From Candidatus Kerfeldbacteria bacterium (lineage in GTDB: Bacteria; Patescibacteriota; Patescibacteriia; SBBC01; CAIJZX01): a DNA stretch of 64,000 nucleotides. The stretch covers positions 21,935 through 85,934 of the forward strand of contig JACPSJ010000001.1 of assembly GCA_016193315.1 (NCBI GenBank). The letters are read 5' to 3'. The notes beneath the pieces are model-generated. The model made no database searches and had not been told where the DNA came from. It saw only the letters and a list, made by a program, of their open reading frames with translations. Below are positions 1-64,000 of the stretch, piece by piece. Position numbers and translations under genes: made by a program. Positions within the stretch are counted from its first letter, which is position 1, and the number at the start of each line of letters is the position of its first letter.

Positions 1-36
1 GAGGGCGGAGTCCAGGCCTGTAATCGGGCGGCCAAG

Positions 37-240
37 TTACTCCTTGAACACGGCTCTCATTTTGTCACCAACGCCGATTTCGGCTGCCATGACAACGTCC
101 ATAAAGCGTGGATTATCATCGAGGCCGATACGAAAGATGGGGCACGCTACATGTTGCCGCCAGACTACCGACCACAGGCCATCATCACTGGCCTGAACAA
201 ATTCAGACTCGAAGAAATCGATCGGCTCACCGAACTGCAT
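37..240 (-). CDS. small hypothetical protein (67 aa). Could also be a spurious ORF at the window edge
   Basis: ORF track only; no recognisable motifs. Confidence 0.2.
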   Translation of the reverse strand: MQFGEPIDFFESEFVQASDDGLWSVVWRQHVACPIFRIGLDDNPRFMDVVMAAEIGVGDKMRAVFKE

Positions 241-333
241 ACATAGTTCAAGACCCGTTAGGAGCCAAGTCGACGGTTGGGGAGCACAAACCCGGCGCGG
301 TTAACAGACGCTCACGTACCGATCAGGCATGTT

Positions 334-1275
334 TTATAGAGTTGTTATCGGCCGCGACTGCAGAATGTAGAAGTTCCCGCGCTGCCACGCCCATTCGATG
401 TCTTGCGGGCGGCGGTAGTGGTTCTCGATTTTGGCGCAGAGTTTGGATAGAGCCAGAATCTGGATTTTAGAAAGTTTCTGTTTCGTTTTTTTGGCCGGCG
501 GTACCGGCCGCTCGATCGTGCCATGCTGGCCACGGACGATGATTTTCTTTTGTTCACTGACATTAATATCAAGGATTTCCCACCCTTTCTTGTGGATGAC
601 GTACGTATCGGGCGTGATTTTCCCGCCGACGATCGCCTCGCCCAGACCCCACCCAGCTTCGATCACCATTTGATCGTAATCTTTGGTGACCGGATGAACG
701 GTGAAGCAAATGCCCGAGACGTCGGACTGGATCATGGCCTGTACCACCACGGCCACGGATACTTTCGTCCGGTGTAATTTATTTTCAAAGCGGTAGAAGA
801 TGGCGCGTGGTGTGAACAGCGATGCCCAGCATTTCTGAACGGCGGAGAGCAAGTCTTTTTTTGTGACGTTGAGATAGCTTTCCAATTCTCCGGCCCATGA
901 GGCGGCGGCGGCGTCTTCGGCCGTGGCCGAACTGCGGACGGCGACCGTTGGTGCTTGGAGCGCCACGAAAGCCAACCGCGTTTCTTTGGCAATGTCAGTC
1001 GGCATATCAACGCTCATGATCTGCCCACGAATGTCTTCAGAAACCCGCTCAATGGAGTTCACGTCGCGGACGTTGATTTTGTGGAGCTGCGCTTCTATTT
1101 CCACGTCGATGTCCGTCTCATCTAAAAAACTTTCAAAAGCCGTAGTCAGCACGACAAAGCCTGACGGCACCGGAATTCCCGCCCTGGCCATTTCACCGAG
1201 GCTCGCGCCCTTGCCGCCCGCGAGAGCAACGTCGGTCCGCGAGAGCAGCCTGAATGGCTTGGTAAACTTAGTCAT
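334..1275 (-). CDS. ATP-grasp nucleotide-binding protein resembling the N-terminal domain of PEP synthase or pyruvate phosphate dikinase (PPDK_N-like)
   Basis: Gly-rich N-terminus VALAGGKGASLGEMARAGIPVPSGFVV and C-terminal DIEWAWQRGNFYILQSRPIT, both typical of PPDK_N; 4-bp overlap with the upstream gene. Confidence 0.75.
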   Translation of the reverse strand: MTKFTKPFRLLSRTDVALAGGKGASLGEMARAGIPVPSGFVVLTTAFESFLDETDIDVEIEAQLHKINVRDVNSIERVSEDIRGQIMSVDMPTDIAKETRLAFVALQAPTVAVRSSATAEDAAAASWAGELESYLNVTKKDLLSAVQKCWASLFTPRAIFYRFENKLHRTKVSVAVVVQAMIQSDVSGICFTVHPVTKDYDQMVIEAGWGLGEAIVGGKITPDTYVIHKKGWEILDINVSEQKKIIVRGQHGTIERPVPPAKKTKQKLSKIQILALSKLCAKIENHYRRPQDIEWAWQRGNFYILQSRPITTL

Positions 1276-2288
1276 CGTCGCGTCAACAGCTTTACCATAC
1301 CTCGATTGCCGTCGACTTCGACTTGATCACCGTCTTGAAAAACCTGCGTGGCATACTTGGTGCCGACGATACAGACGATCCCAAATTCTCGGGCCACGAT
1401 CGCGGCATGGCACATTGCTCCACCCTCGTCGGTCACAATCGCCGCGGCCCGGCGAGCCGCGGTTACGAAATCCGGAGTCGTCATCGGCGCAACCAAGACA
1501 TCACCCGGCCGAACTTTCCGGAGCTGTGAGTGCTCGAACACGACTTTGACGCGGCCACTCGCTTTTTTCTGTATCACACTTGTCCCGCGGAGAGGGCCCG
1601 ACGAGCCAGCCGCGGCATCAAAGGTGATATTGCGGCGACGGGCAAACGTTTCCAGGCGGAGGTCAGCGAATAATTTCCCGCGATAAAAGATGAAGCCGCG
1701 TTTTCGGCGGTTAATGTCTGGCGGCAGGCGGACTGATTCAACTTCCTGTTTAGTCAGGAGCTGGACTATTGGGGAGAAGCTCGCCGGGAGCTTTTTCTTA
1801 GCCATAGATACGAACGTTTTTTCGCCGACACTCAGCAGCTGATCGTATTGGTGGCGCAATCGTTGTGCCTTTTTAGCCAATGGCGGCGAAATTTGATCAG
1901 GGATAAAGCTGCCGAAAATGTCGGCAAAATCTATCAGTGGCCAGATGCTTAGCAGCAAACTGTAGGCTTTCGAAAAATCTTTGGGATTTGCTCGTTCCGA
2001 TAACTCCAAAAATTGTTGCGCCCGCGTCTCGCATTTCACCAGCATTGAATCGACCGCGTGCCGATGTTTGGAATAGTGCTGCTCGAAATGATCGTAATCT
2101 TGCCGGCGATCGGAAAAGTCGAAGTAGAGTGCCGTCCCGCGGCCGGGCCGGTAGTGAAACAGGGGAGCGAAGAAAATACTGCCACCAAATGCTTTCGGTA
2201 AGATGACGCGTTCCCCGCGATCCCAATTTTGACAGAGCAGGAGGGAGATTGATCGATTTTCGACCTTTCGAAAGTGATGAGGCTTCAC
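1272..2288 (-). CDS. PEP-utilizing enzyme mobile (swivel phosphohistidine) domain protein with a ~240-aa N-terminal domain of unknown function
   Basis: C-terminal TTPDFVTAARRAAAIVTDEGGAMCHAAIVAREFGIVCIVG is the PEP-utilisers His motif; 4-bp overlaps at both ends suggest an operon. Confidence 0.7.
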   Translation of the reverse strand: MKPHHFRKVENRSISLLLCQNWDRGERVILPKAFGGSIFFAPLFHYRPGRGTALYFDFSDRRQDYDHFEQHYSKHRHAVDSMLVKCETRAQQFLELSERANPKDFSKAYSLLLSIWPLIDFADIFGSFIPDQISPPLAKKAQRLRHQYDQLLSVGEKTFVSMAKKKLPASFSPIVQLLTKQEVESVRLPPDINRRKRGFIFYRGKLFADLRLETFARRRNITFDAAAGSSGPLRGTSVIQKKASGRVKVVFEHSQLRKVRPGDVLVAPMTTPDFVTAARRAAAIVTDEGGAMCHAAIVAREFGIVCIVGTKYATQVFQDGDQVEVDGNRGMVKLLTRR

Positions 2289-3778
2289 AATATCTTGACT
2301 ACACCTTTCCCGGCATCAACTTCCACTAGATCTCCATCCTTGAGCACTTTTGTAGCCACTCGGGTGCCGATGACGCACGGCTTCTTCAACTCCCGGGCGA
2401 TGATTGCGGCGTGACAAAGCATACCGCCCTCATCAGTGATGATTGCCTTAGCCCGCTTCATCAGCGGCACGAACTCAGGTGAGGTCATCGAGGTGACGAG
2501 GATTTCACCATTTTGAAAGTACCGTCCTTCGTGAATCGGATTGGTGATCGAACGAACCCGGCCAGTAGCTTTTCCCGAAAAGGCGGTTGAGCCTTGGAGT
2601 AGTTTCGCTTGCGCGATTGCTTCCTCGTGCCAATCTTCTTTGCGCACGCCGCTCAAAACTTGAATTTGCTGGCCCACCTGTTTAATGGTAAAACCCTTCA
2701 CCTTGCGCCCGGCGACGATGCGGCGGATCGAATCGCCGCGAAGTCCAGCTATGATTTCCTCCCGCGACAGCCACCATAAATCATTGGGTTCGATACTGAG
2801 GCGTCGGCTGACCTCGTCGTACAGTGGGGCAGCGTGCTGCCAGTAATCGTGGATAAAGAGTGAATCGAGGTTGCGGTAACCCATCATAACCCGCAGCCAA
2901 TGGATGTGTTGACGGACTCGCGGATAGGTACGGAAGCGGGCGAGGATCTTTCGCACCGTCGTGGCTGCTTGCCGTTCTTGAGTTTGGAGAAGTCGTCGGG
3001 CTCGTGGCACCGATAATCCCCGCGACCGAAGAAATCGTTGTTCATAATCAGCCGGGGTAAACGGCCTATTCGTACGCTCGTTGAAAACGCTATGGCCGAA
3101 GTCGTACCATTGTTGGAAAACTACGTTCTGAATGGCCGCCAGGCGACGCTGGCGCTTGATTCGATGGAGACGATGGATCTGTTGCAGGCGGCGGAGGAAA
3201 GCCATGCGCTCGGCGATGAAAATGGAACGGATGCCGACTTGACATAACTGTCGGTAGACCCGCTCTTGTTCTTCGTCCGTGGCGTCAATCAGAACTTCGC
3301 CAATCTCCTGTCTGACAATCCGTGTCAGCAGGTTCACTAGGTCATAGACGATGTAGTATCCCGCTGAAGCAATCTTGCTAGCTAGATGCAGTACTTCGAA
3401 CTCGCGGCGGAGTTGGTTGGTGGACAACCCCAGGTAAAATTCAGGCCCCTTTCGGAAGATTGCATCGGTCATCCGCCTGAGTTGGCGGTACGAGTCGTGG
3501 AAATACCGATCGAGATATTGGAAATAGCGGTGCTCGCGCCGCAGGCGTTTCCAGATTTTTCCCAAAAAAGCATCTTCGACCTTCCGATCCCAATACAAAT
3601 AGACTTGCCGCTTGTTCGGCCCGTCCATCGATACGTACTTGACCCAATTAGGCAAGTTTCGGTACGGCGCGGCGCGCCAGTTGAGCAACGTCACCTGAAG
3701 CGTCTCCTGCTCATGGAGGACTTCAATGGTCCGAACCATTTTTTCGATGTAGCGCTGGTCGGAAAAGGGACGGTACAT
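2285..3778 (-). CDS. second PEP-utilizing mobile-domain protein with a ~390-aa N-terminal domain of unknown function
   Basis: C-terminal TSPEFVPLMKRAKAIITDEGGMLCHAAIIARELKKPCVIG; paralogous to the 1272..2288 gene. Confidence 0.7.
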   Translation of the reverse strand: MYRPFSDQRYIEKMVRTIEVLHEQETLQVTLLNWRAAPYRNLPNWVKYVSMDGPNKRQVYLYWDRKVEDAFLGKIWKRLRREHRYFQYLDRYFHDSYRQLRRMTDAIFRKGPEFYLGLSTNQLRREFEVLHLASKIASAGYYIVYDLVNLLTRIVRQEIGEVLIDATDEEQERVYRQLCQVGIRSIFIAERMAFLRRLQQIHRLHRIKRQRRLAAIQNVVFQQWYDFGHSVFNERTNRPFTPADYEQRFLRSRGLSVPRARRLLQTQERQAATTVRKILARFRTYPRVRQHIHWLRVMMGYRNLDSLFIHDYWQHAAPLYDEVSRRLSIEPNDLWWLSREEIIAGLRGDSIRRIVAGRKVKGFTIKQVGQQIQVLSGVRKEDWHEEAIAQAKLLQGSTAFSGKATGRVRSITNPIHEGRYFQNGEILVTSMTSPEFVPLMKRAKAIITDEGGMLCHAAIIARELKKPCVIGTRVATKVLKDGDLVEVDAGKGVVKIL

Positions 3779-3855
3779 TGTTCTATCGATTCCCGTGTTT
3801 CTGGATGATCGCCTCAGAGACCCCCCGCCGAGGCTCGGGGTGGAGGACGCGGCAG

Positions 3856-6489
3856 CTACCGGTTTCCATGTTTTTGTATGATCGCTTCCGCGTCCTCCAT
3901 CTTGACCGATAGGATTTGTGACACGCCGTCATTCCCCATGGTGACACCGTACAGAATCTGCGATTTTTCCATCGTCGCCCGGTTGTGGGTGATGACGAGG
4001 AACTGGGTTTTCTTGGCCAAGTGGTCGAGGATGGCAGCGAAGCGCTGCGAGTTGGCTTCGTCGAGGGCGGCGTCGACTTCGTCGAGGACGACGAACGGCG
4101 ATGGATTGTTAGAAATAATGGCGCAGAGCAAGGCGATCGAGGTCAGCGCCCGTTCGCCGCCGGAGAGCATGGTAATCGATTGAAGCTTTTTCCCGGGCGG
4201 AGTGGCCTTAATCTCGATACCGGTAATAACCTTCTGGCCCGGATTTTTGCCCGACGGCGGTTCGGATGGAACCGAAACTTCCTCTCCTTCTTCCATCTCT
4301 GGCTGGATGACTTCTTGGGTGAGCGCCAGTTCAGCTCGGCCGCCGCTGAAGAGCGTGCGGAAGTATTGGTGAAACTCCTGGTTGATTTTTTTAAAGGCGC
4401 TGTCGAAGCGTTGTTTAATGGTTGATTCAAGATGGTCAATGGCCTTTTCGAGCGAGGCAATCGCTTGACGAAGGTCGTCGGCCTGATGGCTGAGAAACTC
4501 CCAGCGTTCGTTCGTGCTCCGGTACTCGTCGGTCACTTGCTGGTCAATGCCGCCGATTAGTTGCAGCTGGTGGGTCAAGCGGCCGATCTCTTCGGCTAGC
4601 CGGCCGACGTCGCCATTCAGTTTCTGGTCGGCCGCCTGGGCGATCAGGTCGACCGCCTCCGGGGACATGGCTTGGCGGATTTCTTTTTTTAGATCGTCAA
4701 TCTGTTGCTCGAGCTTGGCCATCTGCACCCGTAAACCGTTGACCGTCGTGGTGGCGTGGTTGAGATGTTGTTGGCTGTCGCGGAAGGCTTTCTGCAAGGT
4801 GAAGAGCCGATCCTTCTTGCTGGTTTCCAGGGCGTTGAAGTTATTGATTTCCTCTCGAGCCGCGGTCAGCGTTTCGTCGAGGGCGGCGATCCGCTGCTCG
4901 ATTTCCTTGGCCTGCTTGGCGTAGGCGGCGTAGGCTTCCTCGGGGTTGGTTTTAGCCAGTTCCTGGATCGACGACTCCTGATGGAGTTTTTCATGCTCGG
5001 CGCCAAGCCGCTCGCGCTCGTCGAGCAGGCGTTGACGGTGGTCGTGAACCCGCTGGCGTTCCGCCCGCGCCTCAGCCAAGCGCTCCGCCGCCCACTGGCG
5101 TTCGGCCATCAGTTTTAAGGCCGATCGTTGGAGCGTTACCAGACTGCGCGTTTCGTCAGAGCCGGCCGAGTCAAGCTGGTCGAGCAAGGTAGTTAGTTCA
5201 ACCGCCAGCGCGTTCGCTTGCTGGCGAAGGGCCGGGAGATCAACCGTTTCCGCTGCCAGGACTTTCTGCCACTGCCGGAATTTCTGCTGCCATCGTCTGA
5301 GCGCCGATTTCCCGGCCGCCAACGACTGTCGTGTCCCATGTCCTTCGATCTGGCTGAGTTGCTGTTCCAGCGCGGCGAACTGCTGGTCCAAGGCGGCCTT
5401 CGACTTTTCCTCACGCTCGACCGAGGTGCCGATACGCTGGCTCATCTGTTCCGCCACATCAAGCTCTTCTTGAATGCGATCGAGCGCCCGCTTCAATTCT
5501 TGGAGTCGATGTTGATGATAGACAACTTCTCCTCGACCCGCTTCTTTGACCGCCACCTCGAGTCGGCCCTTGACCACCGACTGTTCCTGGAGGAGGGCAT
5601 TCTTCTGATCAAGGACGCGATTGTACTTTTTTTGTAGCTCGGCGAAGACCTCCGAGCCGGTTCGTTCCCGCTCGATCTGTTCCAGTTCATCCTGAATAGT
5701 CGAGAGTTCATGTTCAATCGTTCCCCGCCGGCCATCGTTCGACGAATGTGTCGCTTGTCGTTCTTCGAGCTGGCGGTGGAGGGCTTGCCACTGTAACCCG
5801 TAATACAGCCGCTGCTGCTCATGAAGCTGACGTTCGACTTCTTCCCGCCGCTCGAGGCGGCGAACCTGGCGGGTCAAAGAACGAAGCCGCGGCTCAATCT
5901 CCACCATCAGCGTCTCCCCTTGGGCCAGGTTCTCTTTGGCCTGAGCAAGCTTGTGAACCGCCTGATCTTTCTTCAGCTGAAATTGTCGAACACCGGCGGC
6001 TTCGTCGAACAGGTGCTTTCGTTCTTGGGGACTGGAAATGAGGAATGAGTCAATCATCCCTTGGCCGATGACCGAATACGTTCGTTGGCCGAAATTGGCC
6101 TGAGCCAGAAGCAGCTGCATGTCCTGCAAACGGGTGGCTTGGTGGTTCAAAAGATACTCACCCTCGCCGTCGCGGTAGACGCGGCGGGTCAGCACCACCT
6201 CGCTGTACGGCAGTGGGGCACGTTGGTCTTCGTTGTTCAAGTGGAGCGAGACCTCAGCGACCCCGAGCCGCGCCTTCTTATCCGAACCGGCGAAGATGAC
6301 GTCTTCGCTCTTCTTGCCGCGCAGGGCTTTCAGACTTTGCTCGCCAAGGGCCCAACGAATCGCTTCGGCCACATTCGATTTGCCAGAGCCGTTCGGCCCG
6401 ACGATGGCGGTAATGCCGGGCCGAAAGGTGAGGCTGATGCCGTGGGCGAATGATTTGAATCCTTGGAGATCGAGACGAGAGAGGAACAT
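3856..6489 (-). CDS. smc: chromosome segregation protein SMC, short form (~877 aa)
   Basis: N-terminal LDLQGFKSF...GPNGSGKSN (Walker A), long coiled-coil middle, C-terminal LSGGERALTSIALL...VLDEVDAALD signature plus Walker B. Start taken at MFLSRL (6489); the longest ORF start is at 6510. Confidence 0.9.
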   Translation of the reverse strand: MFLSRLDLQGFKSFAHGISLTFRPGITAIVGPNGSGKSNVAEAIRWALGEQSLKALRGKKSEDVIFAGSDKKARLGVAEVSLHLNNEDQRAPLPYSEVVLTRRVYRDGEGEYLLNHQATRLQDMQLLLAQANFGQRTYSVIGQGMIDSFLISSPQERKHLFDEAAGVRQFQLKKDQAVHKLAQAKENLAQGETLMVEIEPRLRSLTRQVRRLERREEVERQLHEQQRLYYGLQWQALHRQLEERQATHSSNDGRRGTIEHELSTIQDELEQIERERTGSEVFAELQKKYNRVLDQKNALLQEQSVVKGRLEVAVKEAGRGEVVYHQHRLQELKRALDRIQEELDVAEQMSQRIGTSVEREEKSKAALDQQFAALEQQLSQIEGHGTRQSLAAGKSALRRWQQKFRQWQKVLAAETVDLPALRQQANALAVELTTLLDQLDSAGSDETRSLVTLQRSALKLMAERQWAAERLAEARAERQRVHDHRQRLLDERERLGAEHEKLHQESSIQELAKTNPEEAYAAYAKQAKEIEQRIAALDETLTAAREEINNFNALETSKKDRLFTLQKAFRDSQQHLNHATTTVNGLRVQMAKLEQQIDDLKKEIRQAMSPEAVDLIAQAADQKLNGDVGRLAEEIGRLTHQLQLIGGIDQQVTDEYRSTNERWEFLSHQADDLRQAIASLEKAIDHLESTIKQRFDSAFKKINQEFHQYFRTLFSGGRAELALTQEVIQPEMEEGEEVSVPSEPPSGKNPGQKVITGIEIKATPPGKKLQSITMLSGGERALTSIALLCAIISNNPSPFVVLDEVDAALDEANSQRFAAILDHLAKKTQFLVITHNRATMEKSQILYGVTMGNDGVSQILSVKMEDAEAIIQKHGNR

Positions 6490-6574
6490 ACGATAGTCAA
6501 TGCCGGGCAAGGTTGCCTGGCCGCAGTCTCATGGTTGAGTCTTCAAACTGGCACCTTCGACCGACCGGAGAGGC

Positions 6575-7069
6575 CTACAACTTTCCCTGAATGCGGAGGA
6601 TGAACAGCCCGATCATGGCGATGGCGGCCAAGAGCTTAACCAGCGTGCCGCCCATGAAAGCGACAATGGTGTAGTTGCCGCTCTGGTAGGAGTAGACGCG
6701 GTCGCGCCCGCGGAACAGTTCGAGGACGATGGCGCCAACCAGCGGTCCGACGAGGTAGGTGGAAATGGGGCCGAAAATCGAGCCGACTAGGCCGCCGACC
6801 ACCGCCCCAATCACGCCCCAGGCGTCGGCCCGCAACGGTTGAACGCCGCTCCGGCTGAGGGTGTAGTCAAGAACGATGGTGGCGACGGCGATGGCCGAGA
6901 TGAGAACCATAAAATTCTCACTCACCGCCACGTAACCGTGCGTCAGGCCGTAGAGGAAGATGCCAAACCAAATGGTCGGGATTGACGGGGCAAAAGGGAA
7001 AACAATGGCCAACAAACCACCGGCCACCAGGAGAAAGCTCAGAATGACACCAAGATTTGCTAGATTCAT
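6575..7069 (-). CDS. DUF456-like small membrane protein
   Basis: 4 predicted TM helices; Gly-rich VGGLVGSIFGP, typical of the YqgC/DUF456 family. Confidence 0.55.
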   Translation of the reverse strand: MNLANLGVILSFLLVAGGLLAIVFPFAPSIPTIWFGIFLYGLTHGYVAVSENFMVLISAIAVATIVLDYTLSRSGVQPLRADAWGVIGAVVGGLVGSIFGPISTYLVGPLVGAIVLELFRGRDRVYSYQSGNYTIVAFMGGTLVKLLAAIAMIGLFILRIQGKL

Positions 7070-7079
7070 CTTCCTAGTC

Positions 7080-7784
7080 TTATGAATTCCAACCTTTGGC
7101 CGCCAACCCGTTGAAGGCGGCCATCACCTGAGCTTCTTGTTTTGAGGCGCCCTCGCCCGCGGCGATTTGATCGTCATCAATGTACAGGCCGACCAAAAAA
7201 TGCTTGTCATGATCCGGCCCCCATTCTTTCAGCACTTTGTAGGACGGCGTGATGCCGAGAATAGCCTGGCTCATTTCCTGAAACTTGCTCTTGGGATCGA
7301 CGTAGAGCTGTTGTTGCAGGATATCCGGCAGCTTGCTTAAGATCCGGGCCATGATGAACGCCTCGGCCGGCGCCAAGCCGCCGTCGAGAAAGAGGGCACC
7401 AATAATGGCTTCGACCGCGTTGGCGTGAATGTTCTGACGGGCCTTGGAGTTTTTTTCTTTGGCTTCGCCGCGGCTCATCATCAGCCAGTGATCGAGATCG
7501 AGTTCGGCGGCCACCGTGGACAGCGACTTGGCGTTGACCAGACTGGCCCGCCAGTTTGTCAGATCGCCCTCCGGGTTGGGGTAGTGATGGAAGAGGTGCT
7601 GGCTGACGACCAGTTCCAAGACGGCGTCGCCGAGGAATTCCAGCCGCTCGTTGTGCCCGAGCGGAAAATCAGGGTGCTCGTTGAGGTAGGAGCGATGGAC
7701 CAGCGCTTGGCGTAGGAGATCGGGATGTAGAAATTGGTGCTTCAGGATAGTTTGGATTTCGTCGATGTCGGCCATAGCCGTCAT
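7080..7784 (-). CDS. rnc: ribonuclease III
   Basis: RNase III signature [15 protein letters not shown]; dsRBD at the C-terminus. Confidence 0.9.
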
Positions 7785-8260
7785 GATTTATGTGGTGGCG
7801 AATGGGCGGAGGTAGCTGCTGGGATTTGATCGCCATACTTCCCCTGGGCGATCAGATCGCGGTAGATCGCGCCGAGCACCCCGTTGACGAACTTACCCGA
7901 CGATTCGCCGCCAAAACCCTTGGCCACCTCGATCGCTTCGTTAATGGCGACTTTCGGCGGCACGTCTGGGCTGTATTTCAGCTCATAAACGCCAATCCGG
8001 AGAATGTTGCGGTCGACAATGGTGATTTGCTCCAGTGGCCATTCTGGTGCGTATTTCGTGATGGTCGCGTCGAGGTCGTTGATGTGGTCGAGGACGCCGC
8101 GAATGACCGACTCCGAAAAACCGTCATCGGCGAAATCCGGGGCGAACTGGTGCAGGTTGTCATGGAGAAGCTTGACCACGTCGATCGGCTGGCGACCATT
8201 AAAGTCCCACTCGTAGAGCGTCTGCATCGCGATGGTCCGCGCCAGGTGGCGGTTGGACAT
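7781..8260 (-). CDS. nusB: transcription antitermination factor NusB
   Basis: [14 protein letters not shown]...[16 protein letters not shown]...FVNGVL matches the NusB family; overlaps rnc by 4 bp. Confidence 0.85.
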
Positions 8261-8263
8261 AGC

Positions 8264-8497
8264 CTAGGCTTCCTTGTGCTCGTGTTTCTCTTTTTGTTTC
8301 TTCTTGGCTGACTCGGCCGCCACCGGCATCTTAACCACCTCCCGGCCCTGGTAGTAGCCGCAATAGGGGCAGACATGGTGCGGTCGGATGCGCCGGTGGC
8401 AATGGGAACAGGCGACCAGTTGGCTGGGTAGGAGGGCGAAATGTGCAGCTCGCTCGCGTTTACTCTGTTTCGTGCGTCGCTTGGCAGGCAGGCCCAT
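8264..8497 (-). CDS. rpmF: 50S ribosomal protein L32
   Basis: MGLPAKRRTKQSKRERAAHFAL...CSHCHRRIRPHHVCPYCGYYQGREVV matches L32 with its zinc ribbon. The longer track ORF (to 9037) has an implausible N-terminal extension. Confidence 0.85.
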   Translation of the reverse strand: MGLPAKRRTKQSKRERAAHFALLPSQLVACSHCHRRIRPHHVCPYCGYYQGREVVKMPVAAESAKKKQKEKHEHKEA

Positions 8498-8647
8498 GGT
8501 GTCGTAGAGTGAGGTGTAGACTGGAAATGGTGTGCTGAAAAGGAGGCAAACCACTACTAGTGTACTAACTTTTCGCCCTTTTGGCAAGCCGTCCCCGACC
8601 TTCCCGCTTAGCGGGGACCGGGGATGACCGGCCGGCAAGGAGGTCCA

Positions 8648-8968
8648 ATGCGCAAGCATACCCCGCCGCCGGCCATGGATGGTCAGCAATTGCTCGCCCT
8701 GGCCAAGCGGATTGCCCGCGCGGCCGAGGTGTTCTACCAACGGTACTGGTACGAACAAAAACTGAAACGTCAGGATCAAGAGCTGCGGTTCGAGGTCCGG
8801 TGGGACGATCTTGTGGCCGCGGCCGAGCGTCTTGATGATGAACCATTCGCGGCGTTGATGGAGCGCCTGGCAGCGGTGGCTGAACAGGACGACGAAACGG
8901 CGGCCAGACTGTTCGCCAGCGCGAAAAGACCGAAAAAGCTCAGACCGCCAGCCGCTCCAAGCACCTAA
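8648..8968 (+). CDS. hypothetical protein (107 aa)
   Basis: AAGGAGG 5 nt upstream of the ATG at 8648; plausible composition; followed by a hairpin and T-run. Confidence 0.45.
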   Translation: MRKHTPPPAMDGQQLLALAKRIARAAEVFYQRYWYEQKLKRQDQELRFEVRWDDLVAAAERLDDEPFAALMERLAAVAEQDDETAARLFASAKRPKKLRPPAAPST

Positions 8969-8971
8969 ACC

Positions 8972-9012
8972 AGCCGAAGGCTGAAGGCTCAGGCTGGGTT
9001 TTCTTTGCGGTG
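8972..9012 (+). terminator. intrinsic terminator candidate
   Basis: ccagccgaaggctgaaggctcaggctgg followed by gttttcttt. Confidence 0.4.
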
Positions 9013-9030
9013 CCGCCGCGTGATTGACCA

Positions 9031-9145
9031 CCCCCACACAAAATCCATCTCACTTTCGGAGAACGGTGGCAGAACTTGGATTTGTGGCCAGTAGAAAACT
9101 TTGGGCCCCTCCTCATGAGAGGAGGGGGAAGTTAAGGAGGCGCCG
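9031..9145 (+). repeat. structured intergenic element, copy A (~115 nt)
   Basis: Aligns with 10022..10134 (cccccacacaaaa...tttcggag...ttgtggccag.agaaa...cctcct/aggagg hairpin...aggcgccg), with compensatory changes in the hairpin loop and stem. Confidence 0.5.
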
Positions 9146-9182
9146 CTGAGTAAGAAAAACCGCCTCGAGTGAGGCGGCGCAG
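9146..9182 (-). terminator. intrinsic terminator of the GNAT gene (minus strand)
   Basis: Reverse complement reads gccgcctcactcgaggcggtttttctt. Confidence 0.5.
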
Positions 9183-9184
9183 AG

Positions 9185-9781
9185 TCATTTCTTGGTGCCG
9201 CGACGAGCAGACACGCGCCGCCGGTATCGTTGCCAGGCGAGGAGCCATTGGCGGCGGAATACCTCGAGGAGGATTTCGTCGTAGAACCGACCGCGGCGGA
9301 AGAACTGTTGTCGACGGCGGCCGATGACCCGATAGCCGCATTTCAAGGAGTAAGCCACGCTCCGGGCGTTAAAGGCGATGACACTGGAAAGAACTTTGCG
9401 GAGACCGAGGGTGTTGAAAGCGTATTCCAGTAGCATCATCTTGGCGTCAGTACCGTAGCCTCGATTCCAGTAGCTCGGCTCGCCGATGAAGGCCCCGGTG
9501 GTGGCAAAGCCGTGACGCCAGTTGATCCGATGGAGCCCGATGATCCCGATCGCCGCACCGTCTTTGGTTTCGATGATCAGGACGATGTCATCAGGATGCT
9601 TGGCTAAACCATCGAACCACTCGATCTCCATCTCCCGAGTCTTCGGGGTGCTCGTCTTGAGGTATTGCCAGACCTGCGGCCGGTTGATCCAGACGGTGAC
9701 GAGCTCAAGGTCGCGTTGCTTGTCGGGCGGACGGAGGTTAACAAATATTCCCTCAAGAAAGACAACTTTTGGCGCGGACAT
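9185..9781 (-). CDS. GNAT family N-acetyltransferase (RimJ/RimL-like)
   Basis: GNAT core motifs ...IGIIGLHRINWRHGFATTGAFIGEPSYWNRGYGTDA...; start at MSAPKVV. Confidence 0.8.
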   Translation of the reverse strand: MSAPKVVFLEGIFVNLRPPDKQRDLELVTVWINRPQVWQYLKTSTPKTREMEIEWFDGLAKHPDDIVLIIETKDGAAIGIIGLHRINWRHGFATTGAFIGEPSYWNRGYGTDAKMMLLEYAFNTLGLRKVLSSVIAFNARSVAYSLKCGYRVIGRRRQQFFRRGRFYDEILLEVFRRQWLLAWQRYRRRVSARRGTKK

Positions 9782-10021
9782 TTGTACCTCCCGCGGTAGG
9801 AATGAACAAAACACCCGGCGGTTCCGCCGGGGCAGTCACTGTCTACGTCGAGAAGTTACTTAGCTCTTAAAGTAAACAAGAATTGGCCCGGCAGAACGCG
9901 TTGAGCGTTCCGGCAGATGATCATGGCGTGGCACTTGGACCAATTCTGGAATTGCATGATGCGAAGAGATTACATGCCTAGTGGCCTACTGTCAAGGGCG
10001 GCGCCGCAGCGTTGTTGGGCT

Positions 10022-10134
10022 CCCCCAACACAAAACCCACCCTATTTTCGGAGGATGATGGTAGTATTGAGACTTGTGGCCAGCAGAAACTCTTAGCTCC
10101 CTCCTAAGGTAGGAGGGGATGACGAGAGGCGCCG
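10022..10134 (+). repeat. structured intergenic element, copy B
   Basis: See copy A. The hairpin ccctcctaaggtaggaggg corresponds to cccctcctcatgagaggagggg in copy A. Confidence 0.5.
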
Positions 10135-10498
10135 TGGGCCGATTACGTCAACTGCAACCGCCGCTTGACTCGCTCAACATCCCGCTCGATCCGGCGAATC
10201 CATTCGGCGGTGAAAACGCGTTCTTGGTCAATACGGGTGACGATGACTAAAGAGTCTGTCCATCACCTCGTGAAATTCATTCTTCGTCAGCATAGTTTTC
10301 TCGATCCGGTCGAATCGCGCATCATGTCGGTCGAACCTAGTATCATGTTCAAAAAGCTTCTTGTATATTGTTGTGAGATCGGGGCGAGCAGCTCGACGCT
10401 TCATTCAGCCACCATACACGAAAAGAGATCGAGCGTCAACTCTAAACGAAAGTTACACTCGCCACCCTTCGACTGGGCTCAGGGTCGCATCAGCTTTG

Positions 10499-12970
10499 TT
10501 AAATAAACGTAACGGATGCGACCCGATCATTCTTCTCCGAGAACCGCATCACCCGCACGCCCTGGGTATCACGGCCCAGCACGGATACTGATTTTAACGG
10601 TGTCCGGATAACTTGCCCCTTCTGTGAGATGACAATCACATCGTTTTGCTCCAATTTGGCATTAACGATGAACCCCGCTACTGTCTTGCCGGTCTTGTCG
10701 GTGATTTTGGCCGTTCGGATACCAATCCCGCCGCGGCCTTGGACCTTGTACTGTTTCAACGGCGTCCGCTTGCCAAAACCATTGGTCATGATGACCAGGA
10801 GTTGTTCGTTTGCTTCGGCCTTACCATCAGTCACTAAATCCATGCCGGCCACCTCGTCGCCCCGGCGGAGCCGAATACCGCGGACGCCGGTGGCAGCCCG
10901 GCCCATGGCCCGAACGTCTTTTTCGCGGAAACGGATAGATTGGCCATTGGCCGAGACAAGAATAATGTCGTCACTGCCGCTCGACGGCTTGACCCAGCGC
11001 AAAGCATCGCCACTTCTGAGCTTAATAGCGATCAGCCCAGAGCGCCGAACACTGGTGAAGGCGTCAATCGCTACTTTCTTGATGACGCCGTTCTTGGTGA
11101 CCATGACCAGGTGTTTGTATGGCTTTAAGTCGGCGACCGACAGAACGGCGGTTACTTTCTCCTCGCTCGTTAACTGCAGGAAGTTGACGAGCGCTTGCCC
11201 GCGGGCCGTGCGTGAGGCGGACGGAATGTCGTAGGCCTTAAGCTGAAAGACGCGGCCGCGGCCGGTAAAAAACAGGATGTCAGCGTGGGTGGTGGTCGAG
11301 AGGAAATGGGTGACCATATCTTCTTCCTTGGTGGTCAAACCGACGACCCCTTTGCCGCCGCGACCTTGGGTTCGGAATAGTTCCGGCGAGACGCGCTTGA
11401 TGTAACCGTCGCGGGTGGTGACGATAATCGTGGCTTCGTTCGGAATCAGATCTTCCTGAGTGAAGGCGCCGACGGCACCGGCCACGATCTCGGTTCGTCG
11501 CGGGTCGGCGTACTGCCGCTTGAGCTCGGTTAGCTCATTCCTGACGAGGCCCAAGATTTTCTTCGGACTGGCCAGCAAGGCTTGTAATTCTTTGATCAGC
11601 GCCAGCTTCTCTTTATGTTCTTGCTCGATCTTCAGGCGTTCAAGGTTAGCCAGCTGCTGCAGGCGCATTTCCAAGATGGCCGTGGCCTGCGGATCGGTGA
11701 GTTTGTATTTTTTGATCAGATTGACCTTGGCCTCGTCGCGGTCCCTTGACTTTTGAATCGTTTTGATAACCTCTTGAATGTGGGCCAGGGCGATGAGTAG
11801 CCCTTGAAGAATGTGGTCGCGCTCCTTGGCGCCTCGGAGCTCAAACTCGGCCCGCCGCCGGGCCACCGTCTGCCGGTGCTTGAGGTACTCTTCCAGCACC
11901 ATCTTCAACGTCAGCACGCGCGGCTGGATACCGTCGACCAAGGCCAGCATGTTGACATGGAACGTCTCTTGCAGCTGGGTCAGCGTGAACAGACGGTTGA
12001 GTACTTTTTTCGGGTAAGCATCTCGCTTCAACTCGATGACGACGCGCACCCCGCCTTTGTTCGATTCATCGCGCAGGTCTTTGATGCCCTCGATTTTCTT
12101 GTCGCGGACGGCGTTAGCGATTTGTTCCAGTAAGGTGGCCTTGTTCACTTGGTAGGGGATGGCGGTGACAATGATATTGAACGCACCACCCTTAGCCTCG
12201 ATGATATCTGTTTTGGCCCGCATCACGATCGCCCCCTTGCCGGTGGCATAGGCGGCTTTGATGTCCTGGCGGTTGTAAATTAAACCGCCGGTCGGGAAAT
12301 CCGGACCCTTGACAAACTCGGTTAGATCATCGGCCGTAGCCTCCGGGCGATCGATCAGATGAATCGAGGCGTCGACCAGTTCACCGAGATTGTGCGGCGG
12401 GATATTGGTGGCCATGCCGACGGCGATGCCGACCGTACCGTTGAGGAGCAGATTCGGCAATTTGGCCGGCAGGACCCGCGGCTCATGCTGCGAACCGTCG
12501 TAGTTGGGAACGAAGTCCACGGTTTGCTTATCGATGTCGACCAGCAGTTCCGCCGCCATCCGATCAAGCCGCGCTTCGGTATAGCGCATGGCGGCCGCCC
12601 CATCACCATCCATCGAGCCGAAATTCCCCTGACCGTCGATCAGGGGGTAGCGCATGGCAAAGTCTTGGGCCAGCCGAACCATGGCGTCATAGACGGCGAT
12701 GTCGCCGTGGGGATGGTACTTACCGAGGACTTCACCGACCACCGTCGCCGACTTGCGGTACTTCGCGCCAGGCCGCAAACCGATGTCCCACATGGCGTAG
12801 AGAATGCGCCGCTGGACCGGCTTCAGGCCGTCGCGAACGTCCGGCAAAGCCCGCGCCACGATGACGCTCATGGCGTAATCGAGGTAGGACTCTTGCATTT
12901 CGGTTACCAACGGCCGGGGCGCAACGGTGCCGATGGCAAACGATGGGCGTGATTCAGGGGTGGTGGGCAT
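10499..12970 (-). CDS. gyrA: DNA gyrase subunit A
   Basis: [22 protein letters not shown]...catalytic-Tyr region AMRYTEARL; C-terminal beta-pinwheel repeats. Confidence 0.95.
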
Positions 12971-12979
12971 GGGAGTCGA

Positions 12980-13429
12980 TTACGGCTGGAATTGCGGGAA
13001 GACTCGTCGCTCCAGTTGGCGGATTTCTTGATCGTTCGCCGAGGAGGTGGTGGCCGGCGGTAGCTTGACGGTCCGGAACAGTTGCGCCAAGTCAGTCAAG
13101 ATGTTCGGCGGTCGGCCGGTCTGACGCAACTCGTTCCCCAGGTTCATCGCCCAGCCCAGGACGACGACCGTCATCACACCCAGAACGAGGCCCCACATCA
13201 GGCGCCGACGGCGTTCGATGGGCCACTGCTCAACTGGTTGCCGTAACGCCGCGGCGACTGGCGCCCGGGGGGCCGGCTTGGGCGACTCAATTCGTTTCGT
13301 GCCCGCGGTCGACAGCCCGGACCGGTTCGTTTTCACCGTCGGCCTAGGGTGGCGTGGAGTCATGGCGACCGTCACCTTGATCGGGACGGCCGCGGGCGAC
13401 GATCGCTTGGTCGATTTTCTGGTAGTCAT
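12980..13429 (-). CDS. hypothetical single-pass membrane protein
   Basis: One TM helix (LMWGLVLGVMTVVVLGWAM); basic N-terminus. Confidence 0.4.
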   Translation of the reverse strand: MTTRKSTKRSSPAAVPIKVTVAMTPRHPRPTVKTNRSGLSTAGTKRIESPKPAPRAPVAAALRQPVEQWPIERRRRLMWGLVLGVMTVVVLGWAMNLGNELRQTGRPPNILTDLAQLFRTVKLPPATTSSANDQEIRQLERRVFPQFQP

Positions 13430-13505
13430 CCCGTTAGAGCGAGCTTTGTTAAGCGGTCAGGAGCTTAATACTGTGAGAGACAATCCATGTCGCGTTCAAA
13501 CGGGA

Positions 13506-14114
13506 TTATGGCTGCAGAACGACAACTTGAGTTTCTTCGGCCGGCAGGTCCTTGGTGGTTATTTTCAATTTCGGTATTGGACTGATGTTCTTGGCCCCGA
13601 ACTCTTTCAGGAACGGATCGACGGCGGCGTAGGAAAAGCGGCTGCCGGCGAAATGGTATTGAATTGGAACGACTACCCGCGGTTCGATTTGGCTGATCAG
13701 CGCCGCCGCTTGCTCGGCATTGAGTACCCGCTTGCCCCCGACCGGTACGAACAGGATGTCGACACCCTCCAGTTGCGACAACTCGCCGTTGTCGAGCTGG
13801 TGGTTAAGGTCGGCCACGTGGCCGAGGCTTAAACCCTCGGCTTCGATCCGCCAGTGCACCCGGCCGGATTCTGAGGGTAATGCCAGGCCGTAGAAAAATA
13901 ACCCCAGCAGTTCGTATTCGCCAGGAGTATTGATGACCAACGGCTGCCCCGTTACCAACGAGCGGTCGCGATGTTCGGCTTGCGACAACGCCACCACGTC
14001 AGCCGCCAGCTGGCCGGGCTTACTTCCGGTCTCGGCTGCCGGCGGGTCGACCACGGCCGAGGCCGCTTTCGTTTGGATCCGTAAACCCGCTTCTCCGAGC
14101 CAAGAAATCAGCAT
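13506..14114 (-). CDS. MBL-fold metallo-hydrolase (Lactamase_B_3-like)
   Basis: MLISWLGEAGLRIQT start and a histidine-rich beta-lactamase-fold pattern (HWRIEAEG..., GHVAD..., ILFVPVGG). Confidence 0.65.
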   Translation of the reverse strand: MLISWLGEAGLRIQTKAASAVVDPPAAETGSKPGQLAADVVALSQAEHRDRSLVTGQPLVINTPGEYELLGLFFYGLALPSESGRVHWRIEAEGLSLGHVADLNHQLDNGELSQLEGVDILFVPVGGKRVLNAEQAAALISQIEPRVVVPIQYHFAGSRFSYAAVDPFLKEFGAKNISPIPKLKITTKDLPAEETQVVVLQP

Positions 14115-14214
14115 AAAAACCAGACAGTCGACATAGCGATAATGCCCTTAGTCTAGCAGAAAAACAGACTTGTGGCAAATGTCTCGCCGTCGTACCGGCC
14201 GGCTAGAAACCTGG

Positions 14215-15075
14215 TTAGATCGGCAGCTCGTGGACCTGGCTTGAGTCAGGTGGTTCCACCGGCTGAGCGGACGGCGGTGTGGCTGGCGGGAGAGTTGAGG
14301 GTCGGGATTCGGCCGCCGGCAATGACGAAGTTGGCGGCCGTACAGTTTCCGTGCCCCGGTCGTCTTTCGTCGGCACCCGGCCAGTTTGAATCCCGCCCAT
14401 CAGCGGAGCGGCCACCGGGCGATGGGTAGACCCGACCGGTTGACCTTGACCGAGGCCCGCACCGGCCGGACCAGGGCGATTTGACCAACCGGTTGGCTGT
14501 CCGGGCAACGGCTCTGGTTCCAGAAACGCCGGCTGAACACCGCTCGTGGCAGCCATCCGGCCATGCTGAATGCCCAGCCGTTCACGGACCATGGCCATCG
14601 CCTGTTCGTGGCTCGGACGGGCCGGGGTAGTTTCGGTTGGCGGCGGAGCCGGAGCGGCCGCGGGTAGCGATTCTTTCAGCAGCCGTTTCGCCTGTTCGGT
14701 CTCATGCCCTGGCGGGTTGAGACCGGAACGCAACTTCGTTCCCTGTTCATGGGCCATCTTTAAAAAACCTCGGCTGTAGCGCCCGATTTCTTCCTTCGTC
14801 TTCAGGGTTCGCTCGTCCTTAAGCTGTCGGAGGAAGTAGGCTTGTTCTTTGTCCTCCACCCGGGCTGGTCGGGTCTGCCGGAGCTGTCGCTTAAACGATT
14901 CGGGAATGTATTTCTCAAACCCCCGCTTGATCAACTCCTGTTTGGCGGCCGGCGTCAACTGCTTCGGCCGATACGACGGTCGGAGCTGACGGGGCGGCTG
15001 CAGACGGCTGGGCACGTAACTTCGTCTCAGTGCCGGCCGACCAGAGAATCGAATGAATCGGTCGAGCATGGTCAA
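14215..15075 (-). CDS. hypothetical Pro/Ala-rich protein
   Basis: Long ORF with a basic structured N-terminal half and a low-complexity Pro-rich C-terminal half. Confidence 0.35.
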   Translation of the reverse strand: MTMLDRFIRFSGRPALRRSYVPSRLQPPRQLRPSYRPKQLTPAAKQELIKRGFEKYIPESFKRQLRQTRPARVEDKEQAYFLRQLKDERTLKTKEEIGRYSRGFLKMAHEQGTKLRSGLNPPGHETEQAKRLLKESLPAAAPAPPPTETTPARPSHEQAMAMVRERLGIQHGRMAATSGVQPAFLEPEPLPGQPTGWSNRPGPAGAGLGQGQPVGSTHRPVAAPLMGGIQTGRVPTKDDRGTETVRPPTSSLPAAESRPSTLPPATPPSAQPVEPPDSSQVHELPI

Positions 15076-15317
15076 AAGAAAAACCCGATATCACAATTAG
15101 ACCAGGACCGCAAGGAATTGTCAAAGGAACGGCCATCCTTGATTGCATAGTTTGTCTATAGTATACTTTCAGCGCTGTTGTTTCTATATCAGACGCTACT
15201 TATCAGCCCCCGGCGGTAACCCAACCTATCGGTTGGTCAGCGTCGCCGGGACCATGGTCGTGTTTTTGCCCAGCCCGTTTGCGGCCGAACAGCACGCCAG
15301 GGTTGAACAATCTATTC

Positions 15318-16532
15318 ATGAACACGCCTTCATCCCTGCCAACATCCGAGATGGAGCGTTTGTTGCACGATGCTTCGCTGCCGCAGCTGCCCAAGGTCGG
15401 CGATATCGTCCAGGGCACGATACTTAGTATCTCGAAGAACGAAGCCATTGTTGATATCGACCGCATCACCACTGGCGTGGTGCGGGGGCGCGAGTTGTTC
15501 GACGAATCAGGGGAGTATACGGACCTGAAAGTTGGGGACGAAGTTCACGCCACGGTTCTCGAATTGGAGAACGAGAACGGCCAGATGGAACTGTCGTTCC
15601 GCTCGGCCGGCCACCAGAAAGCGTGGGACGAGCTGACGCGCCTGATGAACTCCGGCGAAGTGGTTGAGGTGCCGGCGGCCGATGCTAACCGCGGCGGGTT
15701 GATGGTCCTGGTCGGCCGGATCGAAGGCTTCCTACCGGTCTCGCAACTAACGCCCGAGCACTACCCGCGAGTCGAGGGCGGCGACAAATCGCGGATTCTA
15801 GAATTGCTCCAGAAATTCATCGGCCACAACTTGCGGGTCAAGGTGATCGATGTCAACGAAGGCGAGGGAAAGTTGATTGTCTCCGAGAAGTCGGCCTGGG
15901 CGAAGGAACATGCCCAAATCGTGGCTGGCTACAACGTCGGCGACGTGGTCGATGGGGCGGTGACCGGTGTGGTCGACTTCGGCGCCTTCGTTGAATTCGG
16001 CCAGCACCTCGAGGGCTTGATCCACATTTCGGAATTGGCCTGGCAGCGGGTGGAAAACCCGCGCGATCTGGTCAAGCCCGGTGACCGGCTGAAGGCGATG
16101 ATCATCGGCATCGAGGGAACCAAAATCTCCTTGTCGTTGAAACGCCTAAAGGAGGATCCTTGGAAGAAGGCCGTCGAAAAATACCAAGTCGGACAGGTAG
16201 TGACCGGAAAAGTCCTCAAACTCAATCCCTTCGGCGCCTTCGTAGAGCTGGATGCGGAAATTCACGGCCTGGCTCATATCTCCGAGCTGTCTAAAAAAAC
16301 CGTCCACTCACCGGCCGAAGTGCTGAAAGCCGGCGACAGTCGCGAGTTCAAAATCATCTCCATCGAACCGGAAGCGCACCGACTGGGGTTGTCTATCAAG
16401 GCCCTGGAAGAAGAACGCGGGTTGGCGACCGCCGAGGGTGAACGAGTGAGCGATCCGGCCTTGGCCGGCATCAGTCTGGAAGAATCCGTGCCCACGGGAG
16501 CGGCGGAAGAAAACAAGGCTCAAGAAACGTAG
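15318..16532 (+). CDS. rpsA: 30S ribosomal protein S1, short four-S1-domain form
   Basis: Four S1 repeats (VGDIVQGTILSI..., GEVVEVPAAD..., VGDVVDGAVTGVVDFGAFVEF...HISEL, VGQVVTGKVLKLNPFGAFVEL...HISEL). Start uncertain: 15279, 15318 or 15357. Confidence 0.85.
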   Translation: MNTPSSLPTSEMERLLHDASLPQLPKVGDIVQGTILSISKNEAIVDIDRITTGVVRGRELFDESGEYTDLKVGDEVHATVLELENENGQMELSFRSAGHQKAWDELTRLMNSGEVVEVPAADANRGGLMVLVGRIEGFLPVSQLTPEHYPRVEGGDKSRILELLQKFIGHNLRVKVIDVNEGEGKLIVSEKSAWAKEHAQIVAGYNVGDVVDGAVTGVVDFGAFVEFGQHLEGLIHISELAWQRVENPRDLVKPGDRLKAMIIGIEGTKISLSLKRLKEDPWKKAVEKYQVGQVVTGKVLKLNPFGAFVELDAEIHGLAHISELSKKTVHSPAEVLKAGDSREFKIISIEPEAHRLGLSIKALEEERGLATAEGERVSDPALAGISLEESVPTGAAEENKAQET

Positions 16533-16542
16533 GCTGGATAAC

Positions 16543-16616
16543 CCCGCCGCGCCCGTCTTGGACCTCCTCACCTAGCCTCTCCTCTAAGCGGAGAGGAAAT
16601 AGGAGGAGCGCGGCGG
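16543..16616 (+). terminator. large GC hairpin downstream of rpsA, a terminator or structured element
   Basis: ccgccgcgc...cctctcctctaagcggagagg...aggaggagcgcggcgg nested inverted repeats. Confidence 0.35.
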
Positions 16617-16643
16617 ACCAATCTCGCAGAATGTGCTCCTGAC

Positions 16644-17309
16644 ATGTCGTTAATTACGCTCAATCACATCACCAAGTCGTTCGCCGTCGGCGAAAGCCAA
16701 TTTCGAGCACTTGATAACGTTAGCTTGTCGGTTGAACCCGGAGAATTTGTGGCCATCATGGGCCCGTCCGGTTCGGGCAAGTCAACACTGATGAATATCA
16801 TCGGGCTGCTAGATCGCCCCAGCAGTGGCGAGTACCGACTTGACGGCCGGCCGGCGTCAACAACAATGTCTGATCGGCAGCAAGCCAGACTGCGGAGTGA
16901 GTTTATCGGTTTCATTTTTCAGAATTTCAATCTTCTGCCGAACGTCGACGTCCTGGCCAACGTCCTCCTGCCGGCGATGTACAGTCGTGACCAGCGCGAC
17001 AGTAAACAGCGGGCTGAGCGCCTGCTCCAAGAAGTTGGCCTCGGCCACCGACTGCGTTATCAACCGAACAAGTTGTCCGGCGGCGAGAAACAGCGTGTCG
17101 CCATCGCCCGGGCGTTGATGAATAACCCGAAGGTCATCTTGGCTGACGAGCCGACGGGCAACCTTGATTCAAAGTCTGGACAGGAGGTTATGAAACTGCT
17201 GACCGCGCAGCGTCATCGCGGTACGACGCTCCTGCTAGTAACGCACAACCACGATTTGGCTCGCCTGGCCGATCGGGTGATTCAGCTGATGGACGGTCGG
17301 ATTGTTTGA
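16644..17309 (+). CDS. ABC transporter ATP-binding protein (MacB/LolD/FtsE-like)
   Basis: Walker [10 protein letters not shown], signature [15 protein letters not shown], Walker [12 protein letters not shown]. Confidence 0.9.
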
Positions 17310-18532
17310 CCATGTCTTTAGTTCTGGCCACTGCGGTCCGGTCCATCTGGTCGAAGAAGACGAGATCGTTCTTGACCATGCTCGGGGTGATCATCGGCGT
17401 GGCGCAAATTATTGCCCTGATCGGACTCGGGCAGGGCGTAAAACAATCTGTGGCCGATGAAGTAACGCAACTCGGGACTAACGTCTTGTTCGTCTTGCCG
17501 GGCAAACTGCAAGACGCCGAGGGCGGATTCAATCCGGCCGCCTCAGTCGGCGCTTCGACCCTGACCGAGAAAGATCTGGAAAATCTCCGGGCCCTGCCGG
17601 AAATTACAACCCTGACCCCGGTCTCGCTGTTGGCTGGCATTCCAACGGCCGGTCAACGTTCGGCGTTGGGGACACTGACGGTGGCGGTTGAGCCGGATTA
17701 CTTCGAGGTTGTCACCACCATTCGACTGACCGCCGGTCAAAAGTTCAACGCCGACGACAATCGTCAGCAGCGACGCGTGATCATGCTTGGTCGCGCGGCC
17801 CAACGATCACTCTTTCCGAACACCGTGGCCAAAGACATCGTCGGGCGGTCAGTCGCGATCGGCAAAGAAACTTTTGAGGTCATTGGTGTGCTGGCGACTG
17901 ACCAGTCAACTTCGATCTTCGGTGGGCAGACGTTCGACAACATGGTTTTCATGCCCTACCTGACTGGCAAGGCGACCAACGAAAACGTTCAGATTTTTCG
18001 GATGGTCATGAAGATTGATCCCGATCAAGACGTCAAAGCGTTTGCCCAGAAGGTTCATCAGTTGTTGAAGGACGAACACGGCGCTGATGACATTACGGTT
18101 TTCACGCAAGCAGACCTGCTCAAGGTGGTCGATGATATTCTCGGACTCATCACGAAGGCCATCGTCGGCCTGGCTTCGATTTCGCTCATCGTCGGCGGCA
18201 TCGGCATCATGAACATCATGCTGGTGGCGGTGTCCGAACGAACCAAAGAGATCGGCTTGCGAAAAGCTGTGGGCGCTACTCGTCAAGCCATTCTGTGGCA
18301 ATTCCTGGTCGAATCAGCCGCCATCTCCTTGATCGGCGGGGCCATTGGTGTCGGCCTGGCGGCGGTGGGCGGGGTTTTCAGTCAGGCTAAGGCGAACTTG
18401 CCGATCGTCATCAACCTGAATTCGATTGTGATCGCCACCGGCTTTTCGCTTGGCGTCGGCGTGATCTTCGGGCTGCTGCCGGCGATTCGGGCGGCACGTA
18501 AAGACCCGATTGAGGCTCTGCGCTACGAGTAG
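17306..18532 (+). CDS. ABC transporter permease, FtsX/MacB-type
   Basis: N-terminal TM, large periplasmic domain, C-terminal FtsX four-TM region with a conserved ...ERTKEIGLRKAVGA... motif; 4-bp overlap with the ATPase. Confidence 0.9.
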   Translation: MTMSLVLATAVRSIWSKKTRSFLTMLGVIIGVAQIIALIGLGQGVKQSVADEVTQLGTNVLFVLPGKLQDAEGGFNPAASVGASTLTEKDLENLRALPEITTLTPVSLLAGIPTAGQRSALGTLTVAVEPDYFEVVTTIRLTAGQKFNADDNRQQRRVIMLGRAAQRSLFPNTVAKDIVGRSVAIGKETFEVIGVLATDQSTSIFGGQTFDNMVFMPYLTGKATNENVQIFRMVMKIDPDQDVKAFAQKVHQLLKDEHGADDITVFTQADLLKVVDDILGLITKAIVGLASISLIVGGIGIMNIMLVAVSERTKEIGLRKAVGATRQAILWQFLVESAAISLIGGAIGVGLAAVGGVFSQAKANLPIVINLNSIVIATGFSLGVGVIFGLLPAIRAARKDPIEALRYE

Positions 18533-18536
18533 GATA

Positions 18537-18572
18537 CCCCACAGCGTGGGTTTCAAACCCACGCTGTGGGGG
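18537..18572 (+). terminator. hairpin terminator candidate after the ABC permease
   Basis: ccccacagcgtgggtttcaaacccacgctgtggggg, a 14-bp stem. Confidence 0.45.
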
Positions 18573-18597
18573 CCACATGGATTCCTCATCGGCCATA

Positions 18598-18624
18598 GAA
18601 AAACCCCGCTCGATGATGAGCGGG
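18598..18624 (-). terminator. intrinsic terminator of the 18642..19217 gene
   Basis: Reverse complement reads cccgctcatcatcgagcggggttttt. Confidence 0.5.
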
Positions 18625-18641
18625 CCAGGTAGAATCCTAGG

Positions 18642-19217
18642 TTACCACCTGATTCTCCCGGGTGATTGACGCCGCGGTAGGGTGCGTTTTTCTCGGCGCA
18701 GCTGAAGTAGTTCGCGGCGGAGGATGGTCACTTGGCCTCGGCGGCAGACCCTGAGGTACGTGAAGTACTGTGGCGGCACCCAGCGGAGGTACCAGTCCTT
18801 AATCACGGCCAGCGCTTTTCGTTGAGGGAAAAGACGCCGGTAGCGCTCGGCCCGCGGTCGATCGATTGACCGTGGGCAAGGCTTAAGCCGCTGCGGGTCA
18901 AAAGTGCGCCGATACTCCACCCACTGAACGCTACCGGGCGGCAACCACTCGTCGAGGAGCTGCTGTAAGACCTCCTCCGGGGTGGCATTGGCAAACACCG
19001 CATGCCATTCGGCTTCCAGTCGGCGCGGCAGGACGGCCAGATTGGTACCATCCAGACTTGCTCGCGAACGCGGCACGAGGTGATGACGAACATACGACGG
19101 GATTGGCCGGTGAGCCATGACGCCTCCTGGTGGAGAGTAGTGGAGAGTAGAAGTAGGGTGCAACCAAGCGAGTCCGAGGACAGCGTCGATGCTAACAAAC
19201 GTCCTCAACGCCGTCAA
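18642..19217 (-). CDS. hypothetical protein, divergent from the pilus operon
   Basis: ORF of 191 aa; basic, no recognisable motif; true start may be the internal MAHRP. Confidence 0.4.
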   Translation of the reverse strand: MTALRTFVSIDAVLGLAWLHPTSTLHYSPPGGVMAHRPIPSYVRHHLVPRSRASLDGTNLAVLPRRLEAEWHAVFANATPEEVLQQLLDEWLPPGSVQWVEYRRTFDPQRLKPCPRSIDRPRAERYRRLFPQRKALAVIKDWYLRWVPPQYFTYLRVCRRGQVTILRRELLQLRREKRTLPRRQSPGRIRW

Positions 19218-19248
19218 TGAACGCGCTCGCTGGCATCGGGTTGGTGAG

Positions 19249-19283
19249 TTGGAATTGCCCGCGGCCTATGGTAATCTAGAGGC
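19249..19283 (+). promoter_or_regulatory. sigma70-like promoter candidate for the response-regulator/pil operon
   Basis: -35 TTGGAA, 17-nt spacer, TGgTAATCT (TG-extended -10) ending 3 nt before the ATG at 19287. Confidence 0.35.
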
Positions 19284-19286
19284 GCC

Positions 19287-19664
19287 ATGCCGGCTAAAAC
19301 ACCGAAGAACATTCTGATTGTTGAAGACGAAAAACCAACGGCCCAAGCTCTCCAACTGAAGCTGCAACGAAGCGGCTTTGCGGCGGCCATCGTCACTAAC
19401 GGTACCGACGCACTCGAAGCCTTGCTGCAACGCCGGTACTCACTAATCATTCTTGACCTCATCGTCCCGCAGCTAGACGGTTTCAGCTTTCTGGCGGCGA
19501 TGAAAGATCGCGGCGACCCGACGCCGGTCATCGTAGTCAGCAACCTCAGTCAGCCGGAAGATATGGCTCGGGCCGCCGAACTCGGCGCCAAGCATTTCTT
19601 CGTCAAGTCAGAAACAACCCTGGCGGCGATCGTCAACGCCATCAAGAAAACCCTGACGCCATGA
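19287..19664 (+). CDS. single-domain response regulator (CheY-like receiver)
   Basis: Receiver-domain motifs: ILIVEDE acidic pocket, phospho-acceptor IILDL(D), T/S at VIVVS, K at FFVKS. Confidence 0.85.
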   Translation: MPAKTPKNILIVEDEKPTAQALQLKLQRSGFAAAIVTNGTDALEALLQRRYSLIILDLIVPQLDGFSFLAAMKDRGDPTPVIVVSNLSQPEDMARAAELGAKHFFVKSETTLAAIVNAIKKTLTP

Positions 19665-21307
19665 AATTCGACGACGGCAAAATCAAGGACATCCTGCAAG
19701 GCGAAAATTACGTCTCGGCCGAAGATCTGGAAAAGGGGGCGGCCTCGGCGCGAGCCCACCGGGTCAGCCTAGTAGACGCACTGCTGGCCGAGAACCTGAT
19801 CACTAAGGATCTGCTGGGGCAAGCCATCGCCGAGTCGTTCGATGTCGCCTTCCTTGACTTGTCGGCGAACCCGCCGCCGCGTGATCTGGTGACGCGGTTG
19901 CCAGCCGCGATGGCCAAGCAAGAACGAGTCGTGCTGGTGGCCGAAGAACATCACCAGGTGAAGGTGGCAACTGACGACCCGGGACGGTCGACGCTAAAGA
20001 CGAAGCTGAAGAAACTCTGGCCCCGCAAGAAGCTGGTGGTCGTGTATGCGTTGCCAGAAGACATTGATGGCATACTGAAACACTATCGGCCGCCGCTCGG
20101 CAAACGGTTCCTAGCCATTCTCCAGCAACGGCAGCGGGTGGCGCCGGAGCTGATCGATGAAATCATCGAGGACGCAGTTACCAGCCGAGCCTCCGATATC
20201 CACATCGAGCCCCAAGGTCAGGAGATCGTTGTCCGCTTCCGGGTCGATGGCGTCCTCTATGAGGCCGGCCGGATCCCGAAGCGCTACTACGAGATGCTGC
20301 TCAACCGGATCAAGATCGAAGCCCGGTTACGGATCGATGAACATTTCGCCGCCCAAGACGGCGCTATTCGTCACGAACAACGGGATCGGGTGATCGATAT
20401 GCGGGTCTCGATCGTGCCAACCTACGATGGAGAAAAGGTGGCCATCCGGCTGTTGACCGACTATGTCCGCGAGTTCACGCTCGGGCGACTGGGGTTGTCC
20501 GAACGACACCAGCAGCAGTTACTCGAAGCCGCCCGCCAGCCATTCGGCATGATTCTAGTCACTGGCCCGACCGGGTCGGGCAAAACCACCTCGCTCTACG
20601 CGTTGATGAAAGTGCTAAACGCGCCGGAGATTAACATCACCACCATTGAGGACCCCATCGAATACCAGGTCACTGGCATCAACCAAATTCAGGCCAATCC
20701 GAATACCAACTTGACGTTCGCCCAAGGCTTACGGTCGATCATTCGCCAAGACCCAGATGTGGTCTTGGTCGGCGAGATACGTGACCAAGAGACAGCGGAA
20801 ATCGCCATTAACGCCGCTCTCACCGGCCACCTGTTGCTGTCCACTTTCCATGCCAACGACGCCGCCACAGTCATCCCTCGTTTGATCGAGATGGGTGTTG
20901 AGCCGTTCCTGGTCGCCTCGACCCTGGAACTGGTCATTGCCCAGCGTCTGGTCCGGACCATTTGCCGCGTTTGCCGAGTCAGCCAGCCGGTAAACCTCGA
21001 AGCGGTGGCCGAACTATACCCGCAAATCCGACGCTACCTGCGCGGGGCCAAGACGACGCTCTACCATGGCAAGGGATGCGCTGCTTGTAACGGCACCGGC
21101 TATCAAGGTCGGACTGGTCTATTCGAAGTCATTGCCATGACACCAGCGATGGAAGAACTAATTCTTCGCCGGCCAACGACGCAGATGGTCTGGCAACGAG
21201 CCGTCCAGCAAGGATCACGATCGCTGTTCGAGGATGGGATTGATAAAGTTAAAGCCGGGAAGACTACCCTCGAGGAGCTGCTGCGCGTCGCTCCGCCGCC
21301 GTCATAA
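19661..21307 (+). CDS. pilB: type IV pilus / type II secretion assembly ATPase (PilB/GspE family)
   Basis: GSPII_E N-terminal domain, Walker A GPTGSGKTT, Asp box and His box, tetracysteine CRVCRV...CAACNGTG. Confidence 0.9.
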   Translation: MKFDDGKIKDILQGENYVSAEDLEKGAASARAHRVSLVDALLAENLITKDLLGQAIAESFDVAFLDLSANPPPRDLVTRLPAAMAKQERVVLVAEEHHQVKVATDDPGRSTLKTKLKKLWPRKKLVVVYALPEDIDGILKHYRPPLGKRFLAILQQRQRVAPELIDEIIEDAVTSRASDIHIEPQGQEIVVRFRVDGVLYEAGRIPKRYYEMLLNRIKIEARLRIDEHFAAQDGAIRHEQRDRVIDMRVSIVPTYDGEKVAIRLLTDYVREFTLGRLGLSERHQQQLLEAARQPFGMILVTGPTGSGKTTSLYALMKVLNAPEINITTIEDPIEYQVTGINQIQANPNTNLTFAQGLRSIIRQDPDVVLVGEIRDQETAEIAINAALTGHLLLSTFHANDAATVIPRLIEMGVEPFLVASTLELVIAQRLVRTICRVCRVSQPVNLEAVAELYPQIRRYLRGAKTTLYHGKGCAACNGTGYQGRTGLFEVIAMTPAMEELILRRPTTQMVWQRAVQQGSRSLFEDGIDKVKAGKTTLEELLRVAPPPS

Positions 21308-21313
21308 TCAACC

Positions 21314-22900
21314 ATGAGGAAAAACCGCGCCAGCAACGACAGCGGTTCAGGCCGGCGGACGAAGACGCGGCATCACGACTGGCCGAGTCGCACGCGGGCA
21401 CCAGGCCGACTCGGATGGTGGCGGCGTGGCTGGGGCAAGGAGCGAGAGTATCTGATTGAGAACTTAGCGATGCTCGTCGCTTCGGGGCTGGACTTAGTGT
21501 TGGCTCTCCAGTCGCTGGTCGAAGAAACACGTTCGCCGGCTGCGCGTCGAGCCCTGGTGGCTGTCCGGAGCGAGGTGGAGACCGGCCAACCGCTGTGGCG
21601 AGCGCTCGCCGGCAGCCGAGCTTTTTCAGACTACGTCATTTCGTTGATCCGCGTGGGTGAAGAAAGCGGTCGGCTGGCCGAACATCTTCAGGTGGTGGCC
21701 GAACAACTAGCCAAGGACCGGCAGTTCGCCGAGCGGGTGCGCTCGGCCATGATGTATCCGCTGATTGTATTATCGCTCACCATTGTGGTCGGCACGGGCG
21801 TGGCTTGGTTTATCTTGCCTCGTCTGGCCACAATTTTCACCCAACTCCACCGCGACCTGCCGGTGGTGACAAGGGTAATGATCGCCAGCGGTCAGTTCCT
21901 AGGGACATTTGGGTGGTTGGCGGTGCCCTTGTTCCTGTTGGCGGTGGTTGGTGTGGGGTACCTCGTCTTTGTCCATCCCAAAACAAAATTCATCGGCGAA
22001 GGGCTGCTCGATCGAATTCCTCCCCTGCGTCGCCTGACGCAGGAGGTGGAATTGGCACGGGCGGGGTACCTGTTTGGACACTTGCTGGAGGCGGGCGTGC
22101 CGATCATCGAGTCGCTGGAATCGCTCAGCCAGGCGACGACCACTCGTAAATACCGACAGTTTTACCAGCACCTGCGAGGCAGCATCGCCGATGGGCATTC
22201 CTTCCGCCATAGCTTCCGCGTCATTCCGGCCGCCAACGCCATCGTCCCAACGCCCATCCAACAGATGATTGTGGCCGGCGAGCAATCCGGTCGCCTAGCC
22301 TCGACGTGGCTCGGTATTGGCCAGCGCTTCGAAGCCAAGACGGAAACGACGGCCAAAAACCTAGCGGTCGTCATCGAGCCCGGTTTGCTTGTCGTCGTTT
22401 GGTTGGGCGTGGTCTTTGTGGCGGTGGCCGTCATTCTGCCGATCTACTCGCTGATCGGCAGCTTGGATGAGCCGCCGGCCGTGAATGGCACGTCTCGGAA
22501 CGTCACGTCTCAGCCGCCGACCGCTGAGGCCAATACCAATACCGCGCCGCCGGCCGACGATAACGTCAATGTTACGGTCAATGCCCCGAGTGAGCCCGAA
22601 CCCACACCCAACCCGCCGGTCGGCGATTCGAATGAAAATACGAATCAAAATGTGACTCCGGAGACGCCGACGACTCCGACGGCCGGCAACCAACTGACGA
22701 TTAACCAGACCAGCACTGGCTATCTTAATGTCCGACAAGGGCCGGGCCTCGGATACACGGTCCTCACCCGGGCCAAGCCTGGCCAGACGTACCCCTGGCT
22801 CCGTCTCGAAGCCGGCTGGTATGAAATCGAATTGGCCGAGGGTCAAACCGGTTGGGTTATCGGCCGGTACGTAACCGTGGCATCGAGTCAGGAACCTTGA
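21314..22900 (+). CDS. pilC: PilC/GspF-type platform protein fused to a C-terminal Pro/Thr-rich linker and an SH3b-like domain
   Basis: Two T2SSF repeats with 3 TM segments (residues ~45-370), a PT-rich low-complexity stretch, then GYLNVRQGPGLGYTVLTRAKPGQTYPWLRLEAGWYEIELAEGQTGWVIGRYV, which resembles a bacterial SH3 domain. Confidence 0.8.
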   Translation: MRKNRASNDSGSGRRTKTRHHDWPSRTRAPGRLGWWRRGWGKEREYLIENLAMLVASGLDLVLALQSLVEETRSPAARRALVAVRSEVETGQPLWRALAGSRAFSDYVISLIRVGEESGRLAEHLQVVAEQLAKDRQFAERVRSAMMYPLIVLSLTIVVGTGVAWFILPRLATIFTQLHRDLPVVTRVMIASGQFLGTFGWLAVPLFLLAVVGVGYLVFVHPKTKFIGEGLLDRIPPLRRLTQEVELARAGYLFGHLLEAGVPIIESLESLSQATTTRKYRQFYQHLRGSIADGHSFRHSFRVIPAANAIVPTPIQQMIVAGEQSGRLASTWLGIGQRFEAKTETTAKNLAVVIEPGLLVVVWLGVVFVAVAVILPIYSLIGSLDEPPAVNGTSRNVTSQPPTAEANTNTAPPADDNVNVTVNAPSEPEPTPNPPVGDSNENTNQNVTPETPTTPTAGNQLTINQTSTGYLNVRQGPGLGYTVLTRAKPGQTYPWLRLEAGWYEIELAEGQTGWVIGRYVTVASSQEP

Positions 22901-22902
22901 GT

Positions 22903-23343
22903 ATGCTGAAAGCTATGCGGTCAGGAATTACTCTGATCGAGGTCCTGTTAAGTCTCACCGTGATCGGGTTGCTCGTCGGCCTGGCCGCACCGGTCATGCA
23001 GTCCCTCCAAGCGCGTAACGACCTCGACGTGGCCGCCAACATCACCGCGCAAACGCTGCGGCGAGCGCAAGCCTTAGCTGTGGCCGTGGACGGGGACATG
23101 ATGTGGGGAGTTGTCCTCCAACCAGGGTCGGTAGTTTTGTTTCGCGGGTCGTCGTATGCGGCTCGCGAGCCGACTTTCGACGAGCAGTATGATCTCGCCC
23201 CGGCCATTACGCCGAGCGGGTTGACGGAGGTCGTATTTGCCAAGCTGACCGGTCGACCACAGGCGGTCGGCACGATCACCCTGGCTAATCCGGAGACGAG
23301 CCGGACGCTGACGGTCAACGAACTGGGGATGATTGAATACTAG
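22903..23343 (+). CDS. prepilin-type minor pilin / pseudopilin
   Basis: Class III signal MLKAMRSG|ITLIEVLLSLTVIGLL with Glu at +5. Confidence 0.7.
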   Translation: MLKAMRSGITLIEVLLSLTVIGLLVGLAAPVMQSLQARNDLDVAANITAQTLRRAQALAVAVDGDMMWGVVLQPGSVVLFRGSSYAAREPTFDEQYDLAPAITPSGLTEVVFAKLTGRPQAVGTITLANPETSRTLTVNELGMIEY

Positions 23344-23496
23344 CCTTGGCGACCCAGACGTGCTATGCCCCGGCACACGTTACCTGACCGACCCACCGCA
23401 GGTCAGATCAAACACTCCGGCTTTATCAGACACCTCGCTTTTAGTGTGATGCGACGCTCGCGAGTAAAGAGGAGAATCAACCAGCAGTCCAATACT

Positions 23497-25227
23497 ATGG
23501 TCAGGCACAGACGGCAAAATGGCTCTAGCGCGGGGTTTTCGGTGGTTGAAGTTTTGCTGGGCGTCAGCGTCTTTAGCTTATTAGTGACAGTTTTCGTTGG
23601 GGCTTACATCTACGGCCGCGAAAGCTCGCTTTTGGCCGGCCACCGTGGCCGGGCCGCGTTGGTGGCCGAGGAAGCAATGGAGGGCGTTCGCAGCATTCGT
23701 GACGGCAGTTTCGTTGACCTGACGGCCGGTGATCATGGCGTCCTCCCGATCGGCGGCCAGTGGCAGTTCTTCGGGACTAGTGTCCTGAATGATATCTTCA
23801 CCCAGCAGGTGACGATCAACGACGTCAGTCCGACGGCCAAATCAGCTGTCGCTCAAGCCACCTGGACGCAGAATCTGCAGCGGCCAGGATCCGTCAGTCT
23901 GAGCACTCGTTTGACCGACTGGCGGCGAACTGTCCGGCGAGGTGGGATGCTTATTTATGGCGATTACTCTGGGAATGACGACGTTATTCAGTACCGCCTG
24001 TTCAGCCGCGCCGGCACCTGGGGCGCCGTACAAACGGTTCCAGATTTCGGTGTACCGCTGCACCGACCGACACGCCGAGTCGAACTGTATTCCAACCCTT
24101 CGTCACGTGATGAGAAGGTGTTGGTAACGAAACATTTTGGCGGCGGGGCGGGAGATGACCTTTATCTGTATGCCCAAGTTTGGAACGGCACGACTTGGGG
24201 CAATGCCACTCAACTCGCCACTCGGAAAGACACGAACTTCCCGAGCAGTCGCGAGTTCGACGGCGACTATCTCGACGACGGTCGGTTTCTCTTGGTCTAC
24301 GGCGATGACACCAGAATCCCAAAATTCAGATTCTGGGACGGTACGGCGTGGTCATCAGCCGCCCCAACCGTTGATATCCGCGGCCGACCAGTCTGGATTG
24401 TCGTTCGGTCCCGCTCAGGGACGAACGAAGCCATGGTCGTCATTCTCGACGACCAGCGGGATACGAACACCATCTACTGGAACGGCAGCAGCTGGCTCGG
24501 CCCGGTTGAACACGGCAATAACGGGCCGGGAGCGGAATTCGACATGGTCAACTTCGTTTGGCGGCCGACCAACCCGACGCTCGGCGCGCTCGTCTACAAC
24601 GAAGGGAATGACAACCATCCAAACATCAAAGTGTGGGACAATGGAATTTGGGGCCCCAGCGTGGAAAACATCAACCTGGGGAAATCTATCCGCGCGATGC
24701 AGACCACCAGCGATCCGACGAGTGGCGATTGGCTACTCGGCGTCAAGGACAACGGCGATCGTATCAACAGCTTACTGAGTGACACCACGCCATCGTGGCA
24801 TACATTGACCAACGGACAACTGGCGGTCAAGACCGACAACGGTCCGCAGCGGAGTTTTTCGCTGGCCTTTGAAACCAACGCCGGCCAGCGGGCCATCGCC
24901 GTCTACGCCGATGGGCCGAACGCTGATGCCCTGGGGATTCCTAAGTACCGGACGTATGACCCGGCTACGAAAACCTGGGGTGCCGCCGGGAACTTGGCCG
25001 ATCTTGGTGGTCGGGCCGCAGCGCTCGAGAGCGTGGGGTTAATTCCCGACCCAGGAGGGGAGGATATCATGACGCTGATGGCCACCACCAACCAGCAGCT
25101 GTGGACGGTGCGGTGGAACGGTGCGACGCACGCTTTTTACTCGACCGGCGACGAGGCGCAGATTCGTCAAGCCACGAACGGATCTAGCGACGAAGATTTT
25201 TGGTTTGATTATGCCTGGGACAATTAA
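23497..25227 (+). CDS. large prepilin-like protein (577 aa) with a PilY1-like C-terminal repeat (putative beta-propeller) domain
   Basis: Leader MVRHRRQNGSSAG|FSVVEVLLGVSVF. The C-terminal half carries ~6 repeats of a W(N/D)G..W motif (VWNGTTWGNA, FWDGTAWSSA, YWNGSSWLGP, VWDNGIWGPS, KTWGAAGN, VRWNGATHAF). Confidence 0.65.
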   Translation: MVRHRRQNGSSAGFSVVEVLLGVSVFSLLVTVFVGAYIYGRESSLLAGHRGRAALVAEEAMEGVRSIRDGSFVDLTAGDHGVLPIGGQWQFFGTSVLNDIFTQQVTINDVSPTAKSAVAQATWTQNLQRPGSVSLSTRLTDWRRTVRRGGMLIYGDYSGNDDVIQYRLFSRAGTWGAVQTVPDFGVPLHRPTRRVELYSNPSSRDEKVLVTKHFGGGAGDDLYLYAQVWNGTTWGNATQLATRKDTNFPSSREFDGDYLDDGRFLLVYGDDTRIPKFRFWDGTAWSSAAPTVDIRGRPVWIVVRSRSGTNEAMVVILDDQRDTNTIYWNGSSWLGPVEHGNNGPGAEFDMVNFVWRPTNPTLGALVYNEGNDNHPNIKVWDNGIWGPSVENINLGKSIRAMQTTSDPTSGDWLLGVKDNGDRINSLLSDTTPSWHTLTNGQLAVKTDNGPQRSFSLAFETNAGQRAIAVYADGPNADALGIPKYRTYDPATKTWGAAGNLADLGGRAAALESVGLIPDPGGEDIMTLMATTNQQLWTVRWNGATHAFYSTGDEAQIRQATNGSSDEDFWFDYAWDN

Positions 25228-25273
25228 CTACACTCGGCCGCGACCCAGGACCCAGCCTGACAAGGTTTCAGGA

Positions 25274-25777
25274 TTGAAATCCCGGCCCAGCTTTACCCTG
25301 ATTGAACTCCTCCTCTACATCTCGCTGACCGCCATCATTACCTTCTCGGTCAGCTCCTTTCTGGTCGTGACTATCGATGCGCGGGTAAAAAACCAAACGG
25401 TAGCCGAGGTCGAGCAACAGGGTCAGACGGCGATGGTCATGATGACGCAGGCGATCAGGAACGCTCAAGGCATCAACAGCCCCGCCCTGGGAGAGGTCAC
25501 TAACACATTGTCGCTCGACGTGATCGAGGTGAGCAAAGACCCGACGACATTCACTTTGGCTGCCGGACAGCTGTGGGTGCAGGAAGGTGTAGCCCCGGCA
25601 GTGGCCCTGACGAATACCCGCATCCGGGTCATGGACATGTCGTTCATAGACTTATCACGCTCGAGCCAATCGCGCTCCGTCCGTATCAACCTCGTTCTCA
25701 ACTACTTCAATACTAGCGGCCGCAACATCCACACCTACACCAAGGTCTTTCAAGCCGCGGCTAACCCACGACCATGA
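25274..25777 (+). CDS. prepilin-like minor pilin, probably TTG-initiated
   Basis: TTG at 25274 gives MKSRPS|FTLIELLLYISL, a short leader with Glu+5. The in-frame ATG at 25211 would overlap the upstream gene by 17 nt. Confidence 0.5.
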   Translation: MKSRPSFTLIELLLYISLTAIITFSVSSFLVVTIDARVKNQTVAEVEQQGQTAMVMMTQAIRNAQGINSPALGEVTNTLSLDVIEVSKDPTTFTLAAGQLWVQEGVAPAVALTNTRIRVMDMSFIDLSRSSQSRSVRINLVLNYFNTSGRNIHTYTKVFQAAANPRP

Positions 25778-26172
25778 ACCAACGACGAAAGGGCATGATT
25801 ACGCTGATCAGCATCCTCGTCCTGGCCGCGGTCGGCGGCGCGGTGGCGGTGTCACTACTGCTGCTCGGGGTGGATGCCACCAGGACGAGTTCCAGCCGCG
25901 AGTTCTCGGCCGCGGCCCGGGCCCTGGCCAACGCCTGTGTCGAGACAGCCCTCGAGGAAATTCGTTCTTATACTCCCTTCACCACCGCCGGCACAAACCT
26001 GAACATTGGTTCTGGCACCTGCACCTACGTCGTGGCAAACACTGGCGGCTTCCGTCGCACCATCCAGGCGAGCGGGAGCATGGGGTCAGTCAGCCGCAAG
26101 GTCTTGGTCACCGTTGACCGAATCAACCCTACTATTCGGGTCACGTCTTGGCAGGAAGTGGGGGATTTCTAG
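25774..26172 (+). CDS. prepilin-like minor pilin (PilX/ComGG-like)
   Basis: MNQRRKG|MITLISILVLAAVGGAVAV; 4-bp overlap with the upstream pilin. Confidence 0.6.
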   Translation: MNQRRKGMITLISILVLAAVGGAVAVSLLLLGVDATRTSSSREFSAAARALANACVETALEEIRSYTPFTTAGTNLNIGSGTCTYVVANTGGFRRTIQASGSMGSVSRKVLVTVDRINPTIRVTSWQEVGDF

Positions 26173-26220
26173 GTCGGCGCCATACCGCTGGCCCGCCCAA
26201 TCAGGCTGTGTACAGCTCTT

Positions 26221-26253
26221 TGCTTCACAGACGAGCGCGGGTGTGCTATAATA
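26221..26253 (+). promoter_or_regulatory. extended -10 promoter upstream of the major pilin gene
   Basis: gtgTGcTATAAT at 26245..26253 (TGnTATAAT consensus); TTGCTT 21 nt upstream. Confidence 0.45.
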
Positions 26254-26308
26254 GGTGTGGTCGAGCCAGTACCTAACATCCAGATCTAGATAATCTCTCC
26301 AAACGAAA

Positions 26309-26818
26309 ATGAAACTAACCATGCCGACGCTTTCGTTACAAACCCGCCGCCATCTCCCCCGCGGGCGGGCAGGACGGGCCGGTTTTACGCTGCTCGAAAT
26401 TCTACTCGTCGTGGCGGCCATCGGTATTTTAGCGGGGATTGTCATCATAGCCATTAATCCTACCAAACAGCTCGGTGACACTCGGAACGCCCAGCGCAAA
26501 ACGGACGTCAATACGATCCTCAATGCGGTGTACCAGTACGCGGTTGACAGCGGTTCAATCCCATCGACGATCACGGACACCGCTACCGAGATTTGCGCCA
26601 CCGGCGTGGCCGCCGCTGATTGTACCACCGCCGGGCTGATTGATCTCTCAGTTCTGACCACGGCCGAGAAATACTTAGTCTCCATGCCCCAGGATCCGCA
26701 GTGTAGCACCGTTTGCGCGACCGACGGCGTCGACTACCAAATCCTCAAGACGGCCAATAACCGCGTGACGGTCAGCGCGCCGGGAGCTGAAGGAACGACC
26801 GTTTCGGTCACCCGATAA
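26309..26818 (+). CDS. pilA: type IVa major pilin candidate
   Basis: ...RAGRAG|FTLLEILLVVAAIGILAGIVIIAINP classical pilin N-terminus; Cys pairs in the C-terminal part; own promoter. Confidence 0.75.
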   Translation: MKLTMPTLSLQTRRHLPRGRAGRAGFTLLEILLVVAAIGILAGIVIIAINPTKQLGDTRNAQRKTDVNTILNAVYQYAVDSGSIPSTITDTATEICATGVAAADCTTAGLIDLSVLTTAEKYLVSMPQDPQCSTVCATDGVDYQILKTANNRVTVSAPGAEGTTVSVTR

Positions 26819-26884
26819 GTCAGGCGGCTTAAACCCACCAGATTCTCTCCGGAAAATAGCTCTCCCTGACGGGCGAGCTAGTGA

Positions 26885-29800
26885 TTGCATGCCATGTTTC
26901 CCTCCACCACCGTCCACCATCCTCCGTCATCAACACTTTCCGCGCCTCAGGTAAGCCGCCAACCGTTGACCGGCCGACAAGTGATCGTGCGCTTAGCCAG
27001 CGCCGCGGTTTCTTATCTGGGCTTGTTTACCTTGATCGGCTGGGCGGGGGAACTCGAAACATTCAAGAGCGTCTTACCCGGGACGTTACCAACGAACCCG
27101 TTGCTGGCCGTGTCCTTAATCTTTCTCGGCGGCGCGATGTGGCTAGCGGAAGATCGTTCCCGGGCCGAGCTGCAGCGGCTAAGCGGCGTTTTGTCTGGCA
27201 CAGTGGTGGCCGTGGCGATACTGCGGCTGGTGGCCTGGCTGGGGCTCGATCTGGGTATCGATCAAGCCATCTTCCCCAGAGCGGTTAGCTCGTATGTCCC
27301 GCCCATCCGGATCGGCATCGCCACCGCGGTTGGTCTCCTCACGGGGTCGACGGCGCTGGCCTTCCTCCGCCTCGGCCACCAACGGTGGTTGCGGCCGGCG
27401 CAGTGGTTATCGTTCCTAACGGCAACATTGGCCAGCCTGGCCCTGATCGGACATCTTTACGGCGTCACCGCACCCGTACCGATCGGTCTAGTTTCCGCTG
27501 TCGGCCTGTTGATTGTTGGTCTCGGCCTGCTGGCCAGCGATCCACTCCGCCAGCTGCCAGGCTTAGGTCTGGCCACGAAAGTCAGTCTAGCCGTCGGATT
27601 CTTCGGCCTGGTCAGCATGGCCGTCGCCAGCTACTCGGTCTACGGCAAGACGATTCGTGATCTCGAGCAGTCGCTCGGCCAGCAACAAGAAGTCGCGGCG
27701 GCTAACACGATGCAGAAGATTGACCGTTTGCTGGAAGAGGCGTTGGAGGATATCGAATTGATCAGCACTGATAACGCCCTAGTCGCGTCCTTGTCTAGTT
27801 CGCCAACAGACACAGACGTTAGCTCTCGTCTCAGCACGCTGGCCGGCGCCACTGGGCCGTGGTCGATGTTGAGTGTCGTCGGATCGGACTTTCAGCTGGT
27901 GTCCTCGACGAGCCCTTCGTTTTCATCAACCTCGACGGCCCTCACGACCGAAGGCCGGCGTGTCTTGACGTCGGCGCGGCTGCGATTGGTATCTTACAGC
28001 GATGTCATCCCACCCACCCGCCAGCGCTCACCAACCGTTATCCTGGCCGCGCCAGTCTTGGCCACTGCTCCTGATCGCCCCCTCCTCGGGGTGGCGGTCG
28101 GCGAGATAGATTGGTCCGGGGTGACCAAGACGTTACGCGACGTCCGTGATGGCACGGTCCAGCTCTACGACCGCCGCGGGATCATGGTGGCCACGAATGA
28201 TGTCGGTCGGCAGCGCTTGGCGTGGCGAGCAAATTTTCGCGGCCACCGGGCGGTGGATCAAGCGCTGCGCGGGCGAGTCGGGTCAGAGATTGGTTCGGGG
28301 CTAGTCCCGGAGTCGATTGGTCAAGCCCCACCAACGCTCGCGGTAGGCGAATTAACTGCCGGTTCGGAAGCAACGTCACAACAAACACTCGTTTCCTACG
28401 TGCCGCAGCGTGGGTACCTCGAGTATCGCGGCAGTGGCTGGGCTTTGACCCTGGAGACGAAAACCGGCTCCGTGGTGACGGCGGCGCTGCAGACCGCTTC
28501 CCAAGTAGCTCTGACCACTGCGGTTTTAGTCAGCCTACTGATTGTGTCCTTGCTACTCGTGCTGCGGACGTTCCTTCATCCCGTGGCCCGACTGACCGCC
28601 GGCGCCCGCGGCTTAGCGGCTGGCAATTTTGCTCAGCGAGTGGCGGCCGACACTGATGACGAACTCGGCCAGCTAGCGGCGGCATTTAACACCATGGCCA
28701 CCCGCCTCCAGGAGCTCTACCGACGACTTGATGATAAAGTCCATCGGCGGACGGCACAGCTGGTGGAGAAAGTAGAGTTCATCTCCCGCCAAAATCTCCT
28801 GCTACAGGAAGCACGTCGAGCGATGTCAAAGGTGGTCCAAGAATTACAAACCGACAAGGCGAGGATCGCCGAAGAGCAGGCCAAAGACCAAGCCATGCTA
28901 GCCAGCATCGGCGATGGGGTGGCCATCACCGATGCCGAGGGGAAGGTAGTAATGTTGAATCAGTCCGCGGAACGACTGCTGGGGTGGACCGTCGCCGAAG
29001 CGATCGGCCAGCGTTACGATCAGGTGGCCCCGCTGGTTGACGACCGTGGTCGAGAAGTCCCGCTCCTGGAACGGCATTTCTACCAATCGCTGCAAACCGG
29101 CGCGGTCACGTCGTTACCAGTCATCGCTTCCCGCTCATTCTATCGGCGGAGAGATGGGACCAAGTTTCCGATGGCGGGCATTACCACCCCGATCCATCTC
29201 CACCATCGAATCATCGGCGCCATTACCGTCTTCCGCGACATTACCCAGGAAAAAGCTGTTGATCGCGCCAAGACGGAATTTGTGTCCCTCGTCTCACATC
29301 AACTCCGGACCCCGATTTCATCAATCAATTGGCTGACCGAGCTACTCCTGACCGGTGAAATTGGTCGCCTGACTCGAGACCAACGTCAAGTGGTCGGCGA
29401 AATCGCTTCCGCCAGCCACCGCGTGATCGAGATGGTCACGACGTTCCTCAACGCGACACGATTAGAACTCGGTACGCTGGTGGTCGAACCGGAGCCGGTC
29501 GACGTCAGCCGCCTGGTGACATCGATTTTCCAGGAGCTGGAGCCGGTCGTCAAGCACAAGCGTTTGCAGATGGAACAACGCCAGGTCGGTCCAGGGACGC
29601 CGGTGCCGGCCGATCCGACCCTGATGCGCATCATCGTTCAGAATTTGCTCACCAACGCCGTCGTCTACTCCCGCCCCGGTGGCAAGGTTCGGGTGACCGT
29701 AACGAACCGTAGTCCCCAGGCCAGGCCGGCGCCGGACGCCCAGGGAGTGATGATCTTGGAAGTAGCCGATAATGGCATCGGCATCCCGACCGAACAACAG

Positions 29801-30127
29801 CCCCAAATCTTCGATAAGCTTTTTCGGGCAGATAACGCTCGGACGGCTGAACCGAACGGTACCGGTCTCGGATTATACATCGTCAAGTCTATCCTCGACC
29901 ACGTCGGCGGTACCATCTCGTTCACCTCTCCAGCCGGGCGGGGCACAACCTTTACGGTCACCTTGCCGCTGAGCGGCATGAAGCGACAGGCCGGCACCAA
30001 GCCGCTCCAGATCAGTCCGCGCAAACAAGTATCTCTGGACACGAGTAACAAAAAACCCCGATCCCCGCGATCCCCAATTGAATCGGGGCGGGGAGATCGG
30101 AGACAGCCTGTTGGCATCAGGCGGTAA
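26885..30127 (+). CDS. sensor histidine kinase (1080 aa): N-terminal multi-TM sensor, ~300-aa extracytoplasmic domain, HAMP, PAS, HisKA, HATPase_c
   Basis: ~7 N-terminal TM helices, HAMP (LTAGARGLAAGNFAQRVAADTDDELGQLAAAFNTMATRLQ), PAS (ASIGDGVAITDAEGKVVMLNQSAERLLGWT), H-box EFVSLVSHQLRTPISSI, N/G boxes (LLTNAVVYS, GTGLGLYIV). Confidence 0.85.
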   Translation: MHAMFPSTTVHHPPSSTLSAPQVSRQPLTGRQVIVRLASAAVSYLGLFTLIGWAGELETFKSVLPGTLPTNPLLAVSLIFLGGAMWLAEDRSRAELQRLSGVLSGTVVAVAILRLVAWLGLDLGIDQAIFPRAVSSYVPPIRIGIATAVGLLTGSTALAFLRLGHQRWLRPAQWLSFLTATLASLALIGHLYGVTAPVPIGLVSAVGLLIVGLGLLASDPLRQLPGLGLATKVSLAVGFFGLVSMAVASYSVYGKTIRDLEQSLGQQQEVAAANTMQKIDRLLEEALEDIELISTDNALVASLSSSPTDTDVSSRLSTLAGATGPWSMLSVVGSDFQLVSSTSPSFSSTSTALTTEGRRVLTSARLRLVSYSDVIPPTRQRSPTVILAAPVLATAPDRPLLGVAVGEIDWSGVTKTLRDVRDGTVQLYDRRGIMVATNDVGRQRLAWRANFRGHRAVDQALRGRVGSEIGSGLVPESIGQAPPTLAVGELTAGSEATSQQTLVSYVPQRGYLEYRGSGWALTLETKTGSVVTAALQTASQVALTTAVLVSLLIVSLLLVLRTFLHPVARLTAGARGLAAGNFAQRVAADTDDELGQLAAAFNTMATRLQELYRRLDDKVHRRTAQLVEKVEFISRQNLLLQEARRAMSKVVQELQTDKARIAEEQAKDQAMLASIGDGVAITDAEGKVVMLNQSAERLLGWTVAEAIGQRYDQVAPLVDDRGREVPLLERHFYQSLQTGAVTSLPVIASRSFYRRRDGTKFPMAGITTPIHLHHRIIGAITVFRDITQEKAVDRAKTEFVSLVSHQLRTPISSINWLTELLLTGEIGRLTRDQRQVVGEIASASHRVIEMVTTFLNATRLELGTLVVEPEPVDVSRLVTSIFQELEPVVKHKRLQMEQRQVGPGTPVPADPTLMRIIVQNLLTNAVVYSRPGGKVRVTVTNRSPQARPAPDAQGVMILEVADNGIGIPTEQQPQIFDKLFRADNARTAEPNGTGLGLYIVKSILDHVGGTISFTSPAGRGTTFTVTLPLSGMKRQAGTKPLQISPRKQVSLDTSNKKPRSPRSPIESGRGDRRQPVGIRR

Positions 30128-31976
30128 TGGTGCATTTCATGTGGTGGATGAACGTCAGTAACCGACGGGTGATTTCCTGTCCCGGGCCGACGGCTTGACG
30201 TGCGTGCGGATTGAGGCCGACGGTGTCCTGGTGTTTCTTCCGCTTCTCGAGCAAGACCCGCGTCCGGACTAAGAACTGCAGCGCCGCGCGGAACTGCCAA
30301 GGATCGTAGGCGCCCCCCAAGGTTCCTTGGACCCGCTGCCGCACCTGGTTGACGGCTTCATATCGGTCTTTCACGGCCAGCTGGTCGCGCTTGCCGAGCT
30401 GGTACAAACCGTGGATGAGGATGGCCCGGGCGTGGCAGTGGTCGATGTCAGGGGGTAGGCAGTCGCGGACGTCGAATAGCTCCTCGGCTTCGGCGAAGTT
30501 ACGAATTGCCGCCCCGTTGGTCGGTGCGACGGCGGTAGTCTTGCTTTCCAGCGGAGGTTCCGTTTCCTCGGGAGCTAAAGCCGCCTCCAGTGCCTGACCG
30601 AGCCAGTAATCGCCGATAGCCCGTCGGGGATTTGTCTCTTCCTCTCGGAAGCTGTGCAGATACTGCCTGAACCGCTCGAGTTGTGCCGGTGGGATGTCCT
30701 CTCGGCGAATCAGCGCCAGCCGGCCGAGTAAGCGCTGACGGTAATCGGGGCTCTGTGGAGATAGCGCTTCGCGCCGCGGGTGGTCCTGGCGCTCAGCCCA
30801 GCCTCGAACGTCCCACATCGCCCGCACGCGAACTTCCAACGCGCAGCTTGGATCGTTGGCTGTTCGCCAGAGCTGGTTTGCTTCCCCGGTCATTGCCCGA
30901 TCTCGAAGCTGAGCGTCGACCTGCGGCAAGAGCCGGTGTTCGAGGTCATCGACCAGCCGGCGCACCACCCCGGCCTGGCGCGCCTCCTTTCGATTCTTCG
31001 TCAGCTCGACCGCGGCGGCGCTTAGCAGCCGGGCGTAGTGCTGACGATACCATTCGATCCGCGGTGACAGATTCAATAGCCACAAGCTCGGCCGCCTGAC
31101 TCGGCGTCCGATCGCCCGGTGTTGACGGTAGAGAATGTACAGATAGCGGTAGGCGCGCCGGGTTTGACGGAAGTGGTAGCCGATCGCCACGACGATGATC
31201 GTCAGCCCGACGGCGATGAGGATCCTCGGTCGGGTGGCTTCAAGCAGGTGGGCGAAGTGGTAGTCGATGGTGCCGGTGGCTTTTGTCAGCGTTAGTCCGG
31301 GCGAGAAGCCGGGGAACATCGATCCCGCCCGGGCCGCCAGCCGCTGGTAAAGATGTTCGAGATTCGCCAGGTTGTCGGCGCGTTGGTCTGACTCCGGGTA
31401 GCGAATCCAGAGCTGCGGGTACTCTTTGTACCCCAGGCTTCTCTCTTTCTTCGCGTCGATGCCGGCGTTCGGTCCGACACCGAGCACCTCGTGCGGCACA
31501 AACATCGTCGTCAAGATGCCCGGCCCCCGCCACCAGTGAAACTGGACGTAGCCGAGCGGCTTGCCGCGGAGCGGATCGAAAGCAGTGATCACGCTATCGG
31601 ATAGGCTTCTCCAACGGAGGCCGAGGGCCCGCTCATCTGCTTTCTTGCCGAGGCTTCCCAAGCGGTGGTTTTCGAGATAGACTTTGATGCCGGTCGCGCG
31701 CCGGAACTCACCGACGCCGGAGTCAAGAACGTATTCGGCGTTGCCGGCGTGATTGGGGCACCGCCACTTGTGGAGCGGCGGCCAGCAGGAGAAGAGGACG
31801 AGATACAGTCCCAGCAGAAGCGGCACCAAGATGACTGGCCAGCCGTAGTTCCGCTGCGACCACGAGAGTTGCGTTGGCGGTTGGGCCATGACACGAATCT
31901 CCTTTCGGAGTTGGGGGTGGGATGTCAAACAGCGTTCAAGATCTGCGGCAGCAAGGCCTTGTAGCATTTTTTCCAA
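30117..31976 (-). CDS. hypothetical membrane protein (619 aa), 2 TM helices
   Basis: Only long ORF in this 1.9-kb very GC-rich stretch; plus-strand ORFs are all under 140 aa; no recognisable domain; overlaps the HK stop by 11 nt. Confidence 0.4.
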   Translation of the reverse strand: MEKMLQGLAAADLERCLTSHPQLRKEIRVMAQPPTQLSWSQRNYGWPVILVPLLLGLYLVLFSCWPPLHKWRCPNHAGNAEYVLDSGVGEFRRATGIKVYLENHRLGSLGKKADERALGLRWRSLSDSVITAFDPLRGKPLGYVQFHWWRGPGILTTMFVPHEVLGVGPNAGIDAKKERSLGYKEYPQLWIRYPESDQRADNLANLEHLYQRLAARAGSMFPGFSPGLTLTKATGTIDYHFAHLLEATRPRILIAVGLTIIVVAIGYHFRQTRRAYRYLYILYRQHRAIGRRVRRPSLWLLNLSPRIEWYRQHYARLLSAAAVELTKNRKEARQAGVVRRLVDDLEHRLLPQVDAQLRDRAMTGEANQLWRTANDPSCALEVRVRAMWDVRGWAERQDHPRREALSPQSPDYRQRLLGRLALIRREDIPPAQLERFRQYLHSFREEETNPRRAIGDYWLGQALEAALAPEETEPPLESKTTAVAPTNGAAIRNFAEAEELFDVRDCLPPDIDHCHARAILIHGLYQLGKRDQLAVKDRYEAVNQVRQRVQGTLGGAYDPWQFRAALQFLVRTRVLLEKRKKHQDTVGLNPHARQAVGPGQEITRRLLTFIHHMKCTITA

Positions 31977-32094
31977 GCGGTGTCAACCCCGGACGGGGTC
32001 GGTCTTGACGCGTTGCACTTTTTGTGTTACCGTGCCTTGTCCTTCACGGACACTCACGTCGAACATTTTTCAACCAGTTCCATGAGGAGGCAGC

Positions 32095-32634
32095 GTGGAA
32101 AGCTCAGTTGCGTCCCTGAAACTCGGCCCACCCGAACTCGTCGAAGCCCGCATCTGGGGGACCCTGGCCGCCGGCATTCTCATTGGTCACCTCAAGGATC
32201 CGGCTCGGAACTCCGGACGGCTACTGGTCATGACCGACAGCGGCACGAGCGAGTGGAACGTCGGGATCGTCCCCGACGACAAGCTGGCGAAACGCAAGGA
32301 CATCGTTCGCGAGAAGGCTGCGAGGCTGAGGCGGATGAACAACCAGCGCGGTGACGTCTTATCCTGGCAGTCGAAGGATGAGGCCAACGAGCAGTTTGGT
32401 GGTGCGGCTTTCGCCCGGGACGTGATCGTCGCCTTCACCGGCCTGCCGCAGTTGGCTGACGAAGCGGTCAGCCTGGCCGTGCTCGTCCGGCTCAGGGCAC
32501 TGTCGGTCGCGCCGGCCCGCCAGTACAGCCTGATCAGTGGCAGCACCGAGTTCTTCGACCTCCTGGCGCGTCTGTTCTGGCCGAATGAGTTCGCGGCGCT
32601 CGGAGCGCCGGCCGCCAGCCCCGTTCCCGCCTAA
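32095..32634 (+). CDS. hypothetical protein, GTG start
   Basis: GAGGAGG 4 nt upstream of the GTG at 32095. Confidence 0.45.
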   Translation: MESSVASLKLGPPELVEARIWGTLAAGILIGHLKDPARNSGRLLVMTDSGTSEWNVGIVPDDKLAKRKDIVREKAARLRRMNNQRGDVLSWQSKDEANEQFGGAAFARDVIVAFTGLPQLADEAVSLAVLVRLRALSVAPARQYSLISGSTEFFDLLARLFWPNEFAALGAPAASPVPA

Positions 32635-32649
32635 GCAGTCAGACCTTTT

Positions 32650-33140
32650 TCAGACCGCGGGCACGTCAGTGCCCCGGTTTTTTGTCGATTCGCTGGGCGC
32701 CGATTGCCAGGCGCGTCTCGCCGCGAGCGCGGTTCCAAACAAAAAAATTGAAATCCCAGCTGAGATGAGGCAGTAGAAACAATAAGCTTTCAACACGAAT
32801 GCTTGCAGCCAGAGTAGATACAGGCTAAAGAGGAACCCCACCACGGTCAGAAGCATCAGGATCCGTAGCCACCGGACCTGTCCAGTATCCAGAACCATGA
32901 TGCTGAGAACGACAATGACCAGGTAGTAGCCCGCGCCCAGGAGCGAAATCGGAACCGGGCCGATGGTAGCGTAGACGCTATTGGTCACTACGTCGCAGCC
33001 GGTGGTGACCAGGCAGGGGATTGGCCCGTGCGTTAACTTCTCGACCGTCAGGAATGTGGCGTCGGCAAAGCCAAGCACGCCCAGGACGAGAAAGACAATG
33101 ACCCAGGTTTTTGGTTGACGCGCCGCCAGACCGTTAGTCA
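32650..33140 (-). CDS. vitamin K epoxide reductase (VKOR) family protein
   Basis: 4 TM helices, loop Cys pair CLVTTGC and active-site CFYC in TM4. Proposed GTG start at 33140 overlaps the TAA of the upstream DsbA-like ORF (gtgactaa). Confidence 0.7.
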
Positions 33141-34272
33141 CATCCCGTTCCCAAGCCCCCGACGCAGTTCTCGGTCGGCGGTTGACCGCGCTCCGGGCAC
33201 TTCTCCGAGTAGATACAGGCTTTGTCCGTGACGTTGGCCACCTGATCTTGGGTTTCGGCCGGCGTGTAGGTGCCAAAGAGAACAAGAATCCTGTCCAGGT
33301 CGTTCGGCTGATAGGCGCCAAACTGTGTATTCGCTTGGCCATTGACGAACAGTTGAAGTTTCTGGTCGCCGCTGGTGCATTTGTCCTGGCCGGTGTCGAG
33401 TTTCAAACATTGCGCGGTCAAGCCCATGCCGAAGGAGGTCAAGAGATCACTGAGGCTGACGTCAGCGGCGTGGATGTGCACCACCTCGCCATTGCCGTCG
33501 TGGAAATGGATGCCGGGGTGGAGGTGGTTGGCTTCGGTGGCTTGGAATTTATCCTGGGAGAAGTCGATGGCTTGACCATCGACGACCAGGCGAAAATCAA
33601 AGTGGTTGTGCACGGTGGCCGGGCTGGTGTTTGTCAACGGCCGCTTAGCAATTGCTTCTTCAATCAGCTTCTGGAAGTCTTCCAGACTGCGCGGGTTCTG
33701 AAGACGTTCGCCGTTGAGAAAGAAGGTCGGTGTACCGTTGACTTGGGCGCGGCGGCCGCTGGCGGCGTCGGTATCGACGACACTCGATACGGCGGTAGAA
33801 TCCAGATCAAGAGATCGTGCATCGGCCAGAACGCATCCTGTTTGGCCGCGGCCTCGGAGGCTTCGGCCGAGGCTTCAGCGTTTAGATGCGACTGGGTCAG
33901 CGGGAAGTGGCGGTAGGCGAGGCCAAGCCGGTCACCGAACTTGTCCGTCAATGATTGCAGGACCGATTCGTAGGCGGCGCAGGCCGGACACTGGAAGTCG
34001 CCGTATTCGATCAGAATCGCTGGTGCCTGGGCTGAACCACGAACATGATCAGTGGCTTTGATGGCATCAACCGATGAGTTAGTGTTGTTATCCGGTTGGC
34101 CCTTGGCCAAGTAGACGAGGCCCCAGACGATGAGGCCTAACCCAAGAATCGTCCCCCCCCAAGTGAGGATGCGCCGCGGGGCCACCGGTTTCTTGACCGA
34201 CTCATTGGTCGGCAACAGTCCTTGCCGGCGTAACTCGCGACGCTGCTTCTTGGTCAAATGTTGGTCGTCCAT
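33134..34272 (-). pseudogene. DsbA-family thiol:disulfide oxidoreductase with an N-terminal TM anchor and a C-terminal Cys-rich extension, interrupted by a frameshift near 33760..33810
   Basis: Upstream ORF: TM anchor, then FQCPAC...FWPMHDLL (DsbA-like). A different frame continues with ...RRAQVNGTPTFFLNGERLQNPRSLEDFQKLIEEAI... (classic DsbA C-terminal motif) into ORF 33134..33637. Confidence 0.5.
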
Positions 34273-34291
34273 AGGTGAACGGTTAGGTTAC

Positions 34292-34501
34292 TCAAGTGTC
34301 GTCTGGCGCGCTATATTTCTCTGGATCGTCGAGGAATTGTCGAAAGCAATCGGCGGAGTGAAAATAATACGTGGTTTGGTGGTAGTCATATGTCTGAGCC
34401 GCTTGTCGAGGGTCGAGGGCGACATCACAAACGGGATCAACAACCGAGCCGATGGATGCGTCGTCGACTTCTGTCGATGCTGCATATGGACCAATGACCA
34501 C
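34292..34501 (-). CDS. YHS-domain small metal-binding protein
   Basis: DPVCDVALDPRQAAQTYDYHQTTYYFHSADCFRQFLDDPEKY fits the YHS motif (DPVCxM...YYFCS..C...F..nPekY). Confidence 0.6.
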   Translation of the reverse strand: MVIGPYAASTEVDDASIGSVVDPVCDVALDPRQAAQTYDYHQTTYYFHSADCFRQFLDDPEKYSAPDDT

Positions 34502-34519
34502 GGCGATAGGCAGGTGCTG

Positions 34520-35458
34520 TTATTGGCACACCGGCGGCGATTCGTAACTGACCGATTCATAGGTTAGGCCCAGACTAGCGATTAAGCCAGCTTTTTCTAA
34601 CTCGCCATCGCACTTATGATCGCCCGAAGGTCGTTTCCCAACGTTCCCGACGCAGTAGTACTGCATTTCGGTGCCGGTCCAGGGCCAATACTGGTCTCCG
34701 CACATGACCAGTGGACCGTCATCCGGCCAAAATCCTCCTCCGGCACAGTTACAGCAAGTCCCATAATAGGTGCTATTTGACGAGAAGGAATGACTAGTTT
34801 CAGTGGTGTTGCCATTTGGGGAGCGGTAGCGGCGCAATTGACCCTTAATTGCTTTGCTGGAGTTCAAGAACGCTCGGCTGCCGCTTTTTTCCAGTTCAAT
34901 CTGAATGACATAGTGTTGGAAGTTGTCGAGTTCGCCGCTCACCAGATAGTGCCAGTGCTGCCGGTGCCAAGTGCTGCTCGGCCCACCCTCATATCTGGGC
35001 GTACCCGGAATTATTTTGTTAACAATCGGGTCATCGGGGATGGAACCGATAAGGTAGGGCTGTAAGATATCTTCCAACTGTTTCCATCCGCTCGGTAAGT
35101 CGCCCCCGGAGGCGGAAGAGATACACTCGGTATGAGGGTAAGTACCGTGGGCCGTATAGTACCGTTCGAGAGCCAGCTGAATCTCGGCCGCATCGGCTGC
35201 CCGCTGGGCATTCCTCGCTCGCACCCGCGCGCCGGAGGCGTAGTTGATGCCGATCAGGCTAATAATGCCGAGCACGCCGATGGTGATGACTATTTCGATC
35301 AAGGTGAAACCGAAAATTCGCCGTACTTTCTTGGTCGGAAGGTGTGGGGTTTGTAGAAGGTTGGACGGAGCCCGGCGGCTCGACCGGGCGACTGGGGGTG
35401 AAGCGGTTATTGCCGGCCGGGTGGCGGTGGGCTTAGGGTCTCGTGGTGTCACTAGCAA
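34520..35458 (-). CDS. prepilin-type N-terminal domain protein with a Cys-rich C-terminal domain
   Basis: ...KKVRRIFG|[16 protein letters not shown] prepilin motif. The C-terminus has a CCNC...C...C...C cluster. Start unclear: the conceptual leader is ~49 aa and the ORF overlaps the copA 3' end. Confidence 0.6.
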
Positions 35459-37868
35459 GGCGGAAACGTTTTAGCCGCAGTGAGTTTAGCACGACGAAGA
35501 GCGACGAGCCAGCCATGGCGCCGGAAGCGATGATCGGGCTGAGCAACAGATGAAACGCCGGGTACAGGACACCAGCGGCGATCGGCAGGCCGAGAATATT
35601 GTAGATGAATGCCCAGAAGAGATTCTGCTTGATATTCCGGAGCGTAGCTTTTGATAGGCGGATGGCGGTTACCACCTGACGGAGGTCATTGCCGACGATG
35701 GTGATATCCGACGCTTCCCGCGCCACGTCCGTGCCCGAGCCCATGGCCATGCCGACATCGGCTTGGGCCAGAGCTGGTGCATCATTGACGCCATCGCCGA
35801 CCATGGCCACGCGGTGTCCAGCAGCCTGGAGTTCTTTGACCTTGGCCGCTTTGTCGCCCGGCAGAATATTGGCCAGCACCCGATCGCGGTCAATGCCGAC
35901 TAGCTGAGCGATGCGGGCGGCCGTCACTTCGTGGTCGCCGGTGATCATGAAGACGGTTAGCCCGAGGCGACGTAATTGCGCGATGGCCGCCTGGCTGGTT
36001 GGCTTGATTTTGTCGCCGACGCCAATCAGCCCAGCCGTGTCTGCCTCAACCGCCACCATGATCGGCGTCAACCCACGCCTGGTGTAGGCTTGATGGTCGA
36101 ATCGGTCACCCGTAGTGAAAACGCCGAGGTTGTGCACCAGCCGTGGGGAACCGACAATCACTCGCTGTCCATTGATCACACCACTGACTCCTTGTCCGGG
36201 ATGGTTGTTGAAACCCACGACCGGCTGGAGAGTTAAACCCCGCTTCTTGGCTTCGGCCACGATCGCTTTGGCCATCGGGTGCTCGCTTTTTGCTTCGACT
36301 GAGGCGGCGTACTGCAGCGTGTAGTCTCGCCCGACGACATCGATCACGGCCATCTGCCCGCTGGTGACGGTGCCGGTCTTGTCCAGCACGATCGTGTCGA
36401 CCCGCTGAAGCAATTCCAAAGCCTCGGCATCGCGCACCAGCACGCCTTGTTCAGCGCCGCGACCAACACCAATCATAACCGCCGTCGGCGTGGCTAAGCC
36501 AAGGGCGCAGGGGCAGGCAATGATCAGCACCGTGACCGCGGCGATCAAGCTGAAGTTCAGGGCCAGGACGCCAGCCGGCGGGAAAATCATCCAGACGGTA
36601 AACGCCACCAGCGCGATGGCGATGACAATCGGCACAAAAACTCCAGAAATCTTGTCGGCCAAACGCTGAATTGGAGCTTGCGAGCTCTGGGCCTCCTCCA
36701 CCAGCTGGATGATCTGTGACAACATCGTTTGCTTCCCGACCTTCGTGGCGCGGAAGGTGAAGCTGCCGTGAGTATTGATGGTACTGCCGTAGACGATACT
36801 GCCCGGACTTTTCTCCCGCGGCAGGCTTTCGCCAGTGACCATCGCCTCGTCAACCGCCGACTGCCCGTCGACCACCTCGCCATCAACGGCTATTTTTTCA
36901 CCCGGCCGGACGACGATCACATCGCCCACCACGACTTGGTCAAGCGGTACTTCTCGTTCTTGCCCATGGCGGATAACGCGCGCCACTTTGGCGGCCAATT
37001 GGGCCAGTTTGCGGATCGCTTCATTGGCGCCGGCCTTAGCCCTGGCTTCAAGATACTTACCGAGCAGAATGAGCGTGATGATGACGACGGTCACGTCAAA
37101 GTAGGTGGCTGGTTGCTGCCCACTGCCGGCAAAAGCCGCTGGCCAGACCACTGCGACCAGGCTGAAAAAGTATGCGGCGCTGGTGCCGAGAGCGATGAGC
37201 GTATCCATGTTCGCTTGCCAGAAGCGCAGCGATTTCCAGGTGCTGACGAAAAACTGCGATCCAGCCCAGAAGAGGACCGGCGTGGCCAGAAGAAGTTGAA
37301 TCGGTCGAATGGTTGATTCGGGAGCGATGGTTGCTCCGAACAACATCAATGCGTCCGGCAGCATGACCATGATCGAAGTAACCACCCCGAACCTCAACTT
37401 GCGTTTTAAGATAAGGAGTTCTTCCTGTCGCAACATCCGGGCGTGATCGTGGACGCTGTGTTCCATTGAGCCGGTTTCACCGGTGTGTTCGTGGGCCGAT
37501 GGTTCGTGTTCGTCATGGTGGTCGTGGGCGGCCGCGGCTCCTCCCCTGCCCGACCGCTCGGCCATGAGCTCGCGGCCGAATGGGGGGAGGTGTCCCGAGC
37601 TTCGTCGAGGGGCGGAGGGGTGGGAGCCGCGGCCGCCCTCAATAACGGCCGTGTATCCCAGCTTGTCGATTTGCTCGGCGATCCGTGTTGGTGAGCATTG
37701 CTGTGAATCGAAAGTCACCCGACCCTGCTCGGTGGCGTAATTGACGTTAACCTCAGCCACGCCTGGTAGCTTTTTGACCACCCGCTCAATGTTCTTGGCG
37801 CACGAAGCACAGTGCATGCCGACGATGGGAAAACGAAGGCTGGTGGTCATACCCTGGTCACTGAACAA
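35433..37868 (-). CDS. copA: copper-translocating P1B-type ATPase
   Basis: N-terminal HMA ([12 protein letters not shown]), His-rich stretch, CPC in the TM region, [15 protein letters not shown]. Confidence 0.9.
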
Positions 37869-38859
37869 TGTTCACCGGCTGACCGTGCTCAAAAGCCTCG
37901 ATGTTCTTTATCGTTGTGTCTAGAATGCGCTGGAGCGCCTCGCCGGAGTTAAAGGCGTTGTGTGGTGTGATGATCACTTTCGGGTGGTTGAGGAGCAGGT
38001 GATCGGCCAAGACCGTCTTGAGGTCACACTTCGTCTGGAAAACCTTTGACAGCAACTCCCGCTCTTCCTTGATGGTGCATTCTTCTTCCAAAACATCTAG
38101 GCCGACGCCAGCCAGGTGTCCTTCGCCCAACACCTTCAAGAGTGCCTGCGTATCAATCAGTTGACCACGGGCGGTGTTGATCAGCCAGGCAGTCGGCTTC
38201 ATCAACCGCAATCGTGCTTCGTTGAGGAGATGCTGATTGTCCGGCGTGGCTGGCGCGTGGAGGGAAACGACGTCGCTCCGTCGCAACAGATCGTCCAGCG
38301 GGACGTACTGGAATTCAAGCCGTCGGGCCTGCTCTTGATTCGGGCGTGGGTCATAAGCGATGACCGACATTTCCAGCCCCCGCCCCATTTTGATCAGCCG
38401 TTGACCGATCCGACCGGCACCGACCACGCCCATGGTTTTACCGGCCAAGTCCACGCCACGCAGGTCGTCGAGACGAAAATCGCCATGCTGAGTTCGGACC
38501 ACGCTGGGGATGATTTTTCTCGACAGGGCGAGGAGCAGGGCCAAAGCATGTTCAGCCACAGTGTTCTCGCCGTACGACGGCACGTTGCAAACGGTGATGC
38601 CGTGGCTGTGGCAGGCGGCCAAGTCAATGTGGTCGTACCCGGTCGACATGGTGGCGATCAGCCTCAGTGCCGGGTAGCGGTCGAGGACGTCTTTGGTGAT
38701 CGGGCTGTAGATAAAGATGGCCAACACGTCGGGTTGCCCGATATCACCGGCTTCATCAAGATGCTTGGTGGAAAACTGCCCGTTGGGGAAAACCCGCCGT
38801 AGATAATCGATTTCCCATTGTTCCAGCTCGACCGCCGCCAGGCGCATGGTTTGATTCAT
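37858..38859 (-). CDS. D-isomer-specific 2-hydroxyacid dehydrogenase family protein
   Basis: NAD-binding [12 protein letters not shown], catalytic R/E/H region (NTARGQLID...PHNAF). Confidence 0.85.
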
Positions 38860-39131
38860 AGTCGGTCAAAAACCTGCATTAGTTCAGCGATCGTTTTTTC
38901 GGCCGCCCCGCCTCTGGTGTCCCGCATGTCCCGGGCGACGCAGGTACGGAGGTGATGCTGCAGCACTTGCTCGTCAAACTTTCGCAGCGCCTGCTGGATG
39001 GCCCGCGATTGGTGGATGATGTCGATGCAGTAGGCGCCTTCATCGAGCATGCGGCGAACTTTCCGCAGGTGTCCCTCGACGATGGCCAGACGGTGAGCCG
39101 TGGTTTTTCGCTTATCTTGGAGGGTTTTCAT
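38856..39131 (-). CDS. csoR: CsoR/RcnR-family metal-sensing transcriptional repressor
   Basis: HRLAIVEGHLRKVRRMLDEGAYCIDIIHQSRAIQQAL...HL (W-X-Y-Z Cys/His positions of the CsoR family); 4-bp overlap with the dehydrogenase gene. Confidence 0.75.
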   Translation of the reverse strand: MKTLQDKRKTTAHRLAIVEGHLRKVRRMLDEGAYCIDIIHQSRAIQQALRKFDEQVLQHHLRTCVARDMRDTRGGAAEKTIAELMQVFDRL

Positions 39132-39157
39132 GGTTATCCAACCTTCGTCCACAAGTC

Positions 39158-39216
39158 TGGTATGGGGGATTGAGGAATCATGGTGTGGATAGTCCTAATC
39201 CCCTATGGGGGGATTA
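39158..39216. promoter_or_regulatory. candidate CsoR operator(s) in the csoR promoter region
   Basis: GC-tract pseudo-palindrome taatcccctatggggggatta (39196..39216) plus a second tggtatgggggattg half-copy (39158..39172). Resembles known CsoR boxes (TACCC-n-GGGTA type). Confidence 0.4.
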
Positions 39217-39332
39217 TAACAGTCCACAGGCCGGGGCACAATCCCCTCTATCTACGGACCTACTTCGCGAGGTTTTTGCTTGTCGCTTGACATTGAAATA
39301 GCGGCTGGTGTAGGGTGTGTTTACAACCGAAT

Positions 39333-39510
39333 ACGCATCAAGAGAGGGTGATAGCGCACGCTCAACGTGCCGCGGGTGTACTGGACCCGCCAAGCGCCCC
39401 CACAACCTACCTCAAGCTTGTCGAGAGGCAAGGTGCGAACCCAGCCCTGTCCGGCGGAGGGACGTAGTACGTCCCGGAGCCGGATCCGGCTCGGCCGGAA
39501 AAGGGACAGA
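39333..39510 (+). promoter_or_regulatory. SAM-I (S-box) riboswitch-like element, variant with insertions (upstream copy)
   Basis: P1 acgcatc...gatgc; core ATCAAGAGAGGGTGA...ACTGGaCCCG...AACC...GGTGCGAAccCAGCC...GGACAGATG; resembles the RF00162 consensus. Confidence 0.4.
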
Positions 39511-39575
39511 TGCAAAGAATCTCTTTGCAGTCCGTCCTGAACAGGGGCGGTTGTTTCATGCACATTGACAATTGA

Positions 39576-39683
39576 ATAACATCAAGAGCGAGTGCTAGGG
39601 TCCTGGCCCAGTGATCACTCCCCCAACCAATTCCGCTATCCAGCGGAAGAACGGTGGGACTTCCAGCCTGAAATGGACAGATG
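39576..39683 (+). promoter_or_regulatory. SAM-I (S-box) riboswitch (downstream copy)
   Basis: aacATCAAGAGcGAGtGCTAGGGtCCTGGCCCAgTGAtCACtCcCCCAACC..TTCCGC..GCGGAA..GGTGGGActTCCAGCC..GGacAGATGtt; P1 aacatc/gatgtt, P3 ttccgc/gcggaa; 68 nt upstream of the ATG at 39752. Confidence 0.6.
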
Positions 39684-39751
39684 TTGTATTCGAACTGCAG
39701 CCGCCTTTTCGGGCGGTTGTTTTGTCCTGCTGGCACCAAAAGGAGCAAACT

Positions 39752-40579
39752 ATGCCATCGAAAGTAGAGAAGCAAGACCGCCACGCGAAAGAAGTATCGG
39801 CCATCGTGGCTGGGGCGCGTGAAGAGCTGGAACGCGCCAGCCAAACGCTCCAGCGCATGGTCGAGTTCGTTCACCAGCCGTTGTTCCTCCAATTCCGCAA
39901 CCGGGCCGCCCAGATGATCGCCACCGCTCACCCTAAACTGGTGACGGCCATGCAGATCATCGAAGCGGCAGTCGAACAGGTGCAGGTGACCGGCAAGCTG
40001 GCGCCGCACAATCCGTGGCCCGGGCCGTGGCCGGAAACGTGGGACTGCCTACGCTTGCCGACCGGCGCGGTCGACTACGCGAACATCGTGTGCGCCAACT
40101 ACCTGACCCGGCTTGAGGGCGACCTCGAGTATCACGAGGAAGGCTGGATGTACGCACTGCTGCCCTGCCTGCAATTCGCTCACGATCGGTTGGTTGCCGT
40201 TCGCGGAGAATTCCTCAGCCAGTTCGGCGAACCGTTTGATCGGGCGGCCGTGGATAGGCAGTACGACCGAGTCCCCCGGGTTCGCTTCGAGCACGTAGCC
40301 GACGTGCTGCGGGAGTGCGATGAGCGATCCCAGGGGCAGGCGCTCAGGGACTGGCTCAAGCGCCATGCCAACACGGATGTCACGCTAGCCGGCGGCCACG
40401 GCGTCCGGTTCATGCTTTGGGACCAGGGCGAAGAAATTATTCCCATGTATTACCTGGACCACGAGAAGCGGCCTGGTCGGAGCGATTGGAAGCATTGGCG
40501 GGACGCGATCAAACTGGTCATTGCCCGCCGGTCTCCGGCGCGACCGGACAATCCACAGTCGTGGCAGGAATTCTTCTGA
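39752..40579 (+). CDS. hypothetical protein (276 aa) downstream of the SAM riboswitches
   Basis: AAAGGAG 6 nt upstream of the ATG at 39752; no recognisable motif (Trp/His-rich). Confidence 0.5.
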   Translation: MPSKVEKQDRHAKEVSAIVAGAREELERASQTLQRMVEFVHQPLFLQFRNRAAQMIATAHPKLVTAMQIIEAAVEQVQVTGKLAPHNPWPGPWPETWDCLRLPTGAVDYANIVCANYLTRLEGDLEYHEEGWMYALLPCLQFAHDRLVAVRGEFLSQFGEPFDRAAVDRQYDRVPRVRFEHVADVLRECDERSQGQALRDWLKRHANTDVTLAGGHGVRFMLWDQGEEIIPMYYLDHEKRPGRSDWKHWRDAIKLVIARRSPARPDNPQSWQEFF

Positions 40580-40963
40580 AAGGAGGTGAACCAATGACCA
40601 CTCGTGCGCAGCGGCAAAAACTCCGCAATCGACTTGAGGATGTCCTGGAAATTCGCCAGGAGGTCCGGCGCTGTCTCCGTTGCCGGGGGAGGGTTATCTC
40701 CCTTATCAGGAGGCGAGAGCGCTGCTTGGCGACGAGCTAGGCAAAATCGGTTGGGGCTGGCTCGATCTCCTCCACCTCCGTCGTGAACTTCAGACTGAGC
40801 GACGGTTGTGGATGGAGTGCCAGGGGACCAGCGACCCTCGCTGGATTGCCTGGCAGAACGGGGAATCCTTCTCTGCCCCGATGGGCGTGGAGGTGTAGTT
40901 CCTGTTCAACCCGCCGCCCCGAGCGAAGTCGAGGGGCGGCGGCGCGCCAATCAAGGAGCCATC

Positions 40964-41428
40964 ATGAACCAGAGCACAGACGAATTCAAAGTCTTCCGTT
41001 TGGAGAAGTTCATTCCCACCCATTGCCCGAAGTGCGCCCATCCGTTCCGATCGAACGCGGATCGCGACTTCCTGTTCGACCACCGCCTCCTGCATCCGCA
41101 GGAAACGCCGGCCGAGTGGCTAGCCGTGTTTCCGGAAGCGGCTGCGACCGAGGGGCTGCACGCCGAGCCGATCTGGTGCGGCCGATGCCAGAACATCACC
41201 TTGCGCGTCGTGACCGCCGTTCGACATGTGACCACCGAGGCGGAGGCGGTCGAGCTCGAATCCCTCGGTTACGCCAACCGGCGGGTGCTCGAGTGCTCCG
41301 GGGAAAGTTTCTCGCAGCTACCGGAGTACACGTTAGCCGTTCTGGTAGATCCAGAAACAGAGCGCGGCCCGATTACGTTCTTTCCGAAGGCCATGCATCG
41401 ACCTGGCCCACCCCGCCCCTCACAGTGA
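40964..41428 (+). CDS. hypothetical zinc-ribbon protein (154 aa)
   Basis: AAGGAG plus ATG at 40964; CPKC...CGRC; followed by a hairpin and T-run. Confidence 0.45.
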   Translation: MNQSTDEFKVFRLEKFIPTHCPKCAHPFRSNADRDFLFDHRLLHPQETPAEWLAVFPEAAATEGLHAEPIWCGRCQNITLRVVTAVRHVTTEAEAVELESLGYANRRVLECSGESFSQLPEYTLAVLVDPETERGPITFFPKAMHRPGPPRPSQ

Positions 41429-41550
41429 GGCGGGTTTTGTTTTGGCCGACGCTCAGCTCCGGAGATCAGCGTTGACACCTCTACACGCTGTCTGTTACAG
41501 TAGCTTCCCCTTGCAATATCTCGGATGGGTTGACCGTCCGTGAGGAGGAT

Positions 41551-41769
41551 ACGGTGGAAAAGCGAACCTTGATCGTCGTCAAGCCGCGGCCATGTCCACA
41601 CTGCAAGGCGCCGGCCGGGTATGGCGACACCGACTACCGGTGTCCAAGTTGCGGCCAAGGATTCTGCAGCCTGTGTTACAAGACGGATCCTGACGGGCCG
41701 GGAGATTACGTCTTCTGTCCCAGCTGCAAAGCCACGCTGTACTTTCCGATAACGCTCCTGACCGCTTAG
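41551..41769 (+). CDS. small double zinc-ribbon protein (~72 aa)
   Basis: Four CxxC motifs (CPHC, CPSC, CSLC, CPSC); GAGGAGG before the GTG at 41551 (the ORF could also start at 41530). Confidence 0.45.
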   Translation, partial: TVEKRTLIVVKPRPCPHCKAPAGYGDTDYRCPSCGQGFCSLCYKTDPDGPGDYVFCPSCKATLYFPITLLTA

Positions 41770-41770
41770 C

Positions 41771-41800
41771 CGCTCCTCGTCGAGCGGTTTTTTGTATGGC
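41771..41800 (+). terminator. intrinsic terminator
   Basis: ccgctcctcgtcgagcgg followed by ttttttgt. Confidence 0.5.
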
Positions 41801-41820
41801 TGGAATGGGCGCGGCGGCGC

Positions 41821-42027
41821 CTAAACTAATTCCACCGGGTAACCCTCCGAGTCGAGCGCGGTCTTGAGAGCCGCCGATTGGACGCTGTCGTCATGCTCAA
41901 CCGTCAACGTTTTCTGCCGGACATTGACTTCAGCCTTTTTCACTCCCGGCGTATCTTCGCAGATGCCTTCCATCACCAAAGCGCAGGAGGCGCAGTCGTA
42001 CTTGAGAACCTTGAATGTCGTCGTCAT
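41821..42027 (-). CDS. copZ: heavy-metal-associated (HMA) copper chaperone, CopZ-like
   Basis: MTTTFKVLKYDCASCALVMEGICEDTPGVKKAEVNV, a ferredoxin-like HMA fold with a CxxC metal site; the start overlaps the upstream stop (TAATG). Confidence 0.7.
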   Translation of the reverse strand: MTTTFKVLKYDCASCALVMEGICEDTPGVKKAEVNVRQKTLTVEHDDSVQSAALKTALDSEGYPVELV

Positions 42028-43025
42028 TAGACCGCCTGGATCGTCCCGCGGAACATGCCCATGCCGCAACTAAACGTATACTCGCCCGGCGCGGGGAAGA
42101 TCGCACTTACCAGCGTGGTACCGGTTCGCGGCAGGGATCGTTCAATCTGGAGCTTCGGGATGCGAAAGAGCTGGGTGCAGCCGGCGTTGTTGTTCGTTAC
42201 CAAACTCAACTCGACAGGTTGGCCGGCTGGGACAGTAACGATGTTCGGTTCGTAGCCATTGTTAAGAACATTGATAGTTAGACTAGTTTCCCCGGCAGTC
42301 GAAGTCTGAGTGGTGCCGTAGGCCAAGGCTCGGAAGGCGGCGATTTCGTTTTGAATGGAGTAAGGCGAATCGACCATCACCAGCACGCCGTTGAGCGTGT
42401 AGAGTCCTAACGCCACCACCACCGCGGCGGCGGCATAGGCCAACCGCCGTTGCAACAATGCTGTGCCCTTAGCCAGAATCCCGACGGTAAAGAACAACGG
42501 CGCCGTCCCCAGGACAAAAGCGAGCATCACGCTCGCGCCTTGCCAAGGGCTGGCCGTGGCGATGGCCGCCACCTCCATCGCCTGCGTCGTCCCGCAGGGG
42601 ATGAGCACCGTCAGCAGACCGAGGATGGCGGGCGCGATCAGGAGTTGACTCTTGGCGCTCCGCCGAATCAGACGGCGGGCCGAGGCCGGCGGATGAATGG
42701 TTAACCATGGTAACCAGTGGGGGAAGATCAATCGAACGCCGGCTACCAACATAAACAAACCGGCTAACGTCTGCAGCCAAATACGAACGGTGGTGGTCAA
42801 TTGGATGGTATCGCCGAGCCAGCCGAGGCCGAATCCAAGGACCGTATGGATAATCAGCTTGGCCACCAGGAAAGCGGTTACCGGCAAGATCAACAGTTGC
42901 CATCGCTGCAGGTGGGGTTCCTCTCGGCGGCGGGCCAAAAGTCCGAGTAGCAGCCCGCCCTGGACGGCCAGGCAGGTCAGGCCCCCGGTACTGAGGCCAG
43001 TCAAGAAAGCAGTCAGCGGCGTCAT
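42027..43025 (-). CDS. membrane protein: CcdA/DsbD-like six-TM core fused to a C-terminal cupredoxin-like domain
   Basis: TM1 FLTGLSTGGLTCLAV and TM4 LIPCGTTQ resemble the two Cys-containing helices of CcdA/DsbD. The C-terminal ~90 aa ends in GEYTFSCGMGMFRGTIQAV, a Cupredoxin_1-like motif. Confidence 0.6.
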   Translation of the reverse strand: MTPLTAFLTGLSTGGLTCLAVQGGLLLGLLARRREEPHLQRWQLLILPVTAFLVAKLIIHTVLGFGLGWLGDTIQLTTTVRIWLQTLAGLFMLVAGVRLIFPHWLPWLTIHPPASARRLIRRSAKSQLLIAPAILGLLTVLIPCGTTQAMEVAAIATASPWQGASVMLAFVLGTAPLFFTVGILAKGTALLQRRLAYAAAAVVVALGLYTLNGVLVMVDSPYSIQNEIAAFRALAYGTTQTSTAGETSLTINVLNNGYEPNIVTVPAGQPVELSLVTNNNAGCTQLFRIPKLQIERSLPRTGTTLVSAIFPAPGEYTFSCGMGMFRGTIQAV

Positions 43026-43277
43026 GGTCTTTCTACTACATACTGTAGTACCTTGGGCCGAGTGTCAACCCCGCACCACTTTTTGGTATTCTCACGGCCG
43101 CGGATGCCGCCGACGTCGAAGCCGCCTCTCATTGTATACCAAGAGGCGAATCTGATTGGCGGAAAAGTGGTGCGGGGTGCCCGGCCCCCGGGGCCAGCGC
43201 TATGGCCGGACCGAAAAGCGCTTGTCAAATGGGGTAACCTTGGCTATACTTCGCCTGCTTCGTTTGGTCGACCAGCT

Positions 43278-45143
43278 ATGGCTAAGACTCCCAGCGTCAG
43301 CCCATTGTTCAAGAAGATCCTCGGTTTCTTCGTCTCTTTAATTGTCCTCAGCTTAATCCTGAGCTCGTTCTCCTTGCCCGAGTCGAGAGCCAAGGCCGTC
43401 ACCCTCGGCTTCGTGGTCGAGCAGATCAAAGCCGGCAAGGTGAAGGTGGTCGACATCAACGGCGACCGTCTCGAGGTCACACTCAAGGATGGGACAAAAC
43501 TTATCTCCCGGAAGGAACCAACGGTCGACTGGACCACCGCCGCGACCAATCTGGGCGTTAAGCCAGAGCAGTTGATCGCCGTCACCGGCACGGTCCGTGA
43601 CAACACCACGGCCGCGTTCTGGCTCAATACCTTGCTGCCCATTTTAGTACCAATTCTGTTCGTCGGTGGTTTTATCTGGTTGACGTACCGACAGGTCCAA
43701 GGCCAAAACACCCGAGCCTTGTCCTTTGGTCAGGTGCCGACGAAAGAACCAGAGACAGCGAAGAAGAAACGGATCACTTTTCGTGATGTGGCTGGCGCGG
43801 CGGAGGCAAAGGAAGAGCTCCAGGAGATCGTCGAATTCCTCAAGAACCCCAAACGTTTCACCGACCTCGGGGCGCGAATCCCTAAAGGCGCTCTCCTCGT
43901 TGGCCCACCGGGGACCGGCAAAACCCTGCTGGCAAAGGCGGTGGCTGGCGAGGCCGATGTCCCGTTCTTCAACATCTCCGGTTCAGAATTCGTGGAGATG
44001 TTCGTTGGGGTTGGCGCGTCGAGGGTGCGTGACCTGTTTCGCCGGGCCAAGAAAACCGCGCCGAGTATCGTCTTCATCGATGAAATTGATGCCGTCGGGC
44101 GGCAGCGCGGCGCCGGTTTAGGCGGCGGTCACGACGAACGGGAACAGACGTTGAATCAGATCTTGGTCGAGATGGATGGTTTTGATACCGATACGCACGT
44201 CATCGTCGTCGCGGCCACCAATCGACCAGACACGCTTGATCCAGCTCTGCTCCGGCCGGGGCGATTCGACCGGCGCATCACCATCGACCTGCCAGACATC
44301 AACGAACGGGAAGCGATCCTCAAAGTCCACGCCCAGCAAAAACCGCTCGGCCCGGATGTTAACTTGCGGCGCTTGGGGGAACGGACGGCTGGGTTCTCCG
44401 GTGCTGATCTCGAGAACATGCTGAATGAAGCGGCCATCATCGCTGCCCGACAGCATCGAACCCTGATCACCTTCCTCGACTGCGTCAACGCCATGGAAAA
44501 AGTCCTGCTCGGTCCGGAGCGAAAGTCGAAGGTCATGAGCGAGGAAGAAAAGAAAATCACCGCCTACCACGAAGCCGGACATGCGGTGGTGGCGCATTTC
44601 CTGCCACACACTGACCCGGTTCAGAAAGTCTCGATCATTGCCCGTGGTCGGGCCGGCGGCTTCACCCTCAAGACGCCCGAGCAGGACCGCAGCTACCGCC
44701 GGTACCGCGAGTTCATGTCCGAGTTATCGGTCATGCTAGCTGGTCAATTGGCCGAGCAACTTGTCTTTAATGAAATCTCCACCGGCGCCGCCAACGACCT
44801 GCAAAGCGCGACGCGCCTGGTCCGCCAACTGATCACCCGTTTCGGGATGAGCAAGCTGGGACCGCGGACGTTCGGCGAGCGCGAGGAACTCATCTTTCTC
44901 GGTCGAGAGATCCACGAGCAGCGTGACTATTCGGAAAAAGTGGCGCAAGAGATCGACCGCGAGATTGATCGTCTCCTCGGCCAGGCCCGGCTGGTGGCGG
45001 AACGGATCCTCCGCGATCACCGGTCCGATCTGGACAAGGTGGCCGGAGAATTGCTGGTCAAGGAGACTATTGAACGGGAGGATTTTGAAAAGTTGCTCGG
45101 CCCGAAGCCGACGCCGACCAAGGTCGCGACCGCTCGCACATAG
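43278..45143 (+). CDS. ftsH: ATP-dependent zinc metalloprotease FtsH
   Basis: TM anchor, AAA Walker [19 protein letters not shown], second region of homology, Zn-binding HEAGHAVV. Confidence 0.9.
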
Positions 45144-45189
45144 ACACGACCGCTGATTCCTGCTATAGTTAGGAGGGAAAAACAAAGCC

Positions 45190-46152
45190 ATGCCGTACTT
45201 CTACCGTCGCGAGGTGTTCCAGCAAGCGCTGGATATCATCTGGCGAAAAAAATACCTCTGGTTTCTCGGTTTCTTTGCTGGCCTGGCCGCCCATGGCGGC
45301 GAACCGGATTTGTTGTTCCGCAACACGAATTCACTCCGCTGGCTTCAGGATAGCGTCGCTATTCTCCGCGATGTCGTCCGCGGCGGTCAAGCCGATCAAT
45401 TCCTGGCTAACCTCCGGCTCTTCTTCAACAACTACACGCTCAACGCGGTGGGATACCTGGCCGTTCTGATCCTGATCTTAGTCGTTATCTTGTGGCTGGT
45501 GATCGTTTCCCAATCAGCCATCGTCCGGGTGGTCGGTCGGGCCAGCCAAAAGAAGCAGACTAGTCTATTTGACGGGTTGGCTACGGGGACGGAAAAATTC
45601 TGGTCGCTACTGACCGTCAACGTGGTAACTAAACTGTTCACGTGGGCACTCTGGATCATTGTGGCCGGCATCCCAGCCATCGCTTTTTTTGTTACTGGCC
45701 AGGCCGCCTGGGCCATAACATTCAGTCTTGGCTCGCTCTTGGTCACCCTCCCGATCAGCATCGTCGTCTCCTTCCTGACCAAGTATGCCATCGCCGCCAT
45801 TACGCTTGGCGGAACGGACACCATTGGCGGCCTGCGGCAGGCCTGGAAGATATTCCGCGACAATTGGTTGGTCAGTATTGAGCTGGCCGTGCTCATCTAT
45901 CTGTTCAACTTGGCCGTCGTTTTGGTCGTGGCTGGGGTAACGCTGCTGGTAGTGCAAACAGTCACCTCATTCCGCGAGTTCTTCACGCTCTTAACGGTCC
46001 TCGCCATCGTTCACAGTTTTGTCAGCGCCTTCAGCTATGCGGCTTGGACTACGGTCTATCAAAAGTTACTGATTAGCAAAGGCGAAAGCCAGCTCGGCTA
46101 CTGGACCACGAAGCTGACCAATTTCATCCAACCGAAGCGATCACTAGGATAG
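45190..46152 (+). CDS. hypothetical polytopic membrane protein
   Basis: ~6 TM helices; AGGAGGG RBS. Confidence 0.5.
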   Translation: MPYFYRREVFQQALDIIWRKKYLWFLGFFAGLAAHGGEPDLLFRNTNSLRWLQDSVAILRDVVRGGQADQFLANLRLFFNNYTLNAVGYLAVLILILVVILWLVIVSQSAIVRVVGRASQKKQTSLFDGLATGTEKFWSLLTVNVVTKLFTWALWIIVAGIPAIAFFVTGQAAWAITFSLGSLLVTLPISIVVSFLTKYAIAAITLGGTDTIGGLRQAWKIFRDNWLVSIELAVLIYLFNLAVVLVVAGVTLLVVQTVTSFREFFTLLTVLAIVHSFVSAFSYAAWTTVYQKLLISKGESQLGYWTTKLTNFIQPKRSLG

Positions 46153-46168
46153 GGTTGTCGCGATGATA

Positions 46169-46198
46169 GAACGGTGGTAGAGTGAGACCGTTGTTTTT
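46169..46198 (+). terminator. intrinsic terminator
   Basis: gaacggtggtagagtgagaccgttgttttt. Confidence 0.5.
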
Positions 46199-46315
46199 CC
46201 AATCCTGATGCCCGTGCCCACCGCGCGCCGCTTGCCTGGTCGGTCCTTAGCTCCTCGTAAAGACCGGCGAAGCCGGTCCACGGGGCAGGCAATGTACGTA
46301 CGGTCCCGCCCCGGT

Positions 46316-46387
46316 TCGGTCCCTAGCTCAATGGTAGAGCACTCGTCTTATACACGAGCGGTTGCAGGTTCGAGTCCTGCGGGACCG
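46316..46387 (+). tRNA. tRNA with anticodon TAT (would read AUA; Ile-like), no encoded CCA
   Basis: Cloverleaf: acceptor CGGTCCC/GGGACCG, D-arm GCTC..GAGC, anticodon stem CTCGT/ACGAG, loop CTTATAC, T-arm GCAGG TTCGAGT CCTGC. Confidence 0.6.
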
Positions 46388-46548
46388 AGTTTGGGCGGGA
46401 CAGGTACACGAGCGGTCGCGGGACTGCCCCGAAAACGAGGAACTACGTGACAAGTTGTACGGGACTCGAATCCTGGCGGGCCGACCATGGAAAGGGTGTA
46501 TCGCCTCAGCGCTTAAGGCACCCGGTGTGAAAGATTCAACCGAAAACT

Positions 46549-47574
46549 ATGAAAGCAGTTTTCTTTGAGCGGCCTGGCGGGCTGGAAGTTCTTCGGTACG
46601 GAGATTTCGATGATCCGATTCCGAATGAAGGCGAAGCTTTGGTTCGAGTCAAAGCTGGTGGCCTGAATCGACTGGATATTTGGCTGCGCGAAGACCGGGA
46701 CAACATTCGGAACATACCGATGCCTCACATCCCCGGGTCAGATGTATCGGGCACGGTGGAGAAGATCGTAGGTCAGGCGGGTTTCCGAATCGGTCAGGAC
46801 GTGGTGCTGAATCCGGCCATTCCGTGCGGCCTCTGTCCGCGTTGCAAAAAAGGACAGCCGTGCGAGCTGGTGAAGATATTCGGCGTCAAGAATCAAGGTG
46901 GGTACGCTGAGTACGTGGTAGCACCAATCGCGCAGCTGTATCCAAAACCGCCCCACCTTTCTTTCATCGAAGCTGCGGCATTTCCCCTGACGATGCTGAC
47001 CGCTTGGCACATGCTGGCCGGTCGGGCTCACGTGCAGCCGGGTGAAACGGTCTTTATCTGGGGCGCCTCCGGTGGCCTAGGATCGGCGGCCATTCCTGTA
47101 GCTAGATATCTGGGGGCCAGGATTATCGCCGCGGCCAAGTCTGAAGAACAGGCCCGCCGCATCCGTGAGTTGGGCGTGGATGAAACCGTGGTCTATACGA
47201 GGGATGACGTTGATCAAAAAGTAAAGAGTCTGACACATGGCCAAGGAGTCGATGTCGTCTTTGAAAGTGTCGGTCAGAAGACTTGGCCGACAACGCTGGC
47301 CATGCTTAGACCGTTCGGCCGCGTGGTGATTGCCGGCACCACCACTGGTGACGTGGGGACGCAAGATTTGAGTGATTTGTACGTTCGCCAACTGTCTATG
47401 CTAGGCGCCAGGATGGGCACCAAAGAAGAATTCGAAACGGTCTTGAGATTAATCGCCAGCGGTCACTTGAAACCGATTATTGATCGGACCTTCCCACTCA
47501 GCCAAGCGGCTGAAGCCCAACGAAGGATGGTAGACGGAAAACACATAGGGAAGATCGTTCTAGAAATTCCGTAA
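46549..47574 (+). CDS. zinc-type alcohol dehydrogenase / quinone oxidoreductase (MDR family)
   Basis: GroES-like N-terminus, Rossmann motif FIWGASGGLGSAAI. Confidence 0.85.
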   Translation: MKAVFFERPGGLEVLRYGDFDDPIPNEGEALVRVKAGGLNRLDIWLREDRDNIRNIPMPHIPGSDVSGTVEKIVGQAGFRIGQDVVLNPAIPCGLCPRCKKGQPCELVKIFGVKNQGGYAEYVVAPIAQLYPKPPHLSFIEAAAFPLTMLTAWHMLAGRAHVQPGETVFIWGASGGLGSAAIPVARYLGARIIAAAKSEEQARRIRELGVDETVVYTRDDVDQKVKSLTHGQGVDVVFESVGQKTWPTTLAMLRPFGRVVIAGTTTGDVGTQDLSDLYVRQLSMLGARMGTKEEFETVLRLIASGHLKPIIDRTFPLSQAAEAQRRMVDGKHIGKIVLEIP

Positions 47575-47686
47575 GTCAGGTCTGGCGGGACGCCGGTGAC
47601 CTCGATCCACGTGATTCGGGGCGAAAAGCCTAGCTCGCCTGCCAAGGTCGCTGACAGTGTGATAAACTATAACGAGATCAATTATC

Positions 47687-47938
47687 ATGACCCTGCCGGT
47701 GACGACCAAAACCAAGGTTACCTCGACACTCACCCCGGTCATCATTCTGACGACCGCGGGCAGCCTGCTGGAGCTCCAGACAGTTGGGGTGGCGATGTTG
47801 ATGGCTGTGTCAGCGTTGTTTATTCTCCTGCTGGCGCCGGCACCATCACTGTTCGGCTTGATCTGGCTCTTCAGCGCCGTGCTGATGGTCATCCGCGCGG
47901 CCCAGGGTTTCTTCGCCTGGCAGGCTGGGCTACGCTGA
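47687..47938 (+). CDS. small hydrophobic protein (2 TM)
   Basis: ORF only. Confidence 0.35.
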   Translation: MTLPVTTKTKVTSTLTPVIILTTAGSLLELQTVGVAMLMAVSALFILLLAPAPSLFGLIWLFSAVLMVIRAAQGFFAWQAGLR

Positions 47939-48032
47939 CATTGACGTCCCTGTAACTCGCCGCGACGAATAGAATAGCAGGTTTCACTGCACTGTCGAAT
48001 ACCACTTGAGCCGCCCAAAGGAGGTGGGGTTG

Positions 48033-48290
48033 ATGCCGCTACAGCTCCTTGAGACGTCAGGTCGCGAGGCCGGAGTGCTGATGCCCGACGATGAAGCCTT
48101 CACGCAACTAGGCGTGATGATCAGGCGACGGACTCGTTGGGTCCTGACCAGCTACGCACCGCAACGGGTCAGAGTCGGTGGTCAGCCGGCACCAATCGGC
48201 GTGGCGCGCGGCCTGCGGTCGCAAGACCTGGTCATCATTGGCGATCTGCCGTTCCGGTTTCGTCCGGTCAAGCCGGGCTCAAGACATTAA
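48033..48290 (+). CDS. hypothetical small protein
   Basis: AAGGAGG before the ATG at 48033. Confidence 0.35.
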   Translation: MPLQLLETSGREAGVLMPDDEAFTQLGVMIRRRTRWVLTSYAPQRVRVGGQPAPIGVARGLRSQDLVIIGDLPFRFRPVKPGSRH

Positions 48291-48504
48291 TCTTAGCCCG
48301 GTATTTCTTACTTGAACTATTGGGGTCGGCGTGCTACCCTCCATCGCGCGAGTTTCCTGTACTTTCTGGTTTACGAGTTCGTAGCTCTCGCCCGCTAGCG
48401 CCTTCGGCGCAAGCCGTGGCGAGCGGGCAGCCCGGTTAGACCCGCCCGCCGGCTTCGCCCGATTCTGTCAAATTATCGTCTTGGTTTAAAGAAAAGCTGC
48501 TGTT

Positions 48505-48581
48505 GGGTTCGTAGCTCAGTTGGTTAGAGCGCCACATTGACATTGTGGAGGTCAGAGGTTCAAATCCTCTCGGACCCACCA
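48505..48581 (+). tRNA. tRNA-Val (GAC), CCA encoded
   Basis: Cloverleaf GGGTTCG..anticodon loop TTGACAT..TTCAAAT..CGGACCCACCA. Confidence 0.85.
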
Positions 48582-48617
48582 AGAGCTTTTCTTACGCCGG
48601 CGAAGCGGGCCGGGGCG

Positions 48618-48665
48618 CTACGTTGACATCGTGAAGGCCAGAGGTTCAAATCCGGGCGTGGTACG
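48618..48665 (+). repeat. degenerate partial copy of the tRNA-Val anticodon/T-arm region
   Basis: cgttgacatcgtgaaggccagaggttcaaatcc versus tRNA cattgacattgtggaggtcagaggttcaaatcc; the T-stem is not complementary. Confidence 0.3.
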
Positions 48666-48690
48666 TAGAACGTGCCGCGCGGACCGGAGG

Positions 48691-49590
48691 ATGGTGGGAG
48701 ATGAGTGGTATACTGTGGACGTGGAACAGGAGGATTTGGGCCGGAATCCCGAACGTCGTGAACGAGAATTCCAGTTTCGAATTGGCCAGCGCACCAGGCC
48801 GAGCGCCCGACACCCGGAGCGAAATGAGGACGCCATACTGGTTGACCAGGAAGCTGGCGTGTTTGCGGTTTTTGATGGCGTCAGTGGCCTGGAAAACGGA
48901 GCTGGCGGATCGGCCGCCCAAATGGCCAAAGAACACATCGCCCGACTGGTTCGAGAAATGCCCAGGCAGATGTCGCTGGTCGATGTCCGAGATTACTTGG
49001 TGTTAGCGGCACACCACACCAACGAAACACTGTGGAAACATCAACGTGAACGCAACCTCGAGGGCCTTGAAACGACGATGACGCTCGGCTGTATCGTTGA
49101 GGAACATGGTTCACGCTGTCTCCTGACCGTTCATGTCGGGGATAGCCGAGCGTATGTATTAAGAGGCCGGTCAACTCTGGAAACGGTCACTCTTGATGAC
49201 AGCTTGATTCGGAGCATGGGTCTCGATGAGGCCGGAATGAAACAGGTGCAGAAGAGGCTCAGCAACGCCCAAACTGCCGCCGGGCTGTCGCCCGAAGAAA
49301 GACGCGCGTTTAGATTTCGGAACCTAATCACTCAGGGACTCGGTTATGAATCGATCGAACCACACACGACCGCTACCGAGATTCAGCCCGGTGATCGCGT
49401 CCTGCTTACGACCGACGGTATCCACGATAATCTGATTCAGGACGAAATGGAAGGAACTCTTAAATCGTCAGCCGACGTCCAGCAATCCGCCGACAACATG
49501 GTTGAGGCCGCCGCGCAACGCAGCGCGGAAAAAGGCGATCGTGCTAACCCGGACGATATGACGACGTTGGTGGTTGAGGTGGTGGAATAA
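48691..49590 (+). CDS. PP2C-family Ser/Thr protein phosphatase
   Basis: PP2C motifs EDAILVDQEAGVFAVFDGVSG, TMTLGCIVEEHG, HVGDSRAYV, LLTTDGIHDNL. Confidence 0.8.
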   Translation: MVGDEWYTVDVEQEDLGRNPERREREFQFRIGQRTRPSARHPERNEDAILVDQEAGVFAVFDGVSGLENGAGGSAAQMAKEHIARLVREMPRQMSLVDVRDYLVLAAHHTNETLWKHQRERNLEGLETTMTLGCIVEEHGSRCLLTVHVGDSRAYVLRGRSTLETVTLDDSLIRSMGLDEAGMKQVQKRLSNAQTAAGLSPEERRAFRFRNLITQGLGYESIEPHTTATEIQPGDRVLLTTDGIHDNLIQDEMEGTLKSSADVQQSADNMVEAAAQRSAEKGDRANPDDMTTLVVEVVE

Positions 49591-49630
49591 CAATCACCCC
49601 CCAACGGGGGGGGTGATTGCGTTGATGGTT

Positions 49631-52600
49631 CTAACTTTCCAACCCGAGCTCGCGGCGATTGCGTCGCAGGAGGACGTATCCAGCCGTCAGGGCGGCCACC
49701 CCGAGACTGAAGAGCACGTAGTCGCTAGCCGAGACGCCAGTTTCGGCCAGACCCAGCACCTGCGGCACCTTGACCGTGATGGTAGCTTGAGCGGTGATTG
49801 GATCGACGTCGTCGGCCGTCGCCACTGCCGTATTGACGTAGTTGCCAGCCTTAACGTCTTGACCGACGGTTACCTGGTAGGTGATCGTCTTTGCATCGCC
49901 GGGCGCGATCAAGTCGTAAGTCCATTCCTTGGTGCTAGTGCCATCGGGATAGGAGAACCCGGCTGGCAACTTGTCGGTCACCACGACGTTTCGGGCCTGG
50001 CCGTCACCGTGGTTGGAAACCACCAGGGTATAGGTCACGGTCTTACCTGGATTGGTGACGGTCGGGTCGGCCGTTTTCTCCAGGCTGAGTTCAGGAGTAG
50101 CGACGCCGAGGACTTGGGGTACTCTGACCACGATGTCCGAAGTGTCGCTGACCGGATCAGTGTTGGTGGCGTCAGCGGTGGCCGTGTTGGTGTAGGTGCC
50201 GGCCGTCGCGCCGGGGTCGATATTGACGACATAGGTGAAGGTTTTTGATTTGCCCGGCGCCAAGTCACCGATGACGAAATCCTTGGCTGTACCGCCGCCG
50301 TCGTTGAACGTCAGGTTAGCTGGCAGGACATCCTTGAGCGTTACGTCCTCAGCCGCAGCGGTGGCGGATGAAGCGTTGCTCACCGATACCGTGTAGGTGA
50401 TAGCGCTGTTGGGATTGACGAAGGCCGGGGCGTTGTTTGACTTGGACACCCGCAGAGCCGGAGCTGATTTGACGGTGGTGGTGGCGGTGTCTTCGACCGC
50501 GTCGGTCTCGTCGCTGTCAAAGGTGGCGGTGTTCTCTAGGATCGTACCAGTAGCCAGCGGCGATTTGACTTTCACCGTGACGGCCACGCGGCCGCGGTCG
50601 CCGGGATTCTTGGTGCCGAGATCCCAGGTGACGGTGCCGTCGGCAAAGGCGCCGCCGTGGTCAGCACTGACGAACGTTGTGTCGGACGGAATCGGGTCAG
50701 TGATGACGGCCTGGGTGGCCGGCGTGTTGCCGTCGACGGACCAATCCAGGGTGTAAGTCAGGTTATCGCCAGCGTCGATGGTAGCGGGCCCGGTCTTGTC
50801 GAGATCGATGGTGGTCACCAGTTTCCGGTTGGTGAACGTGCACTGGTATTCAGCCCCCGGCGAGGCCCGGAAGGTGACACTCGTATCCTGGTCGACGTCC
50901 AATGGGTCCCCGTTGACGCGACACTCGACGCCGACGAACTCATAGCCAGCCTTGACATCTTCACGGACGGTCGTCGAGCCCGGACTGATGGTGCGCGTCG
51001 AACCCGTGGCGAAGTTTTGATTGCCACCGTTGAGATCCCACGTCCAGTTCGTGGCTCCAACCACGTCGCTGGCATCTTCCAGGTCGCCGTCACCGTTCTG
51101 ATCGACGTTCTTGTTGACGGTCAGCGAGGCGGTGGGTAGAAGACGATTGCAGAGCGTAATGGCTGTATTCTGGAACGGCTCGACGTCAACCATGATCGGT
51201 AAGGTTGTGCCTTCAAAACTCTCGGCATCGTCACACGAGGCCTCTCGGTCGCTGAAGAACCAGCCCACGAATCCGTAACCGGCGGCTAGTTTTTCATTGA
51301 CCGAATGGGAACCCGGGTTAGCCACGACGGTGTTGCCCATGGCGTTGGCGCTGCCGCCATCGACGGCCCAGGTGAATCCGAGTTGGTTGGCCTGGTCATT
51401 ACCGCCCTCGAATTGTTGATCGAAGTCGGAGTTAACCTGCTTGTTGACCCGAATCGAGCCGGGGCAGAGCGCACGCGCATAACCGGTCAAGGCGTCGCCG
51501 ATGCCGTCGAAGTCGGCGACCTTGATGACATCAGTGTTCGTGGTGATGGCGTCTGGGCTAGTGGCGATGGCCGGGCCAGAGATAGCCGACAACTTATAGT
51601 TATTCCAGCTTGAGTCACCGCTATCGAATTCCGGATCAGTGTCATCCTCGCCGATGCCGATGACGACAATGCGAGTACCGCTCTGTTTGATGGTGTTGGC
51701 ACGCTCGATCGCTTTTTCCAATCCGTCGTTCCAGTCAAACGGTTCGGCGGCGGGATACCCCCAGCGATTCGGTGATCCGTCGGTAGCGATGACCATCAGG
51801 TTTGGGTTCGGACGCGGGTCGAAGCTGTCCCCACTCTGGGCCAGCCCGGCATCCCAGTTGGTATGACCGTCACCACTCGACGGCAAGGCGTTGATCGCGG
51901 CCGCTGCTTGCGCCGCGGTCATGGGAAAACCCTGCTCGAGATTTGAACTGGTGGCAAACGAGGCCAGGCTGAAGACCGTTGGCGTGTCGTCGAAGGCGTT
52001 AACGAAGGTGGTCATCGCCTCCTTGATCTGCGTCATGTCGCTGCTGCTGACGCTGTCCGAGGCGTCGACAATCAATCCCACATCGAGACCACAGGATTGC
52101 CCGAGGCCCGGATTCGCCGTGGGCATCAAGTAGTTGACCCTGACCGCCACCGAGTCGACGCCCACCCGATTCGGAGTCTGGAGGCTGCCCGGGAAGCTCG
52201 CCCGGAGGCGGACGGCGAATGAATCGTTGTCCAAGTCGGTGGCCGGCCACTGGTCACGGCCCCATTCGTCGTTCGGTCCACCCACGATGAGTGTGGTGTA
52301 GTCGGCACCGAAGTTGTCAGCGTCTCGCCGGTCCTCCCAACCCGACGTGCCAGCCGGATTGTCGGCGCTGACATAAACGTCGAGATCGAGTTCGCCGCTG
52401 CCGCTGGTGCGGTGAGCTTTGATTTGTACCTCCAGACCGGTGACGACCGCGCCGGACGGGATGGAAATGTTAAAACCGCCATACTTCTCTTGGCCATCGT
52501 GGTCGAAGACTGCATCCTCGCCATCGGCGGCGTAGGCTTTGGATGGGTTGGATACGATGGTATGAATATTGGCGTTCGATGTTGGCGCTTTCCAGCTCGT

Positions 52601-52852
52601 GGTGGCCGCGTTGGCCACCGCTGGTACGAACAACGCCGTCAGTGAACTGATGTTAATCATGGTGGCGATGGCCACCAAGATATTGAAAACTTTCCACGTG
52701 CGCCGGCGCGCGGCTTTCCGGCGGAGCGTGGCCCAGCCAATGATTGTGCCACTGATCATGAGAAAAACCCTGGTTAGCTTATGAAAACGGCCAAGGGGTT
52801 TTCTACTACCCCCCATAGCCGGTGCATGTTTTTGACCATGTTTCATTACCAT
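49631..52852 (-). CDS. large surface protein: signal/TM N-terminus, vWA domain, DUF11-type repeats, C-terminal LAETG sortase-type sorting signal
   Basis: vWA MIDAS region GLDVGLIVDASDSV...VIATDGSPN; repeated Thr/Val-rich Ig-like repeats; C-terminus LAETGVSASDYVLFSLGVAALTAGYVLLRRNRRE (LPXTG-like motif, TM helix, basic tail). Confidence 0.8.
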   Translation of the reverse strand: MVMKHGQKHAPAMGGSRKPLGRFHKLTRVFLMISGTIIGWATLRRKAARRRTWKVFNILVAIATMINISSLTALFVPAVANAATTSWKAPTSNANIHTIVSNPSKAYAADGEDAVFDHDGQEKYGGFNISIPSGAVVTGLEVQIKAHRTSGSGELDLDVYVSADNPAGTSGWEDRRDADNFGADYTTLIVGGPNDEWGRDQWPATDLDNDSFAVRLRASFPGSLQTPNRVGVDSVAVRVNYLMPTANPGLGQSCGLDVGLIVDASDSVSSSDMTQIKEAMTTFVNAFDDTPTVFSLASFATSSNLEQGFPMTAAQAAAAINALPSSGDGHTNWDAGLAQSGDSFDPRPNPNLMVIATDGSPNRWGYPAAEPFDWNDGLEKAIERANTIKQSGTRIVVIGIGEDDTDPEFDSGDSSWNNYKLSAISGPAIATSPDAITTNTDVIKVADFDGIGDALTGYARALCPGSIRVNKQVNSDFDQQFEGGNDQANQLGFTWAVDGGSANAMGNTVVANPGSHSVNEKLAAGYGFVGWFFSDREASCDDAESFEGTTLPIMVDVEPFQNTAITLCNRLLPTASLTVNKNVDQNGDGDLEDASDVVGATNWTWDLNGGNQNFATGSTRTISPGSTTVREDVKAGYEFVGVECRVNGDPLDVDQDTSVTFRASPGAEYQCTFTNRKLVTTIDLDKTGPATIDAGDNLTYTLDWSVDGNTPATQAVITDPIPSDTTFVSADHGGAFADGTVTWDLGTKNPGDRGRVAVTVKVKSPLATGTILENTATFDSDETDAVEDTATTTVKSAPALRVSKSNNAPAFVNPNSAITYTVSVSNASSATAAAEDVTLKDVLPANLTFNDGGGTAKDFVIGDLAPGKSKTFTYVVNIDPGATAGTYTNTATADATNTDPVSDTSDIVVRVPQVLGVATPELSLEKTADPTVTNPGKTVTYTLVVSNHGDGQARNVVVTDKLPAGFSYPDGTSTKEWTYDLIAPGDAKTITYQVTVGQDVKAGNYVNTAVATADDVDPITAQATITVKVPQVLGLAETGVSASDYVLFSLGVAALTAGYVLLRRNRRELGLES

Positions 52853-53001
52853 GTTGATCCAGAGGTGTCAAATCGGTCCAAGATCTCTTGATCTGGTTGT
52901 GGACAGACCCTGTTGGTGATTCTGTCGAACGCCTACTTTAGGGGCCTCTACGCTGCATTAGGTATGCACAAGTTATCCACCATTTTTCATCACCGAAATA
53001 T

Positions 53002-53964
53002 GTGGTCTGGGTTCATGATATGCTGAGCAGTGCTATGAGCAACCAGTCGATTGTAGTCCCAGCCGGGACGCCGCCAGTCCGCCTCGATGTCTTTCTGACG
53101 CAACACACTGATCTATCCCGGTCGCAACTCCAAAAACACATCAAGTCTGGCGCCGTATTACTGAATGGCCGGGCCGTTTCCGCCCACCACCAGGTACATC
53201 CTGGCGATGCCGTCGTCCTGCAGGAAATCAGTGCCACCTACCACGAGCAGCCGATCACCGCTGATACCGCTGACCCAGTGGTGGTGTTTGAAGATGACAA
53301 TCTGCTGGTCATCAACAAGCCCAGCGGCCTGGTGGTTCATCCCGCACCCGGCATCCGTGAACGTACGGTTTACGACTGGGCCGTACAGCATGCTCCGGCC
53401 ATTGGCGGCATTGGCGATCAACCACAATTGCGGGGAGGTATTGTGCACCGTCTCGATCGCGATGTCTCCGGGCTGATGGTGATCGCCAAGTCACAACCAA
53501 TGTTCGATTTTCTGAAGTCTCGGTTTCAGGAGCACGCTGTGGAGAAGGAGTACCTAGCCCTTGTCCATGGCCGCTTGACTGACACCAGTGGCCGGATTGA
53601 CTTTGCCATCGCCCGTAAAGCCGATCATTCTGGGTTAATGGTGGCGCGACCGAAGTCACAGGAAGGGAAAGAGGCGGCGACACTGTTTACGGTCGAGCGC
53701 CACATCAAGAATCTCACGCTCGTTCGGGTCCGAACGTTGACTGGTCGCAGTCACCAAATCCGCGTTCACTTCAAGGCCATTGGTCATCCACTGGTTGGCG
53801 ACCCGCTGTATCGAATCCGGGGCCAAAAACGATTGCGGATCACTCCGCCCCGCCCGTTTCTCCATGCCACGGTGCTCGGCTTCACCGATCTTGCCGGGCA
53901 GCGCAGAAAATTCGAAGCGCCGTTGCCGAATGATTTGCAGCAGTACTTGGCTCGGGTTGGATAA
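53002..53964 (+). CDS. rluD: RluA-family 23S rRNA pseudouridine synthase (RluD-like)
   Basis: S4 domain at the N-terminus; catalytic HRLDRDVSGLMVIAKS. Confidence 0.85.
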   Translation: MVWVHDMLSSAMSNQSIVVPAGTPPVRLDVFLTQHTDLSRSQLQKHIKSGAVLLNGRAVSAHHQVHPGDAVVLQEISATYHEQPITADTADPVVVFEDDNLLVINKPSGLVVHPAPGIRERTVYDWAVQHAPAIGGIGDQPQLRGGIVHRLDRDVSGLMVIAKSQPMFDFLKSRFQEHAVEKEYLALVHGRLTDTSGRIDFAIARKADHSGLMVARPKSQEGKEAATLFTVERHIKNLTLVRVRTLTGRSHQIRVHFKAIGHPLVGDPLYRIRGQKRLRITPPRPFLHATVLGFTDLAGQRRKFEAPLPNDLQQYLARVG

Positions 53965-54054
53965 GGCCGCCGCTCCGGACCGTGACCACCCCGTCTCCGC
54001 CAAAGGCGGAGCCACCCCTCCTTATCAAGGAGGGGATGGGCCGGAGCGGCGGCC
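53965..54054 (+). promoter_or_regulatory. highly structured element between rluD and rplS (possible L19 leader or terminator)
   Basis: 14-bp outer stem ggccgccgctccgg/ccggagcggcggcc enclosing hairpins ccgtctccgccaaaggcggagcc and cccctccttatcaaggagggg. Confidence 0.4.
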
Positions 54055-54083
54055 TTGACCGCAATGGTCTACCGCGCTAGACT
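54055..54083 (+). promoter_or_regulatory. promoter candidate for rplS
   Basis: TTGACC, 17 nt, TAGACT. Confidence 0.35.
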
Positions 54084-54105
54084 GTCGTGGTCCTCAGTAA
54101 TTCTT

Positions 54106-54417
54106 ATGCCCCACGAACTCCCACGCACCGACATCAAGCCCGGCCAAACCGTTCGGGTCCACCAGAAAATCAAAGAAGGCGACAAAGAGCGTCTTCAGGT
54201 TTTTGAAGGTGTGGTTATCTCGCGACGGCACGGCACCGGACCGACCAGCACTTTCACGGTGCGTAAGGTCAGTGAGGGCGTGGCGGTGGAACGGATTTTC
54301 CCGCTCCACTCGCCGATCATCGCCAAGCTCGATCTGGTTCGGAGTGCCAAGATCCGACGAGCCAAACTGTATTATCTGCGCCACCCGGGCGCCAAGCCGC
54401 TGAAGGAAAAGAGGTAA
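54106..54417 (+). CDS. rplS: 50S ribosomal protein L19
   Basis: [62 protein letters not shown] matches L19. Confidence 0.85.
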
Positions 54418-54452
54418 AACGTTACACTGTCTGTCAGGCCGGAATCTTGATC

Positions 54453-54483
54453 CGGCCTGATTGTGGGTGAGTAAAAAAAGCGA
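54453..54483 (-). terminator. intrinsic terminator (minus strand)
   Basis: Reverse complement reads gcgacccctaggggtcgcttttttt. Confidence 0.5.
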
Positions 54484-54486
54484 CCC

Positions 54487-54744
54487 CTAGGGGTCGCTCA
54501 ACCACGGGCCGTCGTAGACGGTGGTGTACCCGCCGAATCGGCACGAGGCCTCTTTGTAGACCTCGCGGTTGGTGGTCGTCAGGCCGCAGCGGAGGCATTG
54601 GAATTCACGACCTTTGGCGGTCCGGAGGCGGACTGGAGTTTTTCCTACCAGCGTAGCCTCAGGATCCTGGTCAGTGACGGTGATGACAAAGTGTTCGCCG
54701 TCACGGGACGTCGCCGTCCCTCCATAGAAGGCGTGGACAGACAT
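54487..54744 (-). CDS. small Cys-containing protein, possibly the C-terminal part of a frameshifted secreted protein (with ORF 54645..55031)
   Basis: ORF 54645..55031 has a signal-peptide-like N-terminus and overlaps this ORF by ~100 nt in another frame. Confidence 0.3.
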   Translation of the reverse strand: MSVHAFYGGTATSRDGEHFVITVTDQDPEATLVGKTPVRLRTAKGREFQCLRCGLTTTNREVYKEASCRFGGYTTVYDGPWLSDP

Positions 54745-55677
54745 GGTTCACCTCTTTCAGTTCGCTTCACGCGAGTGAAGTCGTAGTGGAAAGTTGATTC
54801 GGCCAGGACATGGGCACCGCTCAAATAGCGACCGGCTCGACCATTTGCTGTGACCGGGCGGCAAGACATTATCGTGACACTGGTCCTGTCGCCAGGGTTT
54901 GAAGTCATCTGGTTAGTCAAGACGTGTCCGTTGACGAACAGTTCCGGGCCAGGTTCATGATCCGCCATCGGGCCTCCGGCAAAGATGGAAAGGGCGAAGA
55001 TAACGAAACAAGCTCCCGGTCGGGAGCTCATGTCTTGGCGTCGAGTAGTGGGTGGATTTATGGCGACAACACAGGAACTCCCGATCGGCTGGAGCCGGTC
55101 AGAATCAGACTAAGCGTGATGGTCAGAATCTGGGAGTAGACTGTGGTGTCCATACAAGAATAACCTAGCGCAAAACCGCCAAGGTGTCAATACCCCCCCT
55201 GGAACATTAGTCGTTCCCCCGCCTGCGCGTCTACCCAATTAGGCGCCCAGGTGGGGGAGCGGCCGCGTAGATGGCTTGCACCTTACGCGGCCGCCTCGTC
55301 TTGACCGCCATTCCGGTTTTCCGGAACGGCTTCCAAGGGTTTGGACTTGGCTGGCTCGCCGCGGTGGTTTTGGCGCCGGCCGGAATAGACCATCCCAGCC
55401 GCCAAAAGAATCGGGGTCGCGACCACCAGCGCGATCATCCACACCCAGGCAGGTACTGGCACTAGATTCACCTCCTTTGGTTTAGGTGCGGCTTTCCACG
55501 TGATCCGGACTGGCACGTATTACGTGGTGCTGCGGCCGGACTTACGTGGTCCCGGTCAGCTGCGGCGCAAAATGAGCGTTGGCCTAGGCATAGCACAAAG
55601 GCCTTCCGTTGTAAAGAGTGTGCTTGTCCGGACAATAGTTATGGCTAACGAGTGTGACAGTCAAGCTTGTAAGCAGC

Positions 55678-55765
55678 TGGTGCGGCCGAGAGGACTCGAA
55701 CCTCCAATCCCTTGCGGGAACTAGCACCTCAAGCTAGCGCGTATACCAAATTCCGCCACGGCCGC
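55678..55765 (-). tRNA. tRNA-Leu (GAG), class II, CCA encoded
   Basis: Reverse complement GCGGCCG...CTAGC TTGAGGT GCTAG, long variable arm, GGAGG TTCGAGT CCTCT CGGCCGCACCA. Confidence 0.8.
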
Positions 55766-55965
55766 ACCAGCTGCTGACAAAGTTTCAAGGTGCTGCGTCC
55801 CTCTTGGTAGGTTGAGATTGTGCCATAAAAATTTGTCCTCGGCAAGCGATCATTCCAACTTGCCCTTCCTTGCTTTTTCCGCTAGGGTAGTCGCGGCCGG
55901 TCGAGGAATCGGTTATATGAGAAGCTCTTTGACACATCGGCCAACAACCGAAAGGAGGTTTCGGC

Positions 55966-56847
55966 ATGCTCGACTGGATCCTGCGGCGCATTCCGCGCTG
56001 GCTGGTCTGGAAGATCGCCCAACGGTACATCGCCGGGACCTCGCTAGAGGGGGCGGTGGCTGTGGTACGACGAATGAATGATGAAGGTTTCGTCGTTGCC
56101 CTATCGTATCTCGGTGAACACTCGACTCGAGCCGAACAGTGTGACCAGGCGCTGACTCAGTACCTGGAAATTCTTGAGACCATCCATCGTCTCAAGCTCC
56201 GCGCCCAGTTGTCGGTCAAACCATCGCAGCTCGGCTTACCGCTCGACTTCGGCACCTTCCTCCAGCGAACCGTTGCCTTACTGACCCGCGCGTCGGCGCT
56301 CGGCATCTTCGTCCGCTTGGATATGGAGGATTCGAAGCATACGCAATCGACACTCTTAGCCTACCGTATTCTCCGCCGTCGCTTCCCGAACATTGGGACC
56401 GCCCTCCAGGCGACGCTCCATCGGAGCAAGACCGATGCTGCCAGCCTGCTTGACGGTGAGACGAATCTCCGTGTCTGCAAAGGGATTTATCCCGAACCAA
56501 GGTCCATCGCCTGGCAACGCCCGCCCGAAATCTGGCGCCACTATCTGCAAATCGTTTTACTCCTGATGCGCCGCCGCGCGTTCGTGGCCTTGGCCACGCA
56601 CAACGAGCGGATGCTGCGCCGGTTGGAAAAGCTGGTGGCCCAAGTCGGGCTTCCGCCAGAGCGGTACATTTTTGAGATGCTGCTGGGCGTCCGATTCACC
56701 CGCGCCCGCCAACTACTGGCCGCCGGGCATCCGGTTCTTCTCTACGTGGGGTTCGGGGCTGAGTGGTATGAATTCGCCCTGCGGCGGATGCACGAAAGCC
56801 CGCAACTCATCTGGTTAGGTATTCGTGGTCTGTTCTCCCGCACCTGA
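55966..56847 (+). CDS. proline dehydrogenase family protein
   Basis: Pro_dh-like: ...ALSYLGEHS...LSVKPSQLGL...LRVCKGIY. Confidence 0.75.
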   Translation: MLDWILRRIPRWLVWKIAQRYIAGTSLEGAVAVVRRMNDEGFVVALSYLGEHSTRAEQCDQALTQYLEILETIHRLKLRAQLSVKPSQLGLPLDFGTFLQRTVALLTRASALGIFVRLDMEDSKHTQSTLLAYRILRRRFPNIGTALQATLHRSKTDAASLLDGETNLRVCKGIYPEPRSIAWQRPPEIWRHYLQIVLLLMRRRAFVALATHNERMLRRLEKLVAQVGLPPERYIFEMLLGVRFTRARQLLAAGHPVLLYVGFGAEWYEFALRRMHESPQLIWLGIRGLFSRT

Positions 56848-56911
56848 AGTATCCGGTCCCGGCATGCAAGATGTGCTGAACCGGATTTTTTATAAGTCGA
56901 ATTGGCCTTGA

Positions 56912-56951
56912 CCCAGCACCACTTTTGTATGGAAACAAAAGTGGTGCTGGG
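56912..56951. promoter_or_regulatory. 16-bp perfect inverted repeat (operator or bidirectional hairpin)
   Basis: cccagcaccacttttg-(tatggaaa)-caaaagtggtgctggg, flanked on both sides by TTGAC. Confidence 0.4.
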
Positions 56952-57083
56952 TTGACAAATCCATCGGCCAGGAGAATGGTAAAGACAGTAGTCGTCCTTT
57001 CCCAATCATGGCCGATATCCATAGCCTGGAGATTTACTACCCAAAACCATGGAGCACATGACCGGGAAGAAAGTGAGGTTGTC

Positions 57084-57797
57084 ATGTCTCCCGTTGTCCT
57101 GTCGGTCGGCCCCGGGATGCCATACGGAGCTCCGGAGCTGAAGGCCGTGCGACGCAAGTACATGGCCCGGGCCACCGTGTTCGCTTCCGGGCTGTGGTCG
57201 GGGGTGTATTTGTTGGGGCTAGCCTTGGGCGTTTTGGTGATTGCCCGATTGCCGGCGACGAGAATCATCACCCTGCCGTATCAGCTCTTACCAACGCCGC
57301 CGCCGCTGACCCAGCAAATCCCGCCGCCGGCCATCGCCATTGCCAAGCCGGCCGTGGCCACAGCCGGCGTGGCCGTGCCAGTGCCGGATGCCAAAGCCGA
57401 GCCAGAACGGACGATCGCCACCCAGCAGGAGATGTCGATTCAGGGTCCCACCCCTGGAGCTTTGGGCGACAGCCTCGTGGTCGCACCACCAGCTGAGGGA
57501 GATCTGCCCAAGCTCGACGATTACGTGTATCGCGAAGAAGAACCAGCCTTGATTACTGACGCCGCACCGGTTTACCCAGACATCGCCCGCGAGGCGCAGG
57601 TCGAAGGCACGGTCCTGTTGCGGGTATTGGTCGGCAAGAACGGACGTGTCATCGAGGTCCACATCGATCATTCCATCCCGATGCTGGACCAGGCCGCTGT
57701 CGAAGCCGCTCGGAAATGGGTGTTCAAGCCGGCCCTCAACAACAACCGGCCGGTACCGGTGTGGGTGGCTCGACAAGTTCGGTTTTCGCTCCACTAG
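57084..57797 (+). CDS. TonB C-terminal domain protein with TM anchor and Pro-rich linker
   Basis: TM helix, PPPLTQQIPPPAIAIAKPAV linker, C-terminal PVYPDIAREAQVEGTVLLRVLVGKNGRV...AAVEAARKWVFKP (TonB_C). Confidence 0.7.
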   Translation: MSPVVLSVGPGMPYGAPELKAVRRKYMARATVFASGLWSGVYLLGLALGVLVIARLPATRIITLPYQLLPTPPPLTQQIPPPAIAIAKPAVATAGVAVPVPDAKAEPERTIATQQEMSIQGPTPGALGDSLVVAPPAEGDLPKLDDYVYREEEPALITDAAPVYPDIAREAQVEGTVLLRVLVGKNGRVIEVHIDHSIPMLDQAAVEAARKWVFKPALNNNRPVPVWVARQVRFSLH

Positions 57798-58116
57798 CGT
57801 TCAGCCGCAGGCCCGCGGCACCACGTTAGCCTCGATTATGTCGGGGCTTTTTTCAAAGTCTTGGACGAAGAGTGGGCTGACCGGCCGGGCCCAAGTGCCT
57901 TGAAATGGACGGCCGATTCTGGTAAAGTAGCGCTGCTCCTGAAGCGCACGGCGGTCACTTGTCCGAGATGCACTGCGTCCCCGCCGTGGCCGATGACGAT
58001 TAGCTCCGCGTAAAGCCCGAAACAAATTCGGGCCACGCGCCGCCGCAGCTAGTCAGAGCGCTCCGCTTATCCCGTACCACTTGTCGCTGCGTTCCTTGGA
58101 TGCGGGGCAGGCATCG

Positions 58117-58191
58117 AGGACGGTTAGCTCAGCGGGAGAGCACTCGGCTTACATCCGAGGGGTCGCAGGTTCGATCCCTGCACCGTCCACC
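58117..58191 (+). tRNA. tRNA-Val (TAC), CCA encoded
   Basis: GGACGGT..anticodon loop CTTACAT..TTCGATC..ACCGTCCACCA. Confidence 0.85.
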
Positions 58192-58306
58192 AAGAAGTCT
58201 GACGGGGTACGCCGAGGAAGTCGCCCCGCCAAAAGGCGGGGCATCGTCCACGGCTTCGGCCGGCGGGTCCGAAAGGCCGTCCCGCCGAATGGCGGGACAC
58301 CGTCCA
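58180..58306 (+). repeat. 10-nt direct repeat (caccgtccac) of the tRNA-Val 3' end, flanking a 107-nt segment made of two GC hairpins
   Basis: caccgtccac at 58180..58189 and 58297..58306; between them cgccccgccaaaaggcggggc and gtcccgccgaatggcgggac. Confidence 0.45.
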
Positions 58307-58318
58307 CTAAAGCAAACC

Positions 58319-58576
58319 ATGACATTCTTCATCATTCTCGGAGTCATCGGCCTGGGCGCGTTGCTGGTCATCAAGACCCAGTGGTTCTACAACTTCACCG
58401 GCCCGATCGACTGGGCCGAACAGCATCTCGGCACGGAAGGCGGCACCCGGCTGTTCATCAAACTGATTGGCATCGCCATCATTCTTGGCGCCTTCCTGTG
58501 GGTGACCGGCGGGTTGCAGGCCATCCTGAACGGGATTTTCAAGCCTTTTGCGCAGACGTTGAATCCGGGGAAGTAA
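58319..58576 (+). CDS. small membrane protein (85 aa, 2 TM)
   Basis: ATG at 58319 after the repeat; hydrophobic. Confidence 0.4.
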   Translation: MTFFIILGVIGLGALLVIKTQWFYNFTGPIDWAEQHLGTEGGTRLFIKLIGIAIILGAFLWVTGGLQAILNGIFKPFAQTLNPGK

Positions 58577-58598
58577 TTCTCCGCCTCGCACCACGGTA

Positions 58599-58635
58599 GG
58601 GGTGTAGCTCAGCGGCAGAGTCCCGCTCCATATAT
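58599..58635 (+). repeat. tRNA 5'-half-like fragment (acceptor plus D-arm) followed by the palindrome ccatatatgg
   Basis: ggggtgtagctcagcggcagag resembles a tRNA acceptor and D-arm, abutting tRNA-Ala. Confidence 0.3.
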
Positions 58636-58708
58636 GGGCTGTTAGCTCAATTGGTAGAGCACCTCATTTGCAATGAGGAGGTCACCGGTTCGAGTCCGGT
58701 ACAGTCCA
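58636..58708 (+). tRNA. tRNA-Ala (TGC), no encoded CCA
   Basis: GGGCTGT (G3:U70)...anticodon loop TTTGCAA...TTCGAGT...ACAGTCCA. Confidence 0.8.
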
Positions 58709-58847
58709 TATCTAGTGCGGGACGAGGGTCAAGGGGCGAGCGAGGCGAGCGGGCAGCCGGTGGCTGCCCCGGGCGCGAAGCGTGACTCCCTTCATCTCCA
58801 TTTTGGTGCGGGACGACCCTCCTCAGGTCTAGAGTCCTCGAAAATGC

Positions 58848-59159
58848 ATGAAAAGACTATACATCATCAACATCAAAAGAGTGTACGCAAAGCCGCAAAA
58901 GAATGACGGATTTAGGATACTTGTTAACTGCCTCTGGCCAAGAGGTGTATCTAAGGAGAATACAAAAGTCGATCTTTCGCTCAAAGACATCGCCCCAAGT
59001 AACAAACTGAGGAAGTGGTTTAGGCATGATCCGAAAAAATGGATAAGGTTCCAAAGCAAATACAGGAAGGAGCTCGCCAAGAATAAGAAAGCCGTCACGC
59101 TTCTGAAAGATATTATCAAAAAAAAAGAGGGACGCGGCCTTGCTTTATTCGGCTTCTGA
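58848..59159 (+). CDS. DUF488 (YeaO-like) family protein in an AT-rich islet
   Basis: KRVYAKPQKNDGFRILVNCLWPRGVSKE...LSLKDIAPSNKLRKWF matches the E. coli YeaO pattern (RVYDP...DGYRVLVDRLWPRG); local GC much lower than the surroundings. Confidence 0.7.
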   Translation: MKRLYIINIKRVYAKPQKNDGFRILVNCLWPRGVSKENTKVDLSLKDIAPSNKLRKWFRHDPKKWIRFQSKYRKELAKNKKAVTLLKDIIKKKEGRGLALFGF

Positions 59160-59227
59160 CGAGTAACATAACCATGCTGTCGTGCTTAAGAAGTTCTTGA
59201 AATCATGAGCCCGCACTTTCCCATGCA

Positions 59228-59590
59228 ATGAAAGCTGAAATCGATCACCTCCAGAAGATCTTAACCGCCGGCGTTGTCATCGCCATCGGCTTGATCGTCC
59301 TAAAATACATCCCCATGGCCATCTGGGGGCCGAGTATTCTATTCGATGCCTCTGGGCACTTGTCCGGTGCGATCTTTGTGCTTTACGTGCTGTGGTTCTT
59401 CGTCGATCAGAACAAGCGATGGCGGTTGCCGTTCATCATCTTTGCCGCTTTTGTGCTGGTGGTAATTTCGCTGCAGCGGATCGTGGCCAATGCGCACAAT
59501 GATGTTGGTTTGTTGCTTGGCTTACTGGTCGGGCTGTCAGCGATCGGCGTGGCCGAATGGAAAACCATTAGGAAGCGGCTGGATTTCTAA
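59228..59590 (+). CDS. small PAP2-like membrane protein
   Basis: 4 TM helices; DASGH and R-x5-H-x2-D (QRIVANAHND), reminiscent of PAP2 motifs 2 and 3. Confidence 0.45.
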   Translation: MKAEIDHLQKILTAGVVIAIGLIVLKYIPMAIWGPSILFDASGHLSGAIFVLYVLWFFVDQNKRWRLPFIIFAAFVLVVISLQRIVANAHNDVGLLLGLLVGLSAIGVAEWKTIRKRLDF

Positions 59591-59604
59591 AATAAAGAAA
59601 AACT

Positions 59605-59632
59605 CCACGGACCGTAGCCCGTGGAGCCTCGA
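59605..59632 (+). terminator. hairpin terminator candidate
   Basis: aaaaactccacggaccgtagcccgtggag. Confidence 0.4.
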
Positions 59633-60123
59633 CTCTCTTGCCGCTCACGCCGCGACTGGTTCCAGCACTCGGCTGGGTTGCGATACCGGCACGGTGTCGG
59701 TGCGGCATTCCCGCAGCTGGGCCGGGACAGCGAGCTTGCCGTCCGGTCGGACCAACCGCTGCCGCAAGAAGCTGAGCAGGCCGCGGGGCAGAGGAGCGTC
59801 GTGGGGCCGATGGCCGCGCAAATGGGCGGCTTCGGCCGCGTTCAGTGAGCCGAGTAAGTGATCGGAGAGCATTGGGGGACCTCCGAGGAGAAGAAAAGGG
59901 GGGACTCGAAATACCTGGCTTTATGTGCAGCACACGGCGCGGCCGGCCGCGAGGGAGAGGGGGAAAGTACGACTTTTATTATTCTAGCTAACCCTCCGAT
60001 CTGGTGCAAGAAACCAACCATCGGCATCTTGGTTGAGATTCCGTTGCCGGCCGATCATCTTGACTCACCGCTAACGGCATGTTACATTCGGCCTGATTTG
60101 GCGTTTCGAAAGGAGGGCAGCGC

Positions 60124-60349
60124 CGTGACTGAACGTTACCAGGGGTTACTGGCCGAGATTCAAGCCGAGCTGGAACGGCGCCGGGCGATCCACCATCCAA
60201 CGAGAATCACCAGCGTCGAGCTCGTGGGTCAGCAGTTCGTTTTCACCATCACCGAAGACAGTAATCGGCGTCAGATCTCTGTTGACTTTGACCAGGCGCA
60301 ACTCGTGTTGGTCGGGATGAAGTCGTCTGGCCCACCCAAGCCGCCCTAG
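60124..60349 (+). CDS. hypothetical small protein (GTG start)
   Basis: AAGGAGGG 8 nt before the GTG. Confidence 0.3.
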
Positions 60350-60462
60350 TATCCTAGATCCCAGGCCGGCTTTTCTTTCACCAACGGGAATCTTGAACGA
60401 TTCTATGATATACGCTATTCTATCGAAGCATTTTTCTATTTCCTGATTGCTTGACATCGATC

Positions 60463-60548
60463 GATCGCACAGTGCCGCGGTAGCTCAGTGGTAGAGCGCA
60501 GGCCTGCCCGGCGGAGCCGGGTCCGGCTCTGCCGGAAAGAACCTGGCC
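60463..60548 (+). other. tRNA-Phe-like 5' half (acceptor, D-arm, 5' anticodon stem) followed by a ~42-nt GC-rich insert. Its first 18 nt form the outer inverted repeat
   Basis: GCCGCGGTAGCTCAGTGGTAGAGCGCAGGCCTG then cccggcggagccgggtccggctctgccggaaagaacctggcc; compare intact tRNA-Phe GCCTGGGTAGCTCAGTGGTAGAGCGCAGCCCTG. Confidence 0.45.
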
Positions 60549-60631
60549 CTTCGCTGCGGCTCAGGGTAAACTCTATCAGTTCGACTTGCCCCGCACCTCA
60601 CAAACAGTAGTTTTTTTCTCGCCTGGTGCCT

Positions 60632-60706
60632 GCCTGGGTAGCTCAGTGGTAGAGCGCAGCCCTGAAGAGGTTGGCGTCATCAGTTCGATTCTGATCCCAG
60701 GCACCA
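60632..60706 (+). tRNA. tRNA-Phe (GAA), CCA encoded
   Basis: GCCTGGG..anticodon stem CAGCC/GGTTG loop CTGAAGA..ATCAG TTCGATT CTGAT CCCAGGCACCA. Confidence 0.85.
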
Positions 60707-60916
60707 GGCGAGAACGGAATGAATGAGGTGCGGGGTTCTGACCCGCGGCACTGTGCGATCTTGGTAGCGAAGTGGGTCGAGCCGGTCTCGCGAAGCGAGA
60801 GCGACAGAACTGCTTCTGTCGCGGCCGGCGAGACGGGCAATCCCATGTTCCGAAGGAACGGGATTGCCCCGGAAGAGCGCCGGGCACGTAAAGGCACGCT
60901 TCGCGTCTCCACGTGC

Positions 60917-61027
60917 CAGGCCTGCCCGGCGAAGCCGGGTCCGGCTCCGGAACGTATAACGTTCCTCCGCCGGAAAGAGCCTGGCGTCGTCAGTTCTGCC
61001 GGACTCCGATCGGGGCTGATCCCAGAT
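60917..61027 (+). other. tRNA-Phe-like 3' half (anticodon arm onward) carrying two inserts
   Basis: CAGGC CTG [49-nt insert homologous to 60507..60548] AAAGA GCCTG GCGTC GTCAG TTC [20-nt insert] TGAT CCCAG; compare tRNA-Phe ...CTGAAGAGGTTGGCGTCATCAGTTCGATTCTGATCCCAGGCACCA. Confidence 0.45.
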
Positions 61028-61179
61028 ACTGAGCAGGGTAATGCGGCGAGGAGCGGGGCCCTGTCTCCCGGCGCCAGAAACCGGTGCCAAATAATTTTTG
61101 AGCAGCGCACCCATTGACCGGCGCCGAGTGTGTGATACCGTGTCTGAAGACAACATGGTGGCTTTCGACAGGAGACACC

Positions 61180-61485
61180 ATGTCCAACATATTAACCATG
61201 AGAGAGCTCAAAGCATCTATCGAAGAGGTAAAAGGCCAGATTCGAGGGCTTGATCTTCGTGTGCAAGGAGTTGAGTTAGAGGTCAAAGACCTGCGGCAGG
61301 AAATGCGTCATGGCTTTCATGATGTTGACCAGAAATTTTCAAGTCTTCAGTCTTCTGTCGACCGGTATTTTAGGAAAACCGAGAGTTGGCACGACGAACA
61401 GGTGATACTGAAAGCCCGGCATGATCGGCTCAGCACCCCCCTGATCGATAGGGGAATTTTGACTAAAGAAGAAACGCTGTTGTAA
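61180..61485 (+). CDS. small coiled-coil protein in an AT-rich islet
   Basis: AGGAGA RBS; heptad-like LKASIEEVKGQIRGLDLRVQGVELEVKDLRQEM; local GC ~45%. Confidence 0.45.
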   Translation: MSNILTMRELKASIEEVKGQIRGLDLRVQGVELEVKDLRQEMRHGFHDVDQKFSSLQSSVDRYFRKTESWHDEQVILKARHDRLSTPLIDRGILTKEETLL

Positions 61486-61653
61486 GGTGATTCCCTAATT
61501 CCTCCCAAGCGATGGAACCTAGAGAGGCTCTTGCTTTTTATTACGTTTTACGATAATTTATTGATCTGTTACGGCCCGCTCCCCCGCACCGCTTTCTTCT
61601 CGCTCGTTCGGGTGCCGGGCGAGACTCAATACACATACATCCGCGGCCCACGT

Positions 61654-61729
61654 GGGCCGTTAGCTCAGCTGGTAGAGCAGCTGCCTCTTAAGCAGCGGGT
61701 CGCAGGTTCGAATCCTGCACGGCTCACCA
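61654..61729 (+). tRNA. tRNA-Lys (CTT), CCA encoded
   Basis: GGGCCGT..anticodon loop CTCTTAA..TTCGAAT..ACGGCTCACCA. Confidence 0.85.
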
Positions 61730-61861
61730 CGCGAGCCGCGGAATGGTAATCGCTAGCTCAATTGGGTCCGGCGAAGGGACGTATTACGTCCCGAAGCCGG
61801 ACGGGCAGAAGCGATCCCGCCGTACGGCGGGAGAGCGATCGGCGAGTTGCCAGTGGCAAGT

Positions 61862-61932
61862 CGCCGCTGCCCAGGAAGAGCAATTGCCTCTTAAGCAATG
61901 GGTTGGAGGTTCGAATCCTAGGCTGGTCACCA
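61862..61932 (+). repeat. degenerate tRNA-Lys(CTT)-like sequence (pseudo-tRNA)
   Basis: ...GCAATTGCCTCTTAAGCAATGGGTTGGAGGTTCGAATCCTAGGCTGGTCACCA has the anticodon and T-loop, but the D-arm/acceptor and T-stem are disrupted. Confidence 0.3.
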
Positions 61933-62325
61933 GCATTTTCACACGCAAGAAGCGCTCGTAGAAAAACTCATCATGGCAGAGCCAGATCCGGCGCCGCCGG
62001 AAAATTGACAACGATCGCGGCGGAACCGCCGGCGGATTTCTAAGGAGCGGCCTGCCCTGAGCCTGCCGAATGGGTCGAACCCTTTTCAAAATAGTTCACC
62101 AGCGGTGGCGCTTGAGGTTAACTCAATCGGGCCCGCGCCCGGCGGATCCGTATGTAACGCGGGGGCATTCTGCCAGACTTGACGTTTTTCCGGGATGATG
62201 TAGTATTGGGCGCGGGTATTCGTTTATTAGACAGATGAACAAGCTGGAGGGAGCTGCCACCAGGGTTGTTGATGTTAGGTTCCACGCCCGGTCAGGCGGT
62301 GTTGTTCTCGTGAACCGGACGTTCT

Positions 62326-63039
62326 ATGATGCGCTTTTCCGATCAAACTATCCTGGTCATCGCCCCCCATCCCGACGATGAGGTTTTTGGTTGTGGCGGT
62401 TTGATCTCTCGCGCCAAGCGCGAAGGCGCCAAAGTCCACGTTTTGTACATGACGGTCGGGACCACTCAAGATTTTTCGCGCCGGGGCGTCTCCACCCAAG
62501 ATGAACGGCTAGCAGAAATTGAACGAGTGGCCAAACGCCTGGGCTTTGATAACTACCGCATCGCCTTTCCCGGCAACAACTTTCATCTCCGACTCGATAT
62601 GGTGCCACAAAAAGACCTGATTCACGCCATTGAGCGGGGCGCGGAAATATCGTTGGAGTCGCTCCAGCCCTCGATGGTCATCACCTGCTCACCCCATGAC
62701 TACAACCAGGACCACCGGGCCGTCCATGAAGCCACCATCACGGCCACCCGACCGGCGGCTCCGGACGTCAAGAGTTTTCAGCCGTTGGTCCTGATGTACG
62801 ATCATCCGTCGAATGGCTGGACCGGCCGAGAGACGGTTCATGCCAAGAATCTATTTATCGCTCTCGACGAACAGGATCTGACCGCCAAACTTGAAGCGTT
62901 GAAGCTCTACCCGTCACAGCTGAAACACTCGAATAACCCCTTGTCAGTAGACGCGGTCCATACCCTGGCGACGCTGAACGGATTCATGTGCGGCACTCGT
63001 TATGCTGAAGCCTTCTTCGTCAAGCGGATCGTGGTATGA
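62326..63039 (+). CDS. PIG-L/LmbE-family N-acetylglucosaminyl deacetylase
   Basis: ILVIAPHPDDEVFGCGGLISRA...HVLYMT signature. Confidence 0.85.
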   Translation: MMRFSDQTILVIAPHPDDEVFGCGGLISRAKREGAKVHVLYMTVGTTQDFSRRGVSTQDERLAEIERVAKRLGFDNYRIAFPGNNFHLRLDMVPQKDLIHAIERGAEISLESLQPSMVITCSPHDYNQDHRAVHEATITATRPAAPDVKSFQPLVLMYDHPSNGWTGRETVHAKNLFIALDEQDLTAKLEALKLYPSQLKHSNNPLSVDAVHTLATLNGFMCGTRYAEAFFVKRIVV

Positions 63040-63114
63040 CCCGGTTAGAGCGTTCATGACCAAAGCATGGCGCCTCTTCAGACTGCCACCCCCGACACCC
63101 AGCGCTCTAACAAG

Positions 63115-63945
63115 ATGAGCCCAGTTCGGCTGTGCGGATATCAGCCGCAGTACTTTCCGCGGCTGCACTATTTCGCTCGGATTCTGGACGCCGAGATCTT
63201 TAAGGTTTCTGATGCTGTCCAATACGTCCGGCGCCATGTTTACGCCACCGCCGAGGGGCGGGGGAAAACTGATGTTTCGTACCAATCCCATACGGTCATC
63301 AAGTCTGCCCACGGGCCGCAACGGCTCGGTCTGCCGATCCTCCACGACGGAAAAGTACCGATTTTTCAAACCAAACTCGACTACCATTGGCCGTGGGTGC
63401 ACGACCACAGTCAAGCTATTCTCCTGTCGTACAGCAAGGCTCGTTTCGGACCCAGAATTGTCTCTCAAGCATCAGACCTCCTGCAAGTATCCTATCAGAG
63501 CTTGGCTGATCTCAGCCTGGCCACTATCCTCTGGGCCCTGAGCCGGATTTTGGACATGACCGAACTTCCCCGTGGATCAATTGCTCTCGACCACCTCAAC
63601 CGACGTCTGGCTGAACCTCATCCGTTCCGACTGAAACGAATCATCATCGCTTCCCAGGCCCCGCTGCCACCACCACAAGATTTTCCCGACGCCACGGAGT
63701 GGATCATTGCCTTTTGTCGACAGTACGGCGCAGACGAATACTACTACGGCGGGACGGCCGCCGCCGCTTACCTCGATCTGGATCGACTGATCAAGGCGGG
63801 AATTACTCCCGTCATCCAGGACTGGAAATGCCAGGAGTATTCCCAGCGCTATCCCCAGGCCGGGTTCATTCCGAACCTGTCGATCATCGACCTGCTGGCC
63901 AACGAGGATCGAACCCGGGTTGTACAGATTCTTCAGGGCGCCTAG
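63115..63945 (+). CDS. WbqC-like family protein
   Basis: MSPVRLCGYQPQYFPRLHYFARILDAEIFKVSDAVQY resembles the WbqC N-terminal motif (QPnYlPwlGYF..i..aD.fv..DdVqf). Confidence 0.7.
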   Translation: MSPVRLCGYQPQYFPRLHYFARILDAEIFKVSDAVQYVRRHVYATAEGRGKTDVSYQSHTVIKSAHGPQRLGLPILHDGKVPIFQTKLDYHWPWVHDHSQAILLSYSKARFGPRIVSQASDLLQVSYQSLADLSLATILWALSRILDMTELPRGSIALDHLNRRLAEPHPFRLKRIIIASQAPLPPPQDFPDATEWIIAFCRQYGADEYYYGGTAAAAYLDLDRLIKAGITPVIQDWKCQEYSQRYPQAGFIPNLSIIDLLANEDRTRVVQILQGA

Positions 63946-64000
63946 AATAGCGAAATGAAAACGAGGAGGTATCTTATCGTCGTCGTGGGCCTAGTGGCGG

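What the first reader, a model, noticed from the sequence alone, without database searches (positions are those of the whole stretch)
21314..22900. PilC platform protein fused to a C-terminal SH3b-like domain
The inner-membrane platform protein normally ends right after its second T2SSF repeat. Here a ~70-aa Pro/Thr-rich linker and a ~75-aa SH3b-like module (GYLNVRQGPGLGYTVLTRAKPGQTYPWLRLEAGWYEIELAEGQTGWVIGRYV) follow it. After the last TM helix this extension would be on the outside of the membrane. There it could bind cell wall or another partner.
Basis: partly seen in the sequence, partly recalled or inferred. Interest (0 to 1): 0.6.

Follow-up and report, generated by a model that had tools for sequence, protein, structure and literature searches.

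The report
Pilus platform protein with wall-binding tail
A candidate-phyla-radiation bacterium (Candidatus Kerfeldbacteria) encodes its type IV pilus membrane platform protein PilC fused, through a floppy linker, to an outward-facing SH3b domain of the kind that normally binds cell wall; the fusion is real and common in this bacterial group but I found no paper describing it, and it probably tethers the pilus machine to the wall.

Summary
ORF 21314-22900 (+) encodes 528 aa: a basic disordered N-terminus, two T2SSF repeats with three transmembrane helices, a 72-aa Pro/Asn/Thr-rich disordered linker, and a C-terminal SH3b domain (Pfam SH3_3, 45 bits against a cutoff of 27; AF2 pLDDT 94; TM about 0.8 to endolysin and amidase wall-binding SH3b domains).

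It is not a frameshift artefact. The same protein is NCBI MBI2984046.1, the tail is identical in four independent assemblies, and 72 of the 120 best homologues carry the same architecture.

All named homologues are Patescibacteria/CPR. Fused and unfused PilCs sit in the same operon: response regulator, PilB, PilC, about five pilins, histidine kinase. The tail is patchily distributed, so it is an accessory.

Published PulF topology places the C-terminus outside the membrane. Linkers are short (median 40 aa), so the partner lies within the cell's own envelope. The most likely role is anchoring or positioning the platform on peptidoglycan in a secretin-less envelope; this is inferred, not shown.

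No paper found describes the fusion, and public annotation calls it only a "T2SS F family protein". I class it as a new variant of a known kind, of moderate interest. A wall-tethered PilC would constrain rotary models of pilus assembly.

The parts
19287..19664 (+). Single-domain response regulator, first gene of the conserved pilus operon
   Evidence: Pfam Response_reg 3.1e-21. The same gene lies upstream of PilB in most related loci.
19661..21307 (+). PilB-type assembly ATPase (MshEN + T2SSE)
   Evidence: Pfam T2SSE 3.3e-121 and MshEN 2.1e-14. It lies directly upstream of PilC in 78 of 80 related loci.
21314..22900 (+). PilC-SH3b fusion gene, 528 aa plus stop
   Evidence: ORF; Pfam T2SSF plus SH3_3; identical to NCBI MBI2984046.1.
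21314..21430 (+). aa 1-39: Arg-rich, predicted disordered cytoplasmic N-terminus
   Evidence: pLDDT below 50 for aa 1-27. Relatives have a median of about 21 residues here.
21431..21736 (+). aa 40-141: first cytoplasmic T2SSF helical bundle
   Evidence: Pfam T2SSF stretch aa 48-169. Foldseek TMt 0.9 to EpsF/OutF domains and to the PilC N-domain 2WHN.
21737..21838 (+). aa 142-175: TM helix 1
   Evidence: Hydropathy; AF2 helix 121-178.
21890..21985 (+). aa 193-224: TM helix 2
   Evidence: Hydropathy; AF2 helix 184-219.
21986..22354 (+). aa 225-347: second cytoplasmic T2SSF helical bundle
   Evidence: Second Pfam T2SSF stretch; AF2 helices at pLDDT above 90.
22355..22471 (+). aa 348-386: TM helix 3. 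Unfused orthologues end here.
   Evidence: Hydropathy. Unfused relatives have a median tail of 0 aa. PulF TMS3 ends in the periplasm.
22472..22687 (+). aa 387-458: Pro/Asn/Thr-rich disordered extracytoplasmic linker
   Evidence: Composition; pLDDT about 44-56. In relatives it is not conserved in sequence or length: 14-250 aa, median 40.
22688..22879 (+). aa 459-522: SH3b (SH3_3) beta-barrel
   Evidence: Pfam SH3_3; PDB profile hits; AF2 pLDDT 93.7 with seven strands; Foldseek TM 0.74-0.83 to 9A7D, 2KRS and 4KRT.
22903..23343 (+). Prepilin-like protein (146 aa), GspH-like minor pilin
   Evidence: N_methyl motif and weak GspH hit. The motif G|ITLIEV is visible in the translation. Start taken from the public gene call.
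23365..25227 (+). Large (620 aa) prepilin-like protein, AG|FSVVEV motif
   Evidence: Translation; weak N_methyl. A 594-aa counterpart sits at this position in L003; the Moraniibacteriota locus has a 256-aa gene there.
25211..25777 (+). Prepilin-like protein (188 aa), S|FTLIEL motif
   Evidence: Translation; N_methyl 0.011; gene call.
25774..26172 (+). Small (132 aa) pilin-like protein with an N-terminal TM segment and no Glu5
   Evidence: Translation. A 134-135 aa gene holds this position in L001 and L003.
26321..26818 (+). Candidate major pilin (165 aa), AG|FTLLEIL motif
   Evidence: N_methyl 1.4e-4 and weak T2SSG hit; gene call.
26894..30127 (+). Large sensor histidine kinase that closes the operon
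   Evidence: Translation. The kinase segment taken from this protein (aa 701-1000) finds a + strand match 3-8 kb downstream of PilC in about half of the related loci, and public gene calls in L001 and L003 carry HisKA/HATPase_c there.

Best explanation
[quoted passage not shown] After its third and last transmembrane helix it carries an extracytoplasmic, disordered Pro/Asn/Thr-rich linker of about 72 aa and a single SH3b domain. Shown here: the architecture, its authenticity, its fold, its conservation and its operon context. Inferred: the tail lies outside the membrane, and the SH3b domain binds the cell's own wall, most likely peptidoglycan. Platform proteins are thought to be trimers, so up to three tails would emerge next to the pilus base and tether or position the platform under the wall. 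That would give an envelope-less-secretin, Gram-positive-like machine a built-in wall anchor. The job would be comparable to that of peptidoglycan- or S-layer-binding modules on other parts of related machines (PilQ AMIN, TsaP/FimV LysM, MotB, archaellum FlaF). The tail is an optional accessory, because orthologues in the same operon often lack it.
For: Architecture: T2SSF x2 plus SH3_3 above the Pfam cutoff. AF2 models the core and the SH3b confidently and the linker as disordered. The platform half matches PilC in 3JC8, EpsF, OutF and 2WHN. The tail matches wall-binding SH3b domains of the Psm endolysin 4KRT, the YrvJ amidase 9A7D, and 2KRS/2KT8. The canonical SH3_3 motifs LNVR, GWY.I and GWV are more than 90% conserved across the fused family.

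Authenticity: NCBI MBI2984046.1 is the same 528 aa. The tail is identical in four separate SRA assemblies. 72 of 120 homologues and about 46 of 80 species-representative loci carry the fusion.

Topology: three TM segments, a basic N-terminus and an acidic tail. The periplasmic end of PulF TMS3 and its C-terminal helix face the periplasm (PMC10790770).

Reach: linker median 40 aa, interquartile range 31-52, so at most about 14 nm fully extended. The partner must therefore be in the cell's own envelope.

Context: PilB lies directly upstream and five prepilin-like genes downstream. CPR lack PilQ and have Gram-positive-like envelopes (PMC6744442). In a Moraniibacteriota relative the operon sits next to a class A PBP and Ddl, so at least that fusion-bearing lineage makes peptidoglycan.
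Against: No binding data exist, and the ligand specificity of SH3_3 domains cannot be read from sequence. About 70% of the PilC-borne SH3b domains are net acidic (median -3), whereas many endolysin wall-binding domains are basic. The fusion is patchy among orthologues: 22 parsimony changes on 120 tips, and unfused proteins sit in the same operon. It is therefore not essential to the machine. A static tether conflicts with models in which PilC/PulF rotates in 60-degree steps. No peptidoglycan-synthesis gene was identified within this 64-kb window; the rest of the genome could not be examined.
Confidence: 0.5

Rival explanations
1. The SH3b domain binds a protein of the machine rather than the wall. 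Candidates are the pilus shaft, the minor-pilin priming complex, or PilN/PilO-type ectodomains. It would act as a collar, guide or chaperone at the pilus base.
For: TMS3, from which the tail emerges, lines the central channel of the PulF trimer, so the tails start right under the pilus base. The shortest linkers are only 14 aa, about 5 nm, which keeps some SH3b domains very close to the membrane. The domains are mostly acidic. A partner that turns with PilC would avoid conflict with rotary models.
Against: The closest sequence and structure relatives are all modules of wall hydrolases or surface proteins. Pilins in these operons diverge rapidly, whereas the SH3b motifs match the generic SH3_3 family. 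No co-variation was tested.
Confidence: 0.22
2. The tail still binds wall, but its role is placement rather than mechanical anchoring. It would target new machines to particular wall regions (for example septal or polar peptidoglycan) or recruit or sense local wall remodelling so the pilus can pass.
For: There is precedent in T4aP: the peptidoglycan-binding AMIN domains of PilQ determine polar placement in Myxococcus. This rests on the title of PMC10653833 listed and on my own knowledge. The fusion is dispensable in many orthologues, which fits a modulatory role better than a structural one.
Against: Nothing in the sequence separates this from simple anchoring. No hydrolase gene is consistently linked to the operon.
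Confidence: 0.15
3. The tail is a near-neutral decoration. Mobile SH3b modules are abundant in CPR surface proteins, and here one has been repeatedly gained and lost on PilC without a specific role in pilus function.
For: The distribution is patchy, with 22 changes on the tree. Linker-only remnants occur (P0025, P0048, P0095, P0105). The SH3_3 family is very large, with 5,695 representative clusters at E<=0.001.
Against: The domain is kept intact, with more than 90% conservation of core motifs, in lineages whose PilC cores are only about 49% identical. It is always C-terminal and always behind a linker. The state clusters on the tree far better than chance: 22 changes against 37.6 for shuffles, minimum 30. 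Some lineages have duplicated it (L028, L035, P0049).
Confidence: 0.08
4. The SH3b domain reaches out to bind the wall of the host or partner cell on which the episymbiont sits.
For: CPR bacteria are episymbionts, and their type IV pili mediate host binding. A few homologues have tails of 250-320 aa.
Against: Typical linkers of 31-52 aa reach at most about 11-18 nm from the cytoplasmic membrane. That is unlikely to clear the cell's own wall and S-layer. The platform sits at the base of the machine, not at the cell surface.
Confidence: 0.03
5. The fusion is an artefact: a sequencing or assembly frameshift, or a chimera, joining pilC to a separate downstream SH3 gene.
For: None found. One public gene call (476 aa) differs from the ORF, but only at the start codon.
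Against: The tail is identical in four independent assemblies and in the NCBI MAG. The continuous frame is conserved in 72 diverged homologues. No SH3 match was found anywhere in the fetched stretch of any locus that lacks the fusion, so no free-standing SH3 gene accompanies unfused PilCs. GC and GC3 of the tail are similar to the core.
Confidence: 0.01

Closest known systems
Canonical platform proteins PilC / GspF / PulF (T2SSF family, PF00482)
   Same: Two T2SSF helical-bundle repeats, three TM helices, a gene adjacent to a PilB-type ATPase and pilins, and cytoplasmic domains that superpose on EpsF, OutF and Thermus PilC.
   Different: Canonical proteins, and the unfused CPR orthologues, stop at the end of TM3. 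This one continues with a linker and an SH3b domain. The N-terminal domain seen in PulF is missing: only about 39 disordered residues precede the first repeat. It falls below every NCBIfam equivalog cutoff, for example GspF at 195 bits against 424.
SH3b cell-wall-binding domains of endolysins, autolysins and NlpC/P60 peptidases (Pfam SH3_3; e.g. Psm endolysin 4KRT, B. subtilis YrvJ, C. perfringens 2KRS/2KT8)
   Same: Sequence family, the motifs LNVR / GWY.I / GWV, and the beta-barrel fold.
   Different: Those domains are attached to secreted wall hydrolases, often in tandem. Here a single copy is attached to a polytopic membrane protein of a filament-assembly machine, and in most relatives it is net acidic.
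Wall or S-layer anchors of related machines: PilQ AMIN domains, TsaP and FimV LysM domains (T4aP), MotB OmpA-like domain (flagellar stator), FlaF (archaellum, binds the S-layer)
   Same: The proposed job is the same: coupling an envelope-spanning filament machine to the rigid wall layer. (FlaF and the T4aP papers are listed; the rest is my own knowledge.)
   Different: There is no homology. Pfam finds no LysM, AMIN or OmpA domain in this protein. In those systems the anchor sits on the secretin, on accessory proteins or on the stator, never on the platform protein, which is the part proposed to move.

Membership tests
T2SSF platform protein family (PilC/GspF/PulF) | Two copies of the T2SSF (PF00482) domain | tested here: met
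   Pfam E=4e-42, 143.6 bits against a cutoff of 25.2, two stretches.
T2SSF platform protein family (PilC/GspF/PulF) | Three TM helices arranged Cyto1-TM1-TM2-Cyto2-TM3, N-terminus inside | tested here: met
   Hydropathy segments at aa 142-175, 193-224 and 348-386 with a basic N-terminus. AF2 helices match. This is a prediction only; there are no experimental topology data.
T2SSF platform protein family (PilC/GspF/PulF) | Cytoplasmic domains adopt the EpsF/PilC helical-bundle fold | tested here: met
   Foldseek TMt 0.83-0.91 to 2VMB, 3C1Q, 5NBG and 2WHN, and E=3e-10 to the PilC chain of 3JC8.
T2SSF platform protein family (PilC/GspF/PulF) | Encoded next to a PilB/GspE ATPase and prepilin genes | tested here: met
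   PilB lies 6 nt upstream and five prepilin-like genes lie downstream. The synteny is conserved.
Specific equivalogs (NCBIfam GspF, HofC, PilC-Thermus, PilC-Myxococcus, ComGB) | Score above the curated equivalog cutoff | tested here: not met
   GspF 195 bits against 424; PilC-Thermus 147 against 700; ComGB 119.5 against 240. Only family-level assignment is justified. 'PilC' is used here by context.
Bacterial SH3 domain, SH3_3 (PF08239) | Sequence match above the Pfam gathering score | tested here: met
   45.0 bits for the whole protein and 48.9 bits for the tail alone, against a cutoff of 27.
Bacterial SH3 domain, SH3_3 (PF08239) | SH3b beta-barrel fold | tested here: met
   AF2 pLDDT 93.7 with seven strands. 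TMq 0.74-0.83 and rmsd 1.2-1.9 A to 2KRS, 4KRT, 2KT8 and 4R0K.
Bacterial SH3 domain, SH3_3 (PF08239) | Binds peptidoglycan or another wall polymer | not testable with these tools
   Needs sacculus-binding assays. Only family association supports it.
Known peptidoglycan-anchoring parts of T4P/T2SS (LysM of TsaP/FimV, AMIN of PilQ, GspA/B-type domains) | Presence of a LysM, AMIN or PG_binding domain | tested here: not met
   The Pfam scan at E<=1 shows none. Any resemblance is functional only.

The most novel reading that the evidence does not exclude
The SH3b tails fix the PilC platform to the static peptidoglycan. If so, hundreds of CPR lineages run a type IV pilus whose platform cannot turn continuously. 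Three 14-50 aa tethers emerging beside the pilus base could not absorb the roughly 170 turns implied by 60 degrees per subunit for a pilus of about 1,000 subunits (that subunit number is my own assumption). The rotary-platform model (PMC5424180, PMC10790770) would then need replacing by an oscillating or non-rotating mechanism, at least in these machines. The fusion would also provide a natural tethered-PilC experiment.
Probability: 0.15. Interest if true: 0.75.

Novelty: new variant of a known kind. Interest (0 to 1): 0.5.

Why it matters
Type IV pili are the best-conserved surface machinery of CPR/Patescibacteria and mediate their attachment to host cells. How these secretin-less machines are held in a Gram-positive-like envelope is unknown. 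A wall-binding module built into the platform protein itself would be a previously undescribed solution. It is widespread: it occurs in more than half of the closest PilC orthologues across Kerfeld-, Uhr-, Moran-, Magasanik-, Doudna-, Jackson-, Nomura-, Gracili- and WWE3-type lineages.

It also bears on an open mechanistic question. Current models have the ATPase rotating PilC/PulF. A platform tethered to a static wall by short linkers is hard to reconcile with continuous rotation. These natural variants therefore offer a direct test. On the practical side, the public annotation ("type II secretion system F family protein") hides the extra domain.

Tried and rejected
(1) A word-indexed homologue search with the 74-aa tail alone returned nothing because of the prefilter. 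It was replaced by the exhaustive HMMER scan. That ranking is dominated by multi-repeat SH3b proteins, so it says little about the origin of the PilC-borne copy.

(2) AFDB50 Foldseek with the full-length model, meant to find the architecture outside CPR, was unavailable. Whether any non-CPR PilC carries SH3b therefore remains untested.

(3) N-x-S/T sequon enrichment in the linker, as a hint of glycosylation: 4 observed against 2.2 expected, P about 0.15. Not significant, so dropped.

(4) Looking for PilM/PilN, a second ATPase (PilT) or a second PilC near the operon. None was found in the 64-kb window or within about 8 kb in 80 related loci by tblastn, although L003 has PilM/PilN about 7 kb downstream on the opposite strand. 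The probes were distant, so absence is weakly supported.

(5) A separately encoded SH3 gene in unfused loci (split-gene idea): no tblastn hit.

(6) Frameshift or chimera: rejected.

(7) Met53 as the true start (the public 476-aa call): rejected, because conserved residues lie upstream of it.

(8) Literature searches for any description of a T2SSF/PilC-SH3 fusion found none.
Full report
**1. The observation**

The window has a single uninterrupted ORF at 21314..22900 (+) encoding 528 aa.

Pfam finds T2SSF (E=4e-42, two stretches) and, at aa 470-520, SH3_3 (E=1.3e-11, 45.0 bits against a gathering score of 27). The tail scanned on its own scores 48.9 bits and also passes the SH3_4 cutoff. NCBIfam gives only sub-threshold matches to the GspF, HofC, PilC and ComGB equivalogs. 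For the tail it gives weak matches to SH3-bearing wall proteins: EntFM, an SH3-and-anchor family, and the p60 invasion-associated endopeptidase.

A Kyte-Doolittle scan gives three hydrophobic segments (aa 142-175, 193-224, 348-386), a very basic N-terminal part and an acidic tail. The linker is dominated by Pro, Asn and Thr. The linker is about 72 aa (387-458) and the folded module about 64 aa (459-522).

**2. It is not an artefact**

- The identical 528-aa sequence is NCBI MBI2984046.1, [quoted passage not shown], on an 857-kb contig.
- A 476-aa version that differs only in its start codon was called on four independent Logan assemblies of different SRA runs, with an identical tail.
- Met1 is the correct start. 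It is the only in-frame start upstream of Met53. The family-conserved motif GKE..Y..ENL lies between the two.
- GC and GC3 of linker and SH3 resemble the core.

**3. Organism and context**

The window's GyrA is 100% identical to a Ca. Kerfeldbacteria MAG protein. All named near relatives are Patescibacteria. The window is ordinary chromosome: SMC, RNase III, L32, GyrA, S1, an ABC/FtsX pair, FtsH, VKOR, a P-type ATPase and seven tRNAs.

The locus reads: response regulator (19287-19664), PilB with MshEN and T2SSE (19661-21307), PilC-SH3b, five prepilin-like genes (22903-26818), then a large histidine kinase (26894-30127). The same gene order is seen in a Moraniibacteriota genome and in another CPR contig. 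PilB lies directly upstream of PilC in 78 of the 80 loci fetched from species-representative genomes, and most also show the upstream response regulator. No secretin, PilM/N, PilT or second PilC was found in the window. One relative has PilM/PilN about 7 kb away.

**4. Distribution of the fusion**

- Of the 120 best homologues (337 at E<=1e-5), 72 carry the SH3b tail by a family HMM.
- Of 80 loci from GTDB species representatives (355 relatives found), about 46 carry it.
- Titles include Jackson-, Moran-, Nomura-, Uhr-, Doudna-, Magasanik-, Gracili- and Paceibacteria and WWE3.
- A few records are titled Gammaproteobacteria, Pseudomonadales, Bdellovibrionales or Acidimicrobiales. They have PilB directly upstream of PilC, and most also have the upstream response regulator. 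I could not verify those labels.
- Unfused orthologues end exactly at TM3 (median tail 0 aa) and have similar core identity to the query: 51% against 49% for fused ones.
- On a neighbour-joining tree of the cores, the fusion state needs 22 parsimony changes against 37.6 (minimum 30) for shuffled labels. It is inherited but repeatedly lost or gained.
- Linkers are low-complexity (P, S, E and T lead the pooled composition), unconserved, and 14-250 aa long (median 40, interquartile range 31-52).
- Two loci and one protein show tandem SH3b copies. Four proteins retain only a linker stub.
- No free-standing SH3 gene accompanies unfused PilCs.

**5. The tail is a genuine SH3b**

The motifs LNVR, GWY.I and GWV are at least 90% conserved in the fused family.

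A profile of 40 tails hits the tandem wall-binding domains of the Clostridium phage endolysin Psm (4KRT, E=1.9e-19). It also hits several C. perfringens and Bacillus SH3b domains and NlpC/P60 peptidases. Eukaryotic SH3 domains appear only at E>0.002.

AF2 with that alignment gives pLDDT 93.7 and a seven-strand barrel. Foldseek against the PDB ranks YrvJ amidase (9A7D), 2KRS, 4KRT and 2KT8 first, with TMq 0.74-0.82.

The full-length model (pLDDT 83) has a confident PilC core and SH3b, and is disordered at aa 1-33 and 386-458. Its core matches PilC in the Myxococcus T4aP machine model 3JC8, EpsF, OutF and Thermus PilC. No solved platform protein has such a tail.

The SH3_3 family is very large, with 5,695 representative clusters at E<=0.001.

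**6. Topology**

Three points put the tail outside the membrane.
- The hydropathy and charge pattern.
- The need for both T2SSF bundles to be cytoplasmic so that they can meet the ATPase.
- Published data on Klebsiella PulF: the C-terminal helix faces the periplasm, Cys residues at the periplasmic end of TMS3 are oxidised, and TMS3 lines the central channel of a trimer (PMC10790770).

So up to three tails per machine should emerge at the outer face, close to the pilus base. This is inferred. No experiment addresses this particular protein.

**7. Mechanism**

Best explanation (about 0.5): the SH3b domain binds the cell's own wall, probably peptidoglycan, and tethers or positions the platform. 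The reasons:
- Its relatives are all wall-binding modules.
- Linkers are too short to reach beyond the cell's own envelope.
- CPR lack PilQ and have Gram-positive-like envelopes.
- At least one fused lineage has peptidoglycan-synthesis genes next to the operon.

Points against:
- No binding data exist.
- The domains are mostly acidic.
- The tail is dispensable in many orthologues.
- A static tether conflicts with rotary models.

Rivals are a protein partner at the pilus base (0.22), wall-guided localisation rather than anchoring (0.15), a near-neutral decoration (0.08), host-wall binding (0.03) and artefact (0.01).

**8. Comparison with what is known**

The protein is a member of the T2SSF family and carries a member of the SH3_3 family. 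Both memberships were tested and met. It does not reach any NCBIfam equivalog cutoff, so "PilC" is a contextual name.

Functionally it resembles wall and S-layer anchors of related machines: AMIN, LysM, the OmpA-like domain of MotB, and FlaF. It shares no domain with them, and it is unusual in placing the anchor on the platform itself.

Six full-text searches found no description of a T2SSF/PilC-SH3 fusion. The two most relevant CPR pilus papers mention PilC but not SH3. The architecture is, however, visible in precomputed Pfam annotations of public proteins.

**9. Verdict**

This is a real, conserved and widespread accessory domain on an otherwise ordinary platform protein, and I found no published description of it. 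I class it as a new variant of a known kind, with interest about 0.5.

The most novel reading still open is a wall-locked platform that cannot rotate. I give that a probability of about 0.15.

Noticed in passing
window 46316-46389 (+): ARAGORN calls a tRNA-Ile with anticodon TAT. Most bacteria read AUA with a lysidine-modified CAT tRNA, so a genuine UAU-anticodon tRNA-Ile would be unusual.
   Followed up: no
window 56925-57797 (+): A 290-aa protein has a C-terminal TonB_C domain (E=1.7e-20). The organism is expected to lack an outer membrane, so its role there is unclear.
   Followed up: no
window 49631-52852 (-): A 1,072-aa predicted surface protein has VWA, a SpaA-like prealbumin fold and three DUF11 repeats. 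It is a possible adhesin near the pilus region.
   Followed up: no
window 334-3778 (-): Three consecutive ORFs carry PPDK_N, PEP-utilizers and PEP-utilizers domains. This looks like a split or rearranged pyruvate phosphate dikinase / PEP synthase-like set.
   Followed up: no
window 19287-19664 and 26894-30127; L001, L003 and many of L009-L088: The pilus operon is bracketed by a single-domain response regulator upstream and a histidine kinase (often with a second regulator) downstream, across distant CPR lineages. This points to a conserved two-component control of this pilus.
   Followed up: partly
window 23365-25227 (+): A 620-aa prepilin-like protein has no solid Pfam match, only faint PTL_trimer and DUF2510 hits. 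A 594-aa counterpart holds this position in L003. It could be a tip adhesin.
   Followed up: no
L028 6588-7019; L035 9153-9554; proteins P0049, P0079, P0081, P0093: Some PilC orthologues carry two tandem SH3b copies. Others have tails of 250-320 aa with a long acidic, low-complexity region before the SH3b.
   Followed up: partly
L009, L013, L033, L038, L029, L057, L071, L078, L083, L084: GenBank titles name Gammaproteobacteria, Pseudomonadales, Bdellovibrionales or Acidimicrobiales for contigs whose PilC is 38-52% identical to the CPR query (best tblastn segment) and has PilB directly upstream. These are probably mislabelled MAGs, but I did not verify this.
   Followed up: no
window 21314-21469; P0001: The Logan gene call for this protein starts at Met53 (476 aa) and cuts into the first T2SSF repeat. 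NCBI's 528-aa call is the better one.
   Followed up: yes
window 32650-33342 (-): A VKOR-family protein. This family is reported next to the MdbA-like thiol-disulfide oxidoreductase family, which is enriched in CPR and was proposed to help pilin folding. Here it lies about 2.5 kb beyond the kinase gene that closes the operon (about 5.8 kb beyond the last pilin gene).
   Followed up: no

What the first reader, a model, noticed from the sequence alone, without database searches (positions are those of the whole stretch)
23497..25227. 577-aa pilin with PilY1-like repeat domain fused directly behind a class III signal peptide
The protein starts with a canonical prepilin leader and hydrophobic helix (G|FSVVEVLL). 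It continues into ~6 tandem ~45-aa repeats, each with a W(N/D)G..W core (VWNGTTWGNA, FWDGTAWSSA, YWNGSSWLGP, VWDNGIWGPS...). That pattern suggests beta-propeller blades. In canonical systems the tip adhesin PilY1 (beta-propeller) is a separate non-pilin protein. Here propeller and pilin would be one polypeptide, which suggests a pilus-tip adhesin built into a minor pilin.
Basis: partly seen in the sequence, partly recalled or inferred. Interest (0 to 1): 0.6.

Follow-up and report, generated by a model that had tools for sequence, protein, structure and literature searches.

The report
Pilus subunit carrying a built-in propeller
This gene from an ultrasmall (Patescibacteria) bacterium encodes a type IV pilus minor subunit with an eight-bladed beta-propeller fused to its end, most likely a binding head at the pilus tip; the design is real and conserved, but it is a variant of known "modular pilins", not a relative of PilY1.

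Summary

No PilY1 relationship was found: there is no Pfam PF05567 hit and no PDB sequence hit, and PilY1 is absent from the top fold matches. Foldseek ranks PLL-type lectins highest.

The gene sits in a conserved Patescibacteria operon: response regulator, PilB, PilC, H-like pilin, this gene, J-like pilin, K-like pilin without E5, major pilin. That order is kept in about 30 loci.

The propeller has no Pfam model. It is nevertheless widespread (20,255 clusters at 50% identity) and also occurs in giant surface proteins.

Modular pilins are known (Raynaud 2021), and a propeller-bearing pilin, TM7x PilX2, is already tied to host binding. I read this as a new variant of a known kind. The most likely function is a tip-displayed adhesin, possibly glycan-binding. 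That function is inferred, not shown.

The parts
23497..25227 (+). Whole gene: modular minor pilin, 576 aa plus stop codon. Alternative in-frame ATG starts lie at 23365 and 23449.
   Evidence: 33 homologues, about 560-600 aa when full length. AF2 pLDDT 89.3, pTM 0.75.
23497..23535 (+). Leader peptide (residues 1-13) ending in Gly13. Predicted prepilin-peptidase cleavage site G13|F14.
   Evidence: Read directly from the sequence. G13 is at least 90% conserved and E18 is invariant. N_methyl matches 22/30 members.
23536..23925 (+). Pilin module (residues 14-143): alpha-1 helix 16-70 plus an antiparallel beta-sheet 78-140.
23926..23940 (+). Short variable linker (residues 144-148) between the pilin module and the propeller.
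   Evidence: Lowest conservation of any region. pLDDT dips to 70 in the block of residues 141-150.
23941..25224 (+). Eight-bladed beta-propeller (residues 149-576). Blade units: 149-203, 204-261, 262-309, 310-359, 360-409, 410-463, 464-521, 522-576. It ends in the conserved motif DFWFD(F/Y)AWD.
19287..19664 (+). Response regulator receiver, first gene of the conserved operon.
   Evidence: Pfam Response_reg 3e-21. Synteny.
19661..21307 (+). Pilus assembly ATPase of the PilB/GspE type, with an MshEN N-terminal domain.
   Evidence: Pfam T2SSE 3e-121 and MshEN 2e-14.
21314..22900 (+). Platform protein PilC/GspF with an extra C-terminal linker and an SH3_3 domain.
   Evidence: Pfam T2SSF 4e-42 and SH3_3 1.3e-11.
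22903..23343 (+). GspH-like minor pilin. Leader MLKAMRSG|ITLIE.
   Evidence: NCBIfam GspH 5.5e-5, Pfam N_methyl and GspH weak. Conserved immediately upstream of the target gene in nearly all loci.
25211..25777 (+). GspJ/PilW-position minor pilin. N-terminus S|FTLIELLLY.
   Evidence: Weak NCBIfam hits to HpsC and to a prepilin-peptidase-dependent protein. Conserved immediately downstream.
25774..26172 (+). GspK/PilX-position minor pilin lacking Glu5. N-terminus G|MITLIS.
   Evidence: Read from the sequence. All 20 extracted orthologues show hydrophobic pilin-like N-termini without Glu at +5.
26309..26818 (+). Probable major pilin. N-terminus G|FTLLE; GspG-like.
   Evidence: NCBIfam GspG 2e-9 and IV_pilin_GFxxxE 1.7e-5. 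It is the most conserved pilin across loci, at up to 67% identity.
26885..30127 (+). Sensor histidine kinase (dCache-HAMP-PAS-HisKA-HATPase) following the pilin genes.
   Evidence: Pfam. Histidine kinases are also adjacent in homologous loci.

Best explanation
The gene encodes a modular type IV minor pilin.

Proposed mechanism:
1. A prepilin peptidase removes the 13-residue leader at G13|F14.
2. The GspI/PilV-like pilin module, with Glu5 on a hydrophobic alpha-1 helix, joins the three neighbouring minor pilins (H-like, J-like and an E5-less K-like). Together they form the complex that primes the pilus, and they end up at its tip.
3. The acidic, Trp-rich eight-bladed propeller of about 47 kDa hangs from this module on a linker of about 5-9 residues. 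The pilus therefore presents it at the tip as a binding head.
4. The likely target is a surface component, plausibly a glycan, of the host or partner cell on which these episymbiotic bacteria depend.

Functionally it would do in one polypeptide what PilY1 plus the minor pilins do in Proteobacteria. It is not homologous to PilY1.

Shown by computation here: the signal peptide, the pilin fold, the 8-bladed propeller, the operon context, the family conservation, and the reuse of the propeller in non-pilin surface proteins.

Inferred only: cleavage, tip location, adhesion and the nature of the ligand.
For: - Class III motif and its conservation.
- The operon order RR, PilB, PilC, H-like, target, J-like, K-like, major pilin is kept in about 30 loci from Levy-, Davies-, Woese-, Magasanik- and other Patescibacteria MAGs.
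- K-like orthologues lack E5, as GspK and PilX do.
- The same propeller occurs in 0.9-7.9 kaa proteins that begin with signal-peptide or TM N-termini. One of them (P0096) also carries five Laminin_G_3 lectin-type stretches plus Ig and fn3 domains, so the propeller is an extracellular module.
- The domain is acidic (median pI 4.8) with 11-22 Trp per domain.
- Precedent 1: TM7x PilX2 is a minor pilin with a C-terminal propeller. Its deletion halves host binding, and its best lectin fold match is also CV39L (PMC11623550).
- Precedent 2: bulky modular pilins are argued to be tip-located (PMC8179133).
Against: - No experiment bears on this family.
- The propeller is at least as conserved as the pilin module (30-50% identity across classes). 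That is unusual for a host-specific adhesin and fits a conserved ligand or a structural role.
- No prepilin peptidase, PilT or PilMNO gene lies in the window.
- The window protein's own N_methyl score is below threshold (E = 0.19).
Confidence: 0.6

Rival explanations
1. Structural or priming role. The propeller mainly caps and nucleates the pilus, or blocks its retraction, as proposed for the PilY1 C-terminal domain with the minor pilins in Myxococcus. On this reading it is a fixed part of the assembly machinery, not a ligand-specific adhesin.
For: - Strict conservation as the second gene of the minor-pilin cluster in about 30 loci.
- The propeller is as conserved as the pilin module, with units 1-3 and the C-terminal strand most conserved.
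- No retraction ATPase lies in the operon.
Against: - The same propeller module is used in many non-pilin giant surface proteins, where priming is irrelevant.
- TM7x PilX2 is dispensable for filament extrusion but needed for binding (PMC11623550).
- This role is not mutually exclusive with adhesion.
Confidence: 0.2
2. Tip-displayed enzyme. The propeller is a glycoside hydrolase, lyase or sialidase-like catalytic domain that is delivered to the host cell wall by the pilus.
For: - Fold matches include sialidase NanC, rhamnose-glucuronate lyase, a GH family protein and tetrathionate hydrolase.
- Blade 2 carries family-invariant or near-invariant polar residues that are not repeated in every blade: R204, E206, K207 and H213.
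Against: - No enzyme family reaches any sequence threshold.
- These fold matches rank below lectins and scaffolds, or have poor TM-scores (0.3).
- No catalytic constellation was identified.
Confidence: 0.1
3. DNA receptor of a competence-type pilus. A large minor pilin captures extracellular DNA, as ComZ does in Thermus, to feed nucleotide-auxotrophic Patescibacteria.
For: - Competence pilins of Thermus appear among the fold matches of the pilin module.
- Weak ComGE, ComGD and ComGF hits occur for the cluster's pilins.
- From general knowledge, Patescibacteria depend on scavenged nucleotides.
Against: - The propeller is acidic in all 30 aligned members (pI 4.1-6.6, median 4.8), which is unfavourable for DNA binding.
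- TM7x T4P-2 mutants kept normal competence.
Confidence: 0.05
4. Not a pilin at all. On this reading it is a type II membrane-anchored surface propeller whose N-terminal helix is an uncleaved anchor, and the G|F..E pattern is coincidental.
For: - The window protein's N_methyl score is sub-threshold (E = 0.19).
- NCBI annotated a start that removes the cleavage site.
- No PilD gene is in the window.
Against: - G-1 and E+5 are conserved across the family.
- The modelled head is a pilin fold matching GspI and GspK.
- The position between other pilin genes, downstream of PilB and PilC, is invariant.
Confidence: 0.05

Closest known systems
Nanosynbacter lyticus TM7x PilX2 (Saccharibacteria T4P-2 minor pilin; PMC11623550)
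   Same: - Same phylum-level group.
- A pilin N-terminal module followed by a C-terminal beta-propeller.
- Its best lectin-type fold match is the same PLL/CV39L family.
- It is proposed to be the tip adhesin, and its deletion halves host binding.
   Different: - PilX2 is reported as 7-bladed with RCC1 repeats and without a predicted PilD signal peptide.
- It is encoded in a pilin-only locus away from pilB and pilC.
- The protein here is 8-bladed and has no RCC1 or any other Pfam repeat match.
- It has a canonical G|F...E5 site.
- It occupies the GspI/PilV slot directly after pilB, pilC and the H-like pilin gene.
- Direct sequence comparison with PilX2 was not possible with these tools.
Modular type IV pilins (S. 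sanguinis PilB with vWA and PilC with lectin; Raynaud et al. 2021, PMC8179133)
   Same: - A small pilin module is joined by a short linker to a bulky module that also exists outside pilus biology.
- Tip display and a direct role in adhesion are predicted.
- Many such proteins were already listed from Candidate Phyla Radiation (CPR, now Patescibacteria) genomes.
   Different: - The grafted module here is an 8-bladed propeller without a database signature, so InterPro-based surveys would have missed it.
- No functional data exist for this family.
PilY1 / PilC tip adhesin of T4aP (Pseudomonas, Neisseria, Myxococcus)
   Same: - A beta-propeller associated with the four core minor pilins at the pilus tip.
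- The analogous proposed roles are adhesion and priming.
   Different: - PilY1 is a separate, non-pilin protein with a 7-bladed PF05567 propeller and calcium sites.
- No sequence or top-ranking fold similarity to it was found here.
- In this protein the propeller is covalently part of a minor pilin.
T2SS minor pseudopilins GspI/XcpV/EpsI (with GspJ and GspK) and the T4aP FimU-PilV-PilW-PilX set
   Same: - Best fold matches of the pilin module.
- The H-I-J-K gene order is the same.
- The K-position protein lacks Glu5.
   Different: - There is no sequence-level match to the T2SSI family.
- GspI is about 120 aa with no extra domain.
- Patescibacteria have no outer membrane and therefore no T2SS.
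PLL-family propeller lectins (Photorhabdus PLL/PHL, BP39L, CV39L)
   Same: - Trp-rich bacterial beta-propellers.
   Different: - They have seven blades rather than eight and share only 10-13% identity.
- They are soluble oligomeric lectins.
- No shared sequence motif was demonstrated, and binding-site residues were not mapped.

Membership tests
Type IV pilin / class III signal peptide protein | A short positively charged leader ending in Gly, followed by F/M at +1, Glu at +5 and about 20 hydrophobic residues. | tested here: met
   MVRHRRQNGSSAG|FSVVEVLLGVSVFSLLVTVFVG. E18 is invariant and G13 is at least 90% conserved. N_methyl matches 22/30 family members, best 7e-6, but the window protein itself scores only E = 0.19.
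Type IV pilin / class III signal peptide protein | Pilin fold: a long N-terminal alpha-1 helix packed against an antiparallel beta-sheet. | tested here: met
Type IV pilin / class III signal peptide protein | Cleavage and N-methylation by a prepilin peptidase (PilD). | not testable with these tools
   No Peptidase_A24 gene lies in the 64-kb window. The rest of the genome was not available.
Modular pilin (sensu Raynaud et al. 2021) | A pilin module plus an extra domain that also exists outside pilus proteins. | tested here: met
   The propeller is found in proteins of up to 7.9 kaa that begin with signal-peptide or TM N-termini. One of them (P0096) also carries Laminin_G_3, Ig and fn3 domains.
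Modular pilin (sensu Raynaud et al. 2021) | Encoded with type IV pilus machinery. | tested here: met
   PilB and PilC lie upstream, with four further pilin genes around the target. This arrangement is conserved in about 30 loci.
PilY1 / PilC (PF05567, IPR008707) | Sequence membership of the PilY1 C-terminal propeller family. | tested here: not met
   No PF05567 hit at E <= 1 in any of 30 members, nor at E <= 10 for the propeller alone. The family profile did not hit the PilY1 chains in PDB at E <= 1.
PilY1 / PilC (PF05567, IPR008707) | A seven-bladed modified propeller, with PilY1 as the closest fold. | tested here: not met
PilY1 / PilC (PF05567, IPR008707) | A non-pilin protein secreted with a Sec-type signal peptide. 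| tested here: not met
   The protein starts with a class III signal peptide and a pilin module.
GspI / PilV-type core minor pilin | Second position in an H-I-J-K minor-pilin gene cluster, with an E5-less K-type partner. | tested here: met
   Gene order and N-terminal motifs across loci.
GspI / PilV-type core minor pilin | Sequence match to the T2SSI family or to PilV family models. | tested here: not met
   No such Pfam or NCBIfam hit was found; only ComGE at E = 0.026. The similarity is structural only.
PLL-type propeller lectins | Sequence family membership and a seven-bladed architecture. | tested here: not met
   There is no Pfam hit. Identity is 10-13% and the blade count is eight rather than seven.
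PLL-type propeller lectins | Inter-blade Trp-lined sugar pockets and carbohydrate binding. | not testable with these tools
The conserved W-x-G-x-x-W hairpins are compatible with such pockets but are not diagnostic.
RCC1-repeat propeller (as reported for TM7x PilX2) | RCC1 repeat signature (PF00415 / PF13540). | tested here: not met
   No RCC1 hit in any of 30 members at E <= 1.

The most novel reading that the evidence does not exclude
This 8-bladed W-x-G-x-x-W propeller is an undescribed extracellular recognition module that is widespread in Patescibacteria. In many lineages it has been welded onto the GspI/PilV-equivalent core minor pilin, so the pilus-priming complex itself carries the host-recognition head. 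That would be a one-polypeptide functional replacement of PilY1. The same module on giant surface proteins would target the same class of host ligand. If so, it would give a conserved handle for finding the hosts and receptors of uncultivated Microgenomates- and Kerfeldbacteria-type episymbionts.
Probability: 0.35. Interest if true: 0.6.

Novelty: new variant of a known kind. Interest (0 to 1): 0.42.

Why it matters
Patescibacteria are mostly uncultivated episymbionts. How they find and hold their hosts is largely unknown outside a few Saccharibacteria.

This work identifies a conserved, operon-embedded minor pilin that carries a large binding-type domain. It is a concrete candidate for the host-contact point of the pilus in several other classes, including Kerfeld-, Levy-, Woese-, Davies- and Magasanikbacteria.

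It also shows that an unannotated propeller family is a common extracellular module. The family comprises about 20,000 clusters at 50% identity and has no Pfam model beyond a short DUF2510-like hairpin. It deserves a domain definition.

The work corrects the database annotation of this gene, which is listed as a 'hypothetical protein' with a start codon that removes the prepilin cleavage site.

It does not overturn current models. It extends the known modular-pilin principle.

Tried and rejected
- **PilY1 homology.** Rejected: no PF05567 hit, no PDB sequence hit, and PilY1 absent from the top fold matches.
- **Misassigned start making the pilin segment an artefact.** Rejected: the N-terminus is conserved in homologues, and all candidate ATG starts keep the G|F site.
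- **'About 6 repeats of 45 aa'.** Replaced by 8 units arranged as 4 double-blades.
- **Exact look-up of the NCBI version of the protein (P0001).** Not on record.
- **The precomputed Pfam tag PF26696.** It turned out to be a 'faint' PTL_trimer hint and could not be reproduced in the local Pfam copy even at E <= 10. I disregarded it.
- **Names and taxonomy for the giant propeller proteins.** Nearly all are unnamed; one is labelled as an Elusimicrobia MAG.
- **DNA-receptor idea.** Disfavoured by the acidic pI.
- **A second propeller gene in the window.** None found.
- **Literature on this exact family.** Only the TM7x paper links pilins, propellers and CPR. The giant-gene preprint was not relevant.
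- **Mapping conserved residues onto propeller faces.** Not possible, because model coordinates are not exposed.

Full report
**What is there**

The window is from a Patescibacteria genome. The 100%-identical database protein is 'hypothetical protein HYY50_00225 [Candidatus Kerfeldbacteria bacterium]'.

On the + strand an ORF ends at 25227. From ATG 23497 it encodes 576 aa. The N-terminus, MVRHRRQNGSSAG|FSVVEVLLGVSVFSLLVTVFVGAYIYG, is a textbook class III signal peptide: basic leader, Gly at -1, Phe at +1, Glu at +5, and a long hydrophobic helix.

The start codon is uncertain:
- Other in-frame ATGs lie at 23365 and 23449.
- NCBI chose a GTG 15 codons downstream, which deletes the cleavage site.
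- No candidate start has a well-spaced Shine-Dalgarno sequence.
- All ATG choices keep the G|F site, so the processed protein would be identical.

33 homologues (about 560-600 aa when full length) share a GFSLVE-type N-terminus. E18 is invariant and G13 is at least 90% conserved. Pfam N_methyl matches 22 of 30 aligned members.

**Structure**

AlphaFold2 with the family alignment gives a confident model (pLDDT 89.3, pTM 0.75). It has three parts: helix 16-70, a beta-sheet head at 78-140, and an all-beta domain at 150-574. pLDDT dips at residues 141-150, between the head and that domain.

*C-terminal domain.* It is a beta-propeller.
- Profile self-alignment shows strong internal duplication at offsets of about 114, 213 and 316 residues (E 3e-31, 1e-21, 1e-7), with a weaker period of about 51 residues.
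- This means four double-blade units, or eight blades of 48-58 residues.
- The DSSP string gives about four strands per unit.
- Two designed 8-fold propellers are covered almost completely (309/320 and 294/318 residues).

It is exact in four blades and degenerate in the other four, so the estimate of 'about 6 repeats of 45 aa' was too low.

**Not PilY1**

- No member matches Pfam PF05567, or any propeller repeat family. The only hit is the 35-residue DUF2510 hairpin motif, in 22 of 30 members.
- The family profile finds nothing in PDB sequences except pilin N-termini.
- Foldseek ranks the Photorhabdus PLL/PHL lectins first among compact matches (E about 2e-9, TM 0.65-0.70, 10-13% identity).

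These similarities are generic for propellers. They are a lead, not proof of lectin activity.

**Context**

The gene sits in a compact operon:

| Position | Gene product | Coordinates |
|---|---|---|
| 1 | Response regulator | 19287-19664 |
| 2 | PilB-type ATPase with MshEN domain | 19661-21307 |
| 3 | PilC-type platform protein | 21314-22900 |
| 4 | GspH-like pilin | 22903-23343 |
| 5 | Target gene | 23497-25227 |
| 6 | J-position pilin | 25211-25777 |
| 7 | K-position pilin lacking Glu5 | 25774-26172 |
| 8 | GspG-like major pilin | 26309-26818 |
| 9 | Large sensor kinase | 26885-30127 |

The same order recurs in essentially all of about 30 homologous loci. These were retrieved by exact look-up and by a scan of species-representative genomes, and they come from Levy-, Davies-, Woese-, Magasanik- and other Patescibacteria MAGs. 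Across these loci the K-position proteins uniformly lack Glu5, the hallmark of GspK and PilX.

The target therefore occupies the GspI/PilV slot of a canonical H-I-J-K core minor-pilin set. This agrees with its fold matches.

**Distribution of the propeller**

An exhaustive profile search of 1.84 billion cluster representatives found:
- 20,255 proteins at E <= 1e-3,
- 6,607 at E <= 1e-10,
- 1,583 at E <= 1e-30.

Among the best 149 hits, at least 59 have a strict class III N-terminus and a median length of 596 aa. Some larger pilins carry additional domains.

The rest are fragments or proteins of 0.9-7.9 kaa. The long ones inspected begin with signal-peptide or TM-like N-termini, and some carry up to 21 matched stretches. 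One (P0096) combines the propeller with five Laminin_G_3 stretches, an Ig domain and an fn3 domain.

So the propeller is a mobile extracellular module without a database model. This satisfies the definition of a modular pilin.

**Properties relevant to function**

- The propeller is acidic in all 30 aligned members (median pI 4.8) and Trp-rich (11-22 Trp). This argues against DNA binding and is compatible with carbohydrate binding.
- It is at least as conserved as the pilin module. Units 1-3 and the C-terminal DFWFDxAWD strand are the most conserved, and units 5 and 7 the least.
- That pattern fits a conserved ligand or a structural interface better than a rapidly diversifying host-specific adhesin.

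**Comparison with what is known**

Modular pilins, a pilin module plus a grafted functional module that is probably tip-exposed, were defined by Raynaud et al. 2021. They listed more than 1,200 examples, many from Candidate Phyla Radiation (CPR, now Patescibacteria) genomes. They also drew the parallel with PilY1 (PMC8179133).

In Saccharibacteria strain TM7x, the minor pilin PilX2 carries a C-terminal heptabladed RCC1-type propeller. Its deletion halves host binding without abolishing the filament, and its best lectin-like fold match is CV39L (PMC11623550).

The present family differs from PilX2 in four ways:
- eight blades rather than seven;
- no RCC1 signature;
- a canonical PilD site;
- a fixed position in the pilB-pilC-minor-pilin operon.

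The principle is the same. A full-text search found no paper that describes this family.

**Verdict**

The PilY1 homology and the repeat count are not.

The most likely mechanism is as follows. After prepilin processing, the GspI-like module assembles with the H-, J- and K-like pilins into the priming complex. The propeller, on its very short linker, is carried to the pilus tip as a binding head, possibly for host cell-wall glycans.

Processing, tip location and ligand are all inferences. A purely structural or priming role is the main rival (0.2). Tip-displayed enzyme, DNA receptor and non-pilin membrane anchor are minor rivals.

I rate the finding as a new variant of a known kind. Interest is moderate (0.42).

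Noticed in passing
window 21314-22900 (+): The PilC/GspF platform protein is 528 aa, against about 355 aa in most homologous loci. It carries a Pro/Thr/Asn-rich low-complexity linker and a C-terminal bacterial SH3_3 domain (E = 1.3e-11), possibly an extracytoplasmic cell-wall-binding extension of the pilus platform. The homologous match in locus L030 also runs unusually long.
   Followed up: partly
window 34520-35458 (-): An orphan pilin-like ORF has a canonical G|[15 protein letters not shown]-terminus and a Cys-rich C-terminal region of about 200 aa. It has no Pfam match and lies away from the pilus operon, next to thioredoxin and VKOR genes.
   Followed up: partly
window 23497-23541 (+): The public annotation of this protein (561 aa, 'hypothetical protein') starts at a GTG 15 codons downstream. 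That start removes the leader and the G|F cleavage site, so the database entry hides the pilin nature of the protein.
   Followed up: yes
window 24724-24885 (+), residues 410-463: Most family members have a conserved Cys pair in blade unit 6 (consensus FLxCxKD...DINC), presumably a disulfide. The window protein has no cysteine at all in the propeller (L and S at those positions).
   Followed up: partly
window 49631-52852 (-): A 1073-aa probable surface protein carries VWA, SpaA-like prealbumin-fold and DUF11/DUF7507/CARDB repeats. It is another candidate adhesin in the same window.
   Followed up: no
window 19661-21307 (+), 19287-19664 (+) and 26885-30127 (+): The pilus ATPase carries an MshEN N-terminal domain, which binds c-di-GMP in MshE (from general knowledge). 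The operon is bracketed by a receiver-only response regulator and a 1080-aa dCache-HAMP-PAS histidine kinase. Kinase and regulator genes also flank the operon in other loci, which suggests signal-controlled piliation.
   Followed up: partly
window 334-3778 (-): Three consecutive ORFs carry pieces of a pyruvate-phosphate-dikinase / PEP-utilising enzyme: PPDK_N, then two ORFs each ending in a PEP-utilizers mobile domain. This could be a split or duplicated gene arrangement.
   Followed up: no
window 30117-31976 (-): A 619-aa ORF convergent with the histidine kinase has no Pfam match at E <= 0.1.
   Followed up: no
proteins P0034 (6719 aa) and P0035 (7926 aa), from the representative library: Two giant proteins match the propeller profile in 21 stretches each, making them tandem arrays of this unannotated propeller. 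Their origin is unknown (ENA metagenome contigs).
   Followed up: partly

What the first reader, a model, noticed from the sequence alone, without database searches (positions are those of the whole stretch)
32650..34272. DsbA-like / VKOR disulfide-formation pair: DsbA interrupted by a frameshift, VKOR translationally coupled via GTGACTAA
The upstream gene has a TM anchor and an FQCPAC thioredoxin motif through FWPMHDLL. It then goes out of frame. The classic C-terminal ...QVNGTPTFFLNGERL... is encoded in another frame and runs into a Cys-rich ~120-aa extension (ORF 33134..33637). The segment between HDLL and GTPTFF is ~25 aa shorter than in typical DsbA proteins, so this is either a real pseudogene (deletion plus frameshift) or an assembly indel. 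VKOR (CFYC plus a loop Cys pair) most likely starts at a GTG overlapping the DsbA stop. The Cys-rich pilin gene lies immediately upstream in the same orientation, which would fit a dedicated oxidative-folding module for that pilin.
Basis: partly seen in the sequence, partly recalled or inferred. Interest (0 to 1): 0.5.

Follow-up and report, generated by a model that had tools for sequence, protein, structure and literature searches.

The report
DsbA fusion gene broken by deletion
A disulfide-bond enzyme gene in a copper-export gene cluster of an uncultured groundwater bacterium looks broken only because this assembly lacks 100 bases that every other assembly of the same strain has; this is probably an assembly error, and the more interesting part is the undescribed histidine- and cysteine-rich domain fused to the enzyme.

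Summary
On the minus strand, a membrane-anchored DsbA-like gene (FQCPAC) leaves its frame after ...FWPMHDLL. Its C-terminal part (QVNGTPTFF...) plus a Cys/His-rich domain continues in another frame. A 163-aa VKOR gene starts at a GTG inside GTGACTAA.

The cause is a 100-nt deletion (33 codons + 1 nt, junction at 33808/33807). Contigs from five sibling sequencing runs match the window at 100% identity over 28.5 kb. All four that cover the site carry the 100 nt and encode an intact 412-aa protein. The split ORFs exist only in the NCBI record of this Ca. Kerfeldbacteria MAG.

The junction has 1 nt of microhomology. The source pipeline (MEGAHIT plus IDBA-UD scaffolding) is documented as prone to local errors. 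I judge an assembly artefact most likely (~0.6), with a real private deletion allele as the rival (~0.3).

More than 100 CPR/DPANN homologues are intact DsbA + C-domain fusions. The locus is the tail of a copper operon (CsoR, CopA, YHS, DsbA-Cdom, VKOR). The closest orthologous locus has the same order without the pilin gene, so the pilin-dedicated reading is not supported.

The ~165-aa C-domain has no Pfam, NCBIfam or PDB match. It also occurs fused to CopA-type ATPases and to a multicopper oxidase.

The parts
33808..34272 (-). Authentic 5' part of the DsbA-like fusion gene: codons 1-155, with a TM anchor at residues 35-53 and CPAC at residues 95-98. The ORF as it stands then runs on out of frame to the stop at 33664.
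   Evidence: Identical to residues 1-155 of the intact 412-aa protein P0123.
33807..33808 (-). Junction of a 100-nt deletion. It removes codons 156-188 (FDRQAEWSSLPNPRDKFKSYAQELGLDAERFEQ) plus 1 nt. Microhomology is 1 nt (G).
   Evidence: The 100 nt are present in L001, L002, L088 and L089. The missing part equals Thioredoxin_4 profile positions 86-114 and helices of the alpha-helical insert.
33626..33808 (-). 3' part of the DsbA domain in the shifted frame (residues 189 to about 249 of the intact protein), including the cis-Pro loop GTPTFF and the last helix.
33137..33625 (-). C-terminal His6/Cys6 domain ('Cdom', residues about 250-412). Conserved residues are H255/H257, H289/H291, H299/H301, C322, C332, C386, C392, C403 and C411, with the motif ACIYSEKCPERGxPPTExCVGGLG. 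It has no known family.
32650..33141 (-). VKOR gene (163 aa). Its GTG start overlaps the upstream stop by 8 nt (GTGACTAA).
   Evidence: The same start was called on the Logan contigs.
34292..34501 (-). YHS-domain gene (about 63-69 aa), between the pilin-like gene and the DsbA-like gene.
   Evidence: PF04945, 41.8 bits. Same position after CopA in L090.
34520..35350 (-). Type IV pilin-like, Cys-rich gene (G|FTLIEIV prepilin motif). It is a lineage-specific insert between copA and yhs.
   Evidence: Absent from L090 and from 80 related loci.
35433..37850 (-). CopA-type copper P-type ATPase (805 aa).
38856..39131 (-). CsoR-family copper-responsive repressor (PF02583), the likely head of the operon. 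A 2-hydroxyacid dehydrogenase gene (37858..38859) follows it.
41821..43025 (-). DsbD_2-Cupredoxin_1 fusion gene (42027..43025) and a small HMA copper-chaperone gene (41821..42027) of the same copper island.
   Evidence: Same pair in L090.

Best explanation
In the organism this is one intact gene for a 412-aa protein. The protein has a single N-terminal membrane anchor, an extracytoplasmic DsbA-like thiol oxidase (CPAC, cis-Pro loop), and a roughly 165-aa His6/Cys6 domain with a beta-grasp-like fold. An overlapping VKOR gene follows it, and its product presumably re-oxidises the DsbA domain.

Both genes form the distal end of a CsoR-controlled copper-efflux operon: csoR, 2-hydroxyacid dehydrogenase, copA, (pilin-like insert), yhs, dsbA-Cdom, vkor.

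The break seen in the window is a 100-nt deletion that exists only in this MAG assembly. It is most probably a local scaffold-join or assembly error from the MEGAHIT + IDBA-UD pipeline, not a biological frameshift.

Inferred function: the module keeps exposed cysteines correctly oxidised while Cu(I) is being exported, and the C-domain handles copper at the outer face of the membrane.

Shown: gene identities, the deletion, its absence from sibling assemblies, the synteny, and the domain fusions. Inferred: the artefact origin, VKOR-to-DsbA electron flow, translational coupling, and the copper role of the C-domain.
For: Deletion and its distribution:
- The deletion is defined to the base.
- Contigs from runs SRR12113419, -385, -390, -425 and -401 match the window at 100% over 5986-14371 and 24254-44272, apart from this deletion and one G8/G9 tract.
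- All four contigs that reach the site (L001, L002, L088, L089) carry the 100 nt.
- The split products (167 and 202 aa) are held only by NCBI, from one 857-kb contig. They are on record on no other contig.
- The junction has only 1 nt of microhomology and the length is exactly 100 nt.

Assembly pipeline:
- The source study assembled with MEGAHIT and scaffolded with IDBA-UD (PMC7906910).
- The same laboratory reports that local assembly errors are prominent with IDBA-UD, with 13 in one 1.13-Mb CPR genome (PMC7111523). That is about one per 87 kb, so one such error in a 64-kb window is expected.

Intact family and context:
- 120 homologues of 343-451 aa are intact fusions. The deleted stretch contains nearly invariant residues.
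- Copper synteny is conserved in L090.
- CopA sits directly upstream of the fusion in 4 of 13 GTDB loci.
- Copper genes lie near 6/17 Cdom loci against 6/63 DsbA-only loci (Fisher p = 0.016).
- Cdom is fused after an extra TM helix to CopA-type ATPases (L070; P0219 and P0265) and to multicopper-oxidase fragments (P0243).
Against: - No reads were available, so the artefact origin is not demonstrated.
- De Bruijn assemblers cannot invent a junction without read support. The error would therefore have to arise at the scaffolding or joining step, and my recollection of how IDBA-UD trims negative-distance joins is untested here.
- In run SRR12113425 the contig L089 ends 9 nt past the right edge of the 100-nt segment, and L085 starts 1 nt before that edge. 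This coincidence could instead reflect a real mixed population at the site.
- I attribute the MAG to the He et al. data set from the record names and accession ranges, not from a direct look-up.
- The copper role of the C-domain rests on gene fusions and neighbourhood only. Some fusion loci have no metal genes (L091).
Confidence: 0.6

Rival explanations
1. The 100-nt deletion is a real, very recent loss-of-function allele. It was dominant in the one sample from which the MAG was assembled, so in that sub-population the DsbA-Cdom gene is a pseudogene. The VKOR gene downstream may also be poorly translated.
For: - K-mer assemblers normally need read support for a junction.
- A Logan contig break falls exactly at the right boundary of the segment in SRR12113425. 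This is what a coverage step at a polymorphic site would give.
- Illegitimate recombination with 1-nt microhomology does occur.
- A second length polymorphism (G8/G9) exists in the same gene in SRR12113390.
Against: - None of the sibling assemblies that cover the site has the deletion. There are zero other differences over 28.5 kb.
- The split ORFs are absent from every Logan, ENA or JGI contig on record.
- A length of exactly 100 nt, with no flanking repeat used, is unusual for a natural deletion. The GATCT...GATCT pair was not used; using it would give a 105-nt deletion.
- The scaffolder has a high documented rate of local errors.
Confidence: 0.3
2. One reading: the DsbA/VKOR pair is a dedicated oxidative-folding module for the Cys-rich type IV pilin-like protein encoded upstream.
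For: - The pilin-like protein is Cys-rich and lies in the same orientation within 250 nt.
- The nearest solved relatives of the DsbA domain include actinobacterial and Gram-positive membrane-anchored oxidases (4pwp/4pwo, 7unn, BdbD 3eu3).
- From my own knowledge, not tested here: the actinobacterial MdbA/VKOR system is needed for pilin folding.
Against: - A YHS gene intervenes.
- The closest orthologous operon has no pilin gene.
- No pilin homologue was found in 80 related loci.
- The conserved neighbours are CopA, CsoR, YHS and DsbD_2-cupredoxin.
- The pilin could still be one incidental substrate.
Confidence: 0.05
3. The two ORFs are independent genes, or a programmed frameshift product, and the shortened DsbA is a functional variant.
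For: NCBI annotates them as two proteins. Stand-alone C-domain proteins exist elsewhere.
Against: - Stand-alone C-domains always carry their own N-terminal membrane anchor. The 167-aa ORF here has none.
- The first start codon in that frame lies downstream of the in-frame DsbA C-terminus.
- The missing 33 aa include nearly invariant residues and helices of the DsbA fold.
- The same strain has the uninterrupted gene.
Confidence: 0.02

Closest known systems
Membrane-anchored DsbA-like oxidases paired with VKOR in monoderm-type bacteria: Mycobacterium tuberculosis DsbA Rv2969c with VKOR, actinobacterial MdbA/VKOR, and Bacillus BdbD with BdbC.
   Same: - N-terminal anchor, CxxC thioredoxin fold with a helical insert, and a cis-Pro loop.
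- Best PDB sequence matches are 4pwp/4pwo 'DsbA', 7unn and BdbD 3eu3 (E 3.5e-16 to 1e-14).
- An adjacent VKOR gene with a loop Cys pair and a CxxC.
- PMC3792642 describes the Mtb DsbA-VKOR relation.
   Different: - It carries an extra 165-aa His/Cys domain at the C-terminus.
- It sits in a copper-efflux operon.
- The host is a CPR bacterium, a group generally thought to lack quinone synthesis (my own knowledge), so the electron acceptor of VKOR is unclear.
- 0 of 12 other fusion loci have an adjacent VKOR.
Scs system (ScsB/C/D) of Salmonella and relatives: Dsb-like, Cu-binding thiol oxidoreductases induced by copper stress.
   Same: - A thioredoxin-fold envelope oxidoreductase genetically tied to copper homeostasis (PMC10907172).
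- A DsbD-family membrane partner (DsbD_2-cupredoxin) is encoded in the same island.
   Different: - Only weak, partial sequence similarity to ScsC structures (6nen, 6mhh; E about 6e-4 to 1e-3).
- The partner here is an oxidising VKOR, not a reducing ScsB.
- The C-domain has no counterpart in Scs.
Beta-domain of transcobalamin / DUF4430-type beta-grasp domains (for example 3u7z 'putative metal binding protein').
   Different: - The scores are weak, with about 10-16% identity.
- The three HxH motifs and the CPERGxPPTExCVGGLG tail are absent from those proteins.
- There is no sequence-level relation.

Membership tests
DsbA-like thioredoxin-fold oxidoreductase (Pfam PF13462 Thioredoxin_4 / PF01323 DSBA) | Profile match above the curated cut-off | tested here: met
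   N-fragment 38.8 bits, C-fragment 32.2 bits, repaired protein 68.5 bits, against a cut-off of 23.2.
DsbA-like thioredoxin-fold oxidoreductase (Pfam PF13462 Thioredoxin_4 / PF01323 DSBA) | CxxC active site and cis-Pro loop in one polypeptide | tested here: not met
   In the window, CPAC (residues 95-98) and GTPTF lie in different frames. The feature is met in the intact allele P0123 and in 80/80 homologues, where C73, C76, T192 and P193 of A6 are invariant.
DsbA-like thioredoxin-fold oxidoreductase (Pfam PF13462 Thioredoxin_4 / PF01323 DSBA) | Complete alpha-helical insertion domain | tested here: not met
   The window lacks profile positions 86-114, which are residues 156-188. In the model of the intact protein these residues form helices of the insert.
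DsbA-like thioredoxin-fold oxidoreductase (Pfam PF13462 Thioredoxin_4 / PF01323 DSBA) | Thiol oxidase activity and extracytoplasmic location | not testable with these tools
   The only evidence for location is a single N-terminal hydrophobic segment at residues 35-53.
VKOR (PF07884) | Profile match above the cut-off, four TM segments, a loop Cys pair and a CxxC at TM4 | tested here: met
   82.7 bits against 27.5. Hydrophobic segments at 14-32, 65-83, about 95-116 and 121-139. Cys at 43, 49, 121 and 124. Matches Synechococcus VKOR structures 4nv6/3kp9.
VKOR (PF07884) | Quinone-dependent re-oxidation of the partner DsbA | not testable with these tools
   Inferred from gene adjacency and the overlap GTGACTAA. 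39 of 59 plain DsbA loci of relatives have VKOR immediately downstream.
Pseudogene (real gene decay) | The disrupting lesion is reproducible in independent data from the same population | tested here: not met
   0 of 4 sibling-run contigs covering the site carry it. The split ORFs occur only in the one NCBI record. Reads were not available.
Pilin-dedicated oxidative-folding module (MdbA/VKOR-like) | Conserved linkage of the oxidase to the pilin substrate gene | tested here: not met
   The pilin-like gene is absent from L090 and from 80 related loci. A YHS gene intervenes.
Copper-homeostasis operon (CsoR/CopA type) | Co-oriented CsoR repressor, CopA ATPase and metal-binding accessory genes, with conserved order in relatives | tested here: met
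   Window and L002: CsoR, 2-hydroxyacid dehydrogenase, CopA, YHS, DsbA-Cdom, VKOR, with DsbD_2-cupredoxin + HMA upstream. L090 has the same order at 53% protein identity. Copper induction was not tested.
Scs (suppressor of copper sensitivity) proteins | Sequence membership in the ScsC family | tested here: not met
   Only marginal partial matches to 6nen and 6mhh (E 6e-4 and 1e-3, residues 57-139). No NCBIfam Scs hit.

The most novel reading that the evidence does not exclude

Its features are three HxH motifs on neighbouring beta-strands, a Cys pair, and the tail CPERGxPPTExCVGGLGxxC. The family has 777 cluster representatives and no Pfam, NCBIfam or PDB relative.

The domain is tethered to the outer face of the membrane in four ways: by its own anchor, by DsbA, by an extra helix after CopA, or by a multicopper oxidase. 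There it would receive exported Cu.

In the boldest version it would act as a quinone-independent re-oxidant of DsbA. This would explain why 0 of 12 other fusion loci have the VKOR gene that 39 of 59 plain DsbA loci have.
Probability: 0.35. Interest if true: 0.6.

Novelty: new variant of a known kind. Interest (0 to 1): 0.3.

Why it matters
For the finding as stated, the practical value is a correction. MBI2984056.1 and MBI2984057.1 are two halves of one 412-aa protein, and the 'frameshift' should not be read as gene decay or recoding without read evidence.

The wider point is that CPR bacteria, which have minimal genomes, recurrently place a DsbA/VKOR pair and a DsbD_2-cupredoxin inside copper-efflux operons. 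Many of them also fuse DsbA to an uncharacterised His/Cys domain that appears on CopA and on a multicopper oxidase.

If that domain binds copper or re-oxidises DsbA, it would be a new component linking copper export to envelope thiol chemistry. This would be in organisms that lack a periplasm and, as far as is known, quinone synthesis.

Tried and rejected
- **JGI metagenome scans.** I scanned for the deletion junction and, as a control, for the intact left boundary. Both gave 0 hits, so the organism is not in that collection and the null result is uninformative.
- **Exact look-ups of the split ORFs.** The 167-aa and 202-aa products are not on record on any contig.
- **Look-up of the 1073-aa ORF at 49631..52852.** Intended to extend the comparison; nothing found, probably because the called start differs.
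- **AlphaFold-database fold library.** Not available.
- **Word-indexed protein search with the C-domain alone.** Returned only 27 hits. The exhaustive representative search was needed to see the family.
- **Promoter and terminator scan of 32000-39500.** At chance level.
- **Supplement search of the source paper for the SRR numbers.** No hits, so I could not tie runs to sites or identify the MAG's source sample.
- **Literature searches for VKOR or DsbA in CPR.** No paper found on the subject.
- **Slippage between the flanking GATCT repeats.** Rejected: both copies are retained, and slippage would delete 105 nt.
- **Programmed frameshift, or two independent genes.** Rejected because the same strain has the uninterrupted gene.

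Full report
**1. What is in the sequence**

All genes discussed are on the minus strand.

The ORF 34272..33664 encodes 202 aa. It has one hydrophobic anchor (residues 35-53) and the motif FQCPAC (C95, C98). It matches Pfam Thioredoxin_4 positions 4-85. After ...FWPMHDLL (residue 155) it reads 47 residues with no similarity to anything.

A second frame carries DLDSTAVSSVVDTDAASGRRAQVNGTPTFFLNGERL... This matches the end of the same Pfam model (positions 115-165). It continues through a His- and Cys-rich stretch to a stop at 33134.

The first start codon in that frame is the TTG at 33637. That is why the ORF list, and NCBI, show a 167-aa ORF.

The VKOR gene starts at the GTG 33141..33139. It overlaps the upstream TAA (33136..33134) within GTGACTAA. 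It encodes 163 aa with four hydrophobic segments, a loop Cys pair (C43, C49) and C121-F-Y-C124. It scores 82.7 bits on PF07884.

- The gap is 33 aa, not about 25.
- The extension is a domain of about 165 aa.
- A YHS-domain gene (34292..34501) lies between the pilin-like gene and the DsbA-like gene.

**2. The lesion is a 100-nt deletion private to this assembly**

A search with the conceptually repaired protein found more than 100 homologues of 343-451 aa, all intact DsbA + C-domain fusions. Those with a name are from Kerfeldbacteria, Gottesmanbacteria, Magasanikbacteria and Parcubacteria.

The best hit and its cluster mates identify the window. The 167-aa and 202-aa halves are MBI2984056.1 and MBI2984057.1 of a Candidatus Kerfeldbacteria MAG (locus tag HYY50_00265, contig of 857,372 bp). 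The same 90% cluster holds an intact 412-aa protein from Logan assemblies.

The Logan contig L002 (SRR12113419, 24 kb) is identical to the window over 20 kb. The one exception is 100 nt that it has and the window lacks, between 33808 and 33807.

The missing bases encode FDRQAEWSSLPNPRDKFKSYAQELGLDAERFEQ plus one base. This explains both the shorter protein and the frame change. The stretch includes nearly invariant family residues. In the model of the intact protein it forms helices of the alpha-helical insert of the DsbA fold.

Contigs from five runs (SRR12113419, -385, -390, -425, -401) match the window at 100% over 5986-14371 and 24254-44272. All four that reach the site are intact. The only other difference is a G9 instead of G8 tract (window 34153..34160) in SRR12113390. 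That difference shifts the called N-terminus of P0001.

The split products are on record on no other contig.

**3. Artefact or real allele**

The junction has 1 nt of microhomology. The nearby GATCT...GATCT pair was not used. The length is exactly 100 nt.

The naming of sibling records (NC_groundwater_...) and the accession ranges point to the Northern California groundwater study. That study assembled each filter with MEGAHIT and scaffolded with IDBA-UD (PMC7906910). This attribution is my inference.

The same laboratory states that local assembly errors, meaning consensus unsupported by even one read, are particularly prominent with IDBA-UD. It found 13 such errors in one 1.13-Mb CPR genome (PMC7111523). 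At that rate, one error in a 64-kb window is expected.

Two points cut the other way:
- K-mer assemblers need reads for a junction, so the error must come from the joining step.
- In SRR12113425 the Logan assembly breaks exactly at the right edge of the 100-nt segment. L089 ends 9 nt past the edge and L085 starts 1 nt before it, an 11-nt overlap. This could be the trace of a mixed population, or of a coverage dip that also broke the MEGAHIT contig there.

I put the artefact at about 0.6 and a real private deletion allele at about 0.3. Read mapping would settle it. Either way, the population's gene is intact.

**4. Context**

From L002's gene calls and phmmer on the window, the gene order is as follows:
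- DsbD_2-Cupredoxin_1 fusion (42027..43025)
- HMA chaperone (41821..42027)
- three unknown genes
- CsoR (38856..39131)
- 2-hydroxyacid dehydrogenase (37858..38859)
- CopA (35433..37850)
- pilin-like gene
- YHS
- DsbA-Cdom
- VKOR

The closest orthologous locus is L090, at 53% protein identity and from an unrelated run. It has DsbD_2-cupredoxin, HMA, CsoR, dehydrogenase, CopA, YHS, DsbA-Cdom and VKOR in the same order, with no pilin gene.

Among 80 loci from GTDB species representatives:
- No relative of the pilin-like protein occurs.
- 4 of 13 full fusions have CopA directly upstream.
- Copper genes lie within 8 kb of 6/17 C-domain loci against 6/63 DsbA-only loci (p = 0.016, not corrected for phylogeny).

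Other fusion loci show a ZIP transporter and a FUR-family gene (L092), or no metal genes (L091).

The pilin-dedicated reading is therefore not supported. The conserved theme is copper and metal homeostasis.

**5. The C-terminal domain**

In 120 fusions and 59 stand-alone proteins the conserved residues are as follows, in intact-protein numbering:
- H255 and H257
- H289 and H291
- H299 and H301
- C322 and C332
- C386, C392, C403 and C411, within ACIYSEKCPERGxPPTExCVGGLGxxC

The AlphaFold model is confident (pLDDT 89.7). It places the three HxH motifs on beta-strands. From this I infer a histidine-lined face suited to metal binding. I could not inspect coordinates.

An exhaustive search finds 777 cluster representatives. 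Their architectures are:
- Mostly 185-220-aa proteins with their own N-terminal anchor.
- Many DsbA fusions.
- Two CopA-type ATPases with the domain at the C-terminus (P0219, P0265).
- One protein with multicopper-oxidase fragments (P0243).

In L070 (Peregrinibacteria) the CopA ORF continues through an extra hydrophobic helix into the domain. That would place the domain outside the membrane, next to the metal exit.

In an archaeal contig a stand-alone copy lies two genes after a DsbA (L094).

These fusions tie the domain to both DsbA and copper export. Its chemistry is unknown.

**6. VKOR linkage**

39 of 59 evaluable plain-DsbA loci have VKOR immediately downstream. By contrast, 0 of 12 evaluable fusion loci do (p = 2e-5, not corrected for phylogeny). 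The window and L090 are the exceptions.

This leaves room for the speculative idea that the C-domain can substitute for VKOR. That would be attractive for CPR bacteria, which are generally thought not to make quinones (my own knowledge).

**7. Comparison with known systems and verdict**

The DsbA domain is closest to membrane-anchored Gram-positive and actinobacterial oxidases (4pwp/4pwo, 7unn, BdbD). The VKOR is closest to the Synechococcus enzyme. As a DsbA/VKOR pair it is an ordinary member of a known kind.

The link between an envelope thiol oxidoreductase and copper stress has a known analogue in the Scs system (PMC10907172). Sequence membership in Scs is not met.

The added C-domain and its placement in a copper operon make it a new variant.

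The frameshift itself is most likely not biology. Overall interest is low to moderate (0.3). The interest lies mainly in the undescribed domain, not in the break that drew attention.

Noticed in passing
window 34292..34501 (-): A small YHS-domain gene (PF04945, 41.8 bits) lies between the pilin-like gene and the DsbA-like gene. In L090 the same gene directly follows CopA.
   Followed up: yes
window 34153..34160 (-); L001 about 897-905: A G8 homopolymer sits inside the DsbA gene just before the membrane anchor. It is G9 in the SRR12113390 assembly, which shifts the frame and produced the different N-terminus of P0001. It could be a sequencing or assembly slip, or a length-variable tract.
   Followed up: partly
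L070 1411..4383; proteins P0219, P0265, P0243: The His/Cys C-domain is also fused to CopA-type P-type ATPases, after an extra hydrophobic helix. It is also fused to a protein with multicopper-oxidase fragments.
   Followed up: yes
loci L003-L082 (GTDB species representatives): 0 of 12 evaluable DsbA+C-domain fusion loci have an adjacent VKOR, against 39 of 59 plain DsbA loci (Fisher p about 2e-5, not corrected for phylogeny). The window and L090 are exceptions, with both.
   Followed up: partly
window 34520..35350 (-) versus L090 5800..5803: The Cys-rich type IV pilin-like gene looks like a lineage-specific insertion between copA and yhs. In L090 the two genes are 2 nt apart.
   Followed up: partly
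L089 end (4604) and L085 start; window about 33797..33809: In run SRR12113425 two Logan contigs end and start with an 11-nt overlap exactly at the right edge of the 100-nt segment that the window lacks. This is either a coverage dip or a hint of heterogeneity at that site.
   Followed up: partly
window 41821..43025 (-): A DsbD_2 (CcdA-like) membrane domain is fused to a cupredoxin domain, followed by a small HMA protein. The same pair occurs in L090 and next to CopA in several CPR loci (L004, L013, L015, L023, L082).
   Followed up: no
L094 4493..6585: On a probably archaeal contig (it encodes ribosomal protein L44e), a DsbA gene, an unknown 166-aa gene and a stand-alone anchored C-domain gene lie in a row. 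Full fusions also occur in a Woesearchaeota MAG (L011), and a stand-alone copy in a Micrarchaeota MAG (P0144).
   Followed up: no
L092 5167..9580: In another Kerfeldbacteria MAG the fusion gene follows a ZIP metal transporter and lies near a FUR-family regulator. The metal link may therefore not be restricted to copper.
   Followed up: no
window 32659..32684 (+): A GC-rich hairpin followed by a T-run lies 25 nt after the stop of the convergent 179-aa gene (32095..32634, +). It overlaps the last codons of VKOR and is probably that gene's terminator. The scan as a whole was at chance level.
   Followed up: no
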